Part shown: positions 1 to 64,000 of the stretch, one piece after another
Position numbering within the stretch: position 1 is the stretch's first letter
Layout of the letters: each line of letters opens with the position of its first letter
Assembly: GCA_003164715.1 (NCBI GenBank)
Contig: PLTZ01000026.1
Location: 712-64,711, forward strand
Direction: 5' to 3'
Origin: Opitutaceae bacterium
Lineage (GTDB): Bacteria > Verrucomicrobiota > Verrucomicrobiia > Opitutales > Opitutaceae
Length of the DNA stretch: 64,000 nucleotides
Notes under the pieces: model-generated
Databases searched by the model: none
What the model saw: only the letters and a program-made list of their open reading frames with translations
Told to the model about the DNA's origin: nothing
Position numbers and translations under genes: made by a program

Positions 1-221
1 TCGTTGACCCACGGCAGCTGGTCGGGTCCGATGTCGACCATCACGTCGTCGCTCATCTGGGCGTACACCACGATGAGCTTCGCCGCCTCGGCCGCCTCCG
101 GGCTCGAGACGCTCTTCTCCATCACCGCAATGGCCTGCAGCACCTCGTGCTTGGTCGGGGTCGCGCCCAATCCGCAGGCCGCGCAGGCCAGGAATGCAGC
201 TGCGGCAAGGGATTGCCTCAT
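1..221 (-). CDS. Putative lipoprotein, N-terminal fragment (gene runs off the window start)
   Basis: A reverse-strand ATG at 219-221 opens a frame that stays open to position 1, so it is absent from the ORF track. My own translation is MRQSLAAAAFLACAACGLGATPTKHEVLQAIAVMEKSVSSPEAAEAAKLIVVYAQMSDDVMVDIGPDQLPWVN. It has a signal peptide with a lipobox-like FLAC and GC-rich third codon positions. Confidence 0.4.
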   Translation of the reverse strand, partial: MRQSLAAAAFLACAACGLGATPTKHEVLQAIAVMEKSVSSPEAAEAAKLIVVYAQMSDDVMVDIGPDQLPWVN

Positions 222-334
222 CAGGGACAGGGTGCGGTTCACGTTCCGGGCTAATCTCGCCCCAGTCGTCGATTCGCGCAACAAGATTGGTTCGTGTTTC
301 CGGCTCATTCAGCCCATTTTCCCCTTCCTCCCCG

Positions 335-988
335 ATGTCCCAAGACCCCAACGCACTCTTCGACCAGGCCGTCCTTGACATGATCGAGCACAGCCCGACC
401 GGCGTGGTGCCGGTCACGCCTTCCTACCAGGACGCCCTGAACCGGCTCTACGCGTCGCACCAGGTCTACGCCAACGCGGACCACAAGGGCGGGCATGTGA
501 CGGCCCGCTTGCTGGCGAGGCTCCCGAGCTTCCACGCGGCCGACCTGCCTGCCCTCATCGCCGGGCGGATCGGCCCCGGGGCCCTCGAGGCCAATTCCGG
601 CGTCTTCGACCGCTACCTGTCGTCGCTGCCGGCCGACCGGCGCCTGCGGGCGGGCGCGTTCCGCACGAAGGTGGTCGGCAGGCCGGTCCTGCATCGGGCC
701 AAGCACATCGGCGCGGAGAAGGTCCAGGCCGCCCATGACCTCCCCCACACGCTCTTTCTGGTGCCTGGGGCGGGGCCCCATCCGGGCCTGCCGGGAAACT
801 ACCTGTATGGATCCGTCCTCCAGACGGGCGACGGCTCATGGGCCGTGCAGGTCCACGACAGCGACGACGGCGCCGCCTTGTTCGGCGCCGCCTCGATGCA
901 GGAGGCCCTCGCGAAGCTCCAGGAGATCCTCGACTGCGCACCCTTCCACATGAGCGAGCTCGAGGCGCTGGGCTTCAGGCAAGCGTAG
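335..988 (+). CDS. Hypothetical protein
   Basis: ORF 194..988 trimmed to the first ATG at 335 (MSQDPNALFDQAVLDMIEH...), which clears the divergent gene ending at 221. Third-position GC bias is coherent. I recognise no family motif. Confidence 0.5.
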   Translation: MSQDPNALFDQAVLDMIEHSPTGVVPVTPSYQDALNRLYASHQVYANADHKGGHVTARLLARLPSFHAADLPALIAGRIGPGALEANSGVFDRYLSSLPADRRLRAGAFRTKVVGRPVLHRAKHIGAEKVQAAHDLPHTLFLVPGAGPHPGLPGNYLYGSVLQTGDGSWAVQVHDSDDGAALFGAASMQEALAKLQEILDCAPFHMSELEALGFRQA

Positions 989-1008
989 GGCCCGGGAGGG
1001 GCGTCGCA

Positions 1009-1791
1009 ATGGAAGCGGACATGCCCCGCCTCGACCCGCTGCGGCGGTTCTCGGACCGCGTGGAGGACTATGTCCGCTACCGCCCCGGCTACCCGGATGC
1101 GGTCATCGAGCTTCTCCGCGCGAGGGCCGGGCTCTCGGAGGCGACCGCCGTGGCGGATATCGGCGCGGGCACGGGCATCTTCACGCGGATGCTGCTCGCG
1201 GCCGGAGCCACCGTGTTTGCGGTGGAGCCCAACGACGCGATGCGGACGGCGGCGGAGGCCGAATTGCGCGGGCGCGGGGGCTTCCGGAGCGTGAAGGGCA
1301 GCGCCGAGGCCACGGGGCTGGCGGACGGCGCCGTGTCGATGGTGACCTGCGCCCAGGCCTTTCACTGGTTCGAGCCGGCGGCCGCGCGCAGGGAATTCAG
1401 GAGGATCCTGGTTCCGGGCGGCTGGTGCGCCATGATCTGGAACACCGCGATCGTTGACGCGTCGGAGTTCGCCGCCGGCTATGAGCGCCTCAAGGAGGAG
1501 TTCGGCACCGACTTCAGGCACGTGCGGCACGAGTACATCGAGAACACCGGGCGGTTTGACGTGTTCTTCGGCCCCGGCAATTGGGAAAAGCGGGAATTTG
1601 GGAACTTCCAGACCCTGGACTTCGGCGGCCTCAAAGGGCGGCTGCTCTCGTCGTCGTACGCCCCGAAGGAGGGGCATCCCCGGCACCTGGCCATGATCGC
1701 GGCATTGGGAAAGCTCTTTGATCGCTGCCAGAAGGGCGGCGCCGTCCGGATGGACTACAGGACCGAGGTGTTCCTCGGGCGCCCGGCGTAG
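1009..1791 (+). CDS. Class I SAM-dependent methyltransferase
   Basis: ORF 838..1791 trimmed to the ATG at 1009 (MEADMPRLDPL...). It carries SAM-binding motif I (VADIGAGTGIFT) and a downstream AVEPN...MVTCAQAFHWF pattern typical of Methyltransf_11/25 proteins. The 339 aa antisense ORF 799..1818 is treated as spurious. Confidence 0.8.
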   Translation: MEADMPRLDPLRRFSDRVEDYVRYRPGYPDAVIELLRARAGLSEATAVADIGAGTGIFTRMLLAAGATVFAVEPNDAMRTAAEAELRGRGGFRSVKGSAEATGLADGAVSMVTCAQAFHWFEPAAARREFRRILVPGGWCAMIWNTAIVDASEFAAGYERLKEEFGTDFRHVRHEYIENTGRFDVFFGPGNWEKREFGNFQTLDFGGLKGRLLSSSYAPKEGHPRHLAMIAALGKLFDRCQKGGAVRMDYRTEVFLGRPA

Positions 1792-1866
1792 CCGCGGGGC
1801 AACGCGGCCCTTCGGCAACTTTCGTCTTGGACGACGTCCCCAACTTGGCCGACACTACAGCGCCTC

Positions 1867-2520
1867 ATGCACGCTTTCCGCACCGTTCTCTTCGACCTCG
1901 ATGGCACATTGGTGGACGCGTTCACGACCCTTCACCGGGCCTACTGCCACATCCTTCCCCAGTTCGGCCTGCCCGCCCCGACGGCGCTGGAAGTCCGGCG
2001 TGCGGTCGGTGGCGGCCTGGAAAAGGCCATGAGCCACTTCGTTTCGCCGGAACTCATCGCCGAGGCGTGCCGGGCCCATGTCGCCTACACCGAAAGGATC
2101 CTCCTCGAGGATCCGGTGCTCTACGACGGGGCCGCGGAATTGGTCGGGGCGCTCCACGCGCAGGGGGTCAAGACCGGCGTCCTCACGAACAAGATCGGGG
2201 AGCACGCCCGCGCGGTCCTTAAGCACCTCGGGATAGCCGGGCAGCTCGACCTCATCCTCGGCGCCCGCGACTGCGCGTGGCGAAAGCCCGCCGCCGAATT
2301 CACGGCCGAGGCGCTGCGCCGGATGGGCGGCGACGCGGCCCACTGCTGCCTGGTCGGCGACTCGCCGTTCGACCTCACCACGGCGAGGAACGCAGGCTTC
2401 CCCTGCTTCTGCGTCACGACCGGCACGCACGATGAGCCCGCGCTGCGGGCCGCGGGCGCCTTGTCCGTCCATCCCAACCTGCGGGCGCTGGCGGCGGCAG
2501 AATTCGGAATCGCGATCTGA
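1867..2520 (+). CDS. HAD-superfamily hydrolase (phosphoglycolate phosphatase-like)
   Basis: HAD motif I is LFDLDGTLVD, motif II is GVLTNK, and motif III/IV is VGDSPFD. Length is 217 aa. Confidence 0.8.
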   Translation: MHAFRTVLFDLDGTLVDAFTTLHRAYCHILPQFGLPAPTALEVRRAVGGGLEKAMSHFVSPELIAEACRAHVAYTERILLEDPVLYDGAAELVGALHAQGVKTGVLTNKIGEHARAVLKHLGIAGQLDLILGARDCAWRKPAAEFTAEALRRMGGDAAHCCLVGDSPFDLTTARNAGFPCFCVTTGTHDEPALRAAGALSVHPNLRALAAAEFGIAI

Positions 2521-2603
2521 GCGCGTAGGGCCGCTCAGGATCGGAAAGCGGAAGTTAGATATCGACCAGCGGTTGTCCCCTTGCAGGAATTGGCCCTGAC
2601 CGA

Positions 2604-3446
2604 ATGCGAATCGTCGAACGCCTTAGAGACTGCCTCAGCCCGGCCGCCGGAGCCTCCCGGATTGCCTTGGTCGCCCTCACAGCAGCGGCGTTTGTCAGCC
2701 GCGCGCGCGCCGCCGACGCCGCGCGTCCGGCCGCGCTGTCCGTCGCGGCGGCCGCGAACCTGGTCTATGCGCTGGACGCCCTCAATGCCGAGTTCGGGAA
2801 GACGGCCCCCGAGATCGCGGTCACGAGCGCAACGGGCGCCTCCGGCAGCCTGGTCGCCCAGATCGCGCACGGCGCCCCCTACGACGTGTTCCTGTCGGCC
2901 GACCGAGGCTTTGCGCAGGCCCTGGTCAATGCGGGGAATGCGGACGCGAAGAGCCTGAGCACGTTCGCCGTGGGGCGGCTGGTGCTGTGGACCACGAGGG
3001 CGGCAGTCGACGTCTCGGATGTTGCGGGGGCCGTCCGGAGCCCGTTGGTGAGGAAGCTGGCCGTGGCGAATGTCGACACCGCCCCCTATGGCCGGGCCGC
3101 GCAGCAGGCGCTCAAGGCCCTGGGCGCCTGGGGCGACGCCCAGCCCAAGATCGTGATGGGCGAGAACATCTCCCAGACGGCGCAGTTCGTGGAGACCGGC
3201 AACGCCGACGCCGGCTTCGTGGCGCTGTCGATCGTGATATCGCCGAGGCTGAAGGGCCGGGGCCGGTGGACGGAAGTGCCCGAGGCCCTCCACGAGCCCC
3301 TCGAGCAGTGCGCGGTCATCACGACCCGCGGTTCCGCGAACCCGGCCGCCACGCGCTACGTCGCCTTTCTGAACTCGCCAGCGGCTCGGGCGATCCTCGA
3401 GGCGTTCGGCTACGGCATCCCTCCCGGCGCCAAGCCGGGCGGCTGA
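2604..3446 (+). CDS. modA: Molybdate ABC transporter substrate-binding protein
   Basis: Signal peptide followed by ModA-like blocks: SVAAAANLVYALDAL, SGSLVAQIAHGAPYDVFLSAD, VANVDTAPYGRAAQQALKALG. No modB or modC follows. Confidence 0.7.
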   Translation: MRIVERLRDCLSPAAGASRIALVALTAAAFVSRARAADAARPAALSVAAAANLVYALDALNAEFGKTAPEIAVTSATGASGSLVAQIAHGAPYDVFLSADRGFAQALVNAGNADAKSLSTFAVGRLVLWTTRAAVDVSDVAGAVRSPLVRKLAVANVDTAPYGRAAQQALKALGAWGDAQPKIVMGENISQTAQFVETGNADAGFVALSIVISPRLKGRGRWTEVPEALHEPLEQCAVITTRGSANPAATRYVAFLNSPAARAILEAFGYGIPPGAKPGG

Positions 3447-3504
3447 CCGGGGGCGGGGCCTGGAAGGCCCCGGCGCCCGAATCCCGGCCCGACCGGTTTC
3501 CCTG

Positions 3505-3549
3505 TTGACGTCCTGAAGGTAGGGGTGATTGCTTCTCTTGTAGGACGTC
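3505..3549 (+). promoter_or_regulatory. Candidate operator/promoter upstream of the PadR gene (paired GACGTC palindromes)
   Basis: tTGACGTCCt at 3505-3514 and AGGACGTCt at 3542-3549 form an inverted repeat. Each arm contains the palindrome GACGTC, and the pair ends 14 nt before the PadR start codon. TTGACG could double as a -35 element. Confidence 0.25.
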
Positions 3550-3562
3550 TAAAGGGAAACAT

Positions 3563-3895
3563 ATGCCCACGGAAAAATCAGAGCTGCTGCAGGGGACCCT
3601 CGACATGCTGATCCTGAAGGCTCTCCAGAGGGAGTCGACGCACGGCTTCGGCCTCTCCCAGCGCATTCGCGAGATGTCGCGCAACGTATTCCAGGTCGAG
3701 ATGGGCTCCCTTTATCCGGCGCTCTGCCGCCTCGAGGCCCGCGGGCTGATCAGGGGAGCCTGGGGCGTCTCGGAAACCAACCGCAAGGCCCGCTACTATT
3801 CATTGACCCCGACCGGCCGCAGGAGGCTGCGGGACGAAAGGGTGAAATGGGAGATGCTCTCGGGAACGATCAACCTGATGCTCAGGGAGACATAG
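3563..3895 (+). CDS. PadR-family transcriptional regulator
   Basis: 110 aa with the winged-helix PadR signature LLQGTLDMLILKAL....HGFGLSQRI........GSLYPALCRLEARGLI. It sits immediately upstream of the permease, the usual PadR-ADOP pairing. Confidence 0.85.
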   Translation: MPTEKSELLQGTLDMLILKALQRESTHGFGLSQRIREMSRNVFQVEMGSLYPALCRLEARGLIRGAWGVSETNRKARYYSLTPTGRRRLRDERVKWEMLSGTINLMLRET

Positions 3896-3905
3896 GGACC
3901 CCGCC

Positions 3906-6593
3906 ATGGGCTGGCTAAGGCAGTTCGTCTTCCGCCTTCAGGCGGTCTTTAGGAGAAAAGACATAGAGGCGGAGCTGGCCGACGAGGTCCAGGCGCACCT
4001 CGACATGGCGACGGAGGCCAACCTCGCGGCGGGCATGTCCCCGGAGGATGCGCGTGATGCGGCGCTTAGGGAGTTCGGGGGCGTCGAGCAGGTGAAGGAG
4101 CGCTACCGCGACGAGCATTCCTTCGTCGGGCTCGACCAGCTCTCGGGCGACATGCGCCTGGCCGTGCGCTCGCTGCTGCGCGCCCGCGGCTTCACGCTCA
4201 CCGTGCTCTTGATCGTGGCGCTGTGCCTGGGGGCCAACGTGGTGATCTTCTCGATCGTCAACGGCGCCCTGCTTCGGCCGCTGCCGTTTCGCGATCCCGG
4301 ACGGCTTGTCACAGTGTTCAACAGCTATCCCAAGGCGGGAATCGGGTGGGCAGGCGTGTCGGTCCCCCATTATCTTGAGCGGCGAAGCGGGATCGCCGCG
4401 TTCGAAGATTCCGCGCTTATCCGCGGCGCCGTCGTCCCGGTCGGCGACGACGACGCCCCGCAAAAAGTCAATGCGCCGGGCGTCACGCCGTCGTTCTTTC
4501 ACGTGCTTGGCATCGAGGCCGCCCTCGGGCGCACGTTCACGGATGACGAGGGCGTCTATGGCAGGGACCACGTGGTGATCCTCAGCGACGGCTATTGGCA
4601 CGCGGTTTTCAACGGCGACAGGTCGGTGATCGGGCGAACGCTGCGCATCTCAAAGACGACCTATACGGTCATAGGCGTCATGCCGCCGGGTTTTCACTTT
4701 CTCGCCTACGACGCGAGGCTCTGGCTGCCGCTCTGCTTCTCAGATTATGACAAGCGCAACGACCTCCGCCACGGCGGCGGCGGCGAGATGGTCTCGCGCC
4801 TGCGCCCGGGCGCCACCCTTGCGCAGGCGCAGGCGCAGATCGACGCCCTGAATGCGCGCACGATTATGACGGATCCGATGGGCAAGGCGGTGCTCTCCGT
4901 GGGATTCCACACGACCGTCCTCGGCCTCCACGCTTTCCATGTGGCCGGGCTGCGCCCGGTGCTCCTGCTGCTGCAGACGGCCGTGCTGTTCCTCCTTTTG
5001 ATCGGCACGGTCAACCTGGCCAACCTGTTCATGGTCCGAGCGACAAGCCGGGCCAGGGAATTCATGCTGCGCCAGGTCCTTGGCGCAGGCCGGATCCAGC
5101 TAGTCCGCACCATCCTTGCCGAGACACTCCTGCTCTCCCTCGCGGGCGGGCTGCTCGGGGTCGGGGTCGGTGCGGCCGCCATCCGGGGCATGACGGCGCT
5201 TGCGGCCAACCGGCTTCCAAGCGATGTCCTGCCGAGCCTGGACCCGACCGTCTGTCTCGCGGCCGTGGGAGCCTCCGGGGTCCTCGCGCTTCTGCTTGCG
5301 CTGCCGGTCATCTGGTTGACGGGCCAGCGCAGCCCCGCCGCATCCCTGGCCGTGGAATCGCGCGGCGGTACGACCACCCGCGCGGTCCACAGGCTGCGCC
5401 ACACGCTTATCGTCGCGCAGGTCGCGCTGGCGTTCGTGCTCCTGTCGTGCGCCGGGTTCCTCGGCCTGAGCTTCGTGCGCGTGCTCGACGTGAAGCCCGG
5501 GTTTGAAAGGCAGAACCTCCTAACGAGCGTGGTGGCCCTTCCGCCGGACGGCTACAAGGAGCCGGGCCAACGCCTCGCCTTCATCGGGAAGCTTGCGTCG
5601 GCGGCCCGGTCGATGCCGGGCGTGAGCTCGGCGGCCCTTAGCAACGGGACGCCTTTCAGCGGCCGGGTGTGGGACCTCGCCTGGTTCATCGCGGGGGCGA
5701 CGGCCTCGTCCGATGAGTTCGTGAAGGAGGCCGTGTACACCTACTTTGTTACGGGGGACTATTTCGCGACGCTCGGCGTTCCGCTGCGGGAGGGCCGGCT
5801 TCTGACGGACGACGACTATCGGCTCTCCCGGAAAGTGTGCGTCATCGACGAGGAGTTCGCCAACCGGCACTGGCCAAGACACGACGCGCTCGGCCATCAG
5901 ATGGTGCTTCCGATTGATCCCAAGGAGGCGGAGAGGCAGTTCGTCACGATTGTTGGCGTCGTCGGATCCGTGAAGCAGGACGATCTCGCCGACCGCGCGG
6001 ACCGCGCGGCGGTCTATTTCCCGATCGGGGTTCCGTCGGAATTCCCGGTTCCGTCGGATTTCATGGTGAGCGTGCGCACCCAGTTCGCGCCGGAGGCGGC
6101 CGGCCCCGGGCTGCGGGCCGCGGTCATGGGCATCGACCGAAGCGCCGAGCTTTACGACATGAAGACGATGGACACGAGGGTGGGCGACAGCCTCGTCGAC
6201 CGTCGGACACCGCTTGTCCTTGCCTGGATATTCGCCGGCGTGTCACTGGCGCTTACGGTCGTCGGCATCTACAGCGTGCTCTCCTTCAGTGTGGCGCAGC
6301 GCAGGCGCGAGATCGGCGTGCGCATGGCCCTGGGCGCGCGTCCGGAGCAGATTATGGGGCAGTTCGTGGGCATGGGCCTGCGCCTCCTTGGCATTGGCCT
6401 TCCGCTGGGCCTTCTTGGGGCGTGGCTTGCGGGTCGCGCGCTGGCGGGCGCGCTTTATGGAGTGACCCCGGCAAGTCCCCTCGTGCTTTGCTGCACGGCG
6501 GCGCTGCTCGCTGCGGTTGCCATGCCCGCGTGCCTCCTTCCGTCGCAGCGGGCTGCGCACGTGGCCCCCGCCGAGGCGCTACGCAGCGACTGA
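3906..6593 (+). CDS. ADOP-family ABC-type permease (duplicated MacB-like periplasmic domain + FtsX)
   Basis: 895 aa with the characteristic N-terminus (FRRKDIEAELADEVQAHLDM...REFGGVEQVKERYRD). It has two MacB_PCD/FtsX halves, and the second half contains AQRRREIGVRMALGA. It starts 10 nt after the PadR stop. No ATPase gene is adjacent. Confidence 0.85.
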   Translation: MGWLRQFVFRLQAVFRRKDIEAELADEVQAHLDMATEANLAAGMSPEDARDAALREFGGVEQVKERYRDEHSFVGLDQLSGDMRLAVRSLLRARGFTLTVLLIVALCLGANVVIFSIVNGALLRPLPFRDPGRLVTVFNSYPKAGIGWAGVSVPHYLERRSGIAAFEDSALIRGAVVPVGDDDAPQKVNAPGVTPSFFHVLGIEAALGRTFTDDEGVYGRDHVVILSDGYWHAVFNGDRSVIGRTLRISKTTYTVIGVMPPGFHFLAYDARLWLPLCFSDYDKRNDLRHGGGGEMVSRLRPGATLAQAQAQIDALNARTIMTDPMGKAVLSVGFHTTVLGLHAFHVAGLRPVLLLLQTAVLFLLLIGTVNLANLFMVRATSRAREFMLRQVLGAGRIQLVRTILAETLLLSLAGGLLGVGVGAAAIRGMTALAANRLPSDVLPSLDPTVCLAAVGASGVLALLLALPVIWLTGQRSPAASLAVESRGGTTTRAVHRLRHTLIVAQVALAFVLLSCAGFLGLSFVRVLDVKPGFERQNLLTSVVALPPDGYKEPGQRLAFIGKLASAARSMPGVSSAALSNGTPFSGRVWDLAWFIAGATASSDEFVKEAVYTYFVTGDYFATLGVPLREGRLLTDDDYRLSRKVCVIDEEFANRHWPRHDALGHQMVLPIDPKEAERQFVTIVGVVGSVKQDDLADRADRAAVYFPIGVPSEFPVPSDFMVSVRTQFAPEAAGPGLRAAVMGIDRSAELYDMKTMDTRVGDSLVDRRTPLVLAWIFAGVSLALTVVGIYSVLSFSVAQRRREIGVRMALGARPEQIMGQFVGMGLRLLGIGLPLGLLGAWLAGRALAGALYGVTPASPLVLCCTAALLAAVAMPACLLPSQRAAHVAPAEALRSD

Positions 6594-6601
6594 GGATCCG
6601 C

Positions 6602-8326
6602 ATGCACTCGAGGAGACCCCGCTCGGATCGGACGTGCCAGTCGGCCTGGATTGCGGCCGCCCTCCTGTGGCCGGTCGCAGCTTTCGCTGCCGCGCCGCCA
6701 GGCGAAAAGGTCACCGTGCTTGATCCGGTCTTCGTGGAGGCGTCCCCGGTTGCCTCCGGGGCCGCCGGGATCCCGTGGCAGTATTTCACGGTGCCGGGCT
6801 TCGAGATCATCTCGCGCTGCCCCAACGCCTTCAACGAGGCCTATGCGCAGGCTCTGGAACGTGCGACCGCCGCCCGGCTTGCATTCCTCCCAGCGGAGTT
6901 CTGGGGGGAACTCCCGACGCCGATCAAGATCGTGATGTACAACCGGCCGCCCGATCCCAGGGAGGGAGCCGTGCAGCTGAACCCGATCGACCTGACCTGG
7001 TCCTCGGAGGACAGCGCGATACTGGGCTCGGACTCGGTGCTCCTGTCGCACCCCCTTACGCTCGGGGATGGGGACACCTACATCAACTGCGGGAACTACT
7101 GGGACATCCAGTCGGGCCTCTCCGACTTCAGCGTCGACGTGGACAGCGCAATCTTGATTGAAAGCCGCGTCCCCCACCTGCCGGCCTGGTTCATTGCCGG
7201 CACGGTGGGTCAGTGCGGTCTTTTTTCCCACAGGGCAATCCGGTCCGCGCTTCTGGGGTACGTCGCCGTCCTGCCCAACGCGATTTGGACGACGACGGAC
7301 GACACCCTCGCGATACAGCAGGAGGCTGCGAGGACGGCGAAGGGCAGGGAGAAGCCCCGCGTCCGGATGCTGCCGCCGATCGACGAACTCCTCCACAACA
7401 GCGGCAGCAGAGACCAGCGCGACCTCTGGAACGCGGAGTCCGCCCTTCTCGTTCGGTGGGGCCTCTTTGGAAGCGGCAAACGGCAGGCATTCCTCGATTT
7501 TGTGGACCAGGCGACGAGGGAACCCGTCAGCGAGGCAATGTTCAGGAGGTTCCTCGGATTTGGATATGTCGAGGCGCAACGGCGCCTTGGCGAGTACCTA
7601 CCCGATGCGGCCAGCCACTCGATCACGTTCCCGATTGCCGTCCCGGACCGCGAAGACCTTGAGATTCGGGATGCGACCTCAACCGAGGTGGCCAGGATCG
7701 TCGGGGACTGGGGACGCCTTGAAGGAAAGGCCGCGGGGTCGCTCCAGTTCGATTACAGGCGCGAATGCCTGGAACAGGCCGACGTGTTGTTCGAGCGTAT
7801 TGCCGCCCGGAAGGAGAAGGACCCTCTTTTTCTGGCCGCATTCGGTCTGTACGAGTTCCTGACCACCGACAACGTTCGCGCCCGAGACGCGCTGGAGGCT
7901 GCGGCCAGCGCCGGGGTCGTTCGTCCACGGGCCTACGTGGAGCTGGCCCGCCTGCGGCTCCAAGCTGCCCTGCCGGGCATATCGGAGGGGATAGGCGACC
8001 TGAACGAGGCCGAGTTTAGGGGCGTTGTCGGGCTGCTGACGACCGCGCGGATCCAGATGCCGTCGCTCCTTGGAGGCTATTTCCTCCTCGCGCGCACCTT
8101 GGAACACGCCCCAACGAGGCCCAGTCGAGAGGACCTCTGGCCCCTTAGGCAGGCAGTCCGCCTCTTTCCGCAGAACGCGGCCCTTGCCTACAAGGTGGCG
8201 ACCCTGTACCGGAGGTTTGGTTACGGGGACGACGCGGCTGCAATCGTCAGTCGGGCCCAGGGCTTCGCGGAGTCGGACAACGACAGGTTCCTCCTCGCCG
8301 CATTTTCGGCCGAAGGATCCAGGTAG
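6602..8326 (+). CDS. Secreted hypothetical protein (third gene of the PadR-ADOP operon)
   Basis: ORF 6422..8326 trimmed to the ATG at 6602, 8 nt after the permease stop. The N-terminus MHSRRPRSDRTCQSAWIAAALLWPVAAFAAAPPG is a signal peptide. The rest of the 574 aa shows no motif I recognise, and the C-terminal third looks helical-repeat-like. Confidence 0.6.
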   Translation: MHSRRPRSDRTCQSAWIAAALLWPVAAFAAAPPGEKVTVLDPVFVEASPVASGAAGIPWQYFTVPGFEIISRCPNAFNEAYAQALERATAARLAFLPAEFWGELPTPIKIVMYNRPPDPREGAVQLNPIDLTWSSEDSAILGSDSVLLSHPLTLGDGDTYINCGNYWDIQSGLSDFSVDVDSAILIESRVPHLPAWFIAGTVGQCGLFSHRAIRSALLGYVAVLPNAIWTTTDDTLAIQQEAARTAKGREKPRVRMLPPIDELLHNSGSRDQRDLWNAESALLVRWGLFGSGKRQAFLDFVDQATREPVSEAMFRRFLGFGYVEAQRRLGEYLPDAASHSITFPIAVPDREDLEIRDATSTEVARIVGDWGRLEGKAAGSLQFDYRRECLEQADVLFERIAARKEKDPLFLAAFGLYEFLTTDNVRARDALEAAASAGVVRPRAYVELARLRLQAALPGISEGIGDLNEAEFRGVVGLLTTARIQMPSLLGGYFLLARTLEHAPTRPSREDLWPLRQAVRLFPQNAALAYKVATLYRRFGYGDDAAAIVSRAQGFAESDNDRFLLAAFSAEGSR

Positions 8327-8391
8327 GGGACGGCCCGCCGAACCGGCCATCCCCCGTGCCTCGTCGGCCCGATCCGAGGCTCCTCAGGGCC

Positions 8392-9309
8392 TCAGGAGTT
8401 GCAGGGACAGGGCAGCCCCGCGGGCTCCACGGTATCGCGGCGGGAGACCCCGGCGTTCCGGAGGGCCTGCACCCTCTGATCGACCTTCCGGGGGCTAAGC
8501 TTTGCATCCTTCTCAAAATAGACCCAGTCGATGTCCTCCTCGTAGCTGCGGAGCTGGCGGGAGGGCGTGGCGCCCTCCCGCGTGAACCAGAGGTTGAAGT
8601 CAAAGCACATGATCTCCCGCGGATAGTACGGGCCGCCGTGGTCGGCGATCTGGCGCCCGTCGAGGAAGTACCGCACGTGGCCGCCTGCGACCTGGAGCAC
8701 GAGGACGTGCCAGCCGCCCTCGGGGCCCGGGATGACGTCGTGGGTGTTGTCCTGCGTCCCGTCCGGCAAGGGGTCCGCGGTCCTCCAGGTCGTGACAAAG
8801 AGGGCCGGCCCCTTCTGGCCCCAGCCCCCCCCGGGCAGGTACTCGAAGTCGCATTCGCTGTAGTTCGGGTTCTTGGGCACATCCACCGTGGAGAACATGT
8901 AGCAGCTCTCGACGACGCCGTCGCCCGCGGGCCCCGTTGCGGGGCCGAACGAGAAGTGCACCCGCGCCCCGTAGGTGCCCTCCTTGAATTTGCGCTGCTG
9001 GCAGATCTGCGTCTGGGTCGTGTGGCCGGGCGTCCCGTCCGTGAACGACGTCATCCGAAGGATCCGGTTGTCCGGCCTGCCGGGCTCCGCCGGAAAGGAG
9101 ACCCCCTCCCTTTTCCACGTGGCATTCTCGATTCCCGGCCAGCCCGGCGTGGTCCGCACGGTCCAGCCATGGGCCTCCAGCTCGTCCGCGCTCGCATAGG
9201 AGAAATCGTCAAAGAACACCTTCGGGGCGGCCGGGGGCGGGTCGGCCGAGAGGGCCCGCACCGAGCAGAGGAGCGCGGCGGACAGGATCAGGGGCGTTGG
9301 GCGGCGCAT
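8392..9309 (-). CDS. Glycoside hydrolase family 16-like (concanavalin-type glucanase fold), secreted
   Basis: ORF 8392..9345 with the probable start MRRPTPLILSAALLCSV (signal peptide). The ExDxE-type catalytic motif is present in SECDFEY. The surrounding beta-sandwich-like sequence includes GTYGARVHF and HVLVLQVAGGHVRYFLDG. Confidence 0.65.
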   Translation of the reverse strand: MRRPTPLILSAALLCSVRALSADPPPAAPKVFFDDFSYASADELEAHGWTVRTTPGWPGIENATWKREGVSFPAEPGRPDNRILRMTSFTDGTPGHTTQTQICQQRKFKEGTYGARVHFSFGPATGPAGDGVVESCYMFSTVDVPKNPNYSECDFEYLPGGGWGQKGPALFVTTWRTADPLPDGTQDNTHDVIPGPEGGWHVLVLQVAGGHVRYFLDGRQIADHGGPYYPREIMCFDFNLWFTREGATPSRQLRSYEEDIDWVYFEKDAKLSPRKVDQRVQALRNAGVSRRDTVEPAGLPCPCNS

Positions 9310-9426
9310 GAGGGCCGAGCATGGCGCCGGATCCGGCGAATGCAACCCGGGTTCCCCATGGGTAGATCCTCTTAGTGCCTGTTCTTAACTTGTTCGCAAC
9401 GGGATGCCCGGCCTAGGTTGGAGGGG

Positions 9427-10107
9427 ATGAAATGGCTCCTCTTCATCCTGGCTTCATTGGGCTGCGCGGGTTCCGCGCTTTCCAGCGCTGTGGGCGACAC
9501 CTATGACCAGGTGATCGCCGAGAAGGGCAAGCCCACCAGCCACATCGAGGCGGGGGCCGTGCAGATCCTCAAGTACCCGGACGCGACGATCAAACTGAAG
9601 GACAACATCATCGTCTCAATAAGGCCGCCCGAGCCGGTGTCGCAGGCGAGCAGCGCGCCGCCCGTGCCGCGCCCGGGCCCCGCCCCCGTGAGCGCCATGG
9701 CGCCCCTCCCGGAGCCCTTCGATCCGAACGCCAAGCTGACGTGGTCCACCGACTACGAAGGGTCGCTCGACCGGGCGAAGCAGGAGCACAAGCACGTCTT
9801 TCTCTTCTTCACGGGATCCGACTGGTGCAGCTGGTGCAAGAAGCTCAATCGCGAGGTCCTGACCACGGGCGAATTCATCCAGTATGCCCAGGACAAGCTG
9901 ATCCTGGTCGAGCTGGATTACCCCCGCCAGACCCCGCAGTCGTACGAAGTGAGGGTGCAGAACAAGATGCTGGAGAGCCGATACAGCATCACCGGCTTCC
10001 CGACCGTGGTCGTCCTCGACTACACCGGGAAGGCTGTCACCCGGATGGGCTACAAGCCCGGCGGGCCGGAGCCGTTCATCGACCAGCTGAAGGCGCTCGG
10101 CGACTGA
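9427..10107 (+). CDS. Thioredoxin-fold protein, secreted
   Basis: Signal peptide MKWLLFILASLGCAGSALS. Thioredoxin_7-like block VFLFFTGSDWCSWCKKLNREV carries the CxxC motif (CSWC). The track start at 9418 is TTG and an ATG lies at 9427. Confidence 0.75.
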   Translation: MKWLLFILASLGCAGSALSSAVGDTYDQVIAEKGKPTSHIEAGAVQILKYPDATIKLKDNIIVSIRPPEPVSQASSAPPVPRPGPAPVSAMAPLPEPFDPNAKLTWSTDYEGSLDRAKQEHKHVFLFFTGSDWCSWCKKLNREVLTTGEFIQYAQDKLILVELDYPRQTPQSYEVRVQNKMLESRYSITGFPTVVVLDYTGKAVTRMGYKPGGPEPFIDQLKALGD

Positions 10108-10285
10108 GCGCGGGGGGGCTGGACGGTCGGCGCTCGCTTTTCCCCCTTGACCATCTCGATCCGTTTCCGGGAGCGTGGCGTCGCCGCCGCGGCGGGGTTC
10201 CCGGGGAGCGTGGGAGCGGCCGCGAAGCAGGGGAACAATGGAGGATGATATTGTGTCCTGTGAGGCGGAGGGCCACCCCTGACCC

Positions 10286-12691
10286 ATGATTCAATCCCTG
10301 AGGCACGCCCTCCGCCAGCTCGCCAGGTCGCCTGCGTTCACGGGCGTGTCCGTCGTCATGCTTGCCCTTGGGATCGGCATGAGCACGTCGACCTTCAGCG
10401 TCACGAACAGCGCCCTGCTAAGCTCGATGCCGTTCCCGGATTCGGACCGTCTCTATCGGATCTTCAGCACGTCCCTCCAGTCCCAGATGATGGAGCACGC
10501 CCCGGGGAACTTCCTGGACATACGGTCGGCCAAGCTGGAGTCGTTCTCGAGCATCGTGGGCTTCGTCCCGCACAACTCCAACGTCGCGGAGCCGGGCCAG
10601 CCGCCCGAGCAGCAGTTCGGGCTCATCGTCACGGCCAATTTCCTGACGACCCTCGGCGTGCAGCCGTCCCTTGGGCGCGGATTCGCGCCGGACGAGGACC
10701 AGCCTGGCAAGGGGGCCGTCGTGATTTTAACCGACTCATTCTGGAGACACCGGTTTGGCGCGGACCCCAAGATCATCGGCCGGACGCTGCGGATCGGAAT
10801 CGACAGTTTCACGGTGATCGGGATCCTTCCGCCCGTTTTCGACAAGACCCTCCTATGGTACGGATGCGCGTTCCTGCAGCCCCTGACGGTCTATTCCCAA
10901 TGGGAGCCGCAGCGGAAGGACAAATGGGTCAGTATCTTTGGCCGGCTCAGACCCGGCGCGACCCTAAGGTCCGCGCAGGCGGAGTTGGCGATCCTTGCAG
11001 CCCGGCTGGACCACGACTACGCGGCCGACAACGGCCTGGACGGCCTGAGGGCGACGGGCCTTTCCTCCTCGTACATCGATGACGGCAGCAGGAAGCTCTC
11101 GTGGCTAGTCGTCGGGCTCGCCGCGCTCGTCCTGGTGATCGCGTGCTCCAATCTCGCCGGCGTCCAGGTGGCCCGCGCCTTCGGTCGGAGCCACGAGTTC
11201 GCGATCCGTTCGGCGCTCGGGGCGGGCCGCCTGGACCTGATGGCCCCTCTGCTGGTCGAGAGTATCCTGCTGACGGCGGCCGGAGGGGGCTTGGGGATGC
11301 TGTTCGCGCACTGGGCGAACCACCTGGTCAGCCACTTCTATATCGGCAACTTCGAGATACTGATCGACCGGCGCGTGCTGCTGTTCGCGTCGCTCGCATG
11401 CCTGGCCACGGCCCTGACGTTTGGTTTCGCTCCCGCGTGGTTCGCCTCGCGGGTGTCGACCGGCGACGCGCTCAAGGAGAGCTCCCGCGGAAGCACGTCG
11501 AGCCGCTTCCAAAGGCGGCTCAAGTTCTCCCTCATCGTGGGGCAGCTCGCCCTTGCCTTGGTGCTCGTGAGCGCGGCGCTTTCTTTCAGCGTCGCGGTCA
11601 GGGCCTTCCTGAGGCGCGACCTCGGCTGGAGGCCCGAGCGACTTGTGACGGGCATCGTGAACATCCCCTACACGATCTTCAAGGAGGACGAAAAGAAGCC
11701 GCTCATCGTCCGGGAAATGATGGAGCACCTGGGCCGGATACCCGGGGTCAGCCGAGTCTCCATCGCCTCCGGGGTGCCGATCTACGGCTACGAGAACACG
11801 AAGAAGGTGATTGCGGAGGGTGCCGCCCCGATTCCGACGGGGCAGGAGCCGGCGGCGTACATCACCGGAGTCGACAGTGGATTCTTCGCCACCATGAGCA
11901 TTCCGCTGAAGTCGGGGAGCCTCCTCCCGGAAAACCCCAAGGCGGGCGATCCCCCGGTCATCGTGATCAACGAATCCATGGCCCGGCGCTACTGGCCCGG
12001 CCAGAGCGCCATCGGCAAGCGCGTGAGGTTCACGGACAAGGAGGGATGGCACGAGGTGATCGGGGTCGTCGGCGACATCAGCATAGCGACCAATTTCGAC
12101 GCCCCGCCCACGCGCATGCAGGTCTACTGGGGGCTGCAGGAGGAGGGCGGCATCTGGTACAATTTCATGCTGAAGAGCACCCTGCCCGCCGAGACCCTGG
12201 TTCAGCCGATCCGCAGGGCGATCGGTGAGATCAACCCCGACCTCTTGGTCTCGAGCATCGGCGGCGTGCCGCAGATGCTCGAGAGCATGCTGGCCGGCAA
12301 CAACCTGATGATCATCACGCTCGGCTCGTTTGCGTTCATCGGGCTGCTCATCGCGCTGATCGGCCTCTACGGCGTCGTCAGCCAGCTTACCCAGCAGCGA
12401 ATCCGCGAGATCGGGATCCGCATGGCGCTTGGCGCGGATTATCGCTCCGTTGTCACGATGATCCTTTCGCAGGGCGCCGTCCTCATAGCCTGCGGCCTAG
12501 CCGGGGGCCTTGCCGGGTCGTATGCCGTCAGCGCGGTCTACCGGCAGACGATGCCTGAACTCCGGCTTCCGGGCGCGGACCTGCAGGTGGGGATAGCCGC
12601 GCTCCTGTGCGCCGCCGGCCTTGTTGCGTGCTATTTCCCTGCCCGGCGGGCCGGACGCGTCAATCCCGTGGACGCCCTGCGTGCGGAGTAG
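10286..12691 (+). CDS. ADOP/MacB-like ABC-type permease (second copy, no PadR partner)
   Basis: 801 aa. The N-terminus LRHALRQLARSPAFTGVSVVMLALGIG is typical of FtsX/MacB permeases. It has two FtsX halves (RSHEFAIRSALGA and QRIREIGIRMALGA). Confidence 0.85.
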   Translation: MIQSLRHALRQLARSPAFTGVSVVMLALGIGMSTSTFSVTNSALLSSMPFPDSDRLYRIFSTSLQSQMMEHAPGNFLDIRSAKLESFSSIVGFVPHNSNVAEPGQPPEQQFGLIVTANFLTTLGVQPSLGRGFAPDEDQPGKGAVVILTDSFWRHRFGADPKIIGRTLRIGIDSFTVIGILPPVFDKTLLWYGCAFLQPLTVYSQWEPQRKDKWVSIFGRLRPGATLRSAQAELAILAARLDHDYAADNGLDGLRATGLSSSYIDDGSRKLSWLVVGLAALVLVIACSNLAGVQVARAFGRSHEFAIRSALGAGRLDLMAPLLVESILLTAAGGGLGMLFAHWANHLVSHFYIGNFEILIDRRVLLFASLACLATALTFGFAPAWFASRVSTGDALKESSRGSTSSRFQRRLKFSLIVGQLALALVLVSAALSFSVAVRAFLRRDLGWRPERLVTGIVNIPYTIFKEDEKKPLIVREMMEHLGRIPGVSRVSIASGVPIYGYENTKKVIAEGAAPIPTGQEPAAYITGVDSGFFATMSIPLKSGSLLPENPKAGDPPVIVINESMARRYWPGQSAIGKRVRFTDKEGWHEVIGVVGDISIATNFDAPPTRMQVYWGLQEEGGIWYNFMLKSTLPAETLVQPIRRAIGEINPDLLVSSIGGVPQMLESMLAGNNLMIITLGSFAFIGLLIALIGLYGVVSQLTQQRIREIGIRMALGADYRSVVTMILSQGAVLIACGLAGGLAGSYAVSAVYRQTMPELRLPGADLQVGIAALLCAAGLVACYFPARRAGRVNPVDALRAE

Positions 12692-12741
12692 AGCCCGTGG
12701 ACGATGCGGGGCCCGCCCGCTACCCATCTCCGCGGCGAAGA

Positions 12742-13833
12742 CTACTTCGAGAAAAGGCCCTCGAGAATCGGAGTGCCCGCCCCATCGCGCCCGCGGACCC
12801 CGAAGCTGTCATTGTAGTCCCAGACGGCCCAGCCCCAGCCCCGCCTTTCCGCGTCCGAGCGCACCGCGTGAATCCAGCAGCGCTTGGAAGCCGAGTCGGC
12901 CGCCTCGTACACGCCGAATTCCCCGACGTAGACCTCGATCTTCGGGGCATGCTGCGCGAGCCAGCTGGATACGCCGGCGAACGTCTCTTCGATCTGGGCC
13001 TCCGTGAGCCTGTCGCCGGCGTGAAGATTCATGTGGAAGGACGCAAGCACGTGGCCGGTGACGTCGGGCACCGTCCCGGGGAAGGAGACCGCGGGCAGCG
13101 TGCGCGTGAAGCCGACCCACGGCGCCCGCTGGTGCGTGAAGACAATCGGCTCATAGAAGTGGATCGTGAGGGCGATGTTCGGGTCGTCCGGCAGGACGAC
13201 GTCCCCGACCGTGTGGAAGCTACTCCATTTGTTCGAGGTGACGTACACGATGCGCGTCGGGTTGCTCTCCCGGATGGCGGCGAGCATGAGCTTCATGAAG
13301 GGATTGAGCTGGGGGTTCTCCGCGGCGACGGGCTCATTCAGGATCTCGAAGCGGAGCCACGGGCCCTCGGCCGCGAAGTGCGTGGCCATCTGCCGCCAGC
13401 ACCGCGCCGCGGTTTCCTGGAGAGCCGGATCCGTGTAGACCCGCCGGTCGCCGCCGACCGAGTTGAAGTCGGCGCCCGGCAGAAAATGGGCGTCCAGCAC
13501 CACCCCGAGGCCGCGGGCGCGCGCCCACCGGATGGCATCGGCGATCGGCTTGAGCCTGGCCTCGATCAGCGAGCCGTCGGCGGCGAGACAGAGCCGGAAA
13601 TCGACTGGGAGGCGGATGTGGTCGAACCCCTGCATCGCGATCCACTCGACGTCGCGTTCGCCAAACCACGGGGCGCCGTAGGCCTGCGCGGACTCATTCT
13701 GCGAGAGCCAGTGGGAGATGTTGACGCCGCGCTTGAACGTGAAGGCGGGCTCCGTTGCGGCATTGGTCGCGGTCAGCGCGCCGAGGAGCAGCGCGAGAAG
13801 CCCGCCGAGGGGGAGAAAAGAGCGGATCGTCAT
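12742..13833 (-). CDS. Glycoside hydrolase family 5 (cellulase-type), secreted
   Basis: ORF 12742..14010 trimmed to MTIRSFLPLGGLLALLLGALTATNA (signal peptide, ATG at 13833). It has the GH5 acid/base motif FEILNEP, the nucleophile region YVGEFG, and GVNISHWL near the N-terminus. Confidence 0.8.
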   Translation of the reverse strand: MTIRSFLPLGGLLALLLGALTATNAATEPAFTFKRGVNISHWLSQNESAQAYGAPWFGERDVEWIAMQGFDHIRLPVDFRLCLAADGSLIEARLKPIADAIRWARARGLGVVLDAHFLPGADFNSVGGDRRVYTDPALQETAARCWRQMATHFAAEGPWLRFEILNEPVAAENPQLNPFMKLMLAAIRESNPTRIVYVTSNKWSSFHTVGDVVLPDDPNIALTIHFYEPIVFTHQRAPWVGFTRTLPAVSFPGTVPDVTGHVLASFHMNLHAGDRLTEAQIEETFAGVSSWLAQHAPKIEVYVGEFGVYEAADSASKRCWIHAVRSDAERRGWGWAVWDYNDSFGVRGRDGAGTPILEGLFSK

Positions 13834-13969
13834 AGGGGAAAACCGGGGCCTGTGGACCGATGAAACTAGCCGGGCGAGAATGCCGTGTAAAGCGGTCCCC
13901 GCGCCGGCGATCCGAGACTCGACCGCGCGGCCCCTTTCCTGCAGGCTCGGGGGTCCGCACCTTGGCGCC

Positions 13970-14437
13970 ATGCCCGACCAACCCCCGATCCTCATCCGCC
14001 CGCTGCGCATCGGCGACTACGCCAAGATCTATGCGCTCTGGAAGGACGCTGGAGAGGGCGTGGGCCTTGGCGAATCGGACAGCCGGGCCGCGATCGGGCG
14101 CTACCTGAGCAGAAACCGCGGCCTGAGCCTCGTCGCCACGTCCGGCGGCCGGGTGGTGGCGGCCGTGCTGTGCGGCCACGACGGCCGCCGGGGCTACCTG
14201 CACCACCTCGCCGTGGCGAGAAAGTGGCGGCGCCGGGGCATCGGGCGCAGGCTGGTGGCCGCCTGCCTGGAGAAGCTCCGCTCCGAGGACATCCCCAAGT
14301 GCAACCTGTTTCTCTTTGCCAGCAACGTGAAGGGACAGGCCTTCTGGCGGAGCCTCGGCTGGACCGTCCGCTCCGACCTGAGGCTTGTGCAGCGCGGGAC
14401 GGCGTCCGCCGAGGCGGCTTGCCGCAAGAGCTGCTGA
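13970..14437 (+). CDS. GNAT-family N-acetyltransferase
   Basis: ORF 13718..14437 trimmed to the ATG at 13970 (MPDQPPILIRPL...). The acetyl-CoA binding motif is LAVARKWRRRGIGRRLV (Q/RxxGxG/A). Confidence 0.8.
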   Translation: MPDQPPILIRPLRIGDYAKIYALWKDAGEGVGLGESDSRAAIGRYLSRNRGLSLVATSGGRVVAAVLCGHDGRRGYLHHLAVARKWRRRGIGRRLVAACLEKLRSEDIPKCNLFLFASNVKGQAFWRSLGWTVRSDLRLVQRGTASAEAACRKSC

Positions 14438-14531
14438 GAGGAAGGGTCCGTGGAGGACGCATATTGGGTCGACCTGCGGGACCGATTCGCGCATTCGATT
14501 CATTCCGCAGAATTCCAACGAGTGAAGAACC

Positions 14532-14990
14532 ATGAAGATGGAGCGTGAAGGGATCCTCATCAGCACCGAGCCCGAGCGGCTGGACCTGGACTTCATATGC
14601 CGCGGCCTGAAGCGCACCTATTGGGCGACGACCCGCAGGCGAGACGTCATCAAGGAGTCGATCCGCAACTCCGTCTGCTTCGGGGTCTACGACCAGGCCG
14701 CCGGCACGCAGATAGGGTTTGCCCGGGTCGTGACGGACAGGTCGACCTTTGCGTGGATCTGCGACGTCTTCATCGACGAGGGATACCGGGGCAGGGGCTT
14801 GGGGAAGTGGCTCATGTCGTGCGTGACGGCGCACCCGGACGTGAGGAATTCGATGAGCATCCTAGGGACACGCGACGCGCACGGCCTCTATGAGAAGTTT
14901 GGCTTCGTGCGCGCCGAACTCATGAAGCGCCCGCCGGGATGGCAGGGACCGGGCCAGCCGCGGGATGAGATTCCCGCCCGCGGGCCATGA
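14532..14990 (+). CDS. GNAT-family N-acetyltransferase
   Basis: 152 aa with DVFIDEGYRGRGLGKWLM (the RxxGxG motif). It overlaps the next gene by ATGA. Confidence 0.75.
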   Translation: MKMEREGILISTEPERLDLDFICRGLKRTYWATTRRRDVIKESIRNSVCFGVYDQAAGTQIGFARVVTDRSTFAWICDVFIDEGYRGRGLGKWLMSCVTAHPDVRNSMSILGTRDAHGLYEKFGFVRAELMKRPPGWQGPGQPRDEIPARGP

Positions 14991-15658
14991 TCGTCTTTGA
15001 CGCGGACGGCACGCTGATCGGCGGGGAGTCCACGGACAAGGAGAGCTTCGAGGCGGCGTTCAAGGAAGCCGCCGGGTTCGCGCTTGAAGAGGCCTTCTTC
15101 GCCAGCCTTCAGGAGGTCACCGCCAGGGCCATCGTCCATCAGGCGCTGGGCGCCGCCGATCCCGAGAAAGTCAGGTCAACGGAGCGCGCCGTCTGCGAGG
15201 GTTACCTGCGGCGATTAAAACAGGCCCACGATCGGAACCCCGCCTCCTTCTGGGCCACGAGGGGGGCCGTGGCTTTGCTGAAGGACCTGAGCGCAAAGGG
15301 GACGCCGGTCGCCATAGCCACGGGAGACTGGCGGGAGACCATTTCGTTCAAGCTCCGGGCGGCCGGCATACCGCTTCACGGCGTTCCCTTGGTGACCTCG
15401 TCCGACTTCTACAGCCGTGCCGAGATCATCACCGAGGCCGTCGCGAGAGCGGGCCGGCCGCTGCGCGAGGCGATCTACGTGGGCGACGGCCTCTGGGACC
15501 TTAGGGCCTGCAGGGCGCTCGGAATCCCCTTCATGGGCGTCGGAGCCAGGCGGGAGCTGCTGCGCGAGGCGGGTGCCGCATACATCCTGGCGAGCCTTGA
15601 ACCGGCCGAATTCTGGCGCGTCAAGGGGATGGTGACGATGCCTCGCGGTGCGCCGTAG
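14987..15658 (+). CDS. HAD-superfamily hydrolase
   Basis: The motif I variant is IVFDADGTLIG and the later block is IYVGDGLWD. The start overlaps the upstream stop (ATGA at 14987-14990). Confidence 0.75.
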   Translation: MIVFDADGTLIGGESTDKESFEAAFKEAAGFALEEAFFASLQEVTARAIVHQALGAADPEKVRSTERAVCEGYLRRLKQAHDRNPASFWATRGAVALLKDLSAKGTPVAIATGDWRETISFKLRAAGIPLHGVPLVTSSDFYSRAEIITEAVARAGRPLREAIYVGDGLWDLRACRALGIPFMGVGARRELLREAGAAYILASLEPAEFWRVKGMVTMPRGAP

Positions 15659-15682
15659 GCCTCGCGCGGGGCAGGCGTTCCC

Positions 15683-16549
15683 TCAGGTCTTGTCCGGCGA
15701 CGGGTTGGGCGGAGTGAAGACCACTGGCACGTCGGCCATGGTCTCGACCGGATAGCCGTTACTCACCTTGGGAAGGAATCGCCACAGCTTGACGGCCGCC
15801 AGCGCCGCGTCGCCGAAGGCCGGGTCCGTCGCGCTCTTGATCACGGGATCGAAGACGTCGCCGTTGGCCCCGATGCGCACGGAGATCACCGCCCGCCCCT
15901 TGATGTTCTGCTTCCTGAGCGCGGGGGGATACGCCGGGCCGAGCCCCATGAAGAGCTTCGGCATGGCCTCCTGGACGTCCTTGATCCGCGCGGCCACCAT
16001 CCGGTTGAGCGCGGTGTTTCGCTCACCGAAGGAGACCAGGGACTGGAGCACCTCGGCTCCGCCTGAGAAAAGGTGGAAGGTGTACCTGCTGGACCCGATG
16101 GCCGAGGTCATCGGAACAATGATGTGGACATCGCGCCCCTTGTTCGGCGTCAGCTCGCCGACCTCCCAAAGAAAAAGGGCCATTCCCCGGTCCTCGGTGT
16201 CCATGGCGAGAACGACAAAGACGTCCTTGAGGTGGTAGCCCGTCTCGAATTCGGCGTCGAAATGGAAGTCATTGTTGATCTGATCGGCCCCGCTCCGGGT
16301 GGTGAGGTAGGTGATCTTCACGGACACGTTGCGCACGGCGACGAACGCGGGAAGGTACTCGGGCACCTCCTTCAACGCGTACCGGTAGGCGTTCAACGTG
16401 ACGACCTTGCCGTCCTTCTCCACGCGGGGCTTGTCGCCGTCCGCGGCGCGCACGACGTAGAATTTCCCCTCGTCCTTGGCCAGGAGCACGTGCTGGGCGC
16501 CGAGGCGGGCCGTCAGCAGGGGCAGGAGCAGCAGCGCCGGGGCGAGCAT
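15683..16549 (-). CDS. Secreted protein with C-terminal TonB-like domain
   Basis: ORF 15683..17059 trimmed to MLAPALLLLPLLTARLGAQ (ATG at 16549), because the upstream part overlaps the next gene out of frame. The C-terminus PPALRKQNIKGRAVISVRIGANGDV...AALAAVKLWRFLP resembles TonB_C. Confidence 0.6.
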   Translation of the reverse strand: MLAPALLLLPLLTARLGAQHVLLAKDEGKFYVVRAADGDKPRVEKDGKVVTLNAYRYALKEVPEYLPAFVAVRNVSVKITYLTTRSGADQINNDFHFDAEFETGYHLKDVFVVLAMDTEDRGMALFLWEVGELTPNKGRDVHIIVPMTSAIGSSRYTFHLFSGGAEVLQSLVSFGERNTALNRMVAARIKDVQEAMPKLFMGLGPAYPPALRKQNIKGRAVISVRIGANGDVFDPVIKSATDPAFGDAALAAVKLWRFLPKVSNGYPVETMADVPVVFTPPNPSPDKT

Positions 16550-16632
16550 CCGGGACAAAGCGGTGGGGGTCACGCCCGGGATTCCTCGACGAATCGCCGC
16601 CCGAGGCAACACCAATGGCGCGGACAAAGGGC

Positions 16633-17106
16633 CTACTTCTCGGGGAACGTCGCCACCTGAGTGAAGAGCCACGTTCCCGAGCGATCCCTCACCCAGGCGA
16701 TCTCGAACCTTCCCTTGGCCTCGAACAGCTTGCCGTCCGGCAGGCGGATGCTCTGGCGGTAGGTGCCCAGCTGCTCGGCGGTGTCGCCGTCGACCGTGGT
16801 GCCCTCGAGCACATCGACGTTGGAAAGGACGTGGAAGTCCGAGAATCCGGCATAGAACTTCTCGATGGCGGCCCGCCCGTGGACGGGGGGCCGGCTCGGG
16901 TTCACCAACTCGCCGTCCGGGGCGAACATGGCGGCGATCCCGGCTGAGTCCATCGCGAGGACGAGCGCCGAGTAGTGCTGGAGCCGCGCCTCGAGCGCGG
17001 CCTTGTCGGCCCTGAGCCTGGCGACCTTCGGGTTCTCGCACGCGGCGAGGAGCGCGCACAAGAGAAGCGCAGCGGTCCCCGCCAGATATCCGGTGTCGCG
17101 CCGCAT
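16633..17106 (-). CDS. SnoaL/NTF2-like (DUF4440-like) lipoprotein
   Basis: Signal/lipobox region TAALLLCALLAAC, then the NTF2-like block MFAPDGELVNPSRPPVHGRAAIEKFYAGF...FEIAWVRDRSGTWLF. The start could be 17106 or 17121. Confidence 0.55.
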   Translation of the reverse strand: MRRDTGYLAGTAALLLCALLAACENPKVARLRADKAALEARLQHYSALVLAMDSAGIAAMFAPDGELVNPSRPPVHGRAAIEKFYAGFSDFHVLSNVDVLEGTTVDGDTAEQLGTYRQSIRLPDGKLFEAKGRFEIAWVRDRSGTWLFTQVATFPEK

Positions 17107-17110
17107 TCCG

Positions 17111-18094
17111 CTAGTCCGCAAGCGGCCCGGAGATCGTGTCCAGCTCCCTCATGACCTGCGGCGTCAGCTTCTCGACGGCGTCAAGCGCCCCCAGGTTCTC
17201 GCTCAGTTGCTCGACCTTCGACGCCCCCAGGATGACCGTGCTGACGTTGGGGTTCTTCAGGCACCAGGCGATCGCGAGGCAGGGGAGGGTCGTCCCGACG
17301 CCCTTGGCGATCGCGGCGATCCTTGAAATCGCGGCCAGCTTCCCTTCGACCCCGGGCTTCTTCAGGAGTTCGTCCTGCAGCCACTCCAACCCGGGTGTGC
17401 TGAGGCGCGTGCCCTCTGGGACGCCCTTGTTGTACTTTCCGGTCAACAGCCCCGAGGCGAGCGGCGACCAGATCGTGGTCCCGAGGCCCGGGCTCCTGTA
17501 GAGGGGCGCGTACTCCTTCTCGACCCGCTGGCGGTGGAAGAGGTTGTACTGCGGCTGCTCCACCACGGGGTGGTGGAGCCCGAGCCGGTCGCACACCGCG
17601 TGGGCCGCCTCGATCTGCGCCGCGCTCCACTCGCTTGTGCCCCAGTAGAGGACCTTTCCCTGGACGATGAGGTCGTGCATGGCCCTGCAGGTCTCCCCGA
17701 TCGGGACCGTCGGGTCCGGCCGGTGGCAGTAGTAGAGGTCGAGATAGTCGACCTGGAGGCGCCGGAGCGCGTCGTGGCAGGCCTCGACCACGTGCTTTCG
17801 CGAAAGCCCGTCCTCGTTGGGCCGATCGCCCACGGTGCCGAAGAAGACCTTGCTCGAGACCAGGTAGCTGCTGCGGCGCCAGCCGGACTTCTTGAGGATC
17901 GCGCCCATCACCACCTCGGCCTGGCCGTCCGCGTACGCCTCGGCGTTGTCGAAGAAGTTGATCCCGGCGTCGTAGGCCGTGTGGAGGAGCTGCCTCGCCA
18001 CGGGGTCGCCGATCTGTTTGCCGAACGTGACCCAGGCCCCGAAGGAGAGGGCGCTCACCTTGAGTCCTGATTTGCCGAGTTGGCGGTAGTGCAT
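17111..18094 (-). CDS. Aldo/keto reductase (Kv-beta-like subfamily)
   Basis: ORF 17111..18289 trimmed to MHYRQLGKSGLKVSALSFGAWVTFG (ATG at 18094). It has classic AKR blocks: INFFDNAEAYADGQAE, DYLDLYYCHRPD, and WSPLASGLLTGKY. Confidence 0.85.
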   Translation of the reverse strand: MHYRQLGKSGLKVSALSFGAWVTFGKQIGDPVARQLLHTAYDAGINFFDNAEAYADGQAEVVMGAILKKSGWRRSSYLVSSKVFFGTVGDRPNEDGLSRKHVVEACHDALRRLQVDYLDLYYCHRPDPTVPIGETCRAMHDLIVQGKVLYWGTSEWSAAQIEAAHAVCDRLGLHHPVVEQPQYNLFHRQRVEKEYAPLYRSPGLGTTIWSPLASGLLTGKYNKGVPEGTRLSTPGLEWLQDELLKKPGVEGKLAAISRIAAIAKGVGTTLPCLAIAWCLKNPNVSTVILGASKVEQLSENLGALDAVEKLTPQVMRELDTISGPLAD

Positions 18095-18239
18095 GGGGGT
18101 GTAGAGGGGGAGGTTGGGACGCGCAAAGAATGGGGCAGGTTTCGCAGATCTGCAAGGGTGGGGCGCTTGACTCCGCGGCGCCGTGCGGGCACCTGTTAGC
18201 GGATGACGCCACGGGCGGACGCGAACCGGAGCCTCACCC

Positions 18240-20213
18240 TTGAAAAACCTCTGGAACAGCGCTGAGGCGGCGGGTTTCCCCGGGGACATGGGCCAGCGGG
18301 TCTATTCCTCGAGGCTGCTGGGAAGGGACGAGTCGCTCGTGTTCCACGGCGGCGGAAATACCTCGGTCAAGATCTCGCAGAAGAACATCTTCGGCGAGGA
18401 CGAGGCCCTTCTCTATGTGAAGGGGAGCGGATGGGACCTTGCGACCATCGAGGCGGCCGGCTTCTCGCCCTGCCGGATGGCGCACCTGCTCAGGCTCGCG
18501 GGGCTCGCCGAGCTCTCGGACCTGCGCATGGCCGCCGAGCTCAAGGGCTGCATGACGAATCCATCCGCGCCTGCGCCGTCCGTGGAGGCGATTCTCCACG
18601 CCGTGCTGCCGGCGAGGTTCGTCGACCACACGCATGCCGACGCCTTCATTTCGGTCACGAACACGCCCGGCGGCGCCGAGCGCGTCCGCGAGGTCTACGG
18701 CGACCGGGTGGTGGTCGTTCCCTACGTGATGCCTGGATTCAAGCTCGCGCGGGCGTTTGCGGAGCTCTTCCCGAGGGAATCCTCGGCGCGCACGATCGGG
18801 GTCGCGCTCCTAAGCCACGGCCTGATCTCGTTCGGCGACACGGCCGAGGAGTCCTACGTGCGGATGATCGAGCTGGTGGCGATGGCCGAGGAGTATCTCG
18901 ACCGGCGCAAGGCGTGGACGGTCGATTGGCCCGCTGCCGCCGGCCGGCCGCGCCCGATTCGGGCCGAGCTCGCGGCCTTCCGGCGCGACCTTTCCGCGGC
19001 GATGGGCGCCCCCGCCATCCTCAGGGCGCAAGACGACGCGAGGTCCCTCGGCTTCATCGGCCGGCCCGACGTTGGCCTCATCTCGCAGCAGGGGCCCGCC
19101 ACGCCCGATCACGTGATCCGCACCAAGCGCGTGCCGATGATCGGGCGCAACCTCGCCGCCTACCGCCGGGACTACGAGGCCTATTTTGGCGCGTGCGAAG
19201 AGCGGTCAAATCCTCGGCCGGTGGCGCTCGACCCGGCGCCCCGCGTGATCCTGGACCCCGAGTGGGGCGTGGTGGTCGTGGGGCGGACGGCCCGGGACGC
19301 GTCGATCGCCGCCGACCTGTACCGGCACACGATCGACATCATCGTGCGCTCGACGGCGCTCGGCGGATGGCGCGCGCTTCCCGCCCAGGACATCTTCGAC
19401 TGCGAATACTGGGACCTTGAGCAGGCGAAGCTGCGGCGGACGGGCCCCGCGCCCGCCTTCGCGGGCGAGGTGGCCCTCGTGACGGGCGCCGCCTCCGGGA
19501 TAGGGCGCGCGTGCGTCGACGCGCTCCTTGAGCGGGGCGCCGCCGTGGTCGGGCTTGACGTGAACGCCGACATCGCTCGGATGCTCGCCCGGCCGGACTT
19601 CCTGGGGCTCCCCTGCGACCTCACGAGGGAGGCCGACGTGGCCGCGGCGCTCGAGGCGGCCGCGAGGGCGTTCGGGGGACTCGACATGCTGGTCCTGAAC
19701 GCGGGCATCTTCCCCAAGGGCAGTCCGATCGGGGAGCTCGGCAGCGACACCTGGCGCACGATCATGGCGGTCAACCTGGACGCGAACTTCGTGATGCTGC
19801 GCGAATGCCACCCGCTCCTGAAGGTGGCGCCGAGGGGAGGACGCGTGGTGGTCATCGGCTCGAAGAACGTGCCGGCGCCCGGCCCCGGCGCGGCGGCGTA
19901 CTCGGCGTCGAAGGCGGCGGTGAACCAGCTCGCGCGGGTGGCCGCGCTGGAGTGGGGGGCCGACCGCATCCGGATCAACACGCTGCACCCCAACATGGTC
20001 TTCGACACCGCGCTGTGGACGCGGGAGATCCTGGAGTCGAGGGCGCGCCACTACGGCATGAGCGTCGAGGCCTACCGGACGAACAACGTGCTCAGGGTGG
20101 AGGTGACGAGCCGGGACGTCGCCGCGCTTGCGGCCGAGCTCTGCGGCCCCCTGTTCGCCAAGACGACCGGCGCGCAGATTCCCGTCGACGGCGGGAACGA
20201 AAGGGTCATTTGA
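18240..20213 (+). CDS. Bifunctional class II aldolase / short-chain dehydrogenase
   Basis: 657 aa with a TTG start at 18240. The N-terminal aldolase half has HGGGNTS and the metal-site region FVDHTHAD. The C-terminal SDR half has VALVTGAASGIGRA (TGxxxGxG) and YSASKAA (YxxxK). Confidence 0.8.
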   Translation: MKNLWNSAEAAGFPGDMGQRVYSSRLLGRDESLVFHGGGNTSVKISQKNIFGEDEALLYVKGSGWDLATIEAAGFSPCRMAHLLRLAGLAELSDLRMAAELKGCMTNPSAPAPSVEAILHAVLPARFVDHTHADAFISVTNTPGGAERVREVYGDRVVVVPYVMPGFKLARAFAELFPRESSARTIGVALLSHGLISFGDTAEESYVRMIELVAMAEEYLDRRKAWTVDWPAAAGRPRPIRAELAAFRRDLSAAMGAPAILRAQDDARSLGFIGRPDVGLISQQGPATPDHVIRTKRVPMIGRNLAAYRRDYEAYFGACEERSNPRPVALDPAPRVILDPEWGVVVVGRTARDASIAADLYRHTIDIIVRSTALGGWRALPAQDIFDCEYWDLEQAKLRRTGPAPAFAGEVALVTGAASGIGRACVDALLERGAAVVGLDVNADIARMLARPDFLGLPCDLTREADVAAALEAAARAFGGLDMLVLNAGIFPKGSPIGELGSDTWRTIMAVNLDANFVMLRECHPLLKVAPRGGRVVVIGSKNVPAPGPGAAAYSASKAAVNQLARVAALEWGADRIRINTLHPNMVFDTALWTREILESRARHYGMSVEAYRTNNVLRVEVTSRDVAALAAELCGPLFAKTTGAQIPVDGGNERVI

Positions 20214-21328
20214 AGGTCAAGGGCCAGCCCTACCGCACGATCTGGCCGGGCGCCGACGGCGCCTCGGTCGAGATCATCGACCAGACGCGCCTGCCCCACG
20301 AGTTTGCTGTCGCGAGGCTGCGCACGGTCGGGGACGCGGCCCACGCCATCCGGGCGATGCTTGTACGCGGAGCGCCGCTGATCGGCGCGACGGCCGCCTA
20401 CGGGCTGTGGCTCGCGCTCCGCGCCGATGCGTCGGACGAGGCGCTCGCGAGCGCAGGCTCCGAGCTCCTGGCCACGCGGCCGACGGCCGTCAACCTCCGG
20501 TGGGCCGTGGAGCGGGTGACCGCGTGGCTTGCGCCCCTGCCGCCCGAGATGCGGGCGGCGGCGGCCTTCGAGCGCGCCGCCGAGATCTGTGACGAGGACG
20601 TCGGCATCAACCGCGCGATCGGGGCGGCGGGGCTTCCCGTCATCCGGGCACTTGCGGCGGCGAAGCCGCCGGGAGTTGCCGTCAACATCCTGACCCACTG
20701 CAACGCCGGGTGGCTCGCGACCGTCGACGTGGGCACGGCCACGGCCCCGATCTACGCTGCCCACGACGAGGGCCTGAGCGTCCACGTCTGGGTGGACGAG
20801 ACGCGGCCCCGCAACCAGGGCGCGAGCCTCACGGCCTGGGAGCTCCTCAATCACGGGGTCAGGCACACGGTGATAGCCGACAACGCGGGCGGGCACCTCA
20901 TGCAGCGGGGCCAGGTGGACCTGGTGATCGTCGGGACGGACCGGACGACCGCGTGCGGCGACGTCTGCAACAAGATCGGCACCTACCTGAAGGCGCTGGC
21001 GGCGCGCGACAACGGCGTGCCGTTCTACGTCGCGGCGCCGTCGCCGTCGATCGACTGGGGCCTGCGCGACGGACTCCGCGAGATCCCGATCGAGAACCGC
21101 TCGGAGCGCGAGGTGACCCACATCTCGGGCCGCCTCCCGGACGGGAGCGTCGCGACGGTCGCGCTTACGCCCGAGGGCAGCGGCGCGGCGAACCCCGCCT
21201 TCGACGTCACCCCGGCCCGGCTGGTGACGGGAATCGTCACGGAGCGCGGGATCGCCGAGGCCTCGGAGGCCGGGCTGAGGAGGCTCTTTCCCGAACACTA
21301 TGGCCCCGAAACCCATGAACGAGATTGA
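20210..21328 (+). CDS. mtnA: S-methyl-5-thioribose-1-phosphate isomerase family (MtnA/DrdI-like)
   Basis: ORF 19805..21328 trimmed to the TTG at 20210, which overlaps the upstream TGA (TTGA). It has eIF-2B/MtnA blocks: VRGAPLIGATAAYG, TRPTAVNLRWA, ILTHCNAGWLAT, ETRPRNQGASLTAWEL, VIVGTDRTTACGDVCNKIGTY, and VPFYVAAPSPSID. Confidence 0.8.
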   Translation: MKVKGQPYRTIWPGADGASVEIIDQTRLPHEFAVARLRTVGDAAHAIRAMLVRGAPLIGATAAYGLWLALRADASDEALASAGSELLATRPTAVNLRWAVERVTAWLAPLPPEMRAAAAFERAAEICDEDVGINRAIGAAGLPVIRALAAAKPPGVAVNILTHCNAGWLATVDVGTATAPIYAAHDEGLSVHVWVDETRPRNQGASLTAWELLNHGVRHTVIADNAGGHLMQRGQVDLVIVGTDRTTACGDVCNKIGTYLKALAARDNGVPFYVAAPSPSIDWGLRDGLREIPIENRSEREVTHISGRLPDGSVATVALTPEGSGAANPAFDVTPARLVTGIVTERGIAEASEAGLRRLFPEHYGPETHERD

Positions 21329-22127
21329 CCGCCGCGACTTCCTGAAAGCCTCCCTCACAGCCTCCGCTGCGGCGACCCTTGCCGCAATGGCGCCCTCCTC
21401 CCGGGCGGCCGAGCCGCCGGCCGCGGGCGGGGAGTTCCTTGAGCTCCGGGCGTACCGGCTAAGGCCCGGCGCGCCGCACGCCCTCCTCGACGGGTACCTC
21501 GAGAGGTCCCTCATCCCGGCGCTCAACGCCCGCGGCGTGGGCGCCGTGGGCGTCTTCACCGAGCCGGACTCGAAGGAGGGCCCGGCGGTCTGGGTCCTGA
21601 TTGCCCATCCGTCGCTCGAATCCGCCGCGTCGGTCGCCGCCTCCCTCAATACTGACCCCGCCGTCCAGGCGTCGGGCGGGGACTACCTGACCTTGCCCAC
21701 GAAGGAAGAGCCGGCGTATGACCGGATCGATAGCTGGCTCTTCCTCCCGTTTTCCGGGCTTCCACGGCTCGCCGTTCCCGCGCTCGCCCGCGAGCGCAGG
21801 CCGCGGATCTTCGAGATGCGCACCTACGAGAGCTACAGCGAGTTGAAGGCCCTTAAGAAGGTGGCCATGTTTAACGCGGGCGAGATCGCCCTTATGCAGG
21901 AGCTCGGCCTCTCCCCCGTGTTCTACGGCCAGGCGCTCCTCGGCCGTGACCTTCCCCAGCTCACCTACCTGCTCTGCAGCCCGGACATGGAGACGCACAA
22001 GAGGAACTGGGCGGCCTTCGGCGCCCACCCGGCCTGGGTGAGGCTCAAGAACGATCCGCAGTACGCGGACACCGTCTCGAAGATCACGAGCCGGTTTCTC
22101 GTTCCCGCCGGGTACTCGCAGATATAG
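21315..22127 (+). CDS. NIPSNAP-family protein with twin-arginine signal
   Basis: TAT motif in MNEIDRRDFLKASLTASAAATLAAMAP. It has two NIPSNAP-like halves (FLELRAYRL... and IFEMRTYESYS...). An alternative start lies at 21300. Confidence 0.65.
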   Translation: MNEIDRRDFLKASLTASAAATLAAMAPSSRAAEPPAAGGEFLELRAYRLRPGAPHALLDGYLERSLIPALNARGVGAVGVFTEPDSKEGPAVWVLIAHPSLESAASVAASLNTDPAVQASGGDYLTLPTKEEPAYDRIDSWLFLPFSGLPRLAVPALARERRPRIFEMRTYESYSELKALKKVAMFNAGEIALMQELGLSPVFYGQALLGRDLPQLTYLLCSPDMETHKRNWAAFGAHPAWVRLKNDPQYADTVSKITSRFLVPAGYSQI

Positions 22128-22141
22128 TCCGCACCGGCTGG

Positions 22142-22360
22142 CTAACCCGCGGAGCCGGCGCTTGGGGCCGGAGCGCGGCCGCGCGGCCTGAGCAGAAAGC
22201 CGTCGGTGAAGACGAAGACGGCCATTGCGAGAAAGATGAAGAATGCCGCGACCCAGAAGAACGGACTGTGGTGGAGGGGCCTGCGGGCGCCGGCATGAGG
22301 CTTTCCGGCCTCCGTATGGGGTCCGCCATGGTGTTTTTGGATGCGCTCGGTGTCGTTCAT
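22142..22360 (-). CDS. Small single-pass membrane protein, hypothetical
   Basis: ORF 22142..22513 trimmed to MNDTERIQKHHGGPHTEAGKPH...FFWVAAFFIFLAMAVFVFT. It has a His-rich head and one TM helix. No homology is recognisable. Confidence 0.35.
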   Translation of the reverse strand: MNDTERIQKHHGGPHTEAGKPHAGARRPLHHSPFFWVAAFFIFLAMAVFVFTDGFLLRPRGRAPAPSAGSAG

Positions 22361-22560
22361 GAATGGGGTGTGTTTTGTTTGGCGGCTCCATGCCGTTGGA
22401 CACCCGCCGCCGCCTTTGGTCACGGGCGCCGCATCGCGCATCGCAGGGACGTTCGCCCCTGGCCCAACGCCCTGTCGGGTTACACCCCATACCCCGCGGG
22501 CTGGCGCCGGCATATATTCGCGCGAGCGGGTGTATGCCCGCCAAAACTCAAGGATCCTAT

Positions 22561-22758
22561 ATGCCTATCGTATCCGTTGTCCTCACCCTGATCGTCGTCG
22601 GCGTAATCCTCTGGCTGATAAACACGTACATCCCGATGCAGTCCACCATCAAGTCCATCATCAACGCGGTGGTAGTGATCGCGGTGGTCCTTTGGCTCCT
22701 CTATGGTTTCGGCATCATCTCGCACTCGGGAGACATCCACATGCCGGTGGTGAAGTAG
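22561..22758 (+). CDS. Small two-TM membrane protein, hypothetical
   Basis: ORF 22363..22758 trimmed to the ATG at 22561. The 65 aa product MPIVSVVLTLIVVGVILWLINTYIPMQSTIKSIINAVVVIAVVLWLLYGFGII has two hydrophobic helices. Confidence 0.45.
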   Translation: MPIVSVVLTLIVVGVILWLINTYIPMQSTIKSIINAVVVIAVVLWLLYGFGIISHSGDIHMPVVK

Positions 22759-22884
22759 GGCGGCGCGGTTCCACCGCCGGCCGCGTTTCTTTGATCCTTC
22801 GGCGCGGCTTTTCGCGCATGGATAGGGTCCGAGTAGCGGCTCCGGGGCCGCCGCTTGTCATTCCTATACGTGAACCTGGCGATG

Positions 22885-23841
22885 AATCAGCTCAGCGACG
22901 CCGAGATGGGCGTCGGCCACTCCGAGTTCGAGCGGGACGGATGCGCCCTGCTCGAGGGTTTCTTCGACCCCTTCCGCGTGGACCGCGCGGCATCGGCCGC
23001 GCGCCGGGTGCTGCGGGAGAGGCCGCGCGAGGTGGTCGTCGACTGCCTGCAGAGCGGCCAGCGCACGTTCTGGGCGCAGGCCGCCCACCCCGAGACGCGC
23101 CACTTCAAGTTCAACGACCTCCATCTGCTCTGCGAGGCGCTCCGGGACCTGGCGCTCGATCCCGAGCTGACCGCGGTCCTCAGGGCGCTTCTCGGCGACG
23201 CGCCGGTGCTGTGCAGCAGCGTCAGTTTTGAGAAGGGCAGCTCGCAGCCGAAGCACATCGACTCGCTGTGCATGACCCCGCGCACGCCCCATTCGCTGGT
23301 CACCGCGTGGATCGCGTACGAGGACGCCCATCCGGACGCGGGCCCCCCGGTCTATTACCCGGGAAGCCACAAGATCCCGCTCTACACCTTCAACGACGGC
23401 AGCCACCACGCTTCGCGCGACGAGATCGTGGACTGGTTCGACTACATCGACGTGCAGCTGCGGCTCAGGGGCCTGAGGGCGAGGAAGCTCGTGGCCAGGA
23501 AGGGCGACGTGTTCATACGGCACGCGGACCTCGTCCACGGGGGCAGCCCGATCGCGGACTTCGGCCGCACGTGCGGCTGCGCGGCCTTACACTACTTCAG
23601 CGCGGGCGACTGCGTCGAAAGGGGCATGGACATCGAGCCGCTGCGCGGGGGCTACTGGTTCCGGCGGCTGAGGGCCCCGGTCGCGGCGGACCCGTCGGCC
23701 TTCGGGCCGGGCTTCCCTTTCCCCGAGGAGTCCTATCTCCGGCGCTATCCCGACGTCCGGGAGGCCGTCGAGACCGGGATGTGCCCGTCGGGCGAATCCC
23801 ACTACCGGATGTACGGGTTCGACGAGGGCAGGGGCGTCTAA
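22885..23841 (+). CDS. Phytanoyl-CoA dioxygenase (PhyH) family Fe(II)/2-oxoglutarate oxygenase
   Basis: The ATG is at 22885 (MNQLSDAEMG...). It has a PhyH-like N-terminus (FERDGCALLEGFF), an HxD motif in PKHIDS, and a distal His in LVHGGSP. Confidence 0.7.
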   Translation, partial: NQLSDAEMGVGHSEFERDGCALLEGFFDPFRVDRAASAARRVLRERPREVVVDCLQSGQRTFWAQAAHPETRHFKFNDLHLLCEALRDLALDPELTAVLRALLGDAPVLCSSVSFEKGSSQPKHIDSLCMTPRTPHSLVTAWIAYEDAHPDAGPPVYYPGSHKIPLYTFNDGSHHASRDEIVDWFDYIDVQLRLRGLRARKLVARKGDVFIRHADLVHGGSPIADFGRTCGCAALHYFSAGDCVERGMDIEPLRGGYWFRRLRAPVAADPSAFGPGFPFPEESYLRRYPDVREAVETGMCPSGESHYRMYGFDEGRGV

Positions 23842-23851
23842 TAGCAGGGGC

Positions 23852-24667
23852 TCACGGGTTGCGCGAGGCGACCCAGAACCTGCAGTTGTCCGAGAAGCTG
23901 GCGACGCTGGGCCCCTCCGTCGCGAGTTCGCTCCTCATCGCGTCGAAGACGCGGCTCCAGCCGGTCGCGGCCAGGTCGTCGAGGATCTCCCGGCGGTCCG
24001 GGATGTGGATGAAGACCTCGCCGCTTTCGTCCCGGAAGCGCCGGTCCCCGAAATCGGTGAGAGCCGGGTCCTGGCGCCCGGTCGCCCACCGGGCGGCCTC
24101 GTTCCGCCACCAGGACCCGTCGTCGCCGGCAACATCCCGGTCGTGCGCGGTGAAGATGAGGGGCGCGCCCTCCCGGCAGAGGGCGTGCAGCCGGCCGAGC
24201 GCCGCCCGGCGGTTCCCGCGGCCGGGGATCTGCATGAGGCCGTTGAACATGAAGAGGGCCGCCCCGAAGCCCCCGGCGGGCGCCGCTGCGAGTTCGGAGC
24301 AGCCGACGGTCCTCGCGTCGGCGCACGAAAAGGCGATCGATCCGGCGCCCTGCTCCCGCGCAAGGTCGCGCGCCTGCTCCAAGAGCTCGTCCGCGAAGTC
24401 GAACGCGTGGATCCTCCTAAAACCCATCCTCCAGAGCCCCAGGGTCACCCGGCCGGCGCCGCAGCCGGCCTCGAGGATGTCGGTCTCCGGATCCTTGAGG
24501 AACCGCTCGATCACCCGGCGCTCGGAATTCCACAGCCCGAGAAAATGGGCCGCCCGCGTGTAATGGAGGATCGAGTGGATCCCGTTGAAGCACTCCCTCA
24601 CCTGGGCCCCCGACCATGCCGCCGGTTCTTCGGAGCGGGCAGGGGACCGCGGATCGGAAGCCTCCAT
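23852..24667 (-). CDS. Class I SAM-dependent methyltransferase
   Basis: ORF 23852..25057 trimmed to MEASDPRSP (ATG at 24667), because the upstream part overlaps the neighbouring oxidoreductase. SAM motif I is ILEAGCGAGRVTLGL. Confidence 0.75.
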   Translation of the reverse strand: MEASDPRSPARSEEPAAWSGAQVRECFNGIHSILHYTRAAHFLGLWNSERRVIERFLKDPETDILEAGCGAGRVTLGLWRMGFRRIHAFDFADELLEQARDLAREQGAGSIAFSCADARTVGCSELAAAPAGGFGAALFMFNGLMQIPGRGNRRAALGRLHALCREGAPLIFTAHDRDVAGDDGSWWRNEAARWATGRQDPALTDFGDRRFRDESGEVFIHIPDRREILDDLAATGWSRVFDAMRSELATEGPSVASFSDNCRFWVASRNP

Positions 24668-24723
24668 GTGTCTCGTGCGTCCGAGGCCGGGTCGCTTCGC
24701 CGCCCGGAGCGACCCGCGCCGGA

Positions 24724-26109
24724 TCAGCCGCTGAAGCTGTAGTCGTAGGGGGCGCGCATCGGCCGCGACAGGTAGCGGTTCGCCTCCGCCGCGTTCTCGC
24801 CCACGAACCTTTCGGCGCCGGAATCCCACGTGAGCTTCAGGCCCGTGCGCAGGGCGATGGCGCCCAGGTGGCACATGTTCGCCGAGCGGTGCCCGGTCAC
24901 GACGTCGCAGATCGGCAGCTGCCGGGAGCGGACGCAGTCGAAGAAGTTCCCCATGTGGTTCTTGCTCACGACGAGCTTGTCCTTCTCCTCGGCCGCGGGG
25001 GTGTGCAGCAGTGCGGGGTCGCTGGCGGTGATCTCCTGGCGGTTGACCCAGATCCACCCGTCCGTGCCGACGAAGCGGATACCGTTATGCTGGCCCTTGG
25101 CGTTCACCGATTCACCGTAGATGTCGTCGTCCTTGGTCGTGCGCACATGCAGGCTGACGCCGTTCTCGTAGGTGTACCTCACGTCGTAATCGGCGAAGGC
25201 GGTGTAGCCGCCGGGCACGGGCTTCGACAGCGCCCGGGCCTCCACCTCGCGCGGCGCGACCAGGCCGATCGCCCAGTAGGCGATGTCGTTGTGGTGCGCC
25301 CCCCAGTCCGTCATCGTGCCCCCGGAATAGTCGTACCAGTAGCGGAAATAGGTGTGGCAGCGCTCCTTCACGTAGGGGACGGACGGCGTCTGCCCCTGCC
25401 AGAAGTCCCAGTCGAGCCCCTGGGGGACGGGAGAGGCCGCGAACGGGCCGCCGCGCTTGCCGGCCGGCAGCCACACCTCCGCGACCTTGAGCTTCCCGAT
25501 CCGGTTGTTGCGGACGAGCTCCGCCGCCAGCCGGAAGCGCTGCGAGCTGCGCTGCTGCGTGCCGGTCTGCAGCACGACGCCGTGGCGCTGCACGGCCCCG
25601 ATGACGTTATTCCCCTCGTCGATCGTGAGCGTCAGGGGTTTCTCGCTGTAAATGTCCTTGCCGGCGCGGGCCGCCGCAATGTTGACCAGGGAGTGCCAGT
25701 GGTCGGGCGTGGCGTTGACGACTGCGTTTATGTCATTACGCTCAAGGAGCTTGCGGAAATCTGAGTACTTCACGGGGACCTTGGTGCCCACCGTGAACTT
25801 CTTCGCGGCCTCCTCGGCGTGGCTCTCGTCGACGTCGCAGACGGCGATGATGTCGCCGTGGTTGGAGGCGTTGACCGCGTCGCCCTTTCCCTGCCCGCCG
25901 CAGCCTATGAGGGCGATGCCCGGCCGGTCGTTCGGCGACGGGACCTTGGTCTCCTCGGCCGCCTCCAACATCTGGCGTTCGACAAACCAGAGGGGCAGGC
26001 CGGTCATCGCCGCGACCGTCGCGACCCGCTTCACAAACGTCCGGCGCGAGACCTGGAAGTCCTTGATCGATGAAGCTTGGGGGCGGGAGGGGGGAGGGGA
26101 CGGGTTCAT
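24724..26109 (-). CDS. Gfo/Idh/MocA-family oxidoreductase with TAT signal
   Basis: TAT motif SRRTFVKRVATVAAMTG. The Rossmann start is IALIGCGGQGKGD, and the protein continues with a Gfo/Idh/MocA C-terminal domain. Length is 461 aa. Confidence 0.85.
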   Translation of the reverse strand: MNPSPPPSRPQASSIKDFQVSRRTFVKRVATVAAMTGLPLWFVERQMLEAAEETKVPSPNDRPGIALIGCGGQGKGDAVNASNHGDIIAVCDVDESHAEEAAKKFTVGTKVPVKYSDFRKLLERNDINAVVNATPDHWHSLVNIAAARAGKDIYSEKPLTLTIDEGNNVIGAVQRHGVVLQTGTQQRSSQRFRLAAELVRNNRIGKLKVAEVWLPAGKRGGPFAASPVPQGLDWDFWQGQTPSVPYVKERCHTYFRYWYDYSGGTMTDWGAHHNDIAYWAIGLVAPREVEARALSKPVPGGYTAFADYDVRYTYENGVSLHVRTTKDDDIYGESVNAKGQHNGIRFVGTDGWIWVNRQEITASDPALLHTPAAEEKDKLVVSKNHMGNFFDCVRSRQLPICDVVTGHRSANMCHLGAIALRTGLKLTWDSGAERFVGENAAEANRYLSRPMRAPYDYSFSG

Positions 26110-26440
26110 GGAAGGGGTGCTGATGCGGGGTGCAACGGTGGAAAAAGAGGAGGATGAAGCATCGGGGGTGCGTCGATTGCAAGCCGCCGCATTGTCCCGC
26201 GCCGAACGGACCTAATCACGATTATCAGGACGCGCACTAATGCAAACGCCCGCGGCCGCCGCAGGCTGTTTAGGTTGAACCCGATTTGGCGCCGGCGGCA
26301 GAATCACGGTCCCTGTAGGGGCCCCCGGGCGCGGGTCCGTGAAGCCCTGCCCGGGCCATGGATTCCCTGGTCATTTTTTTTGTCACGCTTCTTGCCCCGG
26401 GGAGTGCATTCGCCAAAGTTGTTCCCCTCCCCAATCCCTT

Positions 26441-27781
26441 ATGAACACCCCTGAAATGAACCGTCGCACCTTCCTGAAGACCGCCTCGCTCGCCACCGCG
26501 GCGGCCTCCCTGCCGAACATCCTGCGCTCGCAGGGGCCCGGCGACCAGGCGCCTGTCAACAAGATCAACGTCGCCTGCTGCGGCGTGGGCGGGCGCGGCT
26601 ACGACGCGGTCCAGGGGATGAAGGGCGAGAATCTGGTCGCCTTCTGCGATGTCGATGACGAGCGGGCCGCCAAGACCTACCAGGAGTTCCCCGGGGTCCC
26701 CCACTTCCGCGACTTCCGCGTCATGCTCGACAAGCTGGGCAACAAGATTGACGCGGTGACGGTGTCGACGCCCGACTTCATGCACTTCCCGATCGCCATG
26801 GCGGCGCTCGCTCTCGGAAAGCACGTTTTTATCGAGAAGCCGATGGCCCACACGGTGGCCGAGGCCCGCAAGCTGGCCGAGGTCGCCCGCGAGAAGAAGG
26901 TGGCGACGCAGATGGGCAACCAGGGGCACGCGCGCGAGGGGGCCCGCCTCCTCAAGGAATGGGTCGAGGCCGGCGTCCTCGGAGAGGTGAAGGAGGTGCA
27001 CAGCTGGACCGACCGCCCGATCTGGCCCCAGGGCGTGAAGCCCTTCGACCACACGAAATTGATGCCCGTCGTCCCGGCGACGCTCGACTGGGACCTCTGG
27101 ACCGGGGTCGCCCAGCCCCGCGAGTTCGACCCGGGCTACCTGCCCTTTGTCTGGCGCGGCTTCTGGGACTTCGGCTGCGGGTCGCTCGGCGACATGGGCT
27201 GCCACATCATGGACGGCGCCTACTGGGCGCTGGGGCTCACCGCCCCGACCTCCGTGGAGCCCGTCAGCGCGAACCAGACCGAGATAAGCGCCCCGACGGC
27301 GTCGGTCACCCGCCTGCATTTCCCGGCCCGGGGCTCGATGCCCGCGGTCAAGTGGACGTGGTACGACGGCGGCATGATGCCGCCCGTCCCCGCCGACCTG
27401 GAGGAGAGCCGCAAGCTGCAGGAGAACGGCACGCTGCTCATCGGCTCGAAGGCGACGGTCATGTGCGACACCTACTATGACAGCGTCCGGATCATCCCCG
27501 AGGCCAAGATGAAGGAGTTGGCGCCCAGCCTTCCCCCGAAGACGATCCCGCGCGTGGCCGGCGGCCATTTCGCCGAATGGCTGCGCGCCTGCAAGGGCGG
27601 CGTCCCGGCCGGCTCGAATTTCGAGTATGCCTCGCGCCTCACGGAGAGCGTGCTGATCGGCAATGTCGCGCTGCGCGCCAAGCGCCGGATCGAATGGGAC
27701 TCGGCGTCGATGAAGGTGACGAACCTCGCCTCCGCCAACGCATTCGTGACCACCCAGTACCGCGCCGGCTTCGGCGTCTAA
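26441..27781 (+). CDS. Gfo/Idh/MocA-family oxidoreductase with TAT signal
   Basis: ORF 26339..27781 trimmed to the ATG at 26441 (MNTPEMNRRTFLKTASLATAAASLP). The Rossmann start is VACCGVGGRGYDA, followed by DAVTVSTPDFMH and EKPMAHT blocks. The 558 aa antisense ORF is treated as spurious. Confidence 0.85.
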   Translation: MNTPEMNRRTFLKTASLATAAASLPNILRSQGPGDQAPVNKINVACCGVGGRGYDAVQGMKGENLVAFCDVDDERAAKTYQEFPGVPHFRDFRVMLDKLGNKIDAVTVSTPDFMHFPIAMAALALGKHVFIEKPMAHTVAEARKLAEVAREKKVATQMGNQGHAREGARLLKEWVEAGVLGEVKEVHSWTDRPIWPQGVKPFDHTKLMPVVPATLDWDLWTGVAQPREFDPGYLPFVWRGFWDFGCGSLGDMGCHIMDGAYWALGLTAPTSVEPVSANQTEISAPTASVTRLHFPARGSMPAVKWTWYDGGMMPPVPADLEESRKLQENGTLLIGSKATVMCDTYYDSVRIIPEAKMKELAPSLPPKTIPRVAGGHFAEWLRACKGGVPAGSNFEYASRLTESVLIGNVALRAKRRIEWDSASMKVTNLASANAFVTTQYRAGFGV

Positions 27782-27803
27782 CCCCGGTCGAACCCAAGAT
27801 CCC

Positions 27804-28265
27804 ATGAGCGAACCCACACCGTCCTCCCCGGCGGCCTCGCGCTGCGAGTACACCTGGGCCTTTCTGATCCTGCGGCTGTTCCTCGGCCTGCGCACCTTCT
27901 TCGAGGGCGTCGAGAAGTTCGAGAAGGGCGGCACGTACTCGTTCAAGAACTATTACGAGAACATGGGCCGGATGGCGCAGGGGATCACCGGCGCCTCCTT
28001 CCTGCCGCTCTGGGCCACCCGCAACTACGCGCACACGCTCGGCTACCTCCTCTTGGTCCTGGGCGCCGCGCTCCTGCTTGGCGTCAAGACGCGCGTCACC
28101 CTCATCCTGACCGGCCTCCTGTACGTGAGTCTCTCCTTCGGGCTCATGGCCGTGCAGGAGAACGAGGGCGTCGCCTGGCTCGGGGTCTACATCGGCCTCT
28201 TCGCCGGGGCGCTGGCCCTCGTGCGCCACAACCGCTTCGTCCTCTGGCGCGACCGTTTCGAATAA
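27804..28265 (+). CDS. DoxX-like polytopic membrane protein
   Basis: 153 aa with four hydrophobic segments (WAFLILRLFLGLRTFFEG..., LGYLLLVLGAALLLG, LILTGLLYVSLSFGL, LGVYIGLFAGALAL). The family assignment is tentative. Confidence 0.5.
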   Translation: MSEPTPSSPAASRCEYTWAFLILRLFLGLRTFFEGVEKFEKGGTYSFKNYYENMGRMAQGITGASFLPLWATRNYAHTLGYLLLVLGAALLLGVKTRVTLILTGLLYVSLSFGLMAVQENEGVAWLGVYIGLFAGALALVRHNRFVLWRDRFE

Positions 28266-28284
28266 AGCCCGACAGCCCGCCCCC

Positions 28285-29679
28285 ATGCCCACCCCCACGA
28301 CCACGGGATTCACCCGCCGCGACTTCCTCGCCACCGGCGCCAAGCTGGGGGCCGCCTTCATCGCGGCGCCCTACCTCGCCCGCGCGGCATCGATCGGAAG
28401 CGGCACGGACAGCCTCAACATCGGGCTCATTGGTTGCGGCGAGGAGGGCCGCGTCCTCATGAACGCGGCGCTCAAGATCCCCAACATCCGGTTCCGCGCC
28501 GTCTGCGACATCTGGCCCTACAACCGCAGGTACGGCGAGCGCCTCCTTGAGAAGTTCGGGCACGACCCGAAGCCCTTCGAGGATTACCGGGAGATGCTCT
28601 CCGCGGTCCCGGACCTGGACGCGGTGATCGTGGCGACGCCCGACTTCGTCCACGCCGAGCACACGAACACGTCGCTCAAGGCCGGAAAGCACGTCTACTG
28701 CGAGAAGCTCATGTCAAACACGGTCGAGGGCGCGCGCTCCATGGTGCGCACCGCCAGGGAGACGGGCCGCCTCCTCCAGATCGGCCACCAGCGCCGCAGC
28801 AACCCGCGCTACATCTACGCCCGCGACCGGATCGTGCATGGGAACCGGCTTCTCGGGCGGGTGACCAACGCGATCGCTCAGTGGAACCGGGCCGTCACCG
28901 AGGACCTCGGCTTCCCGGCGAAGCAGGCCATCCCGGAGGACGTGCTGCAAAGGTACGGCTACGCCAACATGCACGAGTTCCGGAACTGGCGCTGGTTCAA
29001 GCGGTACTCCGGGGGCGTCATCTCCGACCTCGGGGCCCACCAGATCGACGTGTTCAACTGGATGCTGGGCTCGAACCCGACCTCGGTGATCGCGGGCGGC
29101 GGGCGCGACTACTACCCGAACCACGAGTGGTACGACAACGTGTTCGTGATCTACGAGTACCCCACGGCGGAACAAGTGGTCCGCGCCTCCTACCACGTGC
29201 TCACCACCACGAGCGCGGGCGGGGGGTACAACGAGTACTTCATGGGCGACGAGGGCGCGCTCAAGATGTCCGAGAACCCGAAGTATACGAAGCTCTACCG
29301 CGAGGACCGGGCCCCGGATTGGGGCGAGTGGGTAAAGCAGGGCCTGGTCGTCCGGCCGGACTCGGGCGAGGGCGCGCTGCCCCCTGTCAAACCCTGGGAG
29401 AAGCCGCTGTCGCACCCACCCATGATGTCCAAGTCAGTCTCCTCCGTGGTCGACGTGCGCGAGACCGCCGAGCTGTCGGCATGGGACATGCCGGTCACGC
29501 TCGACAAGGCGATCCACCAGCCCCACCTCGAGAACTTCTTCGACGCCATCCGGGGCAAGGCGGCCCTCAACTGCCCCGGCGAGACCGCGCTCGCATCCGC
29601 GGCGACGATCCTCAGGGTGAACGAAGCCGTCGCCGCCCGCAAGATGCTCAGCTTCGTCCCCGAGGACTTCACCGCCTGA
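28285..29679 (+). CDS. Gfo/Idh/MocA-family oxidoreductase with TAT signal
   Basis: TAT motif FTRRDFLATGAKLGAAFIAAPYLARA. The Rossmann start is IGLIGCGEEGRVL, followed by VIVATPDFVHAEH and CEKLM blocks. Confidence 0.85.
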   Translation: MPTPTTTGFTRRDFLATGAKLGAAFIAAPYLARAASIGSGTDSLNIGLIGCGEEGRVLMNAALKIPNIRFRAVCDIWPYNRRYGERLLEKFGHDPKPFEDYREMLSAVPDLDAVIVATPDFVHAEHTNTSLKAGKHVYCEKLMSNTVEGARSMVRTARETGRLLQIGHQRRSNPRYIYARDRIVHGNRLLGRVTNAIAQWNRAVTEDLGFPAKQAIPEDVLQRYGYANMHEFRNWRWFKRYSGGVISDLGAHQIDVFNWMLGSNPTSVIAGGGRDYYPNHEWYDNVFVIYEYPTAEQVVRASYHVLTTTSAGGGYNEYFMGDEGALKMSENPKYTKLYREDRAPDWGEWVKQGLVVRPDSGEGALPPVKPWEKPLSHPPMMSKSVSSVVDVRETAELSAWDMPVTLDKAIHQPHLENFFDAIRGKAALNCPGETALASAATILRVNEAVAARKMLSFVPEDFTA

Positions 29680-29690
29680 ACCACGCCCTT

Positions 29691-30347
29691 ATGCTCCGAA
29701 CACTCGCCATCCTCCTTGCCCTCTCTTCCGTCGGCGCCGCGCGGGCCGAGGAGCTCGTCCCGCTCAAGATCGAGCTCCCGAAGCCGCTGTTCGTCGGGAC
29801 GCCGAGGCCGATCAAGGTCTCGAACCTCGAGCCCGAGCAGGCTGCGAACGCGGGCCCGCTCATGGTGCCCGCCGGCACGGCGCTCCTGTCCCTCAACAAG
29901 CCCGTCGCCTCGAGCGACACGTCCCCGGTGATCGGCGAGCTGACCTGCGTCACCGACGGGGATAAGTCGGGGGACGAGGGATCCTACGTCGAGCTGGGGC
30001 CTGGCGTGCAATGGGTGCAGATCGACCTCGGCGGCCCGGCCAGGATCGCCGCGATCGCCGTATGGCATTTCCACGCCCAGGCGCGCGTCTATCACGCGGT
30101 CGTGGTCCAGGCGTCGAACGACCCGCAGTTCAAGACCGGCGTCACGACGCTCTTCAACAACGACGACACCAATTCCGACGGGCTGGGCAACGGCTCGGAC
30201 TACGCCTATGTGGAGACCTACAAGGGCAAGATCATCGACGCCAAGGGCGTGACTGCGCGCTTCGTGCGCCTCTACAGCAACGGCAACACGTCGGACGAGC
30301 TCAACCACTACACCGAGGTGGAGGTTTACGGTAAGCCCGTGAACTGA
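29691..30347 (+). CDS. Secreted discoidin (F5/8 type C)-domain protein
   Basis: ORF 28881..30347 trimmed to the ATG at 29691 (MLRTLAILLALSSVGAARA, signal peptide). It has discoidin-like blocks WVQIDLGGPARIAAIAVWH and ARFVRLYSNGNTSDELNHYTEVEVYG. Confidence 0.7.
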   Translation: MLRTLAILLALSSVGAARAEELVPLKIELPKPLFVGTPRPIKVSNLEPEQAANAGPLMVPAGTALLSLNKPVASSDTSPVIGELTCVTDGDKSGDEGSYVELGPGVQWVQIDLGGPARIAAIAVWHFHAQARVYHAVVVQASNDPQFKTGVTTLFNNDDTNSDGLGNGSDYAYVETYKGKIIDAKGVTARFVRLYSNGNTSDELNHYTEVEVYGKPVN

Positions 30348-30381
30348 ACCCCTCCCGCGTGGCGCACGCCCCCCGCCCGCG

Positions 30382-31839
30382 ATGCCCCGGAACCTCCCCA
30401 GCTGGCTGCCCCTGGTCCTGCTGACCCTGGCGGCGTTCGGGTGGCGGGCCTGGGACCTGGCCGCCCGGCCGATGCACGCGGACGAGGCGAACCAGGCGGT
30501 CAAGGCCGGGGAGCTGCTGGAGTCGGGACGCTATGCCTACGACCCGCACGACCATCACGGCCCGGTGCTCTATTACGCGGTTTTGCCCATCGCCTGGGCC
30601 CGGGGGCAGCGGACGCTTGCGCAGCTTGACGAGGTGACGGTGCGCCTGGTGCCCGCGCTGGTCGGCGCCGCCTCGGTGTTCCTCCTCGGACTCCTGGCGG
30701 CGCCGCTCGGCCGCTGGCCGGCGCTCGCGGCGGCGGCGTTCCTGGCCGCGTCCCCGCCCGCCGTCTACTACAGCCGGTACTTCGTGCAGGAGACGCTCCT
30801 GGCGACTTTCACGCTGGCGGCGTTCGTCTGCGCCAGGCGGTGGTGGGCCACGGGCCGCGCCCGCTGGGCGGCGGCGGCGGGGGCCTGCGCGGGCCTGATG
30901 GAGGCCGCCAAGGAGAGCGCCCCTTTGTTCGTGCTCGCGGCGCTTGCGGCGCTCCTGGCGACCCGCGGCCGGGCGGCCGGCCCCGCGGCCCGGCGGCCGC
31001 TGCGCGAAGCGGCGGTCGCTGCGGCGGCCGCTTTGGCGGTGGCGGCCCTCTTTTACTCCTCGTTCGGAGCGCACCCGGCCGGGCTCGGCGACGCGCTTTC
31101 GGCCTACGTGTCCCAGGCGGAGCGCCTCGCTTCGGGCGACACCGGCCACGAGAAGCCCTGGGGGTACTTCCTGCGGCTCTTCGCGTGGCAGCGAAACGGC
31201 GGCCTCGTGTTCGAGCAGGCCGGCTTCTCGGCGCTTGCGCTCGCCGGCCTTGTGGCCGCCGCGGCGACCCGGACGGCGCTCCTGCGGTGGGCCGCCGCGT
31301 ATTCGCTCCTGGTCCTCGTTGCCCTGTCGTCGGTCGCCTACAAGACGCCCTGGCACGCCATCGACCTGGTGCCGGGATTCGCCCTCCTTGCGGCAGGCGC
31401 GCTCGGCGCCCTTCCCGAGGGGCGGATATGGAGGGCGGCGGCGGCCACGACCGCGCTCGTGGTTCTCGGGCTCCTCGTCCACCAGGCGGACAAGGTCGCC
31501 CGGGCCTATGCGTCCGACGCGCGCAACCCCTACGCCTACGTCCACAGTTCCCCGGATGTCCTCAAGTTCAGGGGCCTGGCGGACGCCGCCCGCAGCCGTT
31601 CGCCGGGAGCGCCGGTGCGCGTGATCAGCGAGGAATACTGGCCGCTTCCGTGGTATCTGCGCGGGATGGACGGCGTCGGCTACTGGACAAGCCCGCCCGC
31701 GGACTGCGACGGCGCCCTCGTGATCGCGTCAGCCGGCCTGGCGGACGCGGTCCACGCCCGCCTGCACGGCGCCTATGACCGGTCGTACCTCGGCCTGCGG
31801 CCCGGCTTCGTCTGCGTCCTGTTCACCCCCCGGAAATGA
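30382..31839 (+). CDS. Polytopic glycosyltransferase, GT39/ArnT-like (TIGR03663-like)
   Basis: 485 aa with many TM helices. The N-terminal RPMHADEANQA...YDPHDHHGPVLYY pattern is like PMT_2/ArnT-type lipid-linked-sugar transferases. Confidence 0.6.
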   Translation: MPRNLPSWLPLVLLTLAAFGWRAWDLAARPMHADEANQAVKAGELLESGRYAYDPHDHHGPVLYYAVLPIAWARGQRTLAQLDEVTVRLVPALVGAASVFLLGLLAAPLGRWPALAAAAFLAASPPAVYYSRYFVQETLLATFTLAAFVCARRWWATGRARWAAAAGACAGLMEAAKESAPLFVLAALAALLATRGRAAGPAARRPLREAAVAAAAALAVAALFYSSFGAHPAGLGDALSAYVSQAERLASGDTGHEKPWGYFLRLFAWQRNGGLVFEQAGFSALALAGLVAAAATRTALLRWAAAYSLLVLVALSSVAYKTPWHAIDLVPGFALLAAGALGALPEGRIWRAAAATTALVVLGLLVHQADKVARAYASDARNPYAYVHSSPDVLKFRGLADAARSRSPGAPVRVISEEYWPLPWYLRGMDGVGYWTSPPADCDGALVIASAGLADAVHARLHGAYDRSYLGLRPGFVCVLFTPRK

Positions 31840-32537
31840 ACCCGCGCTATTCCCTCGTCGTGCCGTTCCACAACGAGGCCGGCAACGTGATCCCCGTGGT
31901 CGCGGGAGCGGTCGAGGTCCTCGCGTCCTTAGGGCAGCCCTTCGAGGCGGTGCTGGTCGACGACGGAAGCACTGATGCCACGGGGGAGGAGATCGCCGCG
32001 GCCGCCGCCCGCTGGCCCGTATGCCGGGGCCTGCGCCTGCCCGAGCGCCTGGGCCAGGCGGCGGCGCTCCTGGCCGGCCTCCAGAGCGCCCGGGGAGAGC
32101 AGATCCTCACGATGGACGGCGACGGCCAGAACGACCCCCGAGACTTTCCGGCGCTGCTCGCGCTCGCCGAGTCGGGCCGCTTCGACCTGGTCTGTGGGTG
32201 GCGCGTCGACCGGAGGGACGCCCGGTGGCGCCGGCTCGCCTCGCGGGTCGCTAACGCCGTCCGGCGGGCGGTCCTCGGCGACCGGGTGCACGACGCGGGC
32301 TGCCAGCTGCGCGTCATGCGCAAGGAGGTGCGCGCGGCGCTGCGGCCGATGGAGCTGCTCCAGACGTTCATCCCGGCCCTCGCCGTCGCCGCGGGCTTGC
32401 GCGTCGGGGAGCTGCCGGTCGGCCACCATCCGAGGCGCCACGGCCGCTCCAAGTACGGCCCCGCCCAGCTCTGGTGGCGGCCGGCGGCCGCCATGCTGCG
32501 GCTGCGCTGGGAGCTGTGGAGGCGCCCGCCGCCATGA
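31836..32537 (+). CDS. Family 2 glycosyltransferase (polyprenyl-phosphate sugar synthase-like)
   Basis: It has VVPFHNEAGNV, VDDGSTD and MDGDGQNDP (a DxD-type motif). The start overlaps the upstream stop (ATGA at 31836). Confidence 0.8.
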   Translation: MNPRYSLVVPFHNEAGNVIPVVAGAVEVLASLGQPFEAVLVDDGSTDATGEEIAAAAARWPVCRGLRLPERLGQAAALLAGLQSARGEQILTMDGDGQNDPRDFPALLALAESGRFDLVCGWRVDRRDARWRRLASRVANAVRRAVLGDRVHDAGCQLRVMRKEVRAALRPMELLQTFIPALAVAAGLRVGELPVGHHPRRHGRSKYGPAQLWWRPAAAMLRLRWELWRRPPP

Positions 32538-33376
32538 GCCGCGCCCTCTTCAGGCACGAGGCCATGGCCACCACCTTTGAGATCGTCGTCGACGGCCAAG
32601 CGGAGCCCTACGCCCGGCAGGCGGCGGCGGCCGCGTTCCGGGAGCTCGACCGGCTTGAGGGCGAGCTCAGCCGATTCGTGGAGTCGAGCGACATCTCGCG
32701 CGCAAGCCGCCTCGAGTCCGGGGGCGCGGTCGTGATCGGCGAGGACGCGCTCGAGTGCCTGTTGATCGCCGCCGAGATGGCGCAGGAGACCGGCAGGGCG
32801 TTCGACCCCGCGTACGGCTCCGAGCGCGGGCCGGAACTCGCGGACGACGCTCCCGCGTTCACCCTCGACCCGGCCGCGCATGTCCTGACCGCCCGGGCAC
32901 GGCGGCTGCGGCTGGACCTCGGCGCCGTGGGCAAGGGATACGCCCTCGACCGGCTCGCCGGCGTGCTGGCCGAGTGGGGCGTCGATTCGGCCTGCCTCAA
33001 CAGCGGCGGAAGCACGGCGCTCGCCCTCGGACAACCGCCGTCCAGCTCCGGGTGGCCGGTCGGGATGGGGGAGGGCGAGGCGCGCCTCGAGCTCTCCCTA
33101 TGCCGGGCGGCGCTCAGCGGCTCTGGGCTCGCCGTGAAGGGCTCGCACCTGCTGGACCCGAGGACGGGCCGGCCGGCGGCGCGCGCGTTGCGCGCATGGG
33201 CCTCGTCGCCAAGCGCGGCCGTGGCCGACGCCCTGTCCACGGCCTTCTTCGTGATGACCGACACCGAGGTGGCCGCGTTCTGCGCGGCCCATCCCGACAC
33301 GGGCGCGGCCCTGGCGCGGGCGGACAGGCGGCTCCGGCTGCACGGCACGCTTCGGACCCTGGGCTCCGGCGCCTAG
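32534..33376 (+). CDS. apbE: FAD:protein FMN transferase (ApbE family), no signal peptide
   Basis: ORF 32474..33376 trimmed to the ATG at 32534, which overlaps the upstream stop (ATGA). It has ApbE blocks AMATTFEIVV, DLGAVGKGYALDR and SGSGLAVKGSHLLDPRTG. Confidence 0.8.
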   Translation: MSRALFRHEAMATTFEIVVDGQAEPYARQAAAAAFRELDRLEGELSRFVESSDISRASRLESGGAVVIGEDALECLLIAAEMAQETGRAFDPAYGSERGPELADDAPAFTLDPAAHVLTARARRLRLDLGAVGKGYALDRLAGVLAEWGVDSACLNSGGSTALALGQPPSSSGWPVGMGEGEARLELSLCRAALSGSGLAVKGSHLLDPRTGRPAARALRAWASSPSAAVADALSTAFFVMTDTEVAAFCAAHPDTGAALARADRRLRLHGTLRTLGSGA

Positions 33377-33488
33377 CCGGGGCTCTCCGGGACGGGCGGG
33401 CCCCCCGAGCGAATGCGCCTCCCTGTAACCGCGGCGCCGGGAAGGCGTCTCTGGTCTGCGGCAATCATCCCTCTCAACCAAGAAGATT

Positions 33489-34595
33489 ATGTACCCGATC
33501 AACATGAAACTCTGGAATCGAACAGCATTCGCCCTCGTTGCATTCCTCGCGGCCGGCCTCGGCCACGCCTGCGCCCAGGTGAGCCTGCGCGGCATCTACA
33601 CGGCGCAGGTCAACGGCACGCTCACCGCCGTGATCGCGGCCCACGACAACAACACGCTCGACGCGTTTCTCTTTGACACCGGCCAGCAGGAGGTGGGCAA
33701 GGGCTCGACCACGATCGACTCCTCGGGCGATTTCTCGCTCGCCAACGTGATCGGGTACAGCGTCACCGGAACGCTCTCGGCCACGGGATCGTCCGCGACG
33801 ATAGCGGGCTCCGTGAACTTTGCGGGCTGGGCCGCCCCGGTCGCCTACTCCGCGCCGCGGACCGTTTGGTTCGGGGCCAACAACAGCGGCGGCTCCATCA
33901 TCAACGGGCGGTTCACCGGCAAGGCCACGAACGCGAGCGCCGCCGGCAGCACGAACCTCACGCTGATCGTGGACGCCAACGACAACCTCTACGCCATCCA
34001 CGAGGTGTCCGCCGGGGTGTTCACGGGCGGCATCGGGACGGTCACTCCGAATGCCGGCGAGACCGGAGGAACATTCGTGTTCACGAGCGTCAAGGGAGAC
34101 ACGGGCAGCGGCACGTTCACGACGAACGCCTACACGATGTCCGGCACGTTCACCGACTCGGCCGGAACGTTTGACTTCGTGGCGTTTCGCGACGCCGCGG
34201 CCAACCGCCTGGGTAACCTCTCGACCCGCGGCTTCGTGGGCACGGGCCAGAACATCCTCATCGGCGGGTTTGTGATCCAGGGTGGCCCGAAGCTGGTCCT
34301 GATCCGGGTCCTCGGCCCGGGACTGGCCAACTACGGGATCACCGCACCCCTCATGGACCCCTCGGTGGCGCTCTACCACGGGTCGACCGAACTCACCTCC
34401 AACACCGGGTGGCAGAACCAGTCGAGCCCCAGCGTGGTCGCGGAGATCCAGGCGACGCACCTTTCGCCCCCGAGCACGGGGGACGACGCCATCCTGATCC
34501 AGCTTGAGGCGGGCGCCTACACCACCGTGGTCACCGGGGCCAGCGGAGACACGGGCACCGCGCTCGTGGAGGCTTACGAGGTCCTTCTGGACTAA
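33489..34595 (+). CDS. Secreted protein with a conserved C-terminal ~130 aa module (NxSTR...LIRxxGP...GAYT...ALVEAYE)
   Basis: Signal peptide (MKLWNRTAFALVAFLAAGLGHACAQ). The C-terminal module at 34209-34592 is clearly paralogous to the two tandem modules at 44472-45293. Confidence 0.65.
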   Translation: MYPINMKLWNRTAFALVAFLAAGLGHACAQVSLRGIYTAQVNGTLTAVIAAHDNNTLDAFLFDTGQQEVGKGSTTIDSSGDFSLANVIGYSVTGTLSATGSSATIAGSVNFAGWAAPVAYSAPRTVWFGANNSGGSIINGRFTGKATNASAAGSTNLTLIVDANDNLYAIHEVSAGVFTGGIGTVTPNAGETGGTFVFTSVKGDTGSGTFTTNAYTMSGTFTDSAGTFDFVAFRDAAANRLGNLSTRGFVGTGQNILIGGFVIQGGPKLVLIRVLGPGLANYGITAPLMDPSVALYHGSTELTSNTGWQNQSSPSVVAEIQATHLSPPSTGDDAILIQLEAGAYTTVVTGASGDTGTALVEAYEVLLD

Positions 34596-34628
34596 GGTCC
34601 CGGTCCGCGGGGTATTGAACCCGCGCAA

Positions 34629-34663
34629 GGTGCCGGCCCGATCGATGGGCCGGCGCCTTTTTT
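34629..34663 (+). terminator. Rho-independent terminator of gene 33489..34595
   Basis: GGTGCCGGCCC-gatcgat-GGGCCGGCGCC is an 11 bp stem with one G-U pair, followed by TTTTTT. It lies 34 nt after the stop codon. Confidence 0.7.
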
Positions 34664-34774
34664 GTGGCGCGGCGCCTCGCGACCCTTTGCCCGCCATGGA
34701 CTAATGCCAGACGCTGCGCGTCGACATGCGCAGCCTGCACGAGGGCGCAGAGTAGGCCGGATCCGGCGGGCGAC

Positions 34775-34806
34775 AAAAAAGGCCGGCCCCCTGCGGGGAC
34801 GGCCTT
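34775..34806 (-). terminator. Rho-independent terminator of the small minus-strand ORF
   Basis: The minus-strand read is GGCCGTCCCCGCAGGGGGCCGGCC followed by TTTTTT (seen on the plus strand as AAAAAA at 34775-34780). It lies about 25 nt downstream of the stop at 34830. Confidence 0.6.
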
Positions 34807-34829
34807 CGTATCAGACGGGGGGCGAAGCG

Positions 34830-35024
34830 CTACAGTTTTGCCGCGGGGGCCGGCTGCTGCCTGTTCTTCTTGGCCTTGCGAGGATTCACAAAGGTCGGGT
34901 TGGCGGTCGCCGGTTTCGGCTGGGGCGCGATCCCTGAGATGATCGGGGCGGCGGGGGCCTGGGCCGACGTGGCGGTGGGTGTTGCTGCAGGAGCTGCAAC
35001 AGGAGTTGGAGATTCAGTGTTCAT
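34830..35024 (-). CDS. Small Ala/Pro/Thr-rich basic-tailed protein, hypothetical (64 aa)
   Basis: ORF 34830..35159 trimmed to MNTESPTPVAAPAATPTATSAQAPAAPIISGIAPQPKPATANPTFVNPRKAKKNRQQPAPAAKL. It has its own terminator and an AT-rich upstream region. The first ~13 codens end in A/T, unlike the rest of the window. Low complexity keeps confidence modest. Confidence 0.4.
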   Translation of the reverse strand: MNTESPTPVAAPAATPTATSAQAPAAPIISGIAPQPKPATANPTFVNPRKAKKNRQQPAPAAKL

Positions 35025-35224
35025 TTTGATTTCTGTTTTATGACTTATTTTGGCGCCGAAAGGTAAGGATCGGCGCTTGGGGTACGCTACGCCGTTAGGA
35101 GGGCGCGTTCTCCGCAGTTGTTGTCCATAATCGCGCATCCTTTGCAGGCGAATTCGCATCTGAATGATTGTTAACTATCTTTATAATAGATATATATGAG
35201 TTTTTTAGCTACGAAGTCCCTGCT

Positions 35225-35600
35225 GAACGTGAGTCATGGTGACACATCTGATTTCGCCTCGAAACATCCGGTTCCGGGTTCGTCCATGGCGCGGCTGGGC
35301 TTAAGTGCCGGATACGCCCTCCCTTTGGGGAGGGCAGAAGAGCCCCGTCGGACCAGCTGAGCCTACCCGCCACCCAGGGGAACCCGGCCTTGTGACACCC
35401 GTACCTGGGGAGGCGTCCCGATCCCGAGGCCGCCGGGATCTCCGAGCGAGAAACGGCGTAAGATGATGGTTGGGATCGTTGTGCGTGAGCCCTCTGCCGG
35501 TGCACGAAACCCCAAGGACCCGCTGCTTGCCGCCCGGACTTCCGTGGCGGCAGCGTTCGCCCATGTAATCTAGCGCGACCTCACGCTGCGCGCACCCCTG
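35225..35600 (-). ncRNA. Structured non-coding RNA; possible RNase P RNA (rnpB-like), class not resolved
   Basis: This ~380 nt stretch has no credible CDS; track ORFs 35209..35505 and 35301..35645 have no protein-like features. The minus-strand read shows, in colinear order, GGAAGUCCGGGC (35543-35532), GUGCACCGGCAGAGGGC, ACAAGGCC, GGGUAGGCU and ACGAACCCGG (35283-35274). These resemble the ordered conserved blocks of bacterial RNase P RNA. Strong local hairpins are present (GAUCCCG-GCGGCCU-CGGGAUC; GCCCUCCC-CAAA-GGGAGGGC). Caveat: I could not draw a canonical P1/P3/P4. Confidence 0.45.
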
Positions 35601-35601
35601 C

Positions 35602-36549
35602 CTAGCCGGGAGGGGGTGCGGCGGAGGAGGGGGCCGGCATGCCATCCACGGTGCCCGACTCCATGACCTCCACGCGGGTGCCGTCGGGGTCGTAAGCGTT
35701 GACCTGCCGCTTCCGGTTGATCCCGGTTCTCGCCGGAGTCAGCGGCTTGCAGCCTTCCGGGAGGATTCGGCCCCTGAGCACGGCCTCGGCCGCCGTCACG
35801 CTGGGCACCTCGAGGCAGGGATGGTGGAGGATATGGAGCCGGTCCGTGTCGGGCGCGGCGCCGACCAGCATGAGTTCAAGGTAGTCCGTCCCATCCGGCA
35901 CGCGCAGGGTGACCCAGCTCAAGGTCTTTCCGTCGCTGCTTCCCCTCCACGTCTCCGCGAACCCGACGGTGTCCCTGTAGAACCTGAGGGACGCCTCAAG
36001 GTTGGCGACGACGACGCCCGCGTGGCTCATCCTTTCCGAGATGCGGGTAGGCGGGAGGAATCGGCCCTTGTTGGCCTGGGTCCACCCGCCCGGTAGGTAC
36101 TGTACGAATTCGATGATGTGGCCGTCCGGGTCCTCGGTGAAATAGTTGAGGTTTCCCACCCGCCCGGCCGGGGCGGTTGCCGGCAGGGGCCTGCCGCCGG
36201 GGCCCTTGACGCCCCGTGAGACGAGGTAGTCCAGCATGCCCTGCGCATTGTCGGTTTCGAACGCGACATGGTAGAGGCTGTCGCCGTTCCTGGGGGTCGC
36301 CTCGCTTATGGGAAATAGCTCCAGCGACTGGCGGTCGTTGATCTTGATGCAGGCGAGCAGCACACCCCCGTCCTTCGTCGGGAGCGTGTAGGGCTCGTCG
36401 AACCCGAGATAGCCCTTGTAGAACGCCCGCGACCGGTCGAGGTTCGCGACCCAGAGCGCGACATGCGAGAGGCCGGTGATCAGGGGCCGGCGGGGCGCGG
36501 GGGTGTCCCCGGCCGGGCAGGGGGCCGGCAACAGTGCGGCGGACGCCAT
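35602..36549 (-). CDS. VOC-family protein (tandem glyoxalase/dioxygenase domains)
   Basis: It has two VOC repeats: LSHVALWVANLDRSRAFYKGYLGFDE and MSHAGVVVANLEASLRFYRDTVGFAE. The start is taken at the ATG at 36549. The track start at 36657 would overlap the upstream gene by 74 nt. Confidence 0.75.
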   Translation of the reverse strand: MASAALLPAPCPAGDTPAPRRPLITGLSHVALWVANLDRSRAFYKGYLGFDEPYTLPTKDGGVLLACIKINDRQSLELFPISEATPRNGDSLYHVAFETDNAQGMLDYLVSRGVKGPGGRPLPATAPAGRVGNLNYFTEDPDGHIIEFVQYLPGGWTQANKGRFLPPTRISERMSHAGVVVANLEASLRFYRDTVGFAETWRGSSDGKTLSWVTLRVPDGTDYLELMLVGAAPDTDRLHILHHPCLEVPSVTAAEAVLRGRILPEGCKPLTPARTGINRKRQVNAYDPDGTRVEVMESGTVDGMPAPSSAAPPPG

Positions 36550-36583
36550 CGATACGAGGAGGCGGAGGATCCGCCGCTCCGCG

Positions 36584-37093
36584 CTAGCTCCCGTGCGCGG
36601 CCCTTTTGGACTTCCTGAGCCTGTAGCGGCTCCAGACGAGGCTTGCGACGTAGACAAGGATGACGGCGTTGACGACGAGGATCGAGAGCTTCAGCCAAGT
36701 GAAATGCCGCCAGGTCGCAAGGCATTCCTCGGGCACGAACAGCCCCGAGGAGATGACGACCATGTACTCCGCCCACCCGGCGCCGAGCCAGAGGCCGAAC
36801 CCCTCGACCAGGAGCACGGAGGCGTACAGCGCCGAGAGGATGCCGAGGTGAACGAGGGTGGACGGCTCGACAAGCCCCAGCTTATCCAGCAGGAGCACGA
36901 CGAACCGGTTCTCGGGCGAGATGCGGAAGGCCAGGACGAAATGCAGGGCGACCGCGGCGACATCCTTGTGGATCATGTCCAGGATCCCGAGGGAGAGGAA
37001 CGACAGGATGACGCCCTTCACGAGCTTCGCCGCCGCGATGAGCCGCAGGCCGATGGGGGCCTCGATCTCGGGTTTGGGTCCTTCGGTGGCCAT
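36584..37093 (-). CDS. DUF2127-like polytopic membrane protein
   Basis: ORF 36584..37147 trimmed to MATEGPKPEIEAPIGLRLIAAAKLVKGVILSFLSLGILDMIHKD. It has four predicted TM helices, a pattern reminiscent of DUF2127. Confidence 0.55.
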   Translation of the reverse strand: MATEGPKPEIEAPIGLRLIAAAKLVKGVILSFLSLGILDMIHKDVAAVALHFVLAFRISPENRFVVLLLDKLGLVEPSTLVHLGILSALYASVLLVEGFGLWLGAGWAEYMVVISSGLFVPEECLATWRHFTWLKLSILVVNAVILVYVASLVWSRYRLRKSKRAAHGS

Positions 37094-37283
37094 GGTGAGC
37101 CACCCATTCCAGCAGCGCCGGGTCCCAAGATAAAGAAGCATCCGCAATGGCGTTGCGTGGCATCGGGGTCGCGAATGGGGGCGGCGGCCCGCCGAAGGGG
37201 ATGAAGGGCGCAGGGGGATGCGCTGGGGGGAGGGGGACGACTCCCCGGCTTGTATGCCCGTCCCGGGTCCCTATCGTGCCCCA

Positions 37284-38240
37284 ATGAGACCCAGGGTCGT
37301 CGTCGTCGGCAGCTTTGTGCAGGACCTCACCTGGAAGTGCGCCCAGTTCCCACGCGCGGGGGAGACCGTGATCGGCACGTTCGTGACCGGCCCGGGCGGG
37401 AAGGGCTCGAACCAGGCGGTGGCCTGCGCCCGCGCGGGCGTGCCGACCCTCTTCGTCGGGGCCGTCGGCCGCGACGTCTTCGCGGACGGGGCGCGCAGGT
37501 TCTACAGGGCCGAGGGCATCGGCGCGCGCTTTGTCGTTAAGCCCCGCCACGCGACCGGCACCGCCGCCATCTTTGTCGACTCCGAGGCTCAGAACGAGAT
37601 CATCGTCGCCCTCGGGGCCAGCGCGCAGCTTCGGCCCCGGGACGTCGACCCCGGCCTGATCCGGGGCGCGAAGGTCCTGGTCTGCCAGCATGAGGCGAGC
37701 CTCACGGTCAACGCGCACGCCTTCCGCGCGGCCCGCCGCGCCGGGGCCACGACGGTCCTCAATCCCGCGCCCATGCGGGCCGACTTCGACCCCGCGATCC
37801 TCGAGCTGACCGACGTGCTGATTCCCAACGAATCCGAGTTCGTCGCCCTGGTGAACCGTTTGGGCGGGCGGTCCGCCGGCCTCGAGGAGTCGGCGCTCGC
37901 GGCCCTCGCTCCGGAGGACCTGCACCGGCTCTGCCGCGCGCTGGCCGTCCCGTCGGTCATCGTCACCCTCGGCCGCCGCGGCTGCTTTGTGTCGCTCACG
38001 GGCGGAAGCCACACGCACCTTGCCGGGCACGGCGGCCTGAAGGTTGTCGACACCACGGGGGCAGGGGACGCGTTCATCGGCGGCTTCGCCGCCGGTCTCG
38101 TGCGCTACGGCGGGGACGTGCTCGCCGCGGCGCGGCAGGCCAACGCGGTCGCGGCCCTGTCCGTCACGAGGTTCGGCACCGCGCCGTCCATGCCCCGGGA
38201 GGCGCAAATCCGCCGCTTCCTGCTGTGCAGGAGCGCCTGA
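37284..38240 (+). CDS. rbsK: Ribokinase (PfkB family)
   Basis: ORF 37218..38240 trimmed to the ATG at 37284 (MRPRVVVVGSF). PfkB signature 1 is GPGGKGSNQAVA and signature 2 is VVDTTGAGDAFIGGF. The 479 aa antisense ORF is treated as spurious. Confidence 0.8.
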   Translation: MRPRVVVVGSFVQDLTWKCAQFPRAGETVIGTFVTGPGGKGSNQAVACARAGVPTLFVGAVGRDVFADGARRFYRAEGIGARFVVKPRHATGTAAIFVDSEAQNEIIVALGASAQLRPRDVDPGLIRGAKVLVCQHEASLTVNAHAFRAARRAGATTVLNPAPMRADFDPAILELTDVLIPNESEFVALVNRLGGRSAGLEESALAALAPEDLHRLCRALAVPSVIVTLGRRGCFVSLTGGSHTHLAGHGGLKVVDTTGAGDAFIGGFAAGLVRYGGDVLAAARQANAVAALSVTRFGTAPSMPREAQIRRFLLCRSA

Positions 38241-38336
38241 CGGGCGGACGCGGGATCCCTGCAATTTATGCACGGTGTTCGCCCATAAACGCGCAGCGGG
38301 GAAGCGCCGCCGCGGGCACAATCAACACGTCTGTAC

Positions 38337-39251
38337 ATGCATGCGATCATCCAGGATACACCGGGCCGCGGCCCGCCTCCGTCGGCGGACGCCGTCCGGC
38401 TGTGCCTGCGCCGGCTCCTCAACACCAGCGTGCGGGCCTACCGCCGGGACCTCGCGAACTGCCGGCGCCGGCTGTCGAAACGGTCGATCCACGAGCTGCG
38501 GATCGCCATCCGCAGGCTTCTGGTATGCCTGAGGCTCGTCGGGGTTGCGCAGAAGGAGCCGCCGGGCGTGAGCGCCTTGCTGCGGCTCCAGCTCAAGGCC
38601 CTCGGGGAGGTGCGCGACACCCAGGTCCAGCTGCAGCTGATCAAGGAGGGGGCGTTCCGCCCCGCGCCCGAGATGAGGCCGCTTCGCGACCATCTTCGGC
38701 GTCGAAAGCGCCGCAGGATGAAGGCCGCCGCGCAGGTCCTGAAGTTGGACAAGGCCCTCCGGCGGTTGCAGGAGTGGCGCCCGCGCCTCGAGAAGGAGGG
38801 GCCGCGCGTCATCCCGCGCCTTCGCCGGCTGGTCGACGGCAAGATCCGAGCGGCCATCGCCTGCCTTTCGTCAATCTCGGGGTCGGACACCCCCGATTCG
38901 GAGGCCCTGCATCGCTGCAGGGTGCTCTCGAGGGAGTGCGGCTACATCGTCGAGGCGCTCCAGCCGTGCTGGCGGGGGGATCCGGCCGGCGAACTGCTCT
39001 CAAGCCTGCGGGCCCGGCAGCAGGGGATCGGGCGTCGGCACGACCGTGAGCTGCTGCTTAGGCGGATGGTTCGCATGGTCGGTGACGGCGAGCTTCAGGC
39101 GGCGCCCGCCCGCCGGTTCGGGGAGACGCTTCTTTCGGAGCCCGCCAAGCGGGTGAAATCCTCATTCCTTCGGGACTGGCGGGAGGGCCTCGAGACCCTG
39201 CTCGCCCGCCGAGGCGGGCGCGGCGATTTTCGCCGTTGGCCTGGGCGCTGA
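38337..39251 (+). CDS. CHAD domain-containing protein
   Basis: 304 aa, Arg-rich and helical. It has the CHAD hallmark IHELRIAIRRL and repeated R/L-rich helices. Confidence 0.6.
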   Translation: MHAIIQDTPGRGPPPSADAVRLCLRRLLNTSVRAYRRDLANCRRRLSKRSIHELRIAIRRLLVCLRLVGVAQKEPPGVSALLRLQLKALGEVRDTQVQLQLIKEGAFRPAPEMRPLRDHLRRRKRRRMKAAAQVLKLDKALRRLQEWRPRLEKEGPRVIPRLRRLVDGKIRAAIACLSSISGSDTPDSEALHRCRVLSRECGYIVEALQPCWRGDPAGELLSSLRARQQGIGRRHDRELLLRRMVRMVGDGELQAAPARRFGETLLSEPAKRVKSSFLRDWREGLETLLARRGGRGDFRRWPGR

Positions 39252-39270
39252 ATCCGTCAACGCTTCGGCG

Positions 39271-40611
39271 ATGGACAACCAGGCCCTCTCCGTAAGGGAA
39301 AAGGTCGGCTACGGGCTGGGCGACGCGGCCAGCCACATCGTGTTCGACAACGTCATGTTCTACATGATGTTCTTCTACACGGACATCTTCGGGCTGCCGG
39401 CGGGCTTTGTCGGGGCCATGTTCCTGATCGCGCGCGGGTTGGACGCGGCGAGCGATCCGGTCATGGGCTGGCTGGCGGACCAGACGCAAACCCGCTGGGG
39501 CCGGTTCCGGCCCTACATCCTGTGGGGCGCCGTGCCGTTCGGGCTGAGCTGCGTGCTCGCGTACAGCACGCCCAATCTGGGGCTGGGCGGCAAGATGGTC
39601 TTCGCCGCGTTCACTTACCCGCTGCTGACGCTCATGTACACCGTCGTCAACATCCCGTACTGCGCGCTGGGCGGCGTCATCACGGCGGACGACACTCAGC
39701 GCATCACCCTGCAGGCCTACCGTTTCGTGCTGGCGACGGCGGGCGGGATGCTCAGCACGGTCCTCATGGTGCCGCTGGCGGGCTGGATCGGCGGGACCAA
39801 CAGGGCCCTGGGCTACCAGGGGGCTATCGCGGTGCTGGCCGTCGCCGCCGCCGCCATGCTGATCGTCTGCTTCGCAACGACGAGGGAGCGGGTCGTCCCC
39901 AAGAAGGCGGCGGCGGCCTCGTTCTGGGCCGACGTGAGGGACATCGCGAGGAACGACCAGTGGCGGATCGTCGGCGTCCTGACGATCCTCAACATCCTCG
40001 GGGTCGCGACGCGCGGCGGCGCGATGATGTACTACGTGACCTACATCATGGGGAGCGCGGGGCTCTTCACGGCGTTCCTGGCGACCTACTCGGTCGGGAA
40101 CATCGCGGGGTGCCTGCTGACTAAGCCGCTCACCGACCGCTTCTGCAAGGTGAGCGTCTACGCGTGGACCAATCTCGCCCTGGCGGCGCTCAGCGTGGCC
40201 ATGTTCTTCGTCCCCCTGCAGCAGCGGACGCTCATGTTCGCCCTCATCGCGGTCATCGGCGTCCTCCACCAGATGATCACCCCGATCCAGTGGGTCATGA
40301 TGTCTGACACCGTCGACTACGGCGAATGCAGGCAGGGCAGGCGGCTCACCGGGGTCAGCTTCGCCGGCACGCTGTTCGTGCTCAAGCTGGGGCTGGCGAT
40401 CAGCGGGGCGGCGATCGGCTGGGCGCTCGCGGCCTGCGGCTACGTGCCGGCCGGGGCGACCCAGTCGCCGCAGACGCTGCGCTGCATCATCGCGCTGTTC
40501 ACCCTATTTCCCGCCGCCTGCTACGCCCTAAGCGCCCTGGTGACGCGTAGCTACCGCCTTCGCCGCACCGAGATGCGCGCCATCGCTGAGACGCTGGGCG
40601 CTGGTGCCTAG
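39271..40611 (+). CDS. Glycoside-pentoside-hexuronide (GPH):cation symporter, MFS
   Basis: The N-terminal GPH signature is KVGYGLGDAASHIVFDNVMFYMMFFYTDIFGL...RGLDAASDPVMGWLADQTQTRWGRFRP. It has 12 TM-like segments. Confidence 0.85.
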   Translation: MDNQALSVREKVGYGLGDAASHIVFDNVMFYMMFFYTDIFGLPAGFVGAMFLIARGLDAASDPVMGWLADQTQTRWGRFRPYILWGAVPFGLSCVLAYSTPNLGLGGKMVFAAFTYPLLTLMYTVVNIPYCALGGVITADDTQRITLQAYRFVLATAGGMLSTVLMVPLAGWIGGTNRALGYQGAIAVLAVAAAAMLIVCFATTRERVVPKKAAAASFWADVRDIARNDQWRIVGVLTILNILGVATRGGAMMYYVTYIMGSAGLFTAFLATYSVGNIAGCLLTKPLTDRFCKVSVYAWTNLALAALSVAMFFVPLQQRTLMFALIAVIGVLHQMITPIQWVMMSDTVDYGECRQGRRLTGVSFAGTLFVLKLGLAISGAAIGWALAACGYVPAGATQSPQTLRCIIALFTLFPAACYALSALVTRSYRLRRTEMRAIAETLGAGA

Positions 40612-40743
40612 GCCGTTACGGCGTGCGGAAAGGGCGCGGGCCCGGAAATTGGCAATAACTTCGGATTGCCGACGGGCGGGATTAATGTTCTCTCAACCCG
40701 GTTACGCGGCTCGGGTGGCAACCCCTTTGGCCCGCAGTCTCCA

Positions 40744-41031
40744 ATGAACGACGACCAGACAAAATTCACGCGCCTCAGGAAGTATGAGGCAAGGGAGAGG
40801 CGCCATCGGATCGCCGGCGTGATCTTCAACGGCCTCGTCCTCTTCATGATCTGGCTGCTGTACAAGGAGGATTTTGACCAGAACCGGTTCGTCGTGCGGG
40901 ACGCGTTCCACCGCCTGAAGTTCCTGTTCGTCTCCATGGGCCTCCTGGCGACCTTCGTCACGACGCTCCTCCTCGCGTTCCGCCTGAACAAGGTCGAGAG
41001 GGAGCACGACAAGACGGAGCCGGACCTCTGA
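40744..41031 (+). CDS. Small two-TM membrane protein, hypothetical
   Basis: ORF 40666..41031 trimmed to the ATG at 40744 (MNDDQTKFTRLRKYEARERRHRIAGVIFNGLVLFMIWLLY...MGLLATFVTTLLLAF). GC is visibly lower than in the neighbouring genes. Confidence 0.4.
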   Translation: MNDDQTKFTRLRKYEARERRHRIAGVIFNGLVLFMIWLLYKEDFDQNRFVVRDAFHRLKFLFVSMGLLATFVTTLLLAFRLNKVEREHDKTEPDL

Positions 41032-41094
41032 CGGCCAGGTTACGGGGCCGCCGGCGGATGCCGCTGCGGGCTCCCGCTCCGGAGACACACCGCT

Positions 41095-42273
41095 ATGACC
41101 CGCCGCAACCCCACCGCAGGCCGTGTCGACACCCCGTGGCGCGCCGCGGGAATCGCGCTTGGCGCCTCACTCGTCGCCCTGGTCGCGGGCTGCGCCACAC
41201 GCCCGGGCGGGACGACAGGCTCGCCCGGCTTTGTCCTGGGAGCCGACATCTCGGCGTTGGACTCGCCCTGGCGTCCCGGGCCTGAGGGGACCCGGATCTA
41301 CCGGGACCACGGCGTCCCGAGCGACGAGCTCACGATCCTCAGGGCCCATGGCTGGACGGCCTTTCGGGTCCGCGTGTTCGTCCCGCCGGTCCGGAAGGCC
41401 CCCAACAACACGCTTGAGGCGGCGCTGCCGCTGGCCCGGCGGATCAAGGCTGCGAACGCGACCTTCCTCCTGGACATCCACCTGTCAGACACGTGGGCCG
41501 ACCCCGGTCACCAGGAGACGCCGGTGGCGTGGAGAGGCCTGGACATCGACGGCCTCGAGCGGCAGGTCGAGGCGTACTGCTACGACACCGTCAAACGGCT
41601 CAAGGATGCGGGCGCGATGCCCGACTGGGTGCAGGTCGGCAACGAGATCACCCGGGGGACGCTCTGGCCGACGGCCGAGCTCAAGGTCCCCGGCTCCCCG
41701 GAGTTCAGCGTGCCCGGGCCCTACGACGAGGCGAGGCAGTGGGACCACCTTGCGCGGGTGCTCAAGGCGGGCATCCGGGGCGTGATGAGGGCGGCGGGCT
41801 CCACGCCGCCGCGCATCGCGATCCACATCGACAAGGGCGCGAGCTGGGCCGTCACGCAGTGGTTCTTCGACCACCTGAACGACGCGCACGTCCCGTACGA
41901 CATCATCGCCGAGAGCTTCTACCCCGAATGGGCCCACGGCACGCTCGAGCAGGTCTGGGACAACATGAACCGGTGCGCCGAGCGCTATCGCAAGGATTTC
42001 CTGGTCGTCGAGACCGGCTACGGCCGCTCGCACCTGCAGGACAACCCGTGCATGCTCTGGCCGGTGACGCCCGAGGGCCGGCTGCAGTACATGGCGGACA
42101 TCGTGAACACCGTGAGAAAGGCGCCGCGCGGGATCGGCGTCATGTACTGGGCCCCGGAGTGGGAGGCGTGGAACGAGGACGGAAGCCCGGGCCCCGTGGT
42201 CTCGGTGATGGATCGCCTTGAGGCCCTCACGAGCCGCCCGGCGAGCCGCGCGCCGGCCCCCGTCAATCCGTGA
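41095..42273 (+). CDS. Arabinogalactan endo-beta-1,4-galactanase (GH53), lipoprotein
   Basis: Lipobox LVAGC. GH53 blocks are GADISALD, LDIHLSDTWADPGHQETPVAW, VQVGNEITRGTLWP (acid/base Glu), AESFYPEW and LVVETGY (nucleophile Glu). Confidence 0.8.
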   Translation: MTRRNPTAGRVDTPWRAAGIALGASLVALVAGCATRPGGTTGSPGFVLGADISALDSPWRPGPEGTRIYRDHGVPSDELTILRAHGWTAFRVRVFVPPVRKAPNNTLEAALPLARRIKAANATFLLDIHLSDTWADPGHQETPVAWRGLDIDGLERQVEAYCYDTVKRLKDAGAMPDWVQVGNEITRGTLWPTAELKVPGSPEFSVPGPYDEARQWDHLARVLKAGIRGVMRAAGSTPPRIAIHIDKGASWAVTQWFFDHLNDAHVPYDIIAESFYPEWAHGTLEQVWDNMNRCAERYRKDFLVVETGYGRSHLQDNPCMLWPVTPEGRLQYMADIVNTVRKAPRGIGVMYWAPEWEAWNEDGSPGPVVSVMDRLEALTSRPASRAPAPVNP

Positions 42274-42479
42274 TGCCCCGCGGGGCGCATGAAGGCGTCC
42301 GCACCAGGCTGACGGCCCCGCCGCACACTGAAGCGCGCCCCCTTTAGGCCTGCAAAAAATGCACGATGTTGGTCCAAAAACGCGGAGCCGTGGCGCGCCT
42401 GAGGGCCTACACTTCGCTCGCCCGAACCCGCTGCGCGTGCGCCCGCGCCGGATCCGCGGCCGAACCCCCTTTCGATCCG

Positions 42480-45296
42480 ATGAAGCCATTTCACGATGGG
42501 CGCCTCGTGGTCATCGCGGCCCTTGCGGCGGCGGGATCCGGGTGCATTGCCTCGGCCGCCGCGCGCAGGGACCCCGTGTTTCCTACGGCGTCAGTCGTGG
42601 CGAACCAGCCGATGGGGGTGGCCAAGGGAATCTACCCCGGCCGGGTGGTCTGGGTCCATGATCCGACCGCCGTCAACCAGGCCTGCGTCGTGGACGCCCC
42701 GGGCCACGGGTGGTACCTGAGCGAGAACAACAACCAGGCGGTGATCGACGGGATGGTCTCGATGGCGCTTCGGAACCTCGCCGGGAGCAACAGCGACGCC
42801 GGCGCCTGGGACGCGATCCTCAGGTACCACAACGCGGCCCGCGGAAAGGGGGCAGTGGGGTACACGAGCGGCGAGAAGGTCTTCATCAAGATCAACGCCA
42901 CGAGCGCGTGGGACGGGAATTTCGACCCGGTGGAGCTCACCCCCGACGCCTACATCTCGGAGACCTCCATGGGGCCGGTCCTGAGCGTCCTGCGCCAGCT
43001 GGTCGGCGTCGTCGGCGTGAGCCAGCAGGACATCTACGTCGGCGACCCCATGAAGCACATCTACAAGCACCTCTACGATGTCTGGCACGGGGAGTTCCCG
43101 GGGGTCCACTACCTCGACAACGGCGGCTACGAGAGCCTCGGCCGGGAGTCCGTGGTGCCCAGCACGACGGCCATCATCCACTACTCCGACCGGGGAACGA
43201 TCCTCATGACCGACCCCGGTGACCAGCCGGTCAACCAGGACTACCTCTACACGGTCTTCGAGGACGCGGAGTATCTGATCAACATCCCGATGCTCAAGGG
43301 GCACATGCGGGCCGGGATGACGATGTTCGCCAAGAACCACTTCGGCTCGCAGACTCGCGTCGACGCTTCCCACCTGCACGGCGGGCTCGTGGCCCCCGCC
43401 GAGGCGCCCAACGTGACGCGGGGCACGTACGGGCTGTACCGGGTCCAGGTGGACATCCTGGGGCATTCGCTCCTCGGCGGGAAGAACCTCGTCTACCTGA
43501 TGGACGCCCTGTGGGCGACCGACTACGAGCTGGACGTCCCCCTCAAGTGGCAGATGCCGCCTTTCAACAATGGCTATTCGGCGTCGCTCTTCGCTTCGCT
43601 CGACCCGGTTGCGATCGAGTCGGTCGGCTACGATTTCCTGCGCTCGGAGTTCACGGCGGAGCGCGTCCCCGCCGCCGGCACATATGTGCAGATGCCGGCC
43701 GTGGACGACTACCTCCGCCAGGCCGCGGACTCCGCGAACTGGCCGGTCACGATCATGTACGACCCGGACAACTCCGGCCTGCCGCTCGGGAGCCTCGGCA
43801 CGCACGAGAACTGGAACAACGCCGCGAGCATGCAGTATTCAAGGAACCTCGACCCGGCGGGTACCGGCATCGAGCTCATCCAGGCCGGCCAGAACACCCG
43901 GACCGAGCGGCTCGCGGACCAGACGGCGGGCACGGGCGGCACGGCGGCGTTCTCCGTCGTGGCCATTGGGACAACCCCGCTCACCTACCAGTGGCAGCGG
44001 CAGGCGGCGGGGAGCCAGGGGTGGACCAACCTTAGCGACGGCGCGACCTACGCGGGGTCGACCACGAGCACGCTCACCGTGAGCGGTGCGGCGCTGCAGA
44101 TGAACGGCGACCAGTTCCGCTGCGTGGTCACAAGCGCAGTGGGCCCCAGCGTGACGTCGAACGCGGCCGTGCTCGACGTCGTGATCGTGCCGACGATCCT
44201 CCTGCAACCCGCCTCCTGCGCGGCGGGTGCGGGAGCCCGGGTCCTGTTCTCGGTGCTTGCGACCGACCCGAGCGCGCTCAGCTACCAGTGGCTCAAGGAC
44301 GACGCGGATATTCCTGGGGCCACGGCGGCCGTTCTCGCCCTCCCGAGCGTCGGAGCCGCAGACGCGGGGGTCTACACGGTGTACATTCGCAACGCCACGG
44401 GAGGCTCGATCACCACTGCCGGTGCCGTGCTTGCGGTGAGCGCCCAGGCGTTCGCGGCGCCCCCATCGGCGCTAACCAACATCTCGACCCGCGCCCAGGT
44501 CGGCACGGGCGCCGGAATCATGATCGCGGGCTTTGTCGTGGGCGGGACCGGCGCCAAACCGCTTCTCATCCGCGCTGTCGGACCGGCCCTCACGGGCTTC
44601 GACCCCGTGGGCCTGAACGCCGGCGTGGTGCTCGCCAACCCCGTGCTTCAGCTCACCAAGTCCGACGGGACGGCGCTTCTTTCCAACGAGGGCTGGGGGG
44701 GCGATCCGGCCATCGCGGCCGCGGCGGCCGGCGCGGGCGCCTTTGCGCTTCCTCCGGGCAGCTCGGACGCCGCCATGGTCGTCACCCTTCCCCCGGGCGC
44801 CTACACGGCCCTCGTGACCGGCAAGAACGGAGCCACCGGAGTTGCCCTGGTGGAGGTCTACGACCTGGACACCTCGGCGGCCTCGCGCCTGGTCAACATT
44901 TCGACCCGAGTCCAGGCAGGGACCGGCGCGCACTCGCTTATCGCCGGGTTCGTGGTGGCGGGCTCTGGTGCGCGCAACGTGCTCGTTAGGGCCGTGGGGC
45001 CCTCCCTGACCCCGTTCGACCCGACCGACTTCGGGCCCGCGGTCGTGCTTGCCGACCCGCAGCTGGAGCTGACCGGGCTCAGCGGACAGGTGCTCGGGTC
45101 GAACGACGACTGGTATTCGGACAATGGCGCGGCGATCGCCGCGGCCGCCGCCGCCGTCAACGCATTCACCTTGGAAGTCGGCTCCAAGGACGCCGCCCTG
45201 CTTTCAAGCCTCGGCCCCGGAGCGTACACCCCCGTCGTCTCCGGCAAGGACGGCGGCACGGGCATCGCGCTTGTGGAGGTCTACGAGGCGCCGTGA
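42480..45296 (+). CDS. Large secreted lipoprotein: DUF362-like domain + two YQW-type Ig-like domains + two C-terminal ~130 aa modules
   Basis: ORF 42366..45296 trimmed to the ATG at 42480 (MKPFHDGRLVVIAALAAAGSGC, lipobox). It has DUF362-like blocks VFIKINATSAW and INIPMLKGHMRAGMTMFAKNHFG. Two Ig-like repeats are present (PLTYQWQRQ..., ALSYQWLKDD...GVYTVYIRN). Two tandem NISTR...LIRAVGP...GAYT...ALVEVY modules follow. Confidence 0.7.
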   Translation: MKPFHDGRLVVIAALAAAGSGCIASAAARRDPVFPTASVVANQPMGVAKGIYPGRVVWVHDPTAVNQACVVDAPGHGWYLSENNNQAVIDGMVSMALRNLAGSNSDAGAWDAILRYHNAARGKGAVGYTSGEKVFIKINATSAWDGNFDPVELTPDAYISETSMGPVLSVLRQLVGVVGVSQQDIYVGDPMKHIYKHLYDVWHGEFPGVHYLDNGGYESLGRESVVPSTTAIIHYSDRGTILMTDPGDQPVNQDYLYTVFEDAEYLINIPMLKGHMRAGMTMFAKNHFGSQTRVDASHLHGGLVAPAEAPNVTRGTYGLYRVQVDILGHSLLGGKNLVYLMDALWATDYELDVPLKWQMPPFNNGYSASLFASLDPVAIESVGYDFLRSEFTAERVPAAGTYVQMPAVDDYLRQAADSANWPVTIMYDPDNSGLPLGSLGTHENWNNAASMQYSRNLDPAGTGIELIQAGQNTRTERLADQTAGTGGTAAFSVVAIGTTPLTYQWQRQAAGSQGWTNLSDGATYAGSTTSTLTVSGAALQMNGDQFRCVVTSAVGPSVTSNAAVLDVVIVPTILLQPASCAAGAGARVLFSVLATDPSALSYQWLKDDADIPGATAAVLALPSVGAADAGVYTVYIRNATGGSITTAGAVLAVSAQAFAAPPSALTNISTRAQVGTGAGIMIAGFVVGGTGAKPLLIRAVGPALTGFDPVGLNAGVVLANPVLQLTKSDGTALLSNEGWGGDPAIAAAAAGAGAFALPPGSSDAAMVVTLPPGAYTALVTGKNGATGVALVEVYDLDTSAASRLVNISTRVQAGTGAHSLIAGFVVAGSGARNVLVRAVGPSLTPFDPTDFGPAVVLADPQLELTGLSGQVLGSNDDWYSDNGAAIAAAAAAVNAFTLEVGSKDAALLSSLGPGAYTPVVSGKDGGTGIALVEVYEAP
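44472..45293 (+). repeat. Tandem duplication of a ~133 aa protein module (copy 1 at 44472-44870, copy 2 at 44889-45293); third copy at 34209-34592
   Basis: Copy 1 reads LTNISTRAQVGTGAGIMIAGFVVGGTGAKPLLIRAVGPAL...PPGAYTALVTGKNGATGVALVEVYDLD. Copy 2 reads LVNISTRVQAGTGAHSLIAGFVVAGSGARNVLVRAVGPSL...GPGAYTPVVSGKDGGTGIALVEVYEAP. The copy in gene 33489..34595 reads LGNLSTRGFVGTGQNILIGGFVIQGGPKLVLIRVLGPGL...EAGAYTTVVTGASGDTGTALVEAYEV. Confidence 0.65.
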
Positions 45297-45358
45297 TCCG
45301 GTAGCGCCTGCGCGCGGCCCGCGGATTCCCGCAGCGGGGCCATCCGGTTCGGAATCTG

Positions 45359-46498
45359 TCAAGGCTGCCGTCCGGCAACCGCGGATTCGCCCGGACCCAG
45401 CAGGCGGGAGAACGATCCCATGGCCTCGGCGAATTCGGCGGGAGCAAAATCGGGCTGCGATTGCGCCAGCTCGAACAGGCGGTCGAGCTGACTGGATACG
45501 CCGGCGCCCCGCTCGGCGGGTGGAAGCGCGCCGACCAGCCGGTCCAGTGCCAGGACCAGACGCTCGGCCCGGTAAGCCTGCTGCAGGGCCGGAATCCCTG
45601 CGTCAAGGAAGTCCCCCTGGGTGGCGGATAGGCGGCGCAGCGCGGTCCAGGTGTCCCGCGGTGTCCAAGCGCGCGCCGCGCGCCTGGCGAGCTGGTCGGC
45701 TGTAGCCATCGTTTCAACGAGCTCGTTGCGCGAAGGGGCGGCCGCGTCGTGTGGAGCGCTGGCGCTTGTCAAGCCACTCCGGTTCGCGAGCCAAGCCAAG
45801 CCTTGCCAAGTCAGCACGGCCCGATCCGAGGCGGCCGAGCCATTGAGCAGGGACCAGCTGGCCTCACGCAACGCCACGGATTGCCCGACACACCACGCCT
45901 GTGCGCCCGCGAAGGGGGGAATTTCCCGCCAGTGCCGGGGCTCGTCCTGGGTCTGGCCGTCGAGCTCGAATACCAAGGTCGGGTGGCGGCCCGAGCGGAC
46001 GATCTCGGGATCAATGTTTTGGTGGCATGCCACACAGGTGTTCGCCCGGGTGTAAAGGTCGTTCAGGTCGCGCATCCCAGCCGCAACCCGGTCGGCATGG
46101 GTCCAGTCGGGGCGGGTGTGCCCCCGGAGCCAGCCGTCGGGCAGCGCGTGGCAGCTGACGCACGACACCCCCTCGGCCGGGTCCGCCCCGGTCCCCGGAG
46201 GCGCGCCGGCCAGGGGTGCGTGGCAGACAACGCAACGCGAGCTTTGCTCGGGGTGGGGGATTCCGAGCGCCTCGCCCATTCGCGCGGCGCGGGCGGTGGC
46301 CAGGGTGGCATAGGAGCGGGAGTGCACATCCCGCTGCGACCAGGTGACAAACTGGCTGCTCTTGTCTCCCGCCCCCCCGTGACAGCTGCTCGCTGAACAG
46401 GAATTCGCCCCCAGGGAAACGGCCTCCGCAGCCCGGACCCTCAAAAGGAGGGCAACACCCAAGGCGAAAATCAATCGATTCTTGTTGGCCGATTTCAT
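45359..46498 (-). CDS. Secreted multiheme c-type cytochrome (cytochrome c554-like N-terminal domain)
   Basis: Signal peptide MKSANKNRLIFALGVALLLRVRAAEA. It has three canonical CXXCH motifs (CVVCH, CVSCH, CVACH) plus an N-terminal CSASSCH (CX4CH-type). The C-terminal ~200 aa are heme-free and helical. Confidence 0.8.
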   Translation of the reverse strand: MKSANKNRLIFALGVALLLRVRAAEAVSLGANSCSASSCHGGAGDKSSQFVTWSQRDVHSRSYATLATARAARMGEALGIPHPEQSSRCVVCHAPLAGAPPGTGADPAEGVSCVSCHALPDGWLRGHTRPDWTHADRVAAGMRDLNDLYTRANTCVACHQNIDPEIVRSGRHPTLVFELDGQTQDEPRHWREIPPFAGAQAWCVGQSVALREASWSLLNGSAASDRAVLTWQGLAWLANRSGLTSASAPHDAAAPSRNELVETMATADQLARRAARAWTPRDTWTALRRLSATQGDFLDAGIPALQQAYRAERLVLALDRLVGALPPAERGAGVSSQLDRLFELAQSQPDFAPAEFAEAMGSFSRLLGPGESAVAGRQP

Positions 46499-46537
46499 GA
46501 TTATTCGTTTGGCGCCGGTGATGACGGTCGTCTAGCA

Positions 46538-47902
46538 ATGGTCCGCAAGGTCAGCTCTTCCAGCAGCAAATTGCATGGATTGGGTCCGACCGGGCAACTC
46601 TACAACGAAATGCTAGCGAAAATATTGGATGCGATCGCAGCGCATCCGGCGCTGTACGTCGGGTTGCTGACCGTCTTTTGCTTGGTCCTGCAGGTTTTCC
46701 TCCTGGGCGCGCAGGGCGTCGGCCGGATGCTCGACGATCGCAAGCGGGCCGTACTCGAGCGCCGCCGCCTGGAATTGGAGATCGAGAAGGCCCGCCTGCA
46801 CATCAAGGCGGCGGAGGAGGCCAAGCAGGCGTGGAATGGGGTCCGCAAATTCGCGGTCGCCCGGAAGATGCTGGAGTGCGCGGACACCTTCTCCTACTAC
46901 CTCGAGCCCCACGACCGTCGGCCGCTGCCGGCCTTCAAGCCGGGGCAGTACCTGACCTTCCATCTCAACGTCCCGGGTGCCAGCAAGCCGATCGTGCGGT
47001 GCTACTCGCTCTCCGACATGGCGCGGGCCACGCACTACCGGGTCACGATCAAGCGCTGCGCGGCCCCGGAGGGCTCGCCGCACCCGCCGGGCGTCGGGTC
47101 CTCCTTCTTCACCGACCAGGTCAAGGTGGGCGACATCCTGGATGTGAAGGCCCCCAGCGGCCATTTCTTCCTCGACATCGAGAAGGACCGGCAGGTCGTG
47201 CTCATCTCGGGCGGGGTGGGCGTCACCCCGATGATGGCCATGGCGCAGGCCCTGAAATACGCGGGCTCGACCCGCGAGATCTGGTTTTTCCACGGCGCCC
47301 GCAACACCAAGGACCACATGATGCGGGAGGAGATGGCCGCGCTGGCGGCCGACTACGAGCATCTCCGAATGCACATCTGCTATTCCAAGCCGCTCGAAAC
47401 CGACGTGATGGGACGGGATTACCAGCACGCCGGGCGGGTGACGGTGGAGCTGTTCAAGCAGCTCCTCCCCTCGAACAATTACGATTACTTCCTCTGCGGC
47501 CCCGGACCCTTTATGGAGACGATCACGGAGGACCTGCGCAAATGGGGCGTCCCGGACGCCTGGGTGCATTTCGAGGCCTTTGGCCCCGCCTCGGTCAAGC
47601 GCACGGCCAAGCCCGAGACCAAGGTGGGGGTAACGGTGCCTCCAATGGGCGGGATCGACGTCACCTTTGCGAAATCCGGCCGCACCCTCACGTGGCAGGG
47701 TTCCGGCCTGTCGCTCCTGGACCTGGCCGACGAGAACCAGATCAAGATCGACGCGGGCTGCCGCGCGGGAAACTGCGGCTCCTGCCTCGTGGCCATTAAA
47801 TCGGGCACGGTGGAGTATCTCGGGGCGCACGCCGACGTCGAGGACGGATCCTGCCTGGCCTGCGTCTGCCGACCCGCCTCCGCACTCGTCATTGACGCAT
47901 AA
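46538..47902 (+). CDS. Membrane-anchored FNR-type flavoprotein reductase with C-terminal plant-type 2Fe-2S ferredoxin domain
   Basis: N-terminal TM helix (ALYVGLLTVFCLVLQVFLLGA) followed by a coiled coil. It has the FAD motif RCYSLS, the NAD(P)H motif LISGGVGVTPMM, and CGPGPFM. The 2Fe-2S motif is CRAGNCGSC (CX4CX2C) plus a distal CLAC. An alternative start at 46610 (MLAKIL) is possible. Confidence 0.8.
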   Translation: MVRKVSSSSSKLHGLGPTGQLYNEMLAKILDAIAAHPALYVGLLTVFCLVLQVFLLGAQGVGRMLDDRKRAVLERRRLELEIEKARLHIKAAEEAKQAWNGVRKFAVARKMLECADTFSYYLEPHDRRPLPAFKPGQYLTFHLNVPGASKPIVRCYSLSDMARATHYRVTIKRCAAPEGSPHPPGVGSSFFTDQVKVGDILDVKAPSGHFFLDIEKDRQVVLISGGVGVTPMMAMAQALKYAGSTREIWFFHGARNTKDHMMREEMAALAADYEHLRMHICYSKPLETDVMGRDYQHAGRVTVELFKQLLPSNNYDYFLCGPGPFMETITEDLRKWGVPDAWVHFEAFGPASVKRTAKPETKVGVTVPPMGGIDVTFAKSGRTLTWQGSGLSLLDLADENQIKIDAGCRAGNCGSCLVAIKSGTVEYLGAHADVEDGSCLACVCRPASALVIDA

Positions 47903-49626
47903 TGAGCAAATCGAATGCAGGCCTGAACCGGCCCAAGCGCTGGGATTTCGCGTTCAGCGATGAGATGTCCGACCAATTGGTGGACCGCATCATGCAGATG
48001 GCACCCTTCAGGGACATGGACCCGGAGGGCTTCCCCCGCTCGGCCCAGCTGCCGGACATCCTGAAGAACGATGCGCGCCTGCGGGTCTTCGAGCCCGGCG
48101 AGATTGTCGTCCGGCAGGGGGACTACGGCAACAGCGCCTTCATGGTCTTGACCGGGTCGGCGGAGGTCGTGCTCAGCCCCGGCCTGCCGCCCCGGCTGGA
48201 GGGCCGCAGCGAGCCCAAGCGGAAGCGATGGCTTCACCTGCTGGGCCAGTTTATCGGTAACTCGCGCGAGGACGAGGTGGTCCGGACCTCTTCCGCGCGG
48301 CCGGCCGGCGTGGCGCCGTCGGCCCAGGGGACGGCGCGGGGCGTGATCCTCCAGGACGTTCCGCGGGTCCTGAGCGGGCAGCGCACCGCGACGATCCGGG
48401 AGAGGGATTTTTTCGGGGAGATCGCCGCGCTCTCGCGGCTGCCCCGGACCGCGACCATCTTGGCCGGGGTCCAGGGGGCGGAGATGCTCGAGCTCCGCTG
48501 GCAGGGGCTGCGCGACCTGATGCGAAACGCTCCGCAGCTGCGGCGGTTCATCGACGGGATCTACCGCGAGCGGGCCCTGTCCACGTTCCTGGACGCGTTG
48601 CCCTTCATCAAGTACCTGAGCCCTGAGGCCAAGCAGGAGCTTATGGACGCCACCCAGTTCGAGACCTATGGGGAATACGACTGGTCCGGCGACTACAAGC
48701 AGCTGATCAAGAAGGGTGCCTCCGCAGCCCAGGAACCGACCATCGCGGTCGAGGGCGACTATCCCAACAGCGTCGTCATTGTCCGCGCCGGGTTCGGTCG
48801 CCTGACCCAGCGCTACGGCAACAGCCACCGCACCCTCAACTATCTCGGCTCTGGCAAGATGTACGGCTTCGACGAGATCGCCCACAACTGGCGCGAGCCG
48901 AACCACCACGTGCCGCTGCAGTACACCCTGAGGGTGATCGGCTACACCCACGTCGTAGTGATCCCGGCCGCGGTGGTCGAGCGACTGGTGCTGCCCGTCC
49001 TCCCCAAGTCGTCGCTGCCGCCCCTCATCCCCCAGGACCGGCGGACCCGGCCGCGGTTCGAGCCCGCCGCCGGCGACGCCGCCGGGCCCAGGATCCCGCA
49101 GGACGTGATGGAATTCGTCACCCAGGGCCGGTTCTTCAACGGCACGAAGACGATGGTGATCGACCTGGACCGCTGCACGCGGTGCGACGACTGCGTTCGG
49201 GCCTGCGCCGATACGCACGACAACAACCCTCGCTTCCTCCGGTATGGCCCCATCCATGACAACCTGATGATCGCCGAGGCGTGCATGCACTGCGCCGACC
49301 CGGTGTGCATGATCGGTTGCCCCACGGGCGCGATTCACCGGGATACCTTTGCCGGGAGCGTGGTGGTGAACGCCGACACGTGCATCGGCTGCTCCGCCTG
49401 CGCCAACAACTGCCCCTACAAGGCAATCCGGATGGTGGAGGCCCGCGACGCGGACGGGGAGATCCTCGTGGCCAGCGACTCGAATCCCATCCACAAGGCC
49501 ACCAAGTGCGATCTCTGCGTCGACCAGTTCGGCGGTCCGGCCTGCGAGCGCGCCTGTCCTCACGACGCCCTCACGCGGATCAACCTCAACACCACGCACG
49601 AACTGGCCCGGTGGCTGCAGCGATGA
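47902..49626 (+). CDS. Cyclic-nucleotide-binding-domain protein fused to a DmsB/HybA-like four-cluster 4Fe-4S ferredoxin domain (cytoplasmic)
   Basis: The first cNMP domain is FEPGEIVVRQGDYGNSAFMVLTGSAEV...FFGEIAALSRLPRTATILA. A second degenerate cNMP-like domain follows. Four Cys motifs are present: CTRCDDCVRAC, CMHCADPVCMIGCP, CIGCSACANNCP and CDLCVDQFGGPACERACP. There is no signal or TAT peptide. The start overlaps the upstream stop (TAATG). Confidence 0.8.
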   Translation: MSKSNAGLNRPKRWDFAFSDEMSDQLVDRIMQMAPFRDMDPEGFPRSAQLPDILKNDARLRVFEPGEIVVRQGDYGNSAFMVLTGSAEVVLSPGLPPRLEGRSEPKRKRWLHLLGQFIGNSREDEVVRTSSARPAGVAPSAQGTARGVILQDVPRVLSGQRTATIRERDFFGEIAALSRLPRTATILAGVQGAEMLELRWQGLRDLMRNAPQLRRFIDGIYRERALSTFLDALPFIKYLSPEAKQELMDATQFETYGEYDWSGDYKQLIKKGASAAQEPTIAVEGDYPNSVVIVRAGFGRLTQRYGNSHRTLNYLGSGKMYGFDEIAHNWREPNHHVPLQYTLRVIGYTHVVVIPAAVVERLVLPVLPKSSLPPLIPQDRRTRPRFEPAAGDAAGPRIPQDVMEFVTQGRFFNGTKTMVIDLDRCTRCDDCVRACADTHDNNPRFLRYGPIHDNLMIAEACMHCADPVCMIGCPTGAIHRDTFAGSVVVNADTCIGCSACANNCPYKAIRMVEARDADGEILVASDSNPIHKATKCDLCVDQFGGPACERACPHDALTRINLNTTHELARWLQR

Positions 49627-50450
49627 GGGTGCGCCGGCTCTTGAACCGCCTTTCCTACCCGGTCTGCTTCCTCATGGCCGGCGCCGCGGCGCTTTGGGAG
49701 TTCCCGCGGGCGCGGACGGCCTATCCGCGGCTGGACTACTTGACCGGCTGGTTGCTGATGGCGGCGGTGCTCTTTCTCACCGCCTATAACGGCAGGAAGA
49801 AGATTGCCTTCCTGCCCCTCGCCAGCTCGCGGGCCTGGCTGCGCGTCCATGCGTGGCTCGGCATGCTGACCGGCCTCGTTTTTTTCCTCCACACCCGCTG
49901 GCGGGCGCCCTCCAGCCCCTTCGAGCTCGCCCTGGCCGCCCTATTTGTCGCCGTGACCCTGAGCGGGCTGGTCGGCTGGGGGCTCTCGCGCATCCTGCCG
50001 GGACGCCTCACCACCGCCGGCGGCGAGGTGCCCTACGAGAGGATTCCCGTGATCCGGCGTGCGCTGCGGGAAAGGGCCCAGGAGCTGGTCCTCGAGGTCG
50101 TGCCGACGGCGGGGACCACGACCCTGGCGGATTTCTACGCCGCCCGGCTCAGTCCGTTCTTTTCCGGCCCGAAGGGCTTCGCCTCGCACCTGTTCGGCTC
50201 GGCCCGGACCCTCAAGGGTCTCTTGACCGACATCGACCAGGTGAAGATGCACCTCGGCGACCACGAGAAGTCGGCCGCCATCGAGCTGGCCGCCCTCGTC
50301 CGTGAGAAGGACGCACTCGACCTGCACCGCTCGGTCCAGCTGGTCCTGAAGGGCTGGCTCTTCGTGCACATACCGTTGACCTACGGGTTGCTCGCCTTCG
50401 TTGCAGTCCACGTGGTGCTGGTCTACTCGTTTGCCGGGGGGGCGCGATGA
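49623..50450 (+). CDS. Polytopic membrane protein with conserved-looking His in TM helices (possible b-heme/ferric-reductase-like transmembrane electron carrier)
   Basis: ORF 49281..50450 trimmed to the ATG at 49623, which overlaps the upstream stop (ATGA). It has about 5 TM helices. Histidines lie inside or next to helices: WLRVHAWLGMLTGLVFFLHTRW, WLFVHIPLTYGLLAFVAVHVV. The function is inferred, not recognised. Confidence 0.55.
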   Translation: MRVRRLLNRLSYPVCFLMAGAAALWEFPRARTAYPRLDYLTGWLLMAAVLFLTAYNGRKKIAFLPLASSRAWLRVHAWLGMLTGLVFFLHTRWRAPSSPFELALAALFVAVTLSGLVGWGLSRILPGRLTTAGGEVPYERIPVIRRALRERAQELVLEVVPTAGTTTLADFYAARLSPFFSGPKGFASHLFGSARTLKGLLTDIDQVKMHLGDHEKSAAIELAALVREKDALDLHRSVQLVLKGWLFVHIPLTYGLLAFVAVHVVLVYSFAGGAR

Positions 50451-52156
50451 GCCAGGGCAAGGTTCCGTCCCCCCATTTCGACGATTCGCGCTATGAGCGG
50501 CCGAACAAGGGCTGGCTGTGCGGCCACACCTGCGAAGGCTGCCCCTGCCGGATCGGGCCGAGCCCGAAGGGCCAGTGCCGCGCGACGACCGAGTGCACGC
50601 CGCGGCTCGTCCTCAAGCCCGGGGAAACGAAGGGGACCTGGGCCTGTACCCGGCAGGCGGACTGGGGCGGGCCCTGCGAGCCGGGCCCGTTGCCGGACGG
50701 GCAATGCTGCCGTCAGATTGAGCGGTGCCGGCCCGTGCGCAGCCTGCGCAAGCGCCGGGGCCTCGTGGTCGCGGCGGTCCTGGCCGTCTGCCTGGGCATC
50801 CTCATGATCGGGCTCTCCTGGCCGCTGCGGGCCTCCTTCATCAGCCCCCGCCCGCTGTCCGAGCACCATTCCGGGGCCGCTTTCGCGCGCATAGGCAAAA
50901 ACCCCGCCGACCAGGGCTGCGCGCATTGTCACGGCAACGCCAATGCCAGGTTCGGCGAGCTGGTCTTCGCGGCGGTGGCGGCTTCCCGGACCTCCCTCCG
51001 GTTCTCCGAGCTACCCTCCGGCCATCCCACGGACTTCTCCGCGATGGACCGGTCCTGCCTCGCCTGCCACGCGGCCAAGTCGTTCCACCATGCCAATGTG
51101 GCGGCGAACGACTCCTGTTCAATCTGCCACCGCGAGCACCAGGGCGGCGGCCCGATGGCGGCGGTCACGCCCGCCAACTGCGTCGGGTGCCACGGCGACG
51201 CGGTGCAGATGGCCGCCGCCCGGGAAAAGGGGCGACTCCTGCCCGCGGCGCTCCTGGCGCCGCGGTTGCCGCCCGGGGTGATCGTCCCGCCGGTTCCCCG
51301 GCCATCGACCGGCTACACCGAGGTCATCACCAGTTTCGCCGTCGACCACCCGGAATTCCGGGTGCTCCGCGACCATATTCCGGACCCGAATACCCTGCGG
51401 TTCAACCACCGGCTGCATCTGGGCGGCTCCGACATCCCGCTGGTGAACGGCCGGCCGCTCGACTGCGCCTTCTGCCACGCCCCGGATGCTTCCGGCGCGT
51501 TCAAGAAGCCCGTGCCCTTCGAGACGGCCTGCAGGGTCTGCCATGACCTCAGCTTCGACGAGCACAATCCCGGCCTCGTCCTGCCTCACGGGGACCCGGC
51601 CATCGTGCGCGCCTTCCTGCGGAGCTTGCCCGTGCAGTACGCCGATTACGCGAACCGAAGGCTGGGCCTCGGCGGCAAGGACCAGATCGACGCCTTTGTC
51701 CGGTCCCAGGTGCGGTCCCTGCGGGAGCGGGCGCGCAGCGGTGAGGACCTCGAACAAGTGGTGTTCCTGAGCACGATGGCGAAGGGTCCGGTGCCAGGCA
51801 TCGCCGGTTCCGGAGTGGTCGGGCGGACCCGGTTCTCCGGCTGCGCGCTTTGCCACCAGGTCTCCTGGCGGGGAGGCGCGGCGGTTCCGATCGTGGCGGC
51901 GCCCCGGCCGCCGGACCGGTGGCTACCCGGAGCCCGTTTCAGCCATGCCTTCCATGAATCGGTCGCCTGTGCGGATTGCCACGCCGCGGCGAAGAGCGAG
52001 CGAACCTCCGACGTGCTGATTCCGACGCAGCAGAGCTGCGTCCGCTGCCACAGCCCCAATGGCGGGGTCGCAGATTCCTGCACGACCTGCCATACGTTCC
52101 ATAACCCGCCGCCCGCGTCTCCGGCCGCCAGGACGCTCGCGACCTCGCAGCCTTGA
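50447..52156 (+). CDS. Membrane-anchored decaheme c-type cytochrome with Cys-rich N-terminal (cytoplasmic-side) domain
   Basis: It has ten CXXCH motifs: CAHCH, CLACH, CSICH, CVGCH, CAFCH, CRVCH, CALCH, CADCH, CVRCH, CTTCH. The N-terminal ~100 aa contain 11 Cys (WLCGHTCEGCPC...QCCRQIERC) ahead of RKRRG and one TM helix (LVVAAVLAVCLGILMIGLSW). The start overlaps the upstream stop (ATGA). Confidence 0.85.
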   Translation: MSQGKVPSPHFDDSRYERPNKGWLCGHTCEGCPCRIGPSPKGQCRATTECTPRLVLKPGETKGTWACTRQADWGGPCEPGPLPDGQCCRQIERCRPVRSLRKRRGLVVAAVLAVCLGILMIGLSWPLRASFISPRPLSEHHSGAAFARIGKNPADQGCAHCHGNANARFGELVFAAVAASRTSLRFSELPSGHPTDFSAMDRSCLACHAAKSFHHANVAANDSCSICHREHQGGGPMAAVTPANCVGCHGDAVQMAAAREKGRLLPAALLAPRLPPGVIVPPVPRPSTGYTEVITSFAVDHPEFRVLRDHIPDPNTLRFNHRLHLGGSDIPLVNGRPLDCAFCHAPDASGAFKKPVPFETACRVCHDLSFDEHNPGLVLPHGDPAIVRAFLRSLPVQYADYANRRLGLGGKDQIDAFVRSQVRSLRERARSGEDLEQVVFLSTMAKGPVPGIAGSGVVGRTRFSGCALCHQVSWRGGAAVPIVAAPRPPDRWLPGARFSHAFHESVACADCHAAAKSERTSDVLIPTQQSCVRCHSPNGGVADSCTTCHTFHNPPPASPAARTLATSQP

Positions 52157-52173
52157 AACGGGGCCTTGTCGCA

Positions 52174-54345
52174 ATGTCGGTCGTCCTACTGCTGGTCGCC
52201 TGCGCACACGTGGCGTCAGAGGCCGGCAAGCCGCGGCCAAGGGCCCGCCAGCGGCCGAGCGAGGGCCCTCCCCCGGCGGAGCCCGGGACGGTCCGCCTTG
52301 ATCCCGGGGCGCCATTGCCGCCGTTGCCCCCGGTGTCGGGCCTGCCGCCCCTCCACGTGGTGAGGGTGCCGGAAGGGCGGGCGCAGCCGGGCACCCAGTT
52401 CAACCCTGATCCCGGCGCCTCCGGGCTGGCGACCCCCGCACCGGAACCGCCCCTCTTTACCACTTGGACGGGCGAGGACCTCGTTGCGTCCGCACCGATC
52501 CCGACCGCGCAGGGCGACCTGTACCGCGCCCAGATCGAGCCGGCGCCGGCGGCGACTCCCACGGTTCCCTTTGGGACGGATCCCCTGCCGCCGGCACTGA
52601 AGCTGCCGCGGCCGGGCGTGAAGGCCAACGAGTACATTCCCACGAACTGGCAGGCGCCGGACCACTATTCCCCGGTCGACCCCAGCGCCGAGTACCCCGG
52701 GGCCGAGCTGGTCCGCGACCGATGGTCGGTCGGTTACCAGCCGTGGCGCCGGTACTCCGTCGGCAATCCCGAGGAGATGCCCTATTTCTTCCCGGCCCCA
52801 GCGCTGTGGCACTTTTACCGCCAAAGCCGACTGAAGGGCGATGTGCCGATTCGGGGCCCGGACCTTTTCCTTCGGCTCACCGCCGCCGAGTCGCTGACCG
52901 CGGTGGAAGCCCGGGTGCCCGTTCCGGGCGGCGAGGCGCGGGCGGTCCCGGGCGGCCCCGATTTCTTCGGCGGGAGCACGGAGCGGTTCGTTGAGTCGGA
53001 CTTTGCCTTTGAGGCCGACCTTTTCCGGGGTGACACCGTGTTCCAGCCCTCCGATTGGCTGGTGCACCTGAAGACGGTCATCGACTTTAACCACCTTGAT
53101 TTTCGCGAGACGTGGCGGGAGGACCCTGGGGCGAAGTCCGGCGCCGGCGAGGACACCGTGGTCGCACCCACCACCCGGAATCGAAACTATTTCGCCCTGG
53201 AGGAGGCGTTTGTGGAGAAGCACCTGACGAACCTCTCGCCCAATTTTGATTTTTCCTCGGTTCGCATCGGCAACCAGCACTTCAACAGTGATTTCCGGGG
53301 TTTCGTATTCAACGACACCGACTTCGGCGCCCGGCTGTTTGGCAACTACGACTCCAATCGGTGGCAGTACAACCTGGCGCTCTTTGACCTGCGGGAGAAG
53401 GATGCGGATTCCGGACTCAACACCCTGCGGCGCCGGGGCCAGCTAGTCGCGGTGGCCAATTTATACCACCAGGATTCGTGGCTTCCGGGCTATACCACAG
53501 AGGTCAGCGTGCTCGCCAGCTTTGACCAGGGCGACCCGTACGCCGACGACAATGGCTTGATGGTGCGCCCGGCGCAGCTGGGCGCGGCGCGGCCGCACCG
53601 GGTCGAAAGCTACTACCTCGGTTGGACCGGCGAGGGCCACCTCGGCCGCTGGAACCTCACCGACGCCCTCTACCTGGCCACCGGCCGGGATGATTTCAAC
53701 AGCCTCTCGGGCCAATCCGAGGATATCCTCGCCGGGATGGCGGCGGTGGAGGTCAGCTATGACCGCGACTGGCTCCGGTACAAGGCGGTGGGCTTCTTTG
53801 CCTCCGGCGACCAGCACACCCGCGGCGATCTGGCGACCGGATTTGACTCGATCGACGACGACTCCAATTTGGCCGGCCCGTTCAGCTACTGGCTGCACCA
53901 GAGTTTCAACGCCTCAGGTTCCGGCCTGAGCCTCAAGCAGCCGGCGAGCCTCCTGCCGGACGTGCGCGCTGGCGCCGCGGGGGAGGGCGAGGCCAATTTC
54001 GTCAACCCGGGACTGCTTCTGGCTGGCCTCGGCGCGGAGGCGGACCTGACGCCCAGGCTGCGGGCCTTCGCCAACGCCAATTACCTTTGGTTCGATGCCA
54101 CCGACCCGATCAGGACCCTTTTGCCGGGCAGCGTGGTGTCCCCGAACATCGGCACCGACCTGAGCATGGGATGCCAGTGGCGGCCCTTCCTGATCAGCAA
54201 CGTGGTCCTTTCCGCTGGGTGCGGCTTCCTGCTGCCGCAGGCCGGCTTCAAGGCGATGTACCGGACTCTGCCACCGCCGGAGCGAGGAGTCGGGGTTGAC
54301 GATTTCCTCTACAGCGCGATCCTCGCCGCCACGTTCACCTACTAG
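52174..54345 (+). CDS. Putative outer-membrane beta-barrel protein (porin/alginate-export-like), lipoprotein-type signal
   Basis: MSVVLLLVACAH gives a lipobox (LVAC). A Pro-rich ~150 aa linker is followed by long amphipathic beta-like sequence (SVRIGNQHFNSDFRGFVFND, WQYNLALFDL, YYLGWTGEGHLGRWNLTDALYL, ANANYLWFD). The C-terminus AILAATFTY has the aromatic-terminal OMP signature. An alternative TTG start at 52153 overlaps the upstream TGA. Confidence 0.6.
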   Translation: MSVVLLLVACAHVASEAGKPRPRARQRPSEGPPPAEPGTVRLDPGAPLPPLPPVSGLPPLHVVRVPEGRAQPGTQFNPDPGASGLATPAPEPPLFTTWTGEDLVASAPIPTAQGDLYRAQIEPAPAATPTVPFGTDPLPPALKLPRPGVKANEYIPTNWQAPDHYSPVDPSAEYPGAELVRDRWSVGYQPWRRYSVGNPEEMPYFFPAPALWHFYRQSRLKGDVPIRGPDLFLRLTAAESLTAVEARVPVPGGEARAVPGGPDFFGGSTERFVESDFAFEADLFRGDTVFQPSDWLVHLKTVIDFNHLDFRETWREDPGAKSGAGEDTVVAPTTRNRNYFALEEAFVEKHLTNLSPNFDFSSVRIGNQHFNSDFRGFVFNDTDFGARLFGNYDSNRWQYNLALFDLREKDADSGLNTLRRRGQLVAVANLYHQDSWLPGYTTEVSVLASFDQGDPYADDNGLMVRPAQLGAARPHRVESYYLGWTGEGHLGRWNLTDALYLATGRDDFNSLSGQSEDILAGMAAVEVSYDRDWLRYKAVGFFASGDQHTRGDLATGFDSIDDDSNLAGPFSYWLHQSFNASGSGLSLKQPASLLPDVRAGAAGEGEANFVNPGLLLAGLGAEADLTPRLRAFANANYLWFDATDPIRTLLPGSVVSPNIGTDLSMGCQWRPFLISNVVLSAGCGFLLPQAGFKAMYRTLPPPERGVGVDDFLYSAILAATFTY

Positions 54346-54364
54346 GGCCGAAGCCACCCCCGTG

Positions 54365-57300
54365 ATGCCCCCGTCCCTGATGCCCGCCGGATTCCTCGCC
54401 CGCCTGATTGGAGCGGTGCTTGGCGTGGCCGTGGCCGGGAGCGTCCTTGCATCCAAGACGGCCGGCGCCAGTGACGAACCCGGGGTGTCCATCTTCGGGC
54501 CGCCGGTCTCTGTGCCGCGCGACGCCCGCGCGGACGGGGCCGCGCTCCCGCCGCCGAAGGAGCGCAACTGGATCGACCAGACTCCGGAGGCGGCGCGCCG
54601 GAAGAGCGCAGGCTGCCTGGAATGTCACTCCGGGGTGGAGACCATGCACTCCTCGCCCGACGTGGTGCTGGGCTGCGTCGACTGTCACGGCGGAGACCCG
54701 ACGCCCGGGCTGACCCAGCGCAAGGCCCACGTCAGACCGCTGAACCCGGTATTTTGGGAAAGTTCAGCCAAGCCGGCCGACTCCTCGGTCCTGCTGAACC
54801 ACGAATCTCCCGATTTTATCCGTTTCGTGAACCCGTCCGACCTGCGGGTCGCCGGGCAAGCCTGCGGTCCCTGCCACGGCGAGATCGTGACCCACGTCGG
54901 CTCGAGCATGATGAACCACGGTGCGATGCTCTGGGGGGCCGCCTTGTACAACAACGGCTCAACCCCGTTCAAGAATTACCGGTACGGCCAGGCGTACGCC
55001 GGCAATGGCGAGGCGCTGCGCCTTGAGAGCCCCATCCCCGTGACCCCGGAGATGACCATCCTGCACGGCCTGCTTCCCTTCCTGGAGCCGCTGCCGCGCT
55101 TCGAGGCCAGCCAGCCCTCCAACATCCTCCGCGTCTTCGAGGAGGGCCAGCAGAAGCAGCTGGCCCTCGGCAACCCCGACCCCGAGGATTCCCCGGGACG
55201 CCCGGCCCACCGCCTGTCCGAGCGTGGGCTCGGAACGCTCAACCGGATCGACCCCGTGTTCCTCAACCTCCAGAAGACGCGCCTCAACGATCCGCTGCTG
55301 GGGTTCATGGGGACCAACGACCATCCCGGGGATTATCGCTCGTCGGGCTGCGCCGCCTGCCACGTCATCTACGCCAACGATCGGTCCCCGACCAACTCGG
55401 GCTGGTGGTCAAAGTACGGGAACCAGGGCCTGAGCTTCACCGCCGACACGATGATCTCGAAGACGGAGAAGGCGCACCCGATCCGCCATCAGTTCACCCG
55501 CAGTATCCCTTCCAGCCAGTGCATGTCCTGCCACATGCACCAGGGAAACCTCTTCGTTAACCCGTTCCTAGGCTATATCTGGTGGGACCAGGAGAGCGAC
55601 GGCGAGTTCATGTACCCTTCCAAGCAGAAGAACCCCACTGAGAAGGAGATGGCCGACTCCGTGCTCCACAACCCGGAAGCGGCCGCCGCGCGGGGGCTGT
55701 GGGGCGATCCCGATTTCCTCGAAAAGGTCGCCGAACTGAACCCCAAGCTGAAGCAGACGCAGTTCGCGGACTACCACGGGCACGGGTGGGTCTTCCGCGC
55801 GGTGTTCAAGAAGGACCGGGAGGGCACGCTCCTCACCCTGGATGACAAGCCGATCGACCATAACGACCGGGAGAAATTCTCCAAGGCGGTCCACCTGAAG
55901 GACGTCCACCTCGCCCGGGGAATGCAATGCGTGGACTGCCACTTCCAGACAGACGTCCACGGCAACGGGCTCCTGTACGGCGAGCCGCGGGCGGCTACCG
56001 CGATCGAGTGCATCGACTGCCACGGGACGATCGACCGGCGCCCGACCCTGCGCACGAGCGGGAACTCTGGCACCTTCACCGAGGGCCATGTCGAGCCCAT
56101 TGACCTGGCCAAGGGATCGACCCCGTGGGGGCCCCGTTTCTACTGGCAGGGCCCGCGCCTCTTCCAGCGGTCCATGATGTCGCCGAATGTCGTCTGGGAG
56201 GTCCCGCAGACCCGGGACACGATCGACCCCTCCTCCCCGCGGTACAATGCCAAGTCCGCCTATGCGAAGACCCTGCGCAGGGACGGAAGGAGCTGGGGCG
56301 GCGTTCCCACCAAATCCGTGGGGCTCATCACCCCGGAACTCGCGCATGCGAACTCGAACATTTCCTGCGCCATCTGCCACACCTCGTGGGCGACCAGCTG
56401 CTTCGGCTGCCATTTGCCCATGCGGGCCAACAAGGCGGTCGCGGCCAACAAGTTCGAGGGAATCACGACCCGCAACTACACGACCTACAATCCCCAGGTG
56501 GTGCGCGACGACGTGTTCATGCTGGGCCGCGACGCCACCTACAAGGACCACCGGCTCGCGGTCCTGCGGTCGTCGAGCGCCGTAATCGTGGGCTCCCAGA
56601 ACTCCAACCGGGAATGGATCTATGCGCAGCAGCAGACCATTTCCGCCGAGGGCTATTCCGGGCAGGCCTTCAACCCGCATTTTCCCCACACCACCAGCTC
56701 GGTCGGCACGACCAAGAACTGCACCGATTGTCATCTTTCGGCGGCCAATGACAACAATGCCTGGATGACCCAGCTGCTGGGCTTCGGCACGGGAACGGTC
56801 AATTTCTTTGGCCGCTTTGCCTATGTCGCGTCGGGGCCGGCCGGCTTTGACGCCGTCGCCTGGACGGAGGAAGAGGAGCCCCAGGCGGCGATCGGCAGCC
56901 ACCTCCAGCACCTGGCCTATCCCGACAACTATCGGCGGCACGTGGAAACCAACGGCGGCGTGCTGCAGGAATCGTATCACCACGCGGGCGAGGACATCCG
57001 GGATCTCACCATCCGGGGAGAATACCTCTACACCGCCAACGGGCCCGGGGGCTTCGAGGTCTTCGACGTCGCCAACGTGGCCAACAAGGGATTCTCGCAG
57101 CGGATCGTCTCCGCACCGGTGTCGCCGCTCGGCCAGCGGCTCTGGGTCAAGACCAAGTACGCCACCAGCGTGGTCCTGCCGACCACCTTGGGGGTCGACC
57201 CGCTGCGCTCCCACCGGCCGGAAAACGAGGAACAGCCGATCAGCCCCATCTATGGCTACGTCTACGTGACGGACCGCTACGAGGGCCTGGTCACGGTGAT

Positions 57301-58246
57301 GGTGGGAACCCTCCTGGATGGCGATCCGTCGGATAACTTCCTCAAGGAATCCGACGTGACGCGCTTCAACCCGGGAGGGGCCCTGGACGGCGCCACCCAT
57401 GCGTACATGGCCGGTAGCCGCCTCTACGTTACCTGCGACGCCGGGTTGGTCGTGGTCGACATCTTGGACCCGACCAAGCCTCGGATCGTGGGCCGTTCCC
57501 AGGCGGGCGCCCTGCGCCACCCCCGCCGCCTCGCCGTCCAGTTCATGTACGCCTTTGTTTCCGACGACGACGGCGTGAAGGTGTTTGACCTGAGCACCCC
57601 GGATGCCCCCTGCCTGGTGCCCGCCGCCACGGTGCCCCTCCGCGACGCCCAGGGGCTCTATGCCGCTCGCACCTACCTCTACGTTGCCGATGGCGCCGAG
57701 GGCCTGGCAATCGTGGACATCAAGAACCCCGCCGCCGCCCACCTGAGCGAGATCTTCAGTGCCCACGGCGCCCTCAGCGACACCCGCGCCGTGCAAGTGG
57801 GGGCGGTCAACGCGTCCATGTACGCGCTCGTGGCGGACGGAAAGAACGGCCTGCGGGTGCTCCAAATGGTCTCGCCCGAGAACGTCCCCGGCTACATGGG
57901 GTTCAGCCCCCCGCCCAATCCCAAGCTGATCGCCACCTTCCCAACCCGGGGGGCCGCCGTCGCGGTCGGCCGCGGCCTTGACCGTGATCGCGTTGTCGAT
58001 GAATCCGGCAACCAGACGGTGGTCTTCGGGCGCAGGGGCAGCCGGCCCTTGAACGCCGAGGAGTTTGACACCTTCCTGCGCCGTGCGGGCGAGCTCTACC
58101 GGGTGGATGACGTGAAGGTCGTGGATGGCGCCCTGCGTACGAGCGCCGGCGCGACGCTTACGCCCACCGAGACGTTCACGTCCGACGCGCAGACACCCGA
58201 TGCGCCGGAGGAATCGGGCCGGCTCCGGCGGCGGCCTCCGGATTGA
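54365..58246 (+). CDS. Giant decaheme c-type cytochrome fused to a C-terminal LVIVD-repeat beta-propeller
   Basis: ORF 54296..58246 trimmed to the ATG at 54365 (MPPSLMPAGFLARLIGAVLGVAVAGSVLAS, signal/anchor). It has ten CXXCH motifs: CLECH, CVDCH, CGPCH, CAACH, CMSCH, CVDCH, CIDCH, CAICH, CFGCH, CTDCH. From about 56990 there are six LVIVD-type blades: YLYTANGPGGFEVFDV, YVYVTDRYEGLVTVMV, LYVTCDAGLVVVDI, YAFVSDDDGVKVFDL, YLYVADGAEGLAIVDI, MYALVADGKNGLRVLQM. The 920 aa antisense ORF is spurious. Confidence 0.85.
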   Translation: MPPSLMPAGFLARLIGAVLGVAVAGSVLASKTAGASDEPGVSIFGPPVSVPRDARADGAALPPPKERNWIDQTPEAARRKSAGCLECHSGVETMHSSPDVVLGCVDCHGGDPTPGLTQRKAHVRPLNPVFWESSAKPADSSVLLNHESPDFIRFVNPSDLRVAGQACGPCHGEIVTHVGSSMMNHGAMLWGAALYNNGSTPFKNYRYGQAYAGNGEALRLESPIPVTPEMTILHGLLPFLEPLPRFEASQPSNILRVFEEGQQKQLALGNPDPEDSPGRPAHRLSERGLGTLNRIDPVFLNLQKTRLNDPLLGFMGTNDHPGDYRSSGCAACHVIYANDRSPTNSGWWSKYGNQGLSFTADTMISKTEKAHPIRHQFTRSIPSSQCMSCHMHQGNLFVNPFLGYIWWDQESDGEFMYPSKQKNPTEKEMADSVLHNPEAAAARGLWGDPDFLEKVAELNPKLKQTQFADYHGHGWVFRAVFKKDREGTLLTLDDKPIDHNDREKFSKAVHLKDVHLARGMQCVDCHFQTDVHGNGLLYGEPRAATAIECIDCHGTIDRRPTLRTSGNSGTFTEGHVEPIDLAKGSTPWGPRFYWQGPRLFQRSMMSPNVVWEVPQTRDTIDPSSPRYNAKSAYAKTLRRDGRSWGGVPTKSVGLITPELAHANSNISCAICHTSWATSCFGCHLPMRANKAVAANKFEGITTRNYTTYNPQVVRDDVFMLGRDATYKDHRLAVLRSSSAVIVGSQNSNREWIYAQQQTISAEGYSGQAFNPHFPHTTSSVGTTKNCTDCHLSAANDNNAWMTQLLGFGTGTVNFFGRFAYVASGPAGFDAVAWTEEEEPQAAIGSHLQHLAYPDNYRRHVETNGGVLQESYHHAGEDIRDLTIRGEYLYTANGPGGFEVFDVANVANKGFSQRIVSAPVSPLGQRLWVKTKYATSVVLPTTLGVDPLRSHRPENEEQPISPIYGYVYVTDRYEGLVTVMVGTLLDGDPSDNFLKESDVTRFNPGGALDGATHAYMAGSRLYVTCDAGLVVVDILDPTKPRIVGRSQAGALRHPRRLAVQFMYAFVSDDDGVKVFDLSTPDAPCLVPAATVPLRDAQGLYAARTYLYVADGAEGLAIVDIKNPAAAHLSEIFSAHGALSDTRAVQVGAVNASMYALVADGKNGLRVLQMVSPENVPGYMGFSPPPNPKLIATFPTRGAAVAVGRGLDRDRVVDESGNQTVVFGRRGSRPLNAEEFDTFLRRAGELYRVDDVKVVDGALRTSAGATLTPTETFTSDAQTPDAPEESGRLRRRPPD

Positions 58247-58281
58247 GAACCGGTAAACCATTAATCCCCTCGGAGACTGGA

Positions 58282-58358
58282 TGGTGGACGCTACAGGATT
58301 CGAACCTGTGACCCCGTGCGTGTGATGCACGTGCTCTAACCAGCTGAGCTAAGCGTCC
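58282..58358 (-). tRNA. tRNA-Val (anticodon CAC)
   Basis: The minus-strand read is GGACGCUUAGCUCAGCUGGUUAGAGCACGUGCAUCACACGCACGGGGUCACAGGUUCGAAUCCUGUAGCGUCCACCA. It folds as a cloverleaf with a 7 bp acceptor stem and D arm GCUC/GAGC. The anticodon stem is CGUGC/GCACG with loop AUCACAC (anticodon CAC). The T arm is ACAGG-UUCGAAU-CCUGU, and the CCA end is encoded. Confidence 0.95.
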
Positions 58359-58445
58359 GACAGGGGAGGGTGCTTTCTGCCCCAGGGACGCCTGCGAATC
58401 AAGGCTTTTGGTCGGGAGCCAACGGTATTACCCAGCGGAAGGGCG

Positions 58446-61400
58446 TCAGGCCCGCAGCGGACGGCGGCGGAGTCCAAGCAGCGCGACCGCGAGGAGGCCC
58501 GATCCAAGCAGCGCCCACGTGGACGGCTCGGGCACCGGGGTGAAGTTGAGGAACAGGTCGTTCCCGCTCTCGGTGAAGCTGAAGCTGCCCCCGGCGGTGC
58601 TGTTGGAAAATCCGGTCGTGATCAGGTTGAACTCGTTGGCGTTGAACCCGGTGATTGCGCTGGAGGACGCGGCGAACATCCAGGAATACGGGTTCGCCGG
58701 GTTGAAATTGAGCGCCGCCGCAGAGTTTCCGCTCGCGTCAACCGAGACCAGGTTGAACGTGAACGTGTTTGCGCCCGCGGTCAGCGACAGCCCGCCGTTC
58801 GCCGATATCTCGCTGTAGCCGGTGCCCGCGGCCCCGTTCGCATCGTAGAGCTCGAAGCGCATCGCGCCTCCGGACGCGAGCGTGAGCGCGTTGGTGAAGG
58901 CGAGGTTGCCGGGGCCGCCTCCGGGCGACGCGCTCGGCGACAGGACGACCGAGCCGTTCACGGTGACCGGAGCGGACGCGAGGGTGCCGTTGCCCGAGAG
59001 GACGTTGGCGGCATTTGAAAACATCAGCGGGTTGCTGATCGTGACCCCGTTCATCACGTTGAGGTCGGCGCCCCCGGTCAGGCTCACGGTGTCGGCGCTG
59101 GCACCGAGCGCGTTGTTGTTGCCGGCGATCACCGTGCCGCTCGAGATCGTGAAGGGGCCGGTGAGCCCGCTGTTGTTGGCGGTCAGGGTCAGCGTTCCCC
59201 CGCTGCCGCCGGAGTACGTGGTGGCGGCCGTGCCCGTTGAGGCAACGACGCCCGAGATCGTGATGTTGTCATCGTCGGTGTTCCCAAGCTGGGCTGAGGT
59301 GCCGACCATGGTGATGGCGTTCGGGATCGCGCGCGTGATTCCTGTGCCGAGCGCCGAAAGGGTCGTGCCGGTGTCGAGGAGGATGGTTCCCGTGCCGGCG
59401 GCCGTGTCGCTTCCGAGGAGCAGCACCCCGTCGCGCATGTCGATCCCGTACTGGAACGTGTTGTTGCCGGTGAGGGTGAGCGTGCTCCAGGTGCACCAGG
59501 CGATGCCGTTGGTGCCGGAGATCTGGCCGTTAAGCGTCAGGTTGTTGGAGCCGCCGTCGTCGTTGTCGATGTAGCCGGTGCCGTTGAGGACGATCGGGTT
59601 GGCCAGCGTGACATTTGCCGACGGCGAAAGCTCAGTGTCCTGGTCAAACGTCAGGGTCCCGGTGCCGACCGCCGTGTTGCTGCCGACAAAGAGCTCCCCG
59701 GTCGTCACGGCAGTCCCGCCTGCGTAGGTGTTGTTGCCGGAGAGCGTGATGGCGCCAAGGTTGCTCCCGTAGAGCGTGCCCAGGATGTTGACCATGCCCG
59801 AGCCCGAGATGACGCCCGCGAAGACCGAGCTGTCCGTGCTCGACGGAGCGAACTGGAGGGTCCCGTTGTTCACGACGTTGCCGGCGAGCGAGGCCCCGGT
59901 GGCTGCGCCGTCGCCGATGGACAGCATCGCGCCCGAGCCGATCGTCGTCCCCCCGGTGTAGGTGTTGACGCCGTCGAGAACGGTCGTCCCGCCCGATCCC
60001 GTGACCGCGAGGCTGCCGCCGGCGCCGGAAATATTGCCCGCGAAGGTCTGCGAGCCGCTCGTGCCCGCGATCGTCAGGGTCTGGTTTCCAAGGAGGATCG
60101 AGTTGCCGGCGCCCCCGGAGACCGAGCCGACCGTGTTGCTGAACCCGTTCAGGTCGAGCGTGGCCAGGTACGGGAAGTCCAGCTCGCTAAGGCCCGTCGC
60201 CCCTCCGAAGGCGCTCGCCGAGCCCGCCTTCATCGTGCCCCTGAATATCGTCGTCACGCCCGAGTACGTGTTGGTGCCCGACAGGATGACCGTTCCGCTG
60301 CCGTACTGGCCGACGCCCCCGGAACCGGCGACGTTGTTCGCGAAGGTGAAGCTGTCGCCCCGGGAGAAGCTCACGGAACCCGTCCCGATGACGTTGATGT
60401 TCGAGGCGGGGTCGATGTACCCGTTCGAATCGCTGGAATTGCCGATCTGGAGGGCGCCGGAGGTGATGACGATGGCCCCGGTCCCCGTGGCGTAGCCGCC
60501 TGCGTTGTCCGCGAGGAGCGTGCCGTTACTTATCGCCGTCCCTCCGGAATAGGTGTTGCTGCCGGTCAGATCCAAGACGTAGCCGACCGAGTTGAGCGCG
60601 CCGGTGCCGGAGATGGCGCCCGAGAAGAGCGTGTTGCTTGAGCCGGTGCCGACGGTGAGGGCGCCGGCCCCGAGGGTCACCGCGCCGCTGCCGGCCAGCG
60701 ACCCGATCGTGTTGCTGAACCCGTTCAGGTCGAGGGTGGCGCCGCCGCCCACGCTCACCGCGCTCAGGCCCGTTGCCCCGCCGAAGGCGCTCACCGATCC
60801 CGCCTGCAATGTGCCGTGAATGATAGTGATCGCGCCGGAATTGGTGTTGGTCCCGGAGAGCGTGGTAATGCCCGTTCCGGTCTGCACGACCTGGAGGGCC
60901 CCGGAAAGGTTTCCCGCGTAGGTGTAGGCGTTGGAGCGATCGAAGCCCAGCGTGCCCGTGCCCGACACGCCGCTGCTTGCGATGCTGCCGGTCGTCCCCC
61001 CGTTACCAATCTCGATGGCTGTGCCTCCTACGCCATTGATCACGGTCGGGCCGGTGTAGGTGTTGGCGCCTGTCAGGGTTAGCGTGCCCGTCGTGTCCTT
61101 CTCGATCCCGCCGACGCCGGAGATGACCCCAGAAAAGGTCGTGCTGAAGCCGCCGTTCATGAGCAACGAGGCCCCGCTCGCGATGAGGACGGAGCCGCCG
61201 CTGCTTAGGTAGTCCTGGAGATAAGAGACGGTCTCGTTGAAATTGACGTCCACGGCAGCGCCTGAGGTCACGCTCAGCCCGCTGCCGGGCGCAAACGCGC
61301 CTGCGTTCGCGTCCGCGAGCGTTCCGGAGCTCAACAGGGTGTTGCCGGTGTAGGCGTTCGCAGTTCCTCCGAGCGTCAGGATACCGGTTCCGTTGAGGAC

Positions 61401-61757
61401 CAGGTTCATTGTGCCGAGGAGCGGCGCCGAAACGTTGGCGGAATTGGCGCTGCTGTCCGTGAACGCGTTGGTGATGGTCAGGGTCTGGCCCCCACTGTTG
61501 TTCAGCGTGAACAGGCCTGCCCCACTCTGGACGTTGAGCGAGTTGATCGAGTAATTGGTGTCGACGGTGGACGAAGACGTGCTCGCGAGGCCGAAGTCGA
61601 CGGTGGCTGTGCTGTTGTTCGCGGGGGCAGAGCCCGAAAGCCAGCTGGTGCCGGCGCTCCAGTTTCCGGTGAGCACGTTCCACGTCGCCTGTGCGCGCAG
61701 AGGAGCGGCTCCAAATGAAAGAAGAATCGATGCGATGATGACGCGGCGGAACTCCAT
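58446..61757 (-). CDS. Giant autotransporter-associated beta-strand-repeat protein with PEP-CTERM anchor
   Basis: ORF 58446..61865 trimmed to MEFRRVIIASILLSFGAAPLRAQA (signal peptide, ATG at 61757). It has dozens of ~30 aa G/T/N-rich repeats (GTLTLTGANTYTGPTVI, ITTLSGTNTNSGAITI, VILSGTNTYSGVTTI ...). The C-terminus FTPVPEPSTWALLGSGLLAVALLGLRRRPLRA is PEP-CTERM. Confidence 0.85.
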   Translation of the reverse strand: MEFRRVIIASILLSFGAAPLRAQATWNVLTGNWSAGTSWLSGSAPANNSTATVDFGLASTSSSTVDTNYSINSLNVQSGAGLFTLNNSGGQTLTITNAFTDSSANSANVSAPLLGTMNLVLNGTGILTLGGTANAYTGNTLLSSGTLADANAGAFAPGSGLSVTSGAAVDVNFNETVSYLQDYLSSGGSVLIASGASLLMNGGFSTTFSGVISGVGGIEKDTTGTLTLTGANTYTGPTVINGVGGTAIEIGNGGTTGSIASSGVSGTGTLGFDRSNAYTYAGNLSGALQVVQTGTGITTLSGTNTNSGAITIIHGTLQAGSVSAFGGATGLSAVSVGGGATLDLNGFSNTIGSLAGSGAVTLGAGALTVGTGSSNTLFSGAISGTGALNSVGYVLDLTGSNTYSGGTAISNGTLLADNAGGYATGTGAIVITSGALQIGNSSDSNGYIDPASNINVIGTGSVSFSRGDSFTFANNVAGSGGVGQYGSGTVILSGTNTYSGVTTIFRGTMKAGSASAFGGATGLSELDFPYLATLDLNGFSNTVGSVSGGAGNSILLGNQTLTIAGTSGSQTFAGNISGAGGSLAVTGSGGTTVLDGVNTYTGGTTIGSGAMLSIGDGAATGASLAGNVVNNGTLQFAPSSTDSSVFAGVISGSGMVNILGTLYGSNLGAITLSGNNTYAGGTAVTTGELFVGSNTAVGTGTLTFDQDTELSPSANVTLANPIVLNGTGYIDNDDGGSNNLTLNGQISGTNGIAWCTWSTLTLTGNNTFQYGIDMRDGVLLLGSDTAAGTGTILLDTGTTLSALGTGITRAIPNAITMVGTSAQLGNTDDDNITISGVVASTGTAATTYSGGSGGTLTLTANNSGLTGPFTISSGTVIAGNNNALGASADTVSLTGGADLNVMNGVTISNPLMFSNAANVLSGNGTLASAPVTVNGSVVLSPSASPGGGPGNLAFTNALTLASGGAMRFELYDANGAAGTGYSEISANGGLSLTAGANTFTFNLVSVDASGNSAAALNFNPANPYSWMFAASSSAITGFNANEFNLITTGFSNSTAGGSFSFTESGNDLFLNFTPVPEPSTWALLGSGLLAVALLGLRRRPLRA

Positions 61758-61920
61758 GGGCGCGAAGGCTTCTGCAAATGGATGGCGTTCACAAGCCCAT
61801 TTTGCAGAAAACTTATTAACTAAATTCAACAATCTAATGACATTGCGCTCACAAACCGTGAGCATTCATTAGTTGTTCCCATGTAATAACCTAACACACT
61901 TACATCCCGCTCGGTGAAAC

Positions 61921-63243
61921 CTAGTCCTGGGCGCGGTACGCCTCGGCAAGCAATACGATGGGGTGCACTACGCGGGGGCTCGGTCGCTGCTCGTCCTCCT
62001 GGTTCTTTAGACCCTTCAGGATGTGAAGTTGGCATCCTGGGTTTGCCGTCGCGACAATGGCAGCCTGCGTCGATCGTAGATGCCCCAGCTTGCGGTCGCG
62101 CAACCAGGTCGCCGTCACAGGTTGGGTGATCGAATAGACCCCGGCGCTTCCGCAGCACATCGTTGCCTCAGGGCACTCCCGGAACTCAACGCCCGGGATC
62201 GACCGAAGAATCTCGCGGGGCTGGGACGTGATCTTCTGACCGTGACAGAGATGGCAGGCCTCGTGATAGGTGACGGCAACGGGCGTGGCACCCGAGCGGG
62301 GGGGGGCCGGCGGCCGGAATCCGATCTCGACCAGCCATTCCGAGATGTCGCGCACCTTTGACGACCACGCCGCCGCCTTGGAGGCATACGCCGGTTCGTC
62401 GGCGAGGAGGTGCCCATAGCGCTTCAGGTGGGAGCCGCAGCCCGCCGAGTTCGAGATGATCGCGTCGTAGGCGGCGGGATCCAGCGCGTCGAGCTGCCGC
62501 CTGGCGAGCGCACGCGCGGTCTCAAGGTCGCCGTTGTGCACGTGCAGGGAGCCGCAGCAGGACTGCGCGCGCGGCGTCTCCACCTCGCAGCCGTTGGCGA
62601 TGAGCACGTCGACCGTCGCCCGGTTGACGTCCGAGAATGCGATGTCCTGGATGCATCCCGTAAGGACGGCGACGCGGTGCCGGATCTCCCCGCGCGGCCT
62701 CTCGATTTGGGCGATGATCGCGTCCGAAAAATGCCGGCGTATCGAGAAGGCCTGGCTCTCAAGTTCGCCAATCCTTCTCGGTAGGACGGCGAAGATCCCG
62801 GACCCGCGCAGCAGTCGCCGCAGGCCGACCGCCTCGTAGAACCAAAGGAGCCTGCCCGCGAGGCGAAGCGCCCAGGGCCTGAAGAGCAGGAAGCGCAGGG
62901 TGAGGAGGCGCACGAGGGAGCGCACAGCGCCCGCGGTCGCCCCGCTTCGCTCCGCCTCCGCGCGGGCCGCCTCGAAGAGCGTGCCGTAGTCGACGCCGGC
63001 GGGGCACGCCGTCGTGCACGCCAGGCACCCGAGGCAGTAGGCCATCTCGCCGGCGAACGCCGGGGTCACCTCCAGTTCTCCGTCGGCGATGGCCCGCATG
63101 AGCGAGATCCTCCCCCTGGGCGAGTGGCGCTCGTAACCGGTCTCGAGATAGGTGGGGCAGGTGGGAAGGCAGAGCCCGCAGTGCATGCACTGCTGCAGCA
63201 CCGAGTAGTCCAGCGACCGGAGAAGGCTCGGCGTCTTCGTCAC
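61921..63243 (-). CDS. glcF: Glycolate oxidase iron-sulfur subunit-like (Fe-S)-binding protein
   Basis: The GTG start at 63243 overlaps the upstream stop (GTGA). It has two 4Fe-4S ferredoxin motifs (CMHCGLCLPTCP and CLGCLACTTACP) followed by two CCG-type Cys-rich domains (CCGS...). Confidence 0.7.
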   Translation of the reverse strand: MTKTPSLLRSLDYSVLQQCMHCGLCLPTCPTYLETGYERHSPRGRISLMRAIADGELEVTPAFAGEMAYCLGCLACTTACPAGVDYGTLFEAARAEAERSGATAGAVRSLVRLLTLRFLLFRPWALRLAGRLLWFYEAVGLRRLLRGSGIFAVLPRRIGELESQAFSIRRHFSDAIIAQIERPRGEIRHRVAVLTGCIQDIAFSDVNRATVDVLIANGCEVETPRAQSCCGSLHVHNGDLETARALARRQLDALDPAAYDAIISNSAGCGSHLKRYGHLLADEPAYASKAAAWSSKVRDISEWLVEIGFRPPAPPRSGATPVAVTYHEACHLCHGQKITSQPREILRSIPGVEFRECPEATMCCGSAGVYSITQPVTATWLRDRKLGHLRSTQAAIVATANPGCQLHILKGLKNQEDEQRPSPRVVHPIVLLAEAYRAQD

Positions 63244-64000
63244 GGGTCGAAGATCTTGCCGGGATTCAGGAGGTTGTCCGGGTCGAGCGCGCGTTTGACC
63301 GACTTAAGGAGGCCGTAGCTCGCGTCGCCGAACTGCTGCCTGAGGAAGGCCTTCTTCGCGAGGCCGACGCCGTGCTCCCCCGTGATGGTGCCGCCGAGGG
63401 AAAGCGCGTGCGCAAAGATCTCCTTCATCGCGGCCTCGACGCGGCGCATCTCATCCGCGTCCCGCTCGTCCGTCAGGAAGGTCGGATGGAGGTTCCCGTC
63501 CCCGAAGTGCCCGAAGGTCGCGATCTCGAGGCGGTGCCTTGCGCCGGTCTCCTGAATGAACCGGATCATCCGGGCCAGCTCGCTCCGGGGCACCGTCGCG
63601 TCCTCGAGGATCGTGGTCGGCCGCATCCGGGCGAGCGCGCTGAAGGCGCTGCGCCGCGCGGTCGAGAGGCGCGAGGCCTCCGCGGAATCGGCGGCGAGCC
63701 GGACGGAGGTCGCTCCGTTCCTCTCGCAGAGGGCCCGGATCCGCGCGGCGTCGTCCGCGACCGCCGCGGGGTGGCCGTCCGCCTCGACAAGGAGGAGCGC
63801 CTCGGCGTCCACGGGAAGCCCGACGTGCGCATAGTCCTCGACGCAGCGGATCGTCCTCGAGTCGAGGAACTCCAGGGTGCACGGGACGATCCCCTCGGCG
63901 ATGATCGCCGAGACCGTCTCGGCCGCGGCGTCCATCCTGGAGTAGGTGGCCAGGAGGGTCTGCCTCGCTGCGGGCCTCGGCAGGAGCCTCAGGAGCACCT
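63240..64000 (-). CDS. glcD: FAD-linked oxidase (GlcD-like), C-terminal part; gene continues beyond the window end
   Basis: The frame is open to the window edge. It has FAD-oxidase C-terminal domain blocks: GIVPCTLEFLD, EALLLVEADGH, GHFGDGNLHPTF and GGTITGEHGVGLAKK...LDPDNLLNPGKIF. Confidence 0.7.
   Translation of the reverse strand, partial: VLLRLLPRPAARQTLLATYSRMDAAAETVSAIIAEGIVPCTLEFLDSRTIRCVEDYAHVGLPVDAEALLLVEADGHPAAVADDAARIRALCERNGATSVRLAADSAEASRLSTARRSAFSALARMRPTTILEDATVPRSELARMIRFIQETGARHRLEIATFGHFGDGNLHPTFLTDERDADEMRRVEAAMKEIFAHALSLGGTITGEHGVGLAKKAFLRQQFGDASYGLLKSVKRALDPDNLLNPGKIFDP

Follow-up and report, generated by a model that had tools for sequence, protein, structure and literature searches.

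A candidate two-module electron-export cluster with a NAD(P)H-fed relay, an AlgE-like barrel and a decahaem-LVIVD cytochrome

Layout and conservation of the locus

Seven neighbouring genes in the window (the whole 64-kb stretch of DNA analysed here) encode flavin, iron-sulfur and multihaem proteins beside a β-barrel lipoprotein, which raises the question of where their electrons come from and where they go. An earlier note had proposed a trans-envelope conduit parallel to MtrA-MtrB-MtrC and the Geobacter Pcc systems. ORF calls together with Pfam and NCBIfam searches recovered all seven ORFs with the domains it had described, and its interpretation of the cluster overall is partly supported. 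The genes, with one further gene upstream, are as follows.

42366-45296, plus strand: DUF362-Ig protein, exported, upstream of the cluster; membership of the system uncertain
45359-46498, minus strand: g, tetrahaem cytochrome c, divergent from a-f
46538-47902, plus strand: a, FNR-type flavoprotein with a 2Fe-2S domain
47902-49626, plus strand: b, cNMP-binding and four-cluster [4Fe-4S] protein
49623-50450, plus strand: c, polytopic inner-membrane protein
50447-52156, plus strand: d, anchored decahaem cytochrome c
52153 (TTG) or 52174 (ATG)-54345, plus strand: e, barrel lipoprotein, start ambiguous
54365-58246, plus strand: f, 1293 aa, decahaem cytochrome with LVIVD propeller

Read directly at the junctions, stop and start codons overlap at a/b (TAATG), b/c (ATGA) and c/d (ATGA). 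The further claim that the overlaps run on into e holds only if e starts at TTG 52153, giving a TTGA overlap; from ATG 52174, the start in an identical database protein (P0001), d and e are separated by 18 nt. Between e and f there are 19 nt. The overlaps indicate that a to d, possibly including e, would form a single transcription unit. Across all six frames of the window, 23 of the 24 CXXCH motifs lie in the reading frames of g, d and f, compared with 0.02 expected there from the background rate, and the haem motifs of all three proteins are kept in homologues.

The genes co-occur in relatives, as the neighbourhood survey proposed in the earlier note had asked. Genes e and f are adjacent in 74 of 80 loci from three phyla, and pair in Sphingomonadaceae as well, and by this synteny would make up the invariant core of the system, an obligate pair. 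Among the 43 loci with enough flanking sequence, b lies near e-f in 28, c in 27, g in 27 and d in 19, and the b-c-d relay accompanies e-f in four phyla. Species-representative genomes contain at least 596 matching stretches, with carriers including cultured aerobic Sphingobium and Sphingopyxis; the system is common in soil bacteria. Judging from the sugar transporter and GH53 genes that adjoin the cluster, the hosts appear to be heterotrophs. Conservation and gene arrangement support the seven genes as a single functional set. What did not stand were the limits drawn around that set, which in relatives extends to a secreted HbpS-like haem-binding partner, present at 40 of the 43 loci.

Electron input

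A Pfam search of a returned FAD_binding_6, NAD_binding_1 and Fer2, with the motifs RCYS at residue 154, GGVGVTP at 225 and CX4CX2C at 408, and an N-terminal hydrophobic anchor spans residues ~29-60. The protein is thus predicted to be an FNR-type NAD(P)H flavoprotein tethered to the membrane, with a plant-type 2Fe-2S domain at its C-terminus, and to be the point at which electrons enter. Its top NCBIfam match, under the cut-off, is the reductase half of flavohaemoprotein (2.7e-79). We found a at only 9 of the 43 well-flanked loci; elsewhere NuoEF/NuoG-like or Pyr_redox modules stand instead. The FNR-Fer2 protein accompanies b-c-d and e-f in Opitutia, Limisphaerales and Akkermansiaceae, while in Acidobacteriota and Chthoniobacterales it is replaced by a fused NuoE-NuoF and a NuoG-like N-terminus on b, and in Sphingobium Pyr_redox is fused to b. 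At one further locus (L082), a ferredoxin and two CysJ-like reductases lie immediately 3' of f, with no b-c-d relay called there. The NAD(P)H entry module appears interchangeable (FNR-, NuoEFG- or Pyr_redox-type) before the same b-c-d relay. Both the domains and these exchanges in relatives argue that electrons enter from NAD(P)H in the cytoplasm by way of flavin and Fe-S proteins, not through a quinol dehydrogenase; this reading, which the earlier note had already put forward, is well supported.

We found no signal peptide in b, a candidate cytoplasmic hub protein that combines two cNMP_binding domains (Pfam, 3e-18) with Fer4 families. Its four Cys motifs, at residues 425, 461, 494 and 536, are of the 4-cluster ferredoxin type, and the phosphate-binding cassette of the first cNMP domain (FGE...RTA) is intact. 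The protein resembles DmsB/HydN/NrfC-type NCBIfam models, all under their cut-offs, and its architecture is conserved in Acidobacteriota, Chthoniobacterales and Sphingobium. CHASE2 adenylate/guanylate cyclases neighbour e-f in 8 of 43 loci.

The membrane protein c has ~5 TM helices and a ~120 aa cytoplasmic insert. Two parallel helices each carry Hx13H (H76/H90 in TM3 and H249/H263 in TM5), and the four histidines are invariant or at least 90% conserved in 25 homologues from two phyla. Recurrent sub-threshold matches in the family are to DUF4405 (10 of 25), Ni_hydr_CYTB (6 of 25) and Ferric_reduct (3 of 25), all three being families of b-type haem proteins in membranes; the Sphingobium homologue matches Ni_hydr_CYTB at 1.4e-4. 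It is these two lines, conserved histidines and sub-threshold matches, that make c a candidate di-haem b transmembrane electron carrier.

A single TM helix (105-123) would anchor the decahaem cytochrome d in the inner membrane, with a cytoplasmic Cys-rich head (8 conserved Cys, residues ~20-95) and a periplasmic 10-haem domain whose ten CXXCH are invariant in 22 sequences. Similarities of d to the DmsE/MtrA family, NrfH and c7 are all weak. The Cys-rich head is present in 14 lineages that have a in range (the exception is one edge-cut locus) and missing from 7 lineages without a; Sphingobium d has an FHA/YscD-like domain in its place. Exported g matches Cytochrome_C554 (Pfam, E = 5e-9), and its 3 CXXCH and 1 CX4CH are all invariant in 23 homologues. 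With a cleavable-looking signal peptide, a c554-like N-terminal half and a ~180-aa helical C-terminal half, it is a candidate tetrahaem shuttle, soluble in the periplasm.

With somewhat better than even confidence, we favour a two-module electron-export system, in which a-d and g form the input and e-f the output. Most likely the chain carries electrons from cytoplasmic NAD(P)H over the inner membrane to f paired with e; we assumed this outward direction from redox potentials. In the cytoplasm, a would oxidise NAD(P)H and reduce the four [4Fe-4S] clusters of b, whose cyclic-nucleotide-binding domains probably gate or tune electron flow. From b, electrons would cross the inner membrane by two bis-His b-type haems in TM3 and TM5 of c, following the logic of NOX/ferric-reductase domains and cytochrome b, and would then pass to the ten c-haems of d, after which soluble g may relay them over the periplasm. 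Such a pathway would be quinone-free and would pump no protons, so that its role would be to supply reductant or to drain NAD(P)H; it would not conserve energy as a respiratory chain does.

The barrel e and the cytochrome f

The e protein has a signal peptide with the lipobox LVAC, which is kept in Opitutaceae, and ends in TFTY. Its AlphaFold2 model has 18 long antiparallel strands and reaches high pLDDT across the barrel (residues ~238-730), which follows a Pro-rich N-terminal region of low model confidence. The best Foldseek matches are to AlgE (E = 4e-12, TM 0.61-0.69), and Alginate_exp (PF13372) is the sole recurrent Pfam match of the family, found in 11 of 44 members. In the model, conservation is higher on the lumen face (0.66) than on the face turned to the lipid (0.48), and the lumen is net acidic. 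The predicted structure agrees with the outer-membrane β-barrel expected by the earlier note, and e would be an outer-membrane lipoprotein with an 18-strand AlgE-like barrel. The pore of AlgE itself is electropositive, in contrast to the acidic lumen of e, which also differs in its long Pro-rich lipidated N-terminus and obligate cytochrome pairing; alginate genes were absent from the vicinity of the cluster.

Cytochrome f joins a ~800-aa decahaem part, modelled with pLDDT < 50, to a C-terminal LVIVD propeller (Pfam, E = 1e-19), whose confident model resembles YncE/AztD/BtuG-type propellers. All ten CXXCH are kept, one turning into CX4CH in Acidobacteriota, and at least 14 additional conserved His would suffice for all-bis-His ligation. 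Protein searches with f gave at least 8000 matches, and at 52-80% identity across phyla it is the best-conserved protein of the set. By its Sec signal it is an exported cytochrome, and it is presumed to be the terminal oxidoreductase.

We propose that f and the acidic-lumen barrel e act together at the outer membrane, with f most likely at the periplasmic mouth of e. There f would reduce an oxidant entering via e, or its product would exit via e; our favoured guess for the acceptor is a metal, for example Fe(III), or else a small organic molecule that is redox-active. The barrel would not be a sheath around a haem wire. A barrel of 18 strands with an AlgE-like fold would not be wide enough to enclose a decahaem wire.

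This last point bears on the Mtr/Pcc-type conduit, in which d would insert in e and pass electrons to a surface-exposed f and on to insoluble Fe(III) or Mn(IV), humics or electrodes. The order decahaem-barrel-decahaem in the window, with genes coupled or nearly so, and the weak DmsE/MtrA-family similarity of d are consistent with such a conduit, but the TM helix of d holds the protein in the inner membrane, and in most lineages d is not next to e, being on the opposite strand or kilobases apart. Likewise, e is an outer-membrane barrel lipoprotein obligately paired with f, yet MtrB was not found among the top 50 Foldseek matches of the 18-strand AlgE-like model, no MtrB_PioB match was found in the 44 e-family members, and published EET porins of Verrucomicrobiota and Acidobacteriota match MtrB, unlike e. 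Hosts come from soil, peat and lake, and EET to humics has been proposed for such bacteria, but the system is also present in sphingomonads, which are obligately aerobic. Finally, although LVIVD repeats are typically found at the cell surface (Pfam description and a citation), f has no conserved lipobox and its conservation is far above that usual for outer-surface cytochromes. Given the strand number of e, the tether of d, and the missing lipobox and high identity of f, the MtrA-MtrB-MtrC/Pcc parallel of the earlier note is not supported, and we consider a conduit of this type unlikely.

Alternatively, f could be a catalytic relative of NrfA, octahaem nitrite reductase or HAO in a NAD(P)H-fed periplasmic enzyme acting on a small soluble N- or S-oxyanion, NO, hydroxylamine or peroxide, with e as substrate channel. 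The only PDB family reached from the f profile was octahaem nitrite reductase (E = 0.0025, two collinear stretches), and hhalign aligned f with E. coli NrfA at 78.5% probability over the haem-4/5 motif, but this resemblance is borderline and confined to stretches of 44-50 residues. The protein is conserved as enzymes are, yet a search of f for CXXCK, CX15CH and other atypical catalytic haem motifs found none; its haem sites are ten ordinary CXXCH with the extra His described above. PtdA of the related ptd operon has been put in the NrfA COG, and a resembles the reductase of NO-detoxifying flavohaemoprotein; against this, small anions need no dedicated porin and would be disfavoured by the net acidic modelled lumen of e. 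We regard an enzyme of this kind as quite improbable.

Electron uptake in the reverse direction, in which e-f would take electrons from a donor outside the cell or in the periplasm, for instance Fe(II), and the chain would bring them inward to NAD(P)+ or ferredoxin, seems very unlikely. In principle, NuoEF-type and FNR-type modules can run either way, and an acidic-lumen barrel beside haems is reminiscent of Cyc2 in Fe(II) oxidisers; however, we recognised no energy-coupling device to push electrons uphill to -320 mV, the membrane potential would oppose inward electron movement via c, and the hosts appear heterotrophic. We give as little credence to two unrelated neighbours, an NAD(P)H-linked inner-membrane complex (g, a-d) and a separate e-f pair: about one third of well-flanked loci carry e-f without b-c-d within 10 kb, a Sphingopyxis plasmid carries the output module e-f alone with b-c-d not nearby, and relative module orientation varies, so that input and output can apparently be separated, but the modules lie together in Verrucomicrobiota, Acidobacteriota and Sphingobium even though genes are rearranged and the NAD(P)H modules differ, d and e overlap or nearly do so in the window, and the ptd operon again pairs an input set with a porin and a haem protein.

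Relation to described systems

As the earlier note stated, the cluster is not any characterised respiratory module. It had overlooked, together with the invariant e-f unit and the interchangeable input, that a near-identical parts list has already been named ptdABCDEFG, from marine Alphaproteobacteria UBA11136, Gammaproteobacteria, Nitrospirales and Planctomycetes, in a 2024 preprint that is a bioinformatic description and calls the function 'completely unknown' (bioRxiv 10.1101/2023.11.21.568154). Compared by description, not sequence, six of seven parts are shared, making ptd the apparent closest described relative: PtdC corresponds to a (FAD/NAD(P) oxidoreductase resembling flavohaemoprotein), PtdD to g (periplasmic tetrahaem), PtdE to b (cNMP-binding 4Fe-4S protein), PtdF to c (ferric-reductase-like membrane protein) and PtdG to d (decahaem), with e in the place of the porin PtdB. 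The output differs. In ptd the terminal cytochrome has five haems, belongs to the NrfA COG and carries a beta-sandwich, whereas f is a 1293-aa decahaem-LVIVD protein; the AlgE-like barrel here and the HbpS-like partner in relatives also differ from ptd, and habitats are soil and freshwater rather than marine.

MtrCAB of Shewanella and the Pcc systems of Geobacter (OmaB-OmbB-OmcB/Ext) likewise encode multihaem cytochromes beside a dedicated outer-membrane barrel, and are likewise presumed to move electrons toward the cell exterior. MtrB has 26 strands, in contrast to the 18 of e, and unlike those systems the inner decahaem is here membrane-anchored, the outer cytochrome is not a lipoprotein, and NAD(P)H input by way of Fe-S and haem b replaces a quinol dehydrogenase (CymA, ImcH, CbcL). 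The cluster proteins gave no match at family level: TIGR03508 stayed below cut-off (23 bits; cut-off 192), TIGR03507 matched g alone (18.6 bits; cut-off 209) and left f unmatched, and PF11854 gave no match.

Porin-cytochrome clusters have been proposed on genomic grounds in Verrucomicrobiota and Acidobacteriota (He et al. 2017, PMC5615132; EET1-EET4, Fiorito et al. 2026, bioRxiv 10.64898/2026.05.27.727921), with octahaem MtrA/DmsE-like cytochromes, MtrB-like porins, and OcwA-like, UshA-like or NHL proteins. They share phyla, habitats and proposed electron export with the cluster described here, but a decahaem-LVIVD protein, an AlgE-like barrel and a cNMP/Fe-S input are missing from all of them; ours is a different system, missed by both surveys.

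Tmc/Hmc of sulfate reducers likewise join periplasmic multihaem c, membrane cytochrome b and cytoplasmic Fe-S proteins into an electron route over the inner membrane that is independent of quinones, and b and d gave weak matches to HmcB, DsrO and TmcA, all far under family cut-offs. In those complexes, however, electrons from H2 oxidation in the periplasm move inward to sulfate reduction in the cytoplasm, and they have no NAD(P)H flavoprotein, cNMP domains or outer-membrane partner. NOX/FRE ferric-reductase domain proteins and MsrQ likewise pass electrons from NAD(P)H through flavin and two stacked b haems (TM3/TM5 His pairs) to an extracytoplasmic acceptor, an electrogenic, non-conserving supply of reductant. 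Unlike in these proteins, the functions are here divided among several polypeptides, one of them an intervening Fe-S protein, Ferric_reduct reaches only 10 bits (cut-off 28), and 24 c-type haems in a chain would act as the acceptor.

No HbpS-like homologue was found in the 64-kb window; the slot held by this partner in relatives is filled by the DUF362-Ig protein, which matches Pfam DUF362 and Ig_3 and ends in two C-terminal repeats of ~130 aa. Its match to Chthoniobacterales HbpS-like proteins is limited to those repeats. The same arrangement is seen at L081, a contig identical to that of the window.

The gene set and its boundaries

All seven open reading frames that the earlier note had described as a trans-envelope redox cluster were present in our ORF list. 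We give them here, in window positions, with their neighbours.

42366–45296, + strand: exported protein with DUF362 and Ig domains
45359–46498, − strand: g, c554-like tetrahaem cytochrome
46538–47902, + strand: a, FNR/2Fe-2S flavoprotein
47902–49626, + strand: b, cNMP-binding 4Fe-4S protein
49623–50450, + strand: c, membrane protein
50447–52156, + strand: d, membrane-anchored decahaem cytochrome
52153 or 52174–54345, + strand: e, outer-membrane barrel
54365–58246, + strand: f, decahaem-LVIVD protein
58282–58358, − strand: tRNA-Val, anticodon CAC
58446–61865, − strand: large PEP-CTERM-anchored protein with passenger-associated-transport repeats (PATR), a Verrucomicrobiota surface-protein type
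61921–63998, − strand: glycolate-oxidase-like set, comprising a GlcF-like CCG/4Fe-4S protein and a protein with an FAD-oxidase C-terminal domain

The domain content ascribed to these genes was also borne out. Domain searches found FAD_binding_6, NAD_binding_1 and Fer2 in a, and two cNMP-binding domains with four 4Fe-4S cysteine motifs, and no signal peptide, in b; d has ten CXXCH motifs and a single TM helix, f combines LVIVD repeats with ten CXXCH, and g is c554-like, its haem motifs being three CXXCH and one CX4CH. The six frames of the 64-kb window together contain 24 CXXCH motifs; 23 of these lie in frame within g, d and f, against a background expectation of 0.02, and homologues keep every haem motif. 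The sole CXXCH outside the cytochrome genes falls in the glycolate-oxidase-like set. Reading the junctions directly gave TAATG for a/b and ATGA for both b/c and c/d. The TTGA overlap claimed for d/e exists if e starts at TTG; with ATG 52174, which is the start in an identical database protein, the two genes are instead separated by an 18-nt gap. The gap between e and f is 19 nt.

The flanks are unrelated to the cluster. Upstream are an MFS sugar transporter and a GH53 glycosidase, and the tRNA-Val gene, 36 nt past the f stop codon, marks the cluster's end. Relatives do not keep the PEP-CTERM protein beside the cluster, and no CCG-domain protein was found inside it, the CCG protein at 61921–63243 belonging to the glycolate-oxidase-like set. 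An ENA metagenome contig matches the window exactly, and the genome nearest to the window is an Opitutaceae MAG from palsa.

Conservation of the cluster among relatives

A scan for relatives of e, using one genome per species, returned at least 596 stretches. The best 80 of these, which we kept as loci, came from Verrucomicrobiota, Acidobacteriota and Planctomycetota. In 74 of the 80, e is followed by f, and most of the other six end at a contig edge. Extra DNA parts the two genes in a few loci: L082 carries a 163-aa 23S_rRNA_IVP four-helix-bundle gene between them (12409–12900), and several kb intervene in L057 and L064. The f-like ORF of L064 has only 927 aa and five CXXCH, and could be a frameshift or a truly shorter variant.

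The gene-neighbourhood survey proposed in the earlier note showed that b, c, g and d recur near e-f in relatives. Neighbours were counted in the 43 loci whose flanks reach 8 kb or more upstream and 5 kb or more downstream.

Genes found near e-f (loci of 43)
b: 28
c: 27
g: 27
d: 19
a: 9
fused NuoE-NuoF protein: 16
Pyr_redox_2 protein: 12
CHASE2 adenylate/guanylate cyclase: 8
secreted tandem HbpS-like haem-binding-family protein: 40, usually divergent and directly upstream of e

The HbpS-like protein is secreted, about 540 aa long and built of tandem HbpS-like domains (PF03928, a haem-binding/degrading family). Examples are L013:8317–9918 (− strand), L058:7548–9185 (− strand), L085:23669–25173 and L086:6859–8967, and Sphingobium and Sphingopyxis have it beside e-f as well. 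The output module, formed by e and f, may have it as a third core member. A search of the 64-kb window for an HbpS-like, cyclase, NuoEF-like or Pyr_redox partner was negative throughout. The HbpS-like gene's slot is occupied in the window by the DUF362-Ig gene, whose product carries two ~130-aa repeats at its C-terminus. Chthoniobacterales HbpS-like proteins end in them too, and they recur in another window gene near 34089–34589. Single-linkage clustering had joined the DUF362 gene to the HbpS-like family as a conserved third partner, a reading that we dropped because the link is the shared C-terminal repeat alone.

Within the set, f is the best-conserved protein, with 80% identity in the nearest relative, 61–70% across Verrucomicrobiota and 52–55% in Acidobacteriota; the identities of e, d, c and g are far lower. 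Two protein searches with f each returned at least 8000 matches, and the family's hosts are Acidobacteriota, Verrucomicrobiota, Planctomycetota and Sphingomonadaceae, groups that include some of the most abundant bacteria of soil, peat and lakes. Among the best 150 matches to the haem domain, full-length relatives (about 1090–1700 aa) all keep the propeller. The family is without functional annotation.

NAD(P)H entry and the predicted inner-membrane step

The architecture of b, 4Fe-4S clusters with two cNMP domains, is constant among relatives, and what precedes it varies. In Acidobacteriota and Chthoniobacterales, b gains a NuoG-like N-terminus (Fer2_4/NADH-G_4Fe-4S_3) and adjoins a fused NuoE-NuoF protein (for example L058:439–2814, L058:2607–4337 and L041:17303–19948, all on the − strand); together these are a complete NADH-dehydrogenase head grafted onto the b-c-d relay. 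Sphingobium b is fused to a Pyr_redox flavoprotein domain, and at a single further locus f is followed by a ferredoxin and two CysJ-like reductases. In the lineage of the window, the FNR/2Fe-2S protein a does the job of NAD(P)H entry. That several non-homologous NAD(P)H dehydrogenase modules precede the same relay is strong comparative evidence for the earlier proposal that the system is NAD(P)H-fed. Comparative genomics gives good support to the predicted chain from NAD(P)H to the periplasmic haems.

The cytoplasmic head of d is rich in cysteine, with eight conserved Cys, and is found only where a is present; in Sphingobium d it is replaced by an FHA/YscD-like cytoplasmic domain. This pattern suggests a docking or regulatory role for the head. 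Eleven loci (L011:15642–17771, L013, L019, L030, L045, L054, L060, L065, L070, L072 and L073), eight of them among the 43 well-flanked ones, have CHASE2 cyclases no farther than 10 kb from e-f. These neighbours would fit a regulation of b by locally made cyclic nucleotide.

Protein c has about five TM helices and a cytoplasmic insert of ~120 residues between TM4 and TM5. H76 and H90 lie in TM3 and H249 and H263 in TM5, and both pairs are spaced Hx13H, an arrangement of ligands shared with cytochrome b and NOX/ferric-reductase domains. Across 25 sequences the first pair was invariant and the second at least 90% conserved, and these four were the only conserved polar residues within the membrane; c thus presents four conserved His on two TM helices, as a di-haem b protein would. 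The family gave recurrent sub-threshold matches to DUF4405, prokaryotic cytochrome b561 (Ni_hydr_CYTB) and Ferric_reduct, none above its curated threshold (best DUF4405 E = 0.001; Ni_hydr_CYTB 22 bits vs 30; Ferric_reduct 10 vs 28), and the Sphingobium homologue matched prokaryotic cytochrome b561 with E = 1.4e-4. From its sequence we infer that c is a carrier whose two stacked b haems would take electrons from b and deliver them to d, at its first c-haem. We recognised no quinone site or proton-pumping element.

The outer-membrane module and its possible role

The earlier note had likened the cluster to MtrCAB, and an Mtr-like conduit, in which d, e and f would take the places of MtrA, MtrB and MtrC, is one of the two main rivals to the reading we favour. 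The order decahaem, barrel, decahaem speaks for it; the barrel itself does not. AlphaFold2, Foldseek and Pfam point to an 18-strand AlgE-like protein rather than a member of the MtrB/PioB family, whose 26-strand barrels are wide enough to sheath a decahaem. The model of e is a confident barrel of 18 long strands behind a Pro-rich N-terminus of low confidence. AlgE came first in Foldseek and supplied the top 16 matches (E = 4e-12, TM 0.61–0.69), followed by general porins, and MtrB did not occur among the top 50. Alginate_exp (PF13372) was the sole recurrent Pfam match of the e family (11 of 44 members, best E = 1.3e-5), with the window's own e below detection; its modelled fold and this family-level similarity place e with the AlgE-like 18-strand barrels. 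MtrB_PioB (PF11854) was absent from window e and from 44 homologues. The cytochromes depart from Mtr as well. With the MtrA/DmsE model TIGR03508, d scored 23.4 bits where the cut-off is 192.2, and unlike the soluble periplasmic MtrA it is anchored by an N-terminal TM helix and has its head in the cytoplasm. In contrast to the surface lipoproteins MtrC and OmcA, f has no TIGR03507 match and no conserved lipobox: it carries a plain Sec signal, and a loose lipobox pattern occurs in 16 of 223 sequences and is absent from window f.

The parallel with Geobacter Pcc (OmaB/OmbB/OmcB) and Ext systems likewise failed at the family level: f reached 65.7 bits with the 12-haem cytochrome ExtM (NF040943; cut-off 800), the best stretch being 52 residues, and GSU2203 gave 13.8 bits vs 325. 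Nor does the cluster belong to the Tmc/Hmc families, which combine a TmcA/HmcA cytochrome with a NarI-like cytochrome b and a cytoplasmic CCG-domain subunit (TmcA 20.6 bits vs 114; HmcB 33.7 vs 420).

The other main rival is that f acts as a periplasmic enzyme. In its favour, the f profile matched octahaem nitrite reductase in the PDB, at a borderline E = 0.0025 over two short stretches, and hhalign aligned it with NrfA at 78.5% probability over 44 columns, locally, around one haem pair. Against it, we saw no global similarity of f's sequence to NrfA, octahaem nitrite reductase or HAO, and no CXXCK, CX15CH or other unusual catalytic haem motif. When f, d and the c-family profile were searched against PDB sequences, nothing significant emerged besides that borderline match. 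The haem domain of f was modelled with pLDDT below 50, making fold comparison impossible; its propeller was usable and resembles generic 7/8-blade propellers. A literature search for LVIVD combined with haem found nothing relevant.

The closest described likeness is to the ptdABCDEFG operon of oxygen-deficient-zone Alphaproteobacteria, named in a 2024 preprint whose authors assign it no function (bioRxiv 10.1101/2023.11.21.568154). Its parts are an FAD/NAD(P) oxidoreductase, a tetrahaem protein, a cNMP-binding 4Fe-4S protein, a ferric-reductase-like membrane protein, a decahaem protein, a porin and a seventh, PtdA, a pentahaem NrfA-COG protein with a beta-sandwich. Compared by domain architecture and description only, a, g, b, c and d match the ptd input set, and with e they take the same roles, f standing in PtdA's place. 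In contrast to PtdA, f has ten CXXCH and a beta-propeller, with only a local NrfA-like motif. Because the other roles coincide and f replaces PtdA, we read the window as a putative ptd-type variant with a different output module. The cluster is absent from those described in two Verrucomicrobiota/Acidobacteriota electron-export surveys. We rejected the Verrucomicrobia porin-multihaem clusters of He et al. 2017 (PMC5615132) as the same system, those being an octahaem MtrA-like protein with an MtrB-like porin; the four EET architectures of a peat preprint, octahaem MtrA-like with MtrB-like, are also unlike the window (Fiorito et al. 2026, bioRxiv 10.64898/2026.05.27.727921).

In the modelled barrel, lumen-facing residues of e are more conserved than lipid-facing ones (0.66 vs 0.48), and the lumen is net acidic (24 Asp/Glu vs 15 Arg/Lys). 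The lipobox of e is kept across Opitutaceae. Residues 1–235 (52153–52860), a Pro-rich third, are Verrucomicrobiota-specific, Acidobacteriota matches beginning near residue 189; this third holds the invariant short motifs FNPDPG, LPR and RW...W.R.Y, and may be a periplasm-spanning tether or docking site. We favour a model in which f works at the periplasmic mouth of e, which would be a specific, probably cation-selective channel.

A wider reading, which we offer tentatively and consider on balance doubtful, is that the cluster performs cyclic-nucleotide-gated, quinone-independent NAD(P)H electron export with a di-haem b protein and 24 c-type haems as carriers, ending in a new outer-membrane module (AlgE-like barrel, decahaem-propeller protein and usually an HbpS-like protein), and that this is a major overlooked soil route of extracytoplasmic reduction. 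If so, iron, humics or some other oxidant could serve as substrate, and the route would span at least 596 stretches in species-representative genomes of four phyla; cultured aerobic sphingomonads are among the carriers, as are Acidobacteriota and Verrucomicrobiota that dominate in soil.

Should the model of NAD(P)H-fed electron export hold, many "ordinary" heterotrophs, whether aerobic or fermentative, could shed or deliver NAD(P)H electrons beyond the cytoplasm, bypassing quinones, with a bearing on iron and humic redox cycling and carbon turnover. In bacteria, the system would be the first multi-subunit version of the NOX/ferric-reductase principle to be coupled to multihaem wires, and a rare redox chain bearing cyclic-nucleotide sensor domains.

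In a tblastn search of plasmids, 12 Sphingobium strains and Sphingopyxis indica proved to carry the system on megaplasmids, which makes it directly testable in cultured hosts. These hosts are aerobes, which counts against a role confined to anaerobic respiration. Sphingobium herbicidovorans MH, an alphaproteobacterium that offers a ready experimental model (plasmid pMSHV, B6S01_RS18415–18455), has the order HbpS-like (annotated "heme-binding protein"), e, f, with Pyr_redox-b, c and d on the opposite strand; e is 37% identical to the window protein and f 45% over 1287 residues. In Sphingopyxis a multihaem cytochrome, the HbpS-like protein, e and f stand together without b-c-d nearby. The S. herbicidovorans locus L085 (pMSHV 802868–828040) holds homologues of f, e, b, c and d, and a CcmH/CycH-type TPR gene adjoins its b.

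Follow-up and report, generated by a model that had tools for sequence, protein, structure and literature searches.

What do a flavoprotein reductase, a cyclic-nucleotide-binding ferredoxin and a small histidine-rich membrane protein do together, and where does the system they belong to end? In the 64,000 nucleotides from an Opitutaceae bacterium analysed here (the window), the three open reading frames were confirmed on the + strand at 46538-47902, 47902-49626 and 49623-50450. Their third-position GC (0.88, 0.91 and 0.79, respectively; window 68% GC) is typical for the window's real genes. The first junction is a 1-nt overlap at 47902 (TAATG), and the second is an ATGA at 49623-49626. An earlier note on this DNA had described three coupled genes with predicted cofactor motifs, which agrees with these overlaps and with the conservation of the motifs in 73 reductases, 80 ferredoxins and 76 + 69 membrane proteins. 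The note had, however, let the module end at the membrane protein, which does not hold. Another ATGA (50447-50450) joins this gene to a co-translated decahaem cytochrome gene, so that four consecutive genes are chained by start/stop codon overlaps, and a porin-cytochrome set follows. The functional unit thus runs past 50450, with the decahaem, a porin-like protein and a 1316-aa decahaem downstream and a divergent tetrahaem upstream. On balance, we lean towards a reading in which the three genes supply the cytoplasmic and inner-membrane end, where electrons enter, of a larger operon for extracellular electron transfer; the export would be quinone-independent and NOX/FRE-like, and possibly switched by a cyclic nucleotide (cNMP).

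The gene set is very widespread. Across 80 species loci from Verrucomicrobiota, Planctomycetota and Alphaproteobacteria, the order reductase, cNMP-ferredoxin, membrane protein, decahaem is kept in nearly all, and the decahaem gene lies immediately 3' of the membrane-protein gene in 75/80. At L031, L066 and L081 the reductase gene does not adjoin the others, and NAD(P)H may therefore not be the sole input. In the last of these, a metagenomic fusion protein of 843 aa (P0195) joins the C-terminus of the ferredoxin straight to the first transmembrane (TM) helix of the membrane protein. Physical coupling of the two predicted partners is thus supported by near-universal synteny and by a natural fusion.

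The reductase (46538..47902, +) is a membrane-anchored member of the FNR family, with Pfam matches to FAD_binding_6 (9.6e-8), NAD_binding_1 (3.3e-20) and Fer2 (1.9e-11). Among solved structures, a flavohaemoglobin reductase module comes closest (3ozu, 1.8e-58), and further PDB relatives are phthalate dioxygenase reductase (2pia, 2.4e-23) and NqrF. We counted this nearness to NAD(P)H-oxidising donors for an outward direction of flow. The RxYS, GGxGxxP and CGP motifs are conserved among the 73 reductases, as are the cysteines of the C-terminal plant-type [2Fe-2S] domain (Cys408/413/416/442). The N-terminal TM helix proposed before was found at residues 38-56 (nt 46649-46705) and, as a hydrophobic helix, in 66/72 homologues. 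The stretch proposed as a coiled coil is a poorly conserved, charged linker.

The second gene (47902..49626, +) encodes a cytoplasmic cNMP-binding four-cluster ferredoxin. Pfam cNMP_binding (3.3e-18) matches it in three stretches, which correspond to a domain A split by a conserved insertion of ~65 aa (CNB-A, about nt 47989-48576) and a domain B (CNB-B, about 48619-48996). A variable linker then leads to the 4x[4Fe-4S] domain (about 49150-49596; Fer4_7 and Fer4_11). Two CAP-type domains had been claimed; the tandem is present, but only CNB-A has a canonical phosphate-binding cassette, and CNB-B lacks one. The CNB-A cassette FGEIAALSRLPRTATILA (residues 171-188, 48412-48465) aligns with the PRTAS cassette of Plasmodium PKG (5ezr chain residues 461-495). 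Loss of the ligand-binding residues had been set beforehand as the refuting test; as far out as Planctomycetota and Alphaproteobacteria, G172, E173 and R182 never vary and T183 is kept in at least 90%. The AlphaFold2 (AF2) model of the ferredoxin is of low confidence (pLDDT 61.5), and its top Foldseek matches are the tandem CNB-A/B modules of PKA-R and PKG (E 8e-16, ~350 columns), with nucleoside-binding, cAMP-independent PKA-R structures among the matches.

Sixteen cysteines are present at 100% in the 80 ferredoxins, in the motifs CxxCxxCxxxC, CxxCx4CxxxCP, CxxCxxCxxxCP and CxxCx8CxxxCP, and are enough for the four [4Fe-4S] clusters predicted. The best solved relatives are 8c0z_C (aldehyde oxidoreductase), 7qv7 (HDCR HycB3/HycB4), 7z0s_B (formate hydrogenlyase) and ArrB, with NarH (1q16_B) lower; the protein scores below every NCBIfam equivalog cut-off. 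A signal-like hydrophobic segment is absent from the N-terminus (median highest 15-residue hydropathy in the first 70 aa, 0.45), and nothing puts the ferredoxin outside the cytoplasm, in line with the cytoplasmic location that the note expected. Its lack of a signal had also been called unusual. Four-cluster ferredoxins without a signal are common, however; formate hydrogenlyase and nitrate reductase, for instance, have theirs in the cytoplasm, and an absent Tat signal is therefore not unusual per se.

The third gene (49623..50450, +) encodes a putative di-haem b protein of 275 aa with five TM helices. Its program-listed start is GTG 49281; 75 homologues and the natural fusion favour ATG 49623. 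The putative haem ligands form one H-x13-H pair on TM3 (His76, 49848-49850; His90, 49890-49892) and one on TM5 (His249, 50367-50369; His263, 50409-50411). None of the four varies among 76 homologues taken from the loci or among 69 diverse ones from databases, which reach down to 29% identity, and W72 and W245 are equally fixed. The note had likened the placement of the His pairs to that of b-haem ligands and had named a lack of conserved His as a refuting outcome. Bis-histidyl spacing of this kind, H-x13-H on TM3 and again on TM5, is used to define NOX enzymes (PMC5676040). The AF2 model (pLDDT 95.2, pTM 0.87) has a helical domain of ~120 aa between TM4 and TM5; since four helices precede it, this domain and the N-terminus, to which the ferredoxin is linked, would face the same side of the membrane. 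No Pfam family reaches threshold, the sub-threshold similarities being to DUF4405, Ni_hydr_CYTB and Ferric_reduct. DUF4405, the best of these and experimentally shown to be a haem-b membrane protein (PMC11334425), covers only TM2-TM3 of the window protein at E 0.068 (14.1 bits; cut-off 26.7), and it matches at E <5 in 38/69 family members (best 2.3e-6). Neither Foldseek against the PDB (best E 0.6) nor a profile search of PDB sequences returned a match, and hhalign against single E. coli MsrQ, NarI and CybB gave probabilities below 1%. Haem binding is therefore predicted from the histidine pattern.

Further parts lie around the three genes. The tetrahaem c cytochrome (45359..46498, -; PtdD-like, 3 CxxCH and 1 Cx4CH, Pfam Cytochrome_C554) starts with a signal-like helix, and its divergent position upstream of the reductase is conserved in Verrucomicrobiota. 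The PtdG-like decahaem (50447..52156, +; 10 CxxCH) begins with a ~100-aa segment carrying 8 conserved Cys (nt 50447-50758), followed by a single RKRR-flanked TM helix (residues 105-123) ahead of the haem domain. The next gene (52153..54345, +) has a TTG start that overlaps the preceding stop, and its 730-aa product is a porin-like outer-membrane protein that had no match in a Pfam search, carries a lipobox-like LVAC near its N-terminus and fits a published cluster. The gene adjoins that for the 1316-aa cytochrome (54296..58246, +) in every locus where both were found. The latter, a decahaem by haem count with an LVIVD beta-propeller (Pfam 1.3e-19) and a partial ExtM-like match, is presumed to be the outer-surface reductase; its true start is more likely ATG 54365 or 54380.

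We propose the following route as a working model. NAD(P)H would be oxidised by the membrane-anchored flavoprotein, passing electrons to FAD and then to [2Fe-2S], from where the cNMP-binding ferredoxin would take them through its four [4Fe-4S] clusters. The ferredoxin would dock onto the cytoplasmic helical domain of the five-TM protein. Two bis-His b haems, one close to the inner face (H76/H249) and one close to the outer (H90/H263), would then carry the electrons across the membrane to the anchored decahaem. This would feed the tetrahaem, the porin-like protein and the surface decahaem, and the electrons would end on an external acceptor such as Fe(III) or humics. The donor and the direction of flow, like cNMP gating, were already part of the scheme in the earlier note, and we infer them here together with haem binding and the order of carriers. 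Electron export dissipates membrane potential and does not build it, so control is needed, and the PKA-R-like tandem module on the ferredoxin is the likely allosteric switch, with cAMP, cGMP or a related nucleotide as its ligand. Besides the canonical, conserved CNB-A cassette and the PKA-R/PKG-like tandem, we counted for a cNMP link a CHASE2 class III nucleotide cyclase, which 9 closely related loci from a single Verrucomicrobial clade carry within the cluster (a tenth match is weak). This linkage, confined to one clade, is probably a single evolutionary event.

The switch is the part of this model most exposed to an alternative. The wire could be real and the cNMP domains something other than a cyclic-nucleotide gate, namely a structural or docking scaffold, or a sensor of another ligand, as in the nucleoside-binding trypanosome PKA-R or in CAP domains of the CooA/NtcA type. 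The non-canonical CNB-B, the conserved insertion in CNB-A, the cAMP-independent structures among the fold matches and the absence of a nucleotide cyclase from this window all favour it. We nevertheless regard it as doubtful, though a possibility to reckon with, since the Gly-Glu and Arg-Thr cassette residues (ribose/phosphate contacts) are invariant or nearly so over three phyla and one clade carries a class III cyclase within the cluster.

The path through the membrane and its direction may also be read differently. The five-TM protein might work like NarI/HybB-type subunits and exchange electrons with menaquinone/menaquinol, making reductase and ferredoxin an NAD(P)H:quinone oxidoreductase or leaving the cytochromes to be fed by quinol. 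In the classical NarHI/FdnHI arrangement, too, a four-cluster Fe-S subunit is seated on a di-haem b partner; the solved relatives include NarH; and, to our knowledge, all characterised extracellular-electron-transfer chains pass via the quinone pool. Moreover, the decahaem is membrane-anchored like CymA-type quinol dehydrogenases, and a parallel quinol input may therefore exist. We consider quinone coupling unlikely: the membrane protein has no detectable NarI similarity (hhalign probability 0.1%), a Pfam search found no NapC/NirT match in the decahaem and neither that type of subunit nor an NrfD-type one anywhere in the cluster, which we counted for a quinone-independent route, and the overlap with the decahaem gene here, kept as direct adjacency in nearly all loci, argues for a direct complex. 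Even less probable is inward flow, from periplasmic or extracellular donors via the cytochromes, b haems and Fe-S clusters to cytoplasmic NAD(P)+ or another acceptor. Hmc and Tmc, with a periplasmic multihaem cytochrome, a membrane b cytochrome and a cytoplasmic Fe-S protein, have a layout that resembles the window's and move electrons inward, albeit through NarI-like and HdrD-like subunits, and every cofactor is reversible in principle. However, inward movement would run uphill against the membrane potential and the -320 mV NAD(P)+ couple in a cluster with no energy-coupling subunit, and the reductase is nearest to donor reductases. The carriers of ptd, a related operon, are not known as metal reducers, which would suit inward flow (bioRxiv 10.1101/2023.11.21.568154).

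That 2024 preprint, the only paper to name the module, had already listed the ptdC/E/F gene set, within a ptdABCDEFG operon to which it assigns no function. By description, this operon contains the components seen here, namely an FAD/NAD(P) oxidoreductase, a cNMP-binding Fe-S protein, a membrane protein termed 'ferric reductase-like', a porin, and tetrahaem and decahaem cytochromes. Locus L079 from Alphaproteobacteria and the loci from Planctomycetota match the order ptdC, E, F, G (28-51% identity to the window proteins) and have, between reductase and ferredoxin at the ptdD position, a weak partial tetrahaem match (23-27% identity). In the window, by contrast, the tetrahaem gene is divergent and upstream, and the outer-membrane part comprises the porin-like protein and the LVIVD decahaem instead of PtdA/PtdB; L079 yielded no homologue of either window protein. 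PtdE was given two clusters, whereas the 16 invariant cysteines of its window counterpart indicate four. The decahaem, porin-like protein and outer cytochrome correspond to the Verrucomicrobial porin-multihaem cluster described in 2017 from Opitutus and IMCC26134, our locus L010 (PMC5615132).

The ferredoxin shares its four Cys motifs with HycB/HydN, NarH, DmsB and NrfC (Pfam Fer4_11), but is fused to an N-terminal tandem cNMP module of ~370 aa, and the cluster encodes no catalytic molybdo- or Ni-Fe subunit for it to pair with. That module has the tandem CNB fold of PKA/PKG regulatory subunits and a PRTAT-type CNB-A cassette, as in PKG, although it sits on an electron-transfer domain and not a kinase, and differs in its CNB-A insertion and CNB-B cassette. 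DUF4405, PepSY (FoxB) and MsrQ-like proteins bind haem b and move electrons over the cytoplasmic membrane, and like the window protein they are small and polytopic with four central conserved His (PMC11334425); here, the second pair is on the helix after a large cytoplasmic insert, and the protein is paired with Fe-S and multihaem proteins where those families have flavinylated partners. In NOX/ferric reductases and the two-component Fre-MsrQ system, too, two bis-His b haems receive electrons from an FNR-superfamily NAD(P)H dehydrogenase. Held by H-x12-14-H on the third and fifth TM helices, they pass these from the cytoplasm to the outside, where a periplasmic protein may be the acceptor (PMC5676040, PMC11031084). 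The window membrane protein stays below the Ferric_reduct threshold, has no NOX/STEAP structure match and has five helices, not six, with the 120-aa insert. The dehydrogenase here is a polypeptide of its own, anchored by a TM helix and extended by a 2Fe-2S domain, and a four-cluster ferredoxin is interposed between the two.

Between 45.3 and 58.3 kb, the window holds one divergent and six co-directional genes with a third-position GC content of 0.79-0.91. Three of them, all on the plus strand, encode a reductase (46538-47902), a ferredoxin with cyclic-nucleotide-binding domains (cNMP-ferredoxin, 47902-49626) and a membrane protein (49623-50450). This three-gene module is confirmed, and the ORF coordinates agreed exactly with the positions in the earlier note. 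The reductase and ferredoxin genes overlap in a TAATG at 47902, and the ferredoxin and membrane protein genes in an ATGA at 49623-49626. A further ATGA at 50447-50450 extends the overlap to a fourth gene, which encodes a membrane-anchored decahaem c cytochrome (decahaem, 50447-52156, plus strand). Next on the same strand are the genes for a porin-like protein of 730 aa without a Pfam match (52153-54345) and for a 1,316-aa decahaem cytochrome with an LVIVD propeller (54296-58246), while a c-type tetrahaem cytochrome is encoded on the minus strand at 45359-46498. The earlier interpretation was largely sound, but incomplete, as the unit is bigger than three genes. For the membrane protein, the start is ATG 49623, resulting in 275 aa, since 75 homologues, together with one naturally occurring fusion, align from that codon; the ORF lister had placed it at GTG 49281.

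Further features were observed along this stretch. The porin-like gene begins with a TTG that overlaps the decahaem stop codon, and a lipobox-like LVAC lies close to the N-terminus of its product. For the 1,316-aa cytochrome, a start at TTG 54296, as set by the ORF rule, would produce a 50-nt overlap with the porin gene, and ATG 54365 or 54380 appears more plausible. Downstream, a 1,139-aa PATR-repeat/PEP-CTERM surface protein (58446-61865, minus strand) and a glycolate-oxidase-like pair on the minus strand (CCG and 4Fe-4S subunit, 61921-63243; FAD-oxidase C-terminal domain, 63240-63998) are seemingly unrelated to the operon. The window also encodes a PfkB-family sugar kinase as well as a galactanase-like and a sugar transporter-like ORF, the latter two assigned by eye only.

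The reductase (454 aa) carries a strongly hydrophobic helix at residues 38-56, followed by a charged, poorly conserved linker. The helix is kept in 66 of 72 homologues, which supports the N-terminal transmembrane helix proposed previously. Behind the linker, FAD_binding_6, NAD_binding_1 and a C-terminal plant-type Fer2 domain gave Pfam matches above cut-off. Across 73 homologues, the motifs R154-C-Y-S157 (RxYS), GGVGVTP (GGxGxxP) and C320-G-P (CGP) are at least 98% conserved and the 2Fe-2S ligands C408/C413/C416/C442 (Cx4Cx2C...C) 99% conserved, so the assignment as an NAD(P)H-type flavoprotein with a 2Fe-2S cluster holds. The nearest solved relatives are the reductase module of flavohaemoglobin (1.8e-58), phthalate dioxygenase reductase and NqrF, all of them NAD(P)H-oxidising electron donors.

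In the cNMP-ferredoxin (574 aa), two cyclic-nucleotide-binding folds span residues ~30-365. PF00027 matched in three stretches with 65.9 bits (cut-off 27.5). Foldseek, run with a poor AF2 model (pLDDT 61.5, built on an alignment of 26 rather similar sequences), returned as best PDB matches the tandem CNB-A/B modules of PKA regulatory subunits and PKG (E 8e-16, ~350 columns). The first domain, CNB-A, is split by a conserved insertion of ~65 aa. Its phosphate-binding cassette FGEIAALSRLPRTATILA is canonical and aligns residue for residue with the PRTAS cassette of Plasmodium PKG (5ezr chain residues 461-495). Within this Gly-Glu ... Arg-Thr/Ser/Ala cassette, three residues (G172, E173 and R182) never vary and T183 shows at least 90% conservation, in alignments extending to Planctomycetota and Alphaproteobacteria. 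The second domain, CNB-B, has a longer, non-canonical loop (YGFDEIAH...TLRVIG). Of the two cNMP-binding domains proposed earlier, the fold is thus borne out, with an intact cassette in CNB-A and none of canonical form in CNB-B. The CNB-A insertion (~48175-48372) contains conserved residues of its own (L95, P96, G101, R102, Q116, E125 and LQD150-152). Ahead of CNB-A, at the N-terminus of the protein, a conserved RPxRWDxPF motif (47929-47955) recalls by its position the inhibitor segment of PKA-R.

The Fe-S domain comes after a linker of variable length. It contains 16 Cys in four motifs typical of DmsB/HycB/NarH-type proteins (C425-435, C461-473, C494-504 and C536-552), and every Cys is 100% conserved in 80 sequences. 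Fer4_11 scored 39.5 bits against a cut-off of 26.2; for the named equivalogs (DmsB, HybA, NrfC, HydN, AegA and others), all NCBIfam scores were far under the curated cut-offs (e.g. DmsB, 61 versus 214 bits). The best solved relatives are subunits of aldehyde oxidoreductase (8c0z_C), HDCR (7qv7) and formate hydrogenlyase (7z0s_B), with NarH (1q16_B) lower in the list. The four-cluster subunits of formate hydrogenlyase and nitrate reductase are cytoplasmic, and the earlier premise that such ferredoxins are normally Tat-exported is therefore too strong. The absence of a signal peptide, in turn, holds up, in keeping with a cytoplasmic placement of this Fe-S protein: no hydrophobic N-terminus indicative of a Tat or Sec signal was found (median highest 15-residue hydropathy of 0.45 in the first 70 aa). 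The conserved RPxRW resembles a twin-arginine motif, but the sequence after it is acidic and non-hydrophobic, without an h-region, and Tat export was rejected.

The membrane protein had no Pfam and no PDB sequence match. Its AF2 model, built on 69 diverse relatives, is all-helical and very confident (pLDDT 95.2, pTM 0.87), with transmembrane helices at 2-33, 37-60, 69-91 and 99-131, a helical domain of ~120 aa, and a 58-residue helix (213-270) ending in TM5. Four histidines, H76, H90, H249 and H263, are present without exception in 76 homologues taken from the loci and in 69 database representatives (29-56% identity). They form two pairs, H76-x13-H90 on helix 69-91 and H249-x13-H263 on helix 213-270, in agreement with the haem-ligand-like His pairs noted before. 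W72 and W245 are invariant too, resulting in a repeated WLxVH-x13-H motif (49836-49850 and 50355-50369). This shared motif hints at an internal pseudo-symmetry or a duplication of the putative haem-binding helices. Fourteen residues correspond to four helical turns or ~21 Å, as is classical for a transmembrane stack of two bis-His b haems. NOX enzymes are defined by an H-x12-14-H motif on TM3 and TM5 (PMC5676040).

The ferric reductase, cytochrome b561 and NarI families gave no convincing match. The ferric reductase family PF01794 did not reach its threshold (E 0.78 for the window protein; weak matches in 14 of 69 relatives). Foldseek against the PDB returned helical sensor domains and ABC transporters (best E 0.6) and no NOX-, STEAP- or MsrQ-type match, and a profile search of PDB sequences yielded only coiled-coil noise. 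With hhalign, the probabilities for the E. coli proteins were 0.4% (MsrQ), 0.1% (NarI) and <1% (CybB), a weak test with each template being a single sequence. An assignment to the ferric reductase, cytochrome b561 or NarI families was therefore rejected, and given these negative searches we claim functional resemblance rather than family membership. DUF4405 (PF14358) scored 14.1 bits for the window protein against a threshold of 26.7; 38 of 69 relatives matched with E <5 (best 2.3e-6), over TM2-TM3 only.

The membrane protein begins with an Arg-rich stretch (MRVRRLLNR). In a metagenomic fusion protein (P0195, 843 aa, L081:8001-10532), the ferredoxin runs directly from its C-terminus into the N-terminus of the membrane protein. 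A 656-aa multihaem cytochrome follows this fusion and no reductase gene is found nearby, so that other donors may supply the core with electrons. Because the helices ahead of the 120-aa domain are even in number, this domain faces the same compartment as the ferredoxin. We infer that this compartment is the cytoplasm, because the reductase, which depends on NAD(P)H, contains FAD and an Fe-S cluster but no export signal. In the model, H76 and H249 would thereby lie near the inner face of the membrane, and H90 and H263 near the outer face.

The decahaem has a single transmembrane helix (105-123) with RPVRSLRKRRG before and ten CxxCH motifs after it, so its haem domain must be periplasmic. No NapC/NirT-type Pfam match was obtained, and a role of the decahaem as a quinol dehydrogenase of this type was discarded. 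Its residues 1-104 (50447-50758) lie ahead of the helix and thus on the cytoplasmic side. They comprise two repeats of ~40 aa with eight conserved Cys (C25, C34, C44, C50 and C67, C77, C87, C94; pattern W.C...C..GP...G.C.....C.P), which are kept in 70 homologues. Neither Pfam nor the PDB sequences gave a match to this Cys-rich segment, which might bind a metal or an Fe-S cluster or serve to dock the ferredoxin.

In a pattern scan of a collection with one genome per bacterial and archaeal species, at least 574 stretches encode a relative of the ferredoxin. In protein searches, the ferredoxin had more than 5,000 relatives and the membrane protein ~1,300 among 50%-identity cluster representatives. 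The best 80 loci are mostly labelled as Opitutales, Limisphaerales, Verrucomicrobiales/Akkermansiaceae and unclassified Verrucomicrobiota, and also take in Phycisphaerae, Ca. Uabimicrobium and one marine Alphaproteobacterium. Wherever the contig allows, these loci keep the order reductase, ferredoxin, membrane protein, decahaem, and the reductase is not adjacent in three loci (L031, L066 and L081). A porin-like gene and a large cytochrome gene adjoin wherever both were found, but where they lie with respect to the core varies. The Planctomycetota and Alphaproteobacteria loci have, between reductase and ferredoxin, a region that matches the tetrahaem weakly and in part (23-27% identity).

Clustering of all neighbouring ORFs showed that, in one Verrucomicrobial clade, a block between the decahaem and porin genes encodes a 340-aa protein, a FecR-domain protein, a CHASE2 protein with a class III adenylate/guanylate cyclase domain and an NHL beta-propeller protein (L018:8575-14221; likewise in L019, L020, L021, L025, L033, L034, L041 and L059). 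The CHASE2 cyclase had close matches in nine loci and one weak match. This linkage probably reflects one evolutionary event and is therefore modest evidence for a tie to cyclic-nucleotide synthesis, but it does put a cNMP-producing sensor within the operon in that clade. No nucleotide cyclase or other regulator was found next to the operon in the window. An NHL propeller protein neighbours the cluster in 25 of the best 80 loci, in one of them (L006) with an HbpS-like domain as well. The upstream DUF362/Ig protein (976 aa, 42366-45296) was dismissed as a conserved partner and is not part of the unit, since its recurrence is limited to the C-terminal domain, in three Opitutales loci. The shared segment of ~260 aa is found in the cluster-flanking proteins L007:105-2468 (NHL-repeat), L004:31-1542 and L045:43-1743.

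From these features we infer the mechanism, the direction of electron flow and its gating. Electrons would pass from NAD(P)H via FAD to the [2Fe-2S] cluster, all within the reductase, and on to the four [4Fe-4S] clusters of a ferredoxin docked on the cytoplasmic domain of the membrane protein. From there they would cross the membrane via the inner and the outer b haem to the decahaem, and would then reach an external acceptor via the tetrahaem, the porin-like protein and the surface decahaem. The PKA-R-like module on its flexible linker is the candidate switch. Electron export is electrogenic in a dissipative sense, as in NOX enzymes, and drains NAD(P)H, so that a switch makes physiological sense. 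Tentatively, we propose a prokaryotic three-component "NADPH-oxidase-like" machine, in which NAD(P)H electrons might be exported via an Fe-S wire and two b haems to a porin-cytochrome conduit, bypassing the quinone pool, with the ferredoxin as a cyclic-nucleotide-operated allosteric valve. It could serve fermentative, polysaccharide-degrading Opitutaceae-like bacteria as an electron sink to Fe(III) or humics, a role proposed earlier for the downstream porin-cytochrome genes (PMC5615132). An assimilatory, FRE-like ferric-reductase role would share the same mechanism and is indistinguishable from the sink here.

The same set of proteins could also operate in a quinone-coupled, NarHI-like manner; we consider this improbable, as the membrane protein does not resemble NarI and subunits of the NapC/NirT or NrfD type are missing from the cluster. 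Inward, Hmc/Tmc-like electron flow appears more improbable still, being disfavoured both by thermodynamics and by the type of reductase. As for the valve, it is quite possible that the CNB domains are instead a scaffold or a sensor for a different ligand.

To our knowledge, all EET routes characterised so far (CymA, ImcH, CbcL, Ndh2/EetAB) run through the quinone pool on their way out of the cell. If true, the proposed NAD(P)H-to-haem export would be the first quinone-bypassing inner-membrane EET module of this kind and the first case of an electron wire under direct cAMP or cGMP gating. It would provide fermentative polysaccharide degraders in anoxic, humic-rich waters with an electron sink, shifting carbon off fermentation products and methane precursors. 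A second-messenger switch sitting on an electron-transfer protein would represent a new mode of respiratory control, an idea that is directly testable because cultured carriers exist, e.g. strain IMCC26134 and Ca. Uabimicrobium amorphum.

In 2017, the porin-cytochrome part was described for Verrucomicrobia, among them IMCC26134, the source of one of our loci (L010), with the inner-membrane step left unassigned (PMC5615132). For this step, the module is a concrete candidate with a very wide distribution, and would link NAD(P)H directly to the outer cytochromes. Functionally closest are NOX/FRE and the two-component Fre-MsrQ system (PMC5676040, PMC11031084), together with DUF4405-type haem-b membrane proteins (PMC11334425). 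The resemblance to NOX and ferric reductases is one of mechanism, not of demonstrated homology. NOX (PF01794) has six transmembrane helices and a fused C-terminal FAD/NADPH dehydrogenase, whereas the window protein has five and the reductase is a separate gene. A preprint on the ptdABCDEFG operon describes PtdC as an FAD/NAD(P) oxidoreductase, PtdE with a cNMP-binding domain and "two 4Fe-4S", PtdF as "ferric reductase-like", and tetra- and decahaem cytochromes; its authors state the function as unknown (bioRxiv 10.1101/2023.11.21.568154). The window holds all ptd-family components in one cluster (oxidoreductase, cNMP Fe-S protein, His-rich transmembrane protein, decahaem and tetrahaem, with a porin nearby). 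The Alphaproteobacterial and Planctomycetota loci share the order reductase, ferredoxin, membrane protein, decahaem and have a weak tetrahaem-like match in the ptdD position. The likeness to ptd is one by published description, and the three core proteins are 46-49% identical to those of the marine Alphaproteobacterium (L079). Compared with ptd, the outer-membrane part is different and the tetrahaem gene divergent. We therefore regard the window as a Verrucomicrobial variant of the ptd family, and the module as partly anticipated in the literature.

Follow-up and report, generated by a model that had tools for sequence, protein, structure and literature searches.

The decahaem cytochrome c PtdG carries at its amino terminus a cysteine-rich domain that represents a new family, marked by a diagnostic motif. 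The domain, encoded in a 64,000-nucleotide stretch of DNA from an Opitutaceae bacterium (the window), is a tandem duplication of a ∼35-residue module, W-x-C-x8/9-C-x2-GP-x3-G-x-C-x5/6-C-x-P. On the reading that we tentatively prefer, it may be a metal-binding, probably Fe–S, interface on the cytoplasmic side of a wire that would lead, independently of quinone, from NAD(P)H to the periplasm.

The gene occupies positions 50447–52156 on the plus strand, as do all features described below unless stated otherwise, and encodes a PtdG-type protein of 569 residues: the N-terminal cysteine-rich domain is followed by one signal-anchor helix and by a periplasmic domain with ten CXXCH motifs, the first cysteines of which lie at residues 158, 204, 224, 245, 340, 362, 466, 508, 531 and 545. 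Twelve cysteines are not assigned to haem: C115 is within the transmembrane helix and the others are at positions 25, 29, 32, 34, 44, 50, 67, 77, 87, 88 and 94. The presence of 11 cysteines in the first 104 residues has a probability of 3.5e-9, given a background of 0.9% Cys in the window itself. The original prediction of ∼100 residues with 11 cysteines outside CXXCH spacing was exact in its count and in the cysteine strings that it quoted; the core proved to be smaller, consisting of eight cysteines in two duplicated four-cysteine modules.

The leader (residues 1–19; 50447–50503) ends with Y16-x-R18-P19, whose three named residues are invariant in 109 full-length homologues. Module 1 (residues 20–53; 50504–50605) reads W23-x-C25-x8-C34-x2-G37P38-x3-G42-x-C44-x5-C50-x-P52 and also contains the non-conserved C29 and C32. 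A variable linker (residues 54–61; 50606–50629), shorter in more distant homologues, forms a predicted β-hairpin with its flanking residues and leads into module 2 (residues 62–97; 50630–50737), W65-x-C67-x9-C77-x2-G80P81-x3-G85-x-C87(C88)-x6-C94-x-P96. Next come the basic juxtamembrane motif RSLRKRRG (residues 98–105; 50738–50761), a positive-inside determinant in which R98, S99, R101 and R104 are invariant or nearly so, and the single signal-anchor helix LVVAAVLAVCLGILMIGLSW (residues 106–125; 50762–50821), which has a Kyte–Doolittle value of 2.81 and is the sole strongly hydrophobic segment of the protein. This succession of basic motif, single helix and ten haem motifs is as originally described; the end at first given to the N-terminal domain, 50810, falls inside the helix. 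On the far side of the membrane a conserved juxtamembrane motif (residues 126–141; 50822–50869; R128, F131, N133, P134, L137 and S138) precedes the periplasmic haem region with its ten CXXCH (residues 158–549; 50918–52093), which is matched by the Pfam families Cytochrome_C7 and Paired_CXXCH_1.

On motif and gene-order grounds the window gene is assigned as ptdG, the decahaem gene of a published locus, described as the porin–cytochrome cluster PCC4 (He et al. 2017, PMC5566968) and as ptdABCDEFG (bioRxiv 10.1101/2023.11.21.568154). In both clusters a ten-haem protein is encoded directly downstream of a five-helix membrane protein with two WX3HX13H motifs and SGXXG, the PtdF motif of the window agreeing with the description in the available part of PMC5566968; a PF13247 Fe–S/cNMP protein, an FAD/NAD/[2Fe–2S] reductase and a tetrahaem cytochrome are likewise common to both. 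The differences concern the outer module: in the window ptdD is divergent, the porin and outer cytochrome genes lie downstream, and the outer cytochrome is a ten-haem LVIVD protein in place of the pentahaem PtdA. Pentahaem PtdA and porin PtdB are not found upstream, and no pentahaem gene adjoins the window cluster; its outer module is a variant of Verrucomicrobia type. The Verrucomicrobia porin–multihaem cluster of PMC5615132 is probably the same gene family and operon: that paper lists Opitutus sp. GAS368 and IMCC26134, and both genomes carry the ptd locus. The decahaem protein has been called 'periplasmic' and its function given as unknown (PMC5566968, in its available part; PMC5615132; bioRxiv 10.1101/2023.11.21.568154). 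The cysteine domain is not mentioned in the available part of PMC5566968; the word 'cysteine' does not occur in the text of PMC5615132 or of the ptd preprint, nor 'N-terminal' in that of the preprint.

Immediately upstream, PtdF (275 residues; 49623–50450) has five predicted transmembrane helices and is a putative dihaem b conduit across the membrane. Its motifs W72-x3-H76-x13-H90 in TM3, S114-G115-x2-G118 in TM4 and W245-x3-H249-x13-H263 in TM5 are invariant in 67 sequences, and the two H-x13-H pairs, on which the putative assignment of two b haems rests, reproduce the NOX/FRE/MsrQ-type arrangement of two transmembrane helices each with a histidine pair 13 residues apart. A helical cytoplasmic loop of 120 residues spans positions 119–239. 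Similarity of PtdF to Pfam families is weak and below threshold (DUF4405, E 0.068; PF01794, Ferric_reduct, E 0.78; also Ni_hydr_CYTB), and its profile returned nothing from the PDB except coiled-coil noise on the loop. PtdE (574 residues; 47902–49626) combines cNMP-binding domains with a C-terminal module of 16 cysteines in four [4Fe–4S]-type motifs, for which NCBIfam gives matches to DmsB, HydN, NrfC and HybA; as it has neither signal peptide nor transmembrane helix, it is predicted to be cytoplasmic. PtdC (454 residues; 46538–47902) consists of an N-terminal membrane anchor, FAD_binding_6, NAD_binding_1 and a C-terminal plant-type [2Fe–2S] ferredoxin domain. A PtdD-like periplasmic tetrahaem cytochrome with three CXXCH and one CX4CH is transcribed divergently (45359–46498, minus strand). 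Downstream of ptdG a putative outer-membrane porin-like protein (52174–54345; 723 residues according to the gene callers) shows no Pfam match and a lipoprotein-like N-terminal signal; this gene is a variable partner of the core module. It is followed by a large secreted cytochrome (54365–58246; 1293 residues according to the gene callers) with ten CXXCH and LVIVD repeats, a putative outer or extracellular cytochrome.

Across 80 loci the order PtdC–(PtdD)–PtdE–PtdF–PtdG is kept wherever the flank suffices; PtdG is always coupled to PtdF, PtdE and PtdC are nearly always adjacent, and all partners of PtdG are redox proteins. In one locus on a short contig, L029, ptdF–ptdG lie beside housekeeping genes with neither ptdC nor ptdE nearby, so that co-location of PtdG with the Fe–S protein is not absolute. 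PCC4 subgroup I, from Hyphomicrobium, has been reported to be devoid of an Fe–S subunit; the sole Hyphomicrobiales locus among those analysed (L074) does encode PtdE. An apparent PtdF–PtdG fusion, P0144, was discarded as a Rosetta-stone clue, as it is an indel artefact at a G7 run in the gene overlap.

In an alignment of 326 non-identical sequences C25, C34, C44, C50, C67, C77, C87 and C94 are conserved at 98–100%, with histidine at none of these positions in any sequence. C29, C32 and C88 occur in 38%, 40% and 72% of sequences, respectively, and 67 of the 326 are devoid of all three. Judged by this pattern, these three are dispensable, lineage-specific residues and the core comprises eight cysteines: of the 11 positions first put forward for a test of invariance, eight have stood. 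The domain is translated, and purifying selection on it is strong, its dN/dS of 0.13–0.27 lying below that of the haem domain (0.20–0.43) in eight of eight pairs. It is encoded in 213 species genomes of Verrucomicrobiota, Planctomycetota, Alpha- and Gammaproteobacteria, Gemmatimonadota and Myxococcota, and thus spans at least five phyla; an exhaustive search with the two-module profile yielded 636 clusters at 50% identity. Of the 109 long proteins (480 residues or more) that the exhaustive search of representatives yielded, 94 have ten CXXCH, as do essentially all complete homologues encoded in ptd loci; the domain goes strictly with a ten-haem protein and with a PtdF that has the four invariant histidines. 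Among the best 150 two-module matches the domain is always N-terminal, apart from a handful of artefacts of gene calling or frameshift, P0001 and P0144 among them, and the extra-module copy of P0246. The single-module profile, run against an index of 5.8 billion proteins for the module in other architectures, returned nothing beyond two short fragments that belong to this family.

The two modules align with each other (hhalign probability 95.8%, E 6.6e-9), with nine invariant columns in common. AlphaFold2 (AF2), given an alignment of 106 sequences, folds the domain confidently, with a pLDDT of 80.5 and hardly any regular secondary structure apart from strands at residues 53–55 and 64–66; a model from a shallow alignment of 28 sequences (pLDDT 58) was not used. 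Most top mfDCA couplings are driven by gaps; three cross-module pairs, E49–R69, I36–I91 and T48–Q86, look meaningful and suggest that the modules pack into one unit. The architecture was expected to be non-standard, and every search bears this out. Neither Pfam nor NCBIfam matched residues 1–130, whether in the full protein or as an isolated domain, up to E = 10; PDB profile searches gave zero matches at E ≤ 10 with the two-module (A1) and the single-module (A5) profile alike; and Foldseek found no significant match in the PDB. Other cysteine-rich types were considered and set aside: the CCG domain of HdrB/DsrK/GlpC (PF02754; CX31-39CCX35-36CXXC), as the CC at 87–88 is 72% conserved and both a CXXC and a Pfam match are missing, and the twin-CX9C (CHCH) and HiPIP types, as the PtdG domain is rich in Gly and Pro, non-helical and differently spaced.

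We infer a bound metal, an Fe–S centre, contacts of the domain with PtdE and PtdF, and a direction of electron flow, as follows. Each module would hold one metal centre, most likely an Fe–S cluster, and the domain would sit at the cytoplasmic face of a PtdF–PtdG membrane core, where it may dock the soluble [4Fe–4S] chain of PtdE, relay its electrons to the cytoplasm-side haem b of PtdF, or both. PtdE would be fed by PtdC with its NAD(P)H, FAD and [2Fe–2S] sites; electrons would cross the membrane through the two b haems of PtdF, pass to the ten periplasmic c haems of PtdG and proceed to the porin and outer cytochrome. The original prediction had suggested the PtdG head as a possible docking or electron-entry point for the Fe–S protein encoded two genes upstream and overlooked the gene in between, for the five-helix PtdF with its four invariant histidines. 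One helix alone is unable to conduct electrons through the membrane, and with a putative dihaem b subunit interposed any entry would be into that subunit and not directly into the c haems.

The natural three-module variants P0245 and P0246 fit one centre per module, and a confident fold with nearly absent secondary structure is typical of cofactor-stabilized knots. The C-x5-C element recurs in Fe–S sites, such as those of FNR, IscR/NsrR, WhiB and Endo III. Against an Fe–S interface stand several observations: the domain resembles no known Fe–S fold, nor indeed any known fold, in sequence or structure; the ferredoxin motif CX2CX2CX3C(P) is absent from residues 1–104, with no Fer4 match in Pfam at E ≤ 10; PtdE already supplies four clusters, so that an extra relay is not obviously needed; and L029 has its ptdF–ptdG pair without ptdC or ptdE nearby. 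With still less confidence we entertain a bolder form of the proposal, in which the domain would be a new class of Fe–S module, CX8-9CX9CX5-6C, with one cluster in each repeat, and PtdG together with PtdF would complete a quinone-independent, NOX-like wire. If this were true, PtdG would be a single polypeptide with redox cofactors on either side of the inner membrane, Fe–S clusters in the cytoplasm and ten c haems in the periplasm, and with the two b haems of PtdF it would connect NAD(P)H in the cytoplasm with acceptors outside the cell, in one direction or the other, across at least five bacterial phyla.

The main rival is structural zinc, which we judge possible and on the unlikely side: one Zn2+ per four-cysteine module, with no redox role, would make the domain a rigid platform that clamps PtdE, PtdC or both onto PtdF–PtdG, and the last cluster of PtdE would reduce haem b directly. 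Cytoplasmic Cys4 modules N-terminal to a single transmembrane helix are a common bacterial architecture, seen in zinc-ribbon–TM proteins and ZAS anti-sigma factors. The confident fold, poor in secondary structure and obtained by AF2 in the absence of cofactor, suits zinc too, as do the module number of two or three, the absence of a ferredoxin-type motif and the four clusters of PtdE. However, the invariant cysteines of each module are spaced by 8/9, 9 and 5/6 residues, no pair being closer than five, so that the CXXC and CX4C pairs of zinc ribbons and knuckles are absent among them, the closer spacings coming from C29 and C32 (38–40% of members); the complete absence of Cys-to-His exchange also speaks against zinc, and no zinc-finger Pfam family matched the domain even at E = 10.

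A thiol-based regulatory or sensor domain is distinctly improbable. Here the cysteines would sense redox state or metal through reversible disulfides or metal occupancy and, together with the cNMP domains of PtdE, gate or stabilize the conduit; the regulatory domains in the operon and the cysteine-rich, cytoplasmic and basic character of the N-domain are in keeping with this. That the eight cysteines and the Gly and Pro around them are invariant across phyla, and that the fold is predicted to be rigid, looks more like a structural or cofactor-binding role than a switch, and the vicinal CXXC pairs typical of thiol switches are absent.

Topology bears on a further alternative, an oxidized periplasmic domain with four EGF-like disulfides in place of a cytoplasmic metal site, which is very improbable. 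W-x-C, richness in Gly and Pro, an even number of cysteines and scant secondary structure do recall extracellular disulfide knots, and the best Foldseek match, a non-significant one, was the EGF-like Pfs25 (E 4.2, TM 0.17). In 274 family members, however, lysine and arginine within 15 residues of the helix average 5.0 on its N-terminal flank against 1.7 on its C-terminal flank, the former prevailing in 99%; the mean net charge of the domain is +7, and in none of the 274 is there a second strongly hydrophobic stretch of transmembrane length. Attachment of c haems needs a periplasmic C-terminal part, and with one hydrophobic segment the N-terminus must lie on the other side. Under the positive-inside rule a basic N-tail of 100 residues is not translocatable; charge bias thus predicts a cytoplasmic domain across the whole family, as was originally proposed from the basic cluster, and the hosts include ordinary Proteobacteria with a reducing cytoplasm.

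The idea that the domain is an annotation artefact or dispensable leader, with the true start at an in-frame GTG at codon 97 just ahead of RSLRKRRG (VRSLRKRRG), an ordinary signal peptide or anchor, and 96 upstream codons untranslated or unstructured, draws on JGI gene calls for P0093, P0099, P0105 and P0111 that begin there past the cysteine domain, and is effectively refuted: three independent gene callers (Logan, ENA, JGI) give the identical 569-residue product from the same ATG, which overlaps the ptdF stop by four nucleotides (ATGA) in an arrangement kept in 62 of 73 related loci, residue 97 is E, Q or R in many homologues and hence no Val/GTG, and the cross-phylum conservation, low dN/dS and predicted fold are those of a translated, structured domain. 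Neither outcome that was to overturn the original prediction, a start codon beyond the cysteine region or a cleaved or unstructured leader with non-conserved cysteines, is borne out. What these gene calls expose is a systematic annotation error, whereby some begin downstream of the domain.

Our preferred reading, the Fe–S interface, touches a point of wider interest. Hosts of PCC4/ptd include lake and soil Verrucomicrobia, Planctomycetes, iron oxidizers, relatives of methanotrophs and abundant Alphaproteobacteria of oxygen-deficient zones, and published models leave the crossing of the inner membrane by electrons unresolved, taking the cytochrome b to be quinone-linked and the decahaem to be soluble and periplasmic. 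The present data suggest that the decahaem belongs integrally with the b-type subunit and that PtdG reaches into the cytoplasm with a strictly conserved Cys8 domain, beside the NAD(P)H/FAD/Fe–S module; together these features indicate that pyridine nucleotides in the cytoplasm may be linked directly, with no quinone step, to redox chemistry in the periplasm or outside the cell. At 100 residues the domain is a concrete and easily expressed target on which the metal-binding idea can be tested.

Among known systems, NapC, NirT, CymA and NrfH resemble PtdG in that one signal-anchor helix at the N-terminus precedes c haems in the periplasm, at the inner-membrane entry of a periplasmic electron chain. 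They have four or five haems and a short N-tail free of cysteine, and draw electrons from quinol, whereas PtdG has ten haems and a 104-residue cytoplasmic Cys8 domain, is paired with a putative dihaem b subunit and gives no match to PF03264 (Cytochrom_NNT) at E ≤ 0.01. CbcL, ImcH and MtoC/MtrH, from Geobacter and Fe(II) oxidizers, likewise serve as inner-membrane entry or exit of extracellular electron transfer, with membrane helices (carrying b haems in CbcL) and periplasmic multihaem c domains; these are quinone-linked and have no cytoplasmic cysteine-rich domain, and Pfam and NCBIfam scans detected no homology to them. Zinc-ribbon–TM and RnfB-type proteins also tether a small cysteine-rich cytoplasmic domain by a single helix, RnfB being a genuine Fe–S relay at the membrane surface, but their motifs, CXXC pairs and CX2CX4CX16C, respectively, are unlike the PtdG modules and gave no profile match even at E = 10. 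In NarH–NarI, FdnH–FdnI and HybA–HybB the similarity lies in the four cysteine motifs of the four-cluster family, as in PtdE, encoded beside a dihaem b subunit; the ptd system differs in having no catalytic molybdo- or Ni–Fe subunit and no evident quinone site, in the cNMP-binding domains of PtdE and in a third partner, the PtdG N-domain, at the cytoplasmic face. NOX and FRE proteins offer the same sequence of a cytoplasmic NAD(P)H/FAD module, two bis-His b haems (H-x13-H on two helices) and electron export. In the ptd system these parts are split into separate subunits; PtdF has five helices instead of six and only the sub-threshold resemblance to PF01794, [2Fe–2S] and four [4Fe–4S] centres would be added, and electrons would pass to a decahaem c subunit with a cytoplasmic part of its own.

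The Cys-rich N-domain of PtdG (residues 1-104) is conserved, folded and cytoplasmic, and its eight invariant cysteines are arranged in two duplicated modules. PtdG itself (50447-52156, + strand) is a decahaem cytochrome of 569 amino acids with ten CXXCH motifs. Twelve cysteines fall outside these motifs: residues 25, 29, 32, 34, 44, 50, 67, 77, 87, 88 and 94, together with C115, which lies within residues 106-125, the sole strongly hydrophobic segment of the protein. The cluster RSLRKRRG directly precedes this segment. The density of 11 cysteines in 104 residues has a probability of 3.5e-9, given a cysteine frequency of 0.9% in the window. On translation, the original prediction of a Cys-rich N-terminus, a single helix preceded by RSLRKRRG and ten haem motifs was accurate.

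That prediction also raised the possibilities that the true start lies downstream of the Cys-rich region or that the region is a leader with non-conserved cysteines. Both readings fail because of four lines of evidence. The ATG at 50447 shares the tetranucleotide ATGA with the stop codon of ptdF, the gene upstream, and this 4-nt overlap recurs in 62 of 73 related loci, the remainder lying within 11 nt. The Logan, ENA and JGI gene callers, working on identical contigs, return the identical 569-residue product. Across eight homologues, dN/dS over codons 1-104 is 0.13-0.27 versus 0.20-0.43 for the haem domain and lower in every pair, the ratios being approximate as dS is close to saturation. Translation from the in-frame GTG at codon 97 would produce a conventional signal anchor; residue 97 is E, Q or R, not Val, in many homologues, and all the sequence upstream of it is conserved. 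The JGI calls for four homologues (P0093, P0099, P0105 and P0111) begin at a GTG just before the transmembrane helix ('VRSLR...'). Such calls strip the Cys-rich domain from the annotation and leave a protein that resembles an ordinary signal-peptide cytochrome. A G7 homopolymer occupies 50436-50442, 4 nt upstream of the ATG and inside the PtdF/PtdG overlap. In P0144 the PtdF tail is fused in frame to the N-domain, which looks like an indel artefact at a G7-type run; in P0003 and P0005 the reading frame breaks off after 'DGxCC', apparently through the same kind of artefact at homopolymer runs.

The finding is more general than had been known when the domain was first noticed. At E <= 1e-5 the full-length family numbers at least 448 members, chiefly from Opitutaceae and other Verrucomicrobiota, annotated as 'cytochrome c3 family' or 'hypothetical'. 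A degenerate-pattern scan located the N-domain in 213 species genomes, with hosts including Planctomycetota, Alpha- and Gammaproteobacteria (Methylococcales), Gemmatimonadota and Myxococcota. An exhaustive HMM search yielded 636 clusters (50% identity). The domain is N-terminal throughout the best 150 of them, except in a few cases where gene calling or a frameshift has introduced an artefact (such as P0001 and P0144) and in P0246, which has an extra-module copy. Among 326 non-identical sequences, C25, C34, C44, C50, C67, C77, C87 and C94 are conserved at 98-100%, and no Cys-to-His exchange occurs at these positions. Eight of the eleven cysteines first pointed out are thus invariant, whereas C29 (38%), C32 (40%) and C88 (72%) are dispensable; these three show no strict co-occurrence, and 67 of the 326 sequences carry only the invariant eight. 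W23, R18-P19, E49 and R69 likewise show little or no variation, as do many Gly and Pro residues. Environmental MAGs that bear the locus, several of them from lakes, carry implausible species labels (Akkermansia muciniphila for L021, L024, L030 and L050; Bifidobacterium for L044 and L076), which are probably taxonomy errors in the deposited assemblies.

Internal duplication is evident from the alignment of residues 20-56 with 62-100 (hhalign probability 95.8%, E 6.6e-9). The pooled modules share nine invariant columns and the signature W-x-C-x8/9-C-x2-G-P-x3-G-x-C-x5/6-C-x-P. Three-module natural variants exist in P0245 and P0246, the latter also bearing 11 CXXCH motifs. Neither Pfam nor NCBIfam contains a family that matches the domain at thresholds up to E = 10, and neither the two-module nor the single-module profile matched PDB sequences. 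AlphaFold2, run on a 106-sequence alignment, returned a model with a mean pLDDT of 80.5 (83-90 over residues 20-100) that contains one hairpin and otherwise almost no regular secondary structure; Foldseek found no match to this model in the PDB (best E 4.2, TM 0.17). Direct-coupling analysis (Meff 205) identified the cross-module pairs E49-R69, I36-I91 and T48-Q86, which hint that the two modules pack as one unit.

Covalent attachment of c-type haem takes place in the periplasm through the Ccm or System II pathways. Among 274 full-length members, the 15 residues flanking the helix contain on average 5.0 Lys plus Arg on the N side versus 1.7 on the C side, with an N-side excess in 99%, and a second strongly hydrophobic 19-mer is absent from all of them. 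The Cys-rich domain must therefore be cytoplasmic, as originally placed. Its mean net charge is +7 in the same members, and the family alignment appears to contain no conserved A-x-A cleavage site after the helix. In seven loci from Phycisphaeraceae (L062, L065, L071, L077) and Alphaproteobacteria (L069, L074, L080) the length of the periplasmic part lies between ~430 and ~1280 residues, owing to low-complexity inserts (acidic, Pro-rich or 'DILSG' repeat); the N-domain and all ten haem motifs stay constant.

Directly upstream of PtdG lies the gene for PtdF (49623-50450, + strand; 275 amino acids), which the original prediction left out of its discussion; the protein has a cytoplasmic loop of 120 residues and five predicted helices. 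The residues invariant in PtdF, W72-x3-H76-x13-H90, S114-G115-x2-G118 and W245-x3-H249-x13-H263, form the signature of a putative dihaem b transmembrane conduit; similarity to the DUF4405, Ferric_reduct and cytochrome b561 families is weak and sub-threshold. PtdE (47902-49626, + strand) is a cytoplasmic protein with 16 cysteines in four [4Fe-4S]-type motifs. Its cyclic-nucleotide-binding domains, two to three in number, suggest that a small ligand such as cAMP or cGMP regulates the conduit. PtdC (46538-47902, + strand) is an FAD/NAD(P)H reductase anchored in the membrane, and a [2Fe-2S] domain forms its C-terminus. All four genes, ptdC, ptdE, ptdF and ptdG, are joined by overlapping stop and start codons. 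Across 80 loci the order reductase, (tetrahaem cytochrome), Fe-S protein, membrane protein, decahaem cytochrome is kept across phyla wherever the flank suffices; the porin-like gene and the outer cytochrome are found in varying positions or are missing from the flank. The exception is a Verrucomicrobiia contig (L029:1338-3760) in which ptdF-ptdG follow guanylate kinase and YicC-like genes, with no ptdC or ptdE nearby; either the pair is separable from the cytoplasmic module or the contig is chimeric. As only these two genes stand there beside housekeeping genes, PtdF-PtdG appears to be the tightest unit of the cluster. Directly upstream of the cluster, 42366-45296 encodes a 976-residue DUF362 protein that has Ig-like domains and, at its C-terminus, two ~130-residue repeats (LxNISTRxxVGTG...). 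Downstream, the mechanical ORFs 52153-54345 and 54296-58246 probably start too far upstream: gene callers place the porin-like start at 52174 (723 amino acids; lipoprotein-like signal peptide, no Pfam match) and that of the LVIVD decahaem cytochrome at 54365 (1293 amino acids).

The N-domain is covalently tethered to a decahaem c-type cytochrome, and its gene is coupled to those of the dihaem b subunit and the NAD(P)H/FAD/Fe-S module. Its eight thiolates would bind metal centres, one per module, and the domain, at the cytoplasmic face of PtdF-PtdG, may receive or position PtdE. Fe-S centres are the favoured reading, tentatively held, because the invariant cysteines are without zinc-knuckle spacing and are never exchanged for His, all neighbours are electron carriers and the module number is expandable in a wire-like manner. 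Structural zinc is the serious, if rather doubtful, rival, because PtdE already supplies four clusters and the domain has no recognisable Fe-S fold. On bioenergetic principles, electrons flowing outwards from NAD(P)H would leave the negative side of the membrane for the positive one. The membrane potential would therefore favour the transfer, which would draw on proton-motive force instead of generating it and act as an electron sink. Such a role would suit saccharolytic Verrucomicrobia of humic, anoxic habitats. Flow in the reverse direction is possible.

The gene cluster is published yet uncharacterised. It is the PCC4 of He et al. 2017 (PMC5566968), described there with 4-, 5- and 10-haem cytochromes, a PF13247 Fe-S gene and a 5-TM protein with two WX3HX13H motifs and SGXXG; that protein was likened to a ferric-reductase domain, and a quinone-active cytochrome b was assumed. 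The N-domain goes unmentioned in the passages of that paper on which this account draws. PCC4 subgroup I (Hyphomicrobium) reportedly lacks the Fe-S gene. A 2023-24 preprint (10.1101/2023.11.21.568154) treats the cluster as the ptdABCDEFG operon, states that its function 'remains completely unknown', calls PtdG a 'periplasmic deca-haem protein' and assigns two clusters to PtdE, versus four complete motifs in the window. PMC5615132 reports a Verrucomicrobia porin-MHC cluster in Opitutus sp. GAS368 and IMCC26134, probably this very locus; the PtdG locus is found in both genomes. By term search, 'cysteine' occurs in neither PMC5615132 nor the preprint and 'N-terminal' is absent from the latter; a wider literature search returned nothing comparable to the N-domain. 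The two-module Cys4 cytoplasmic domain and its duplicated architecture appear unreported, as does the consequence that the 'periplasmic' decahaem protein spans the membrane as an integral partner of the b-type subunit. We rate PtdG with its N-domain as a membrane-anchored multihaem cytochrome within a NOX-like/four-cluster-protein electron conduit.
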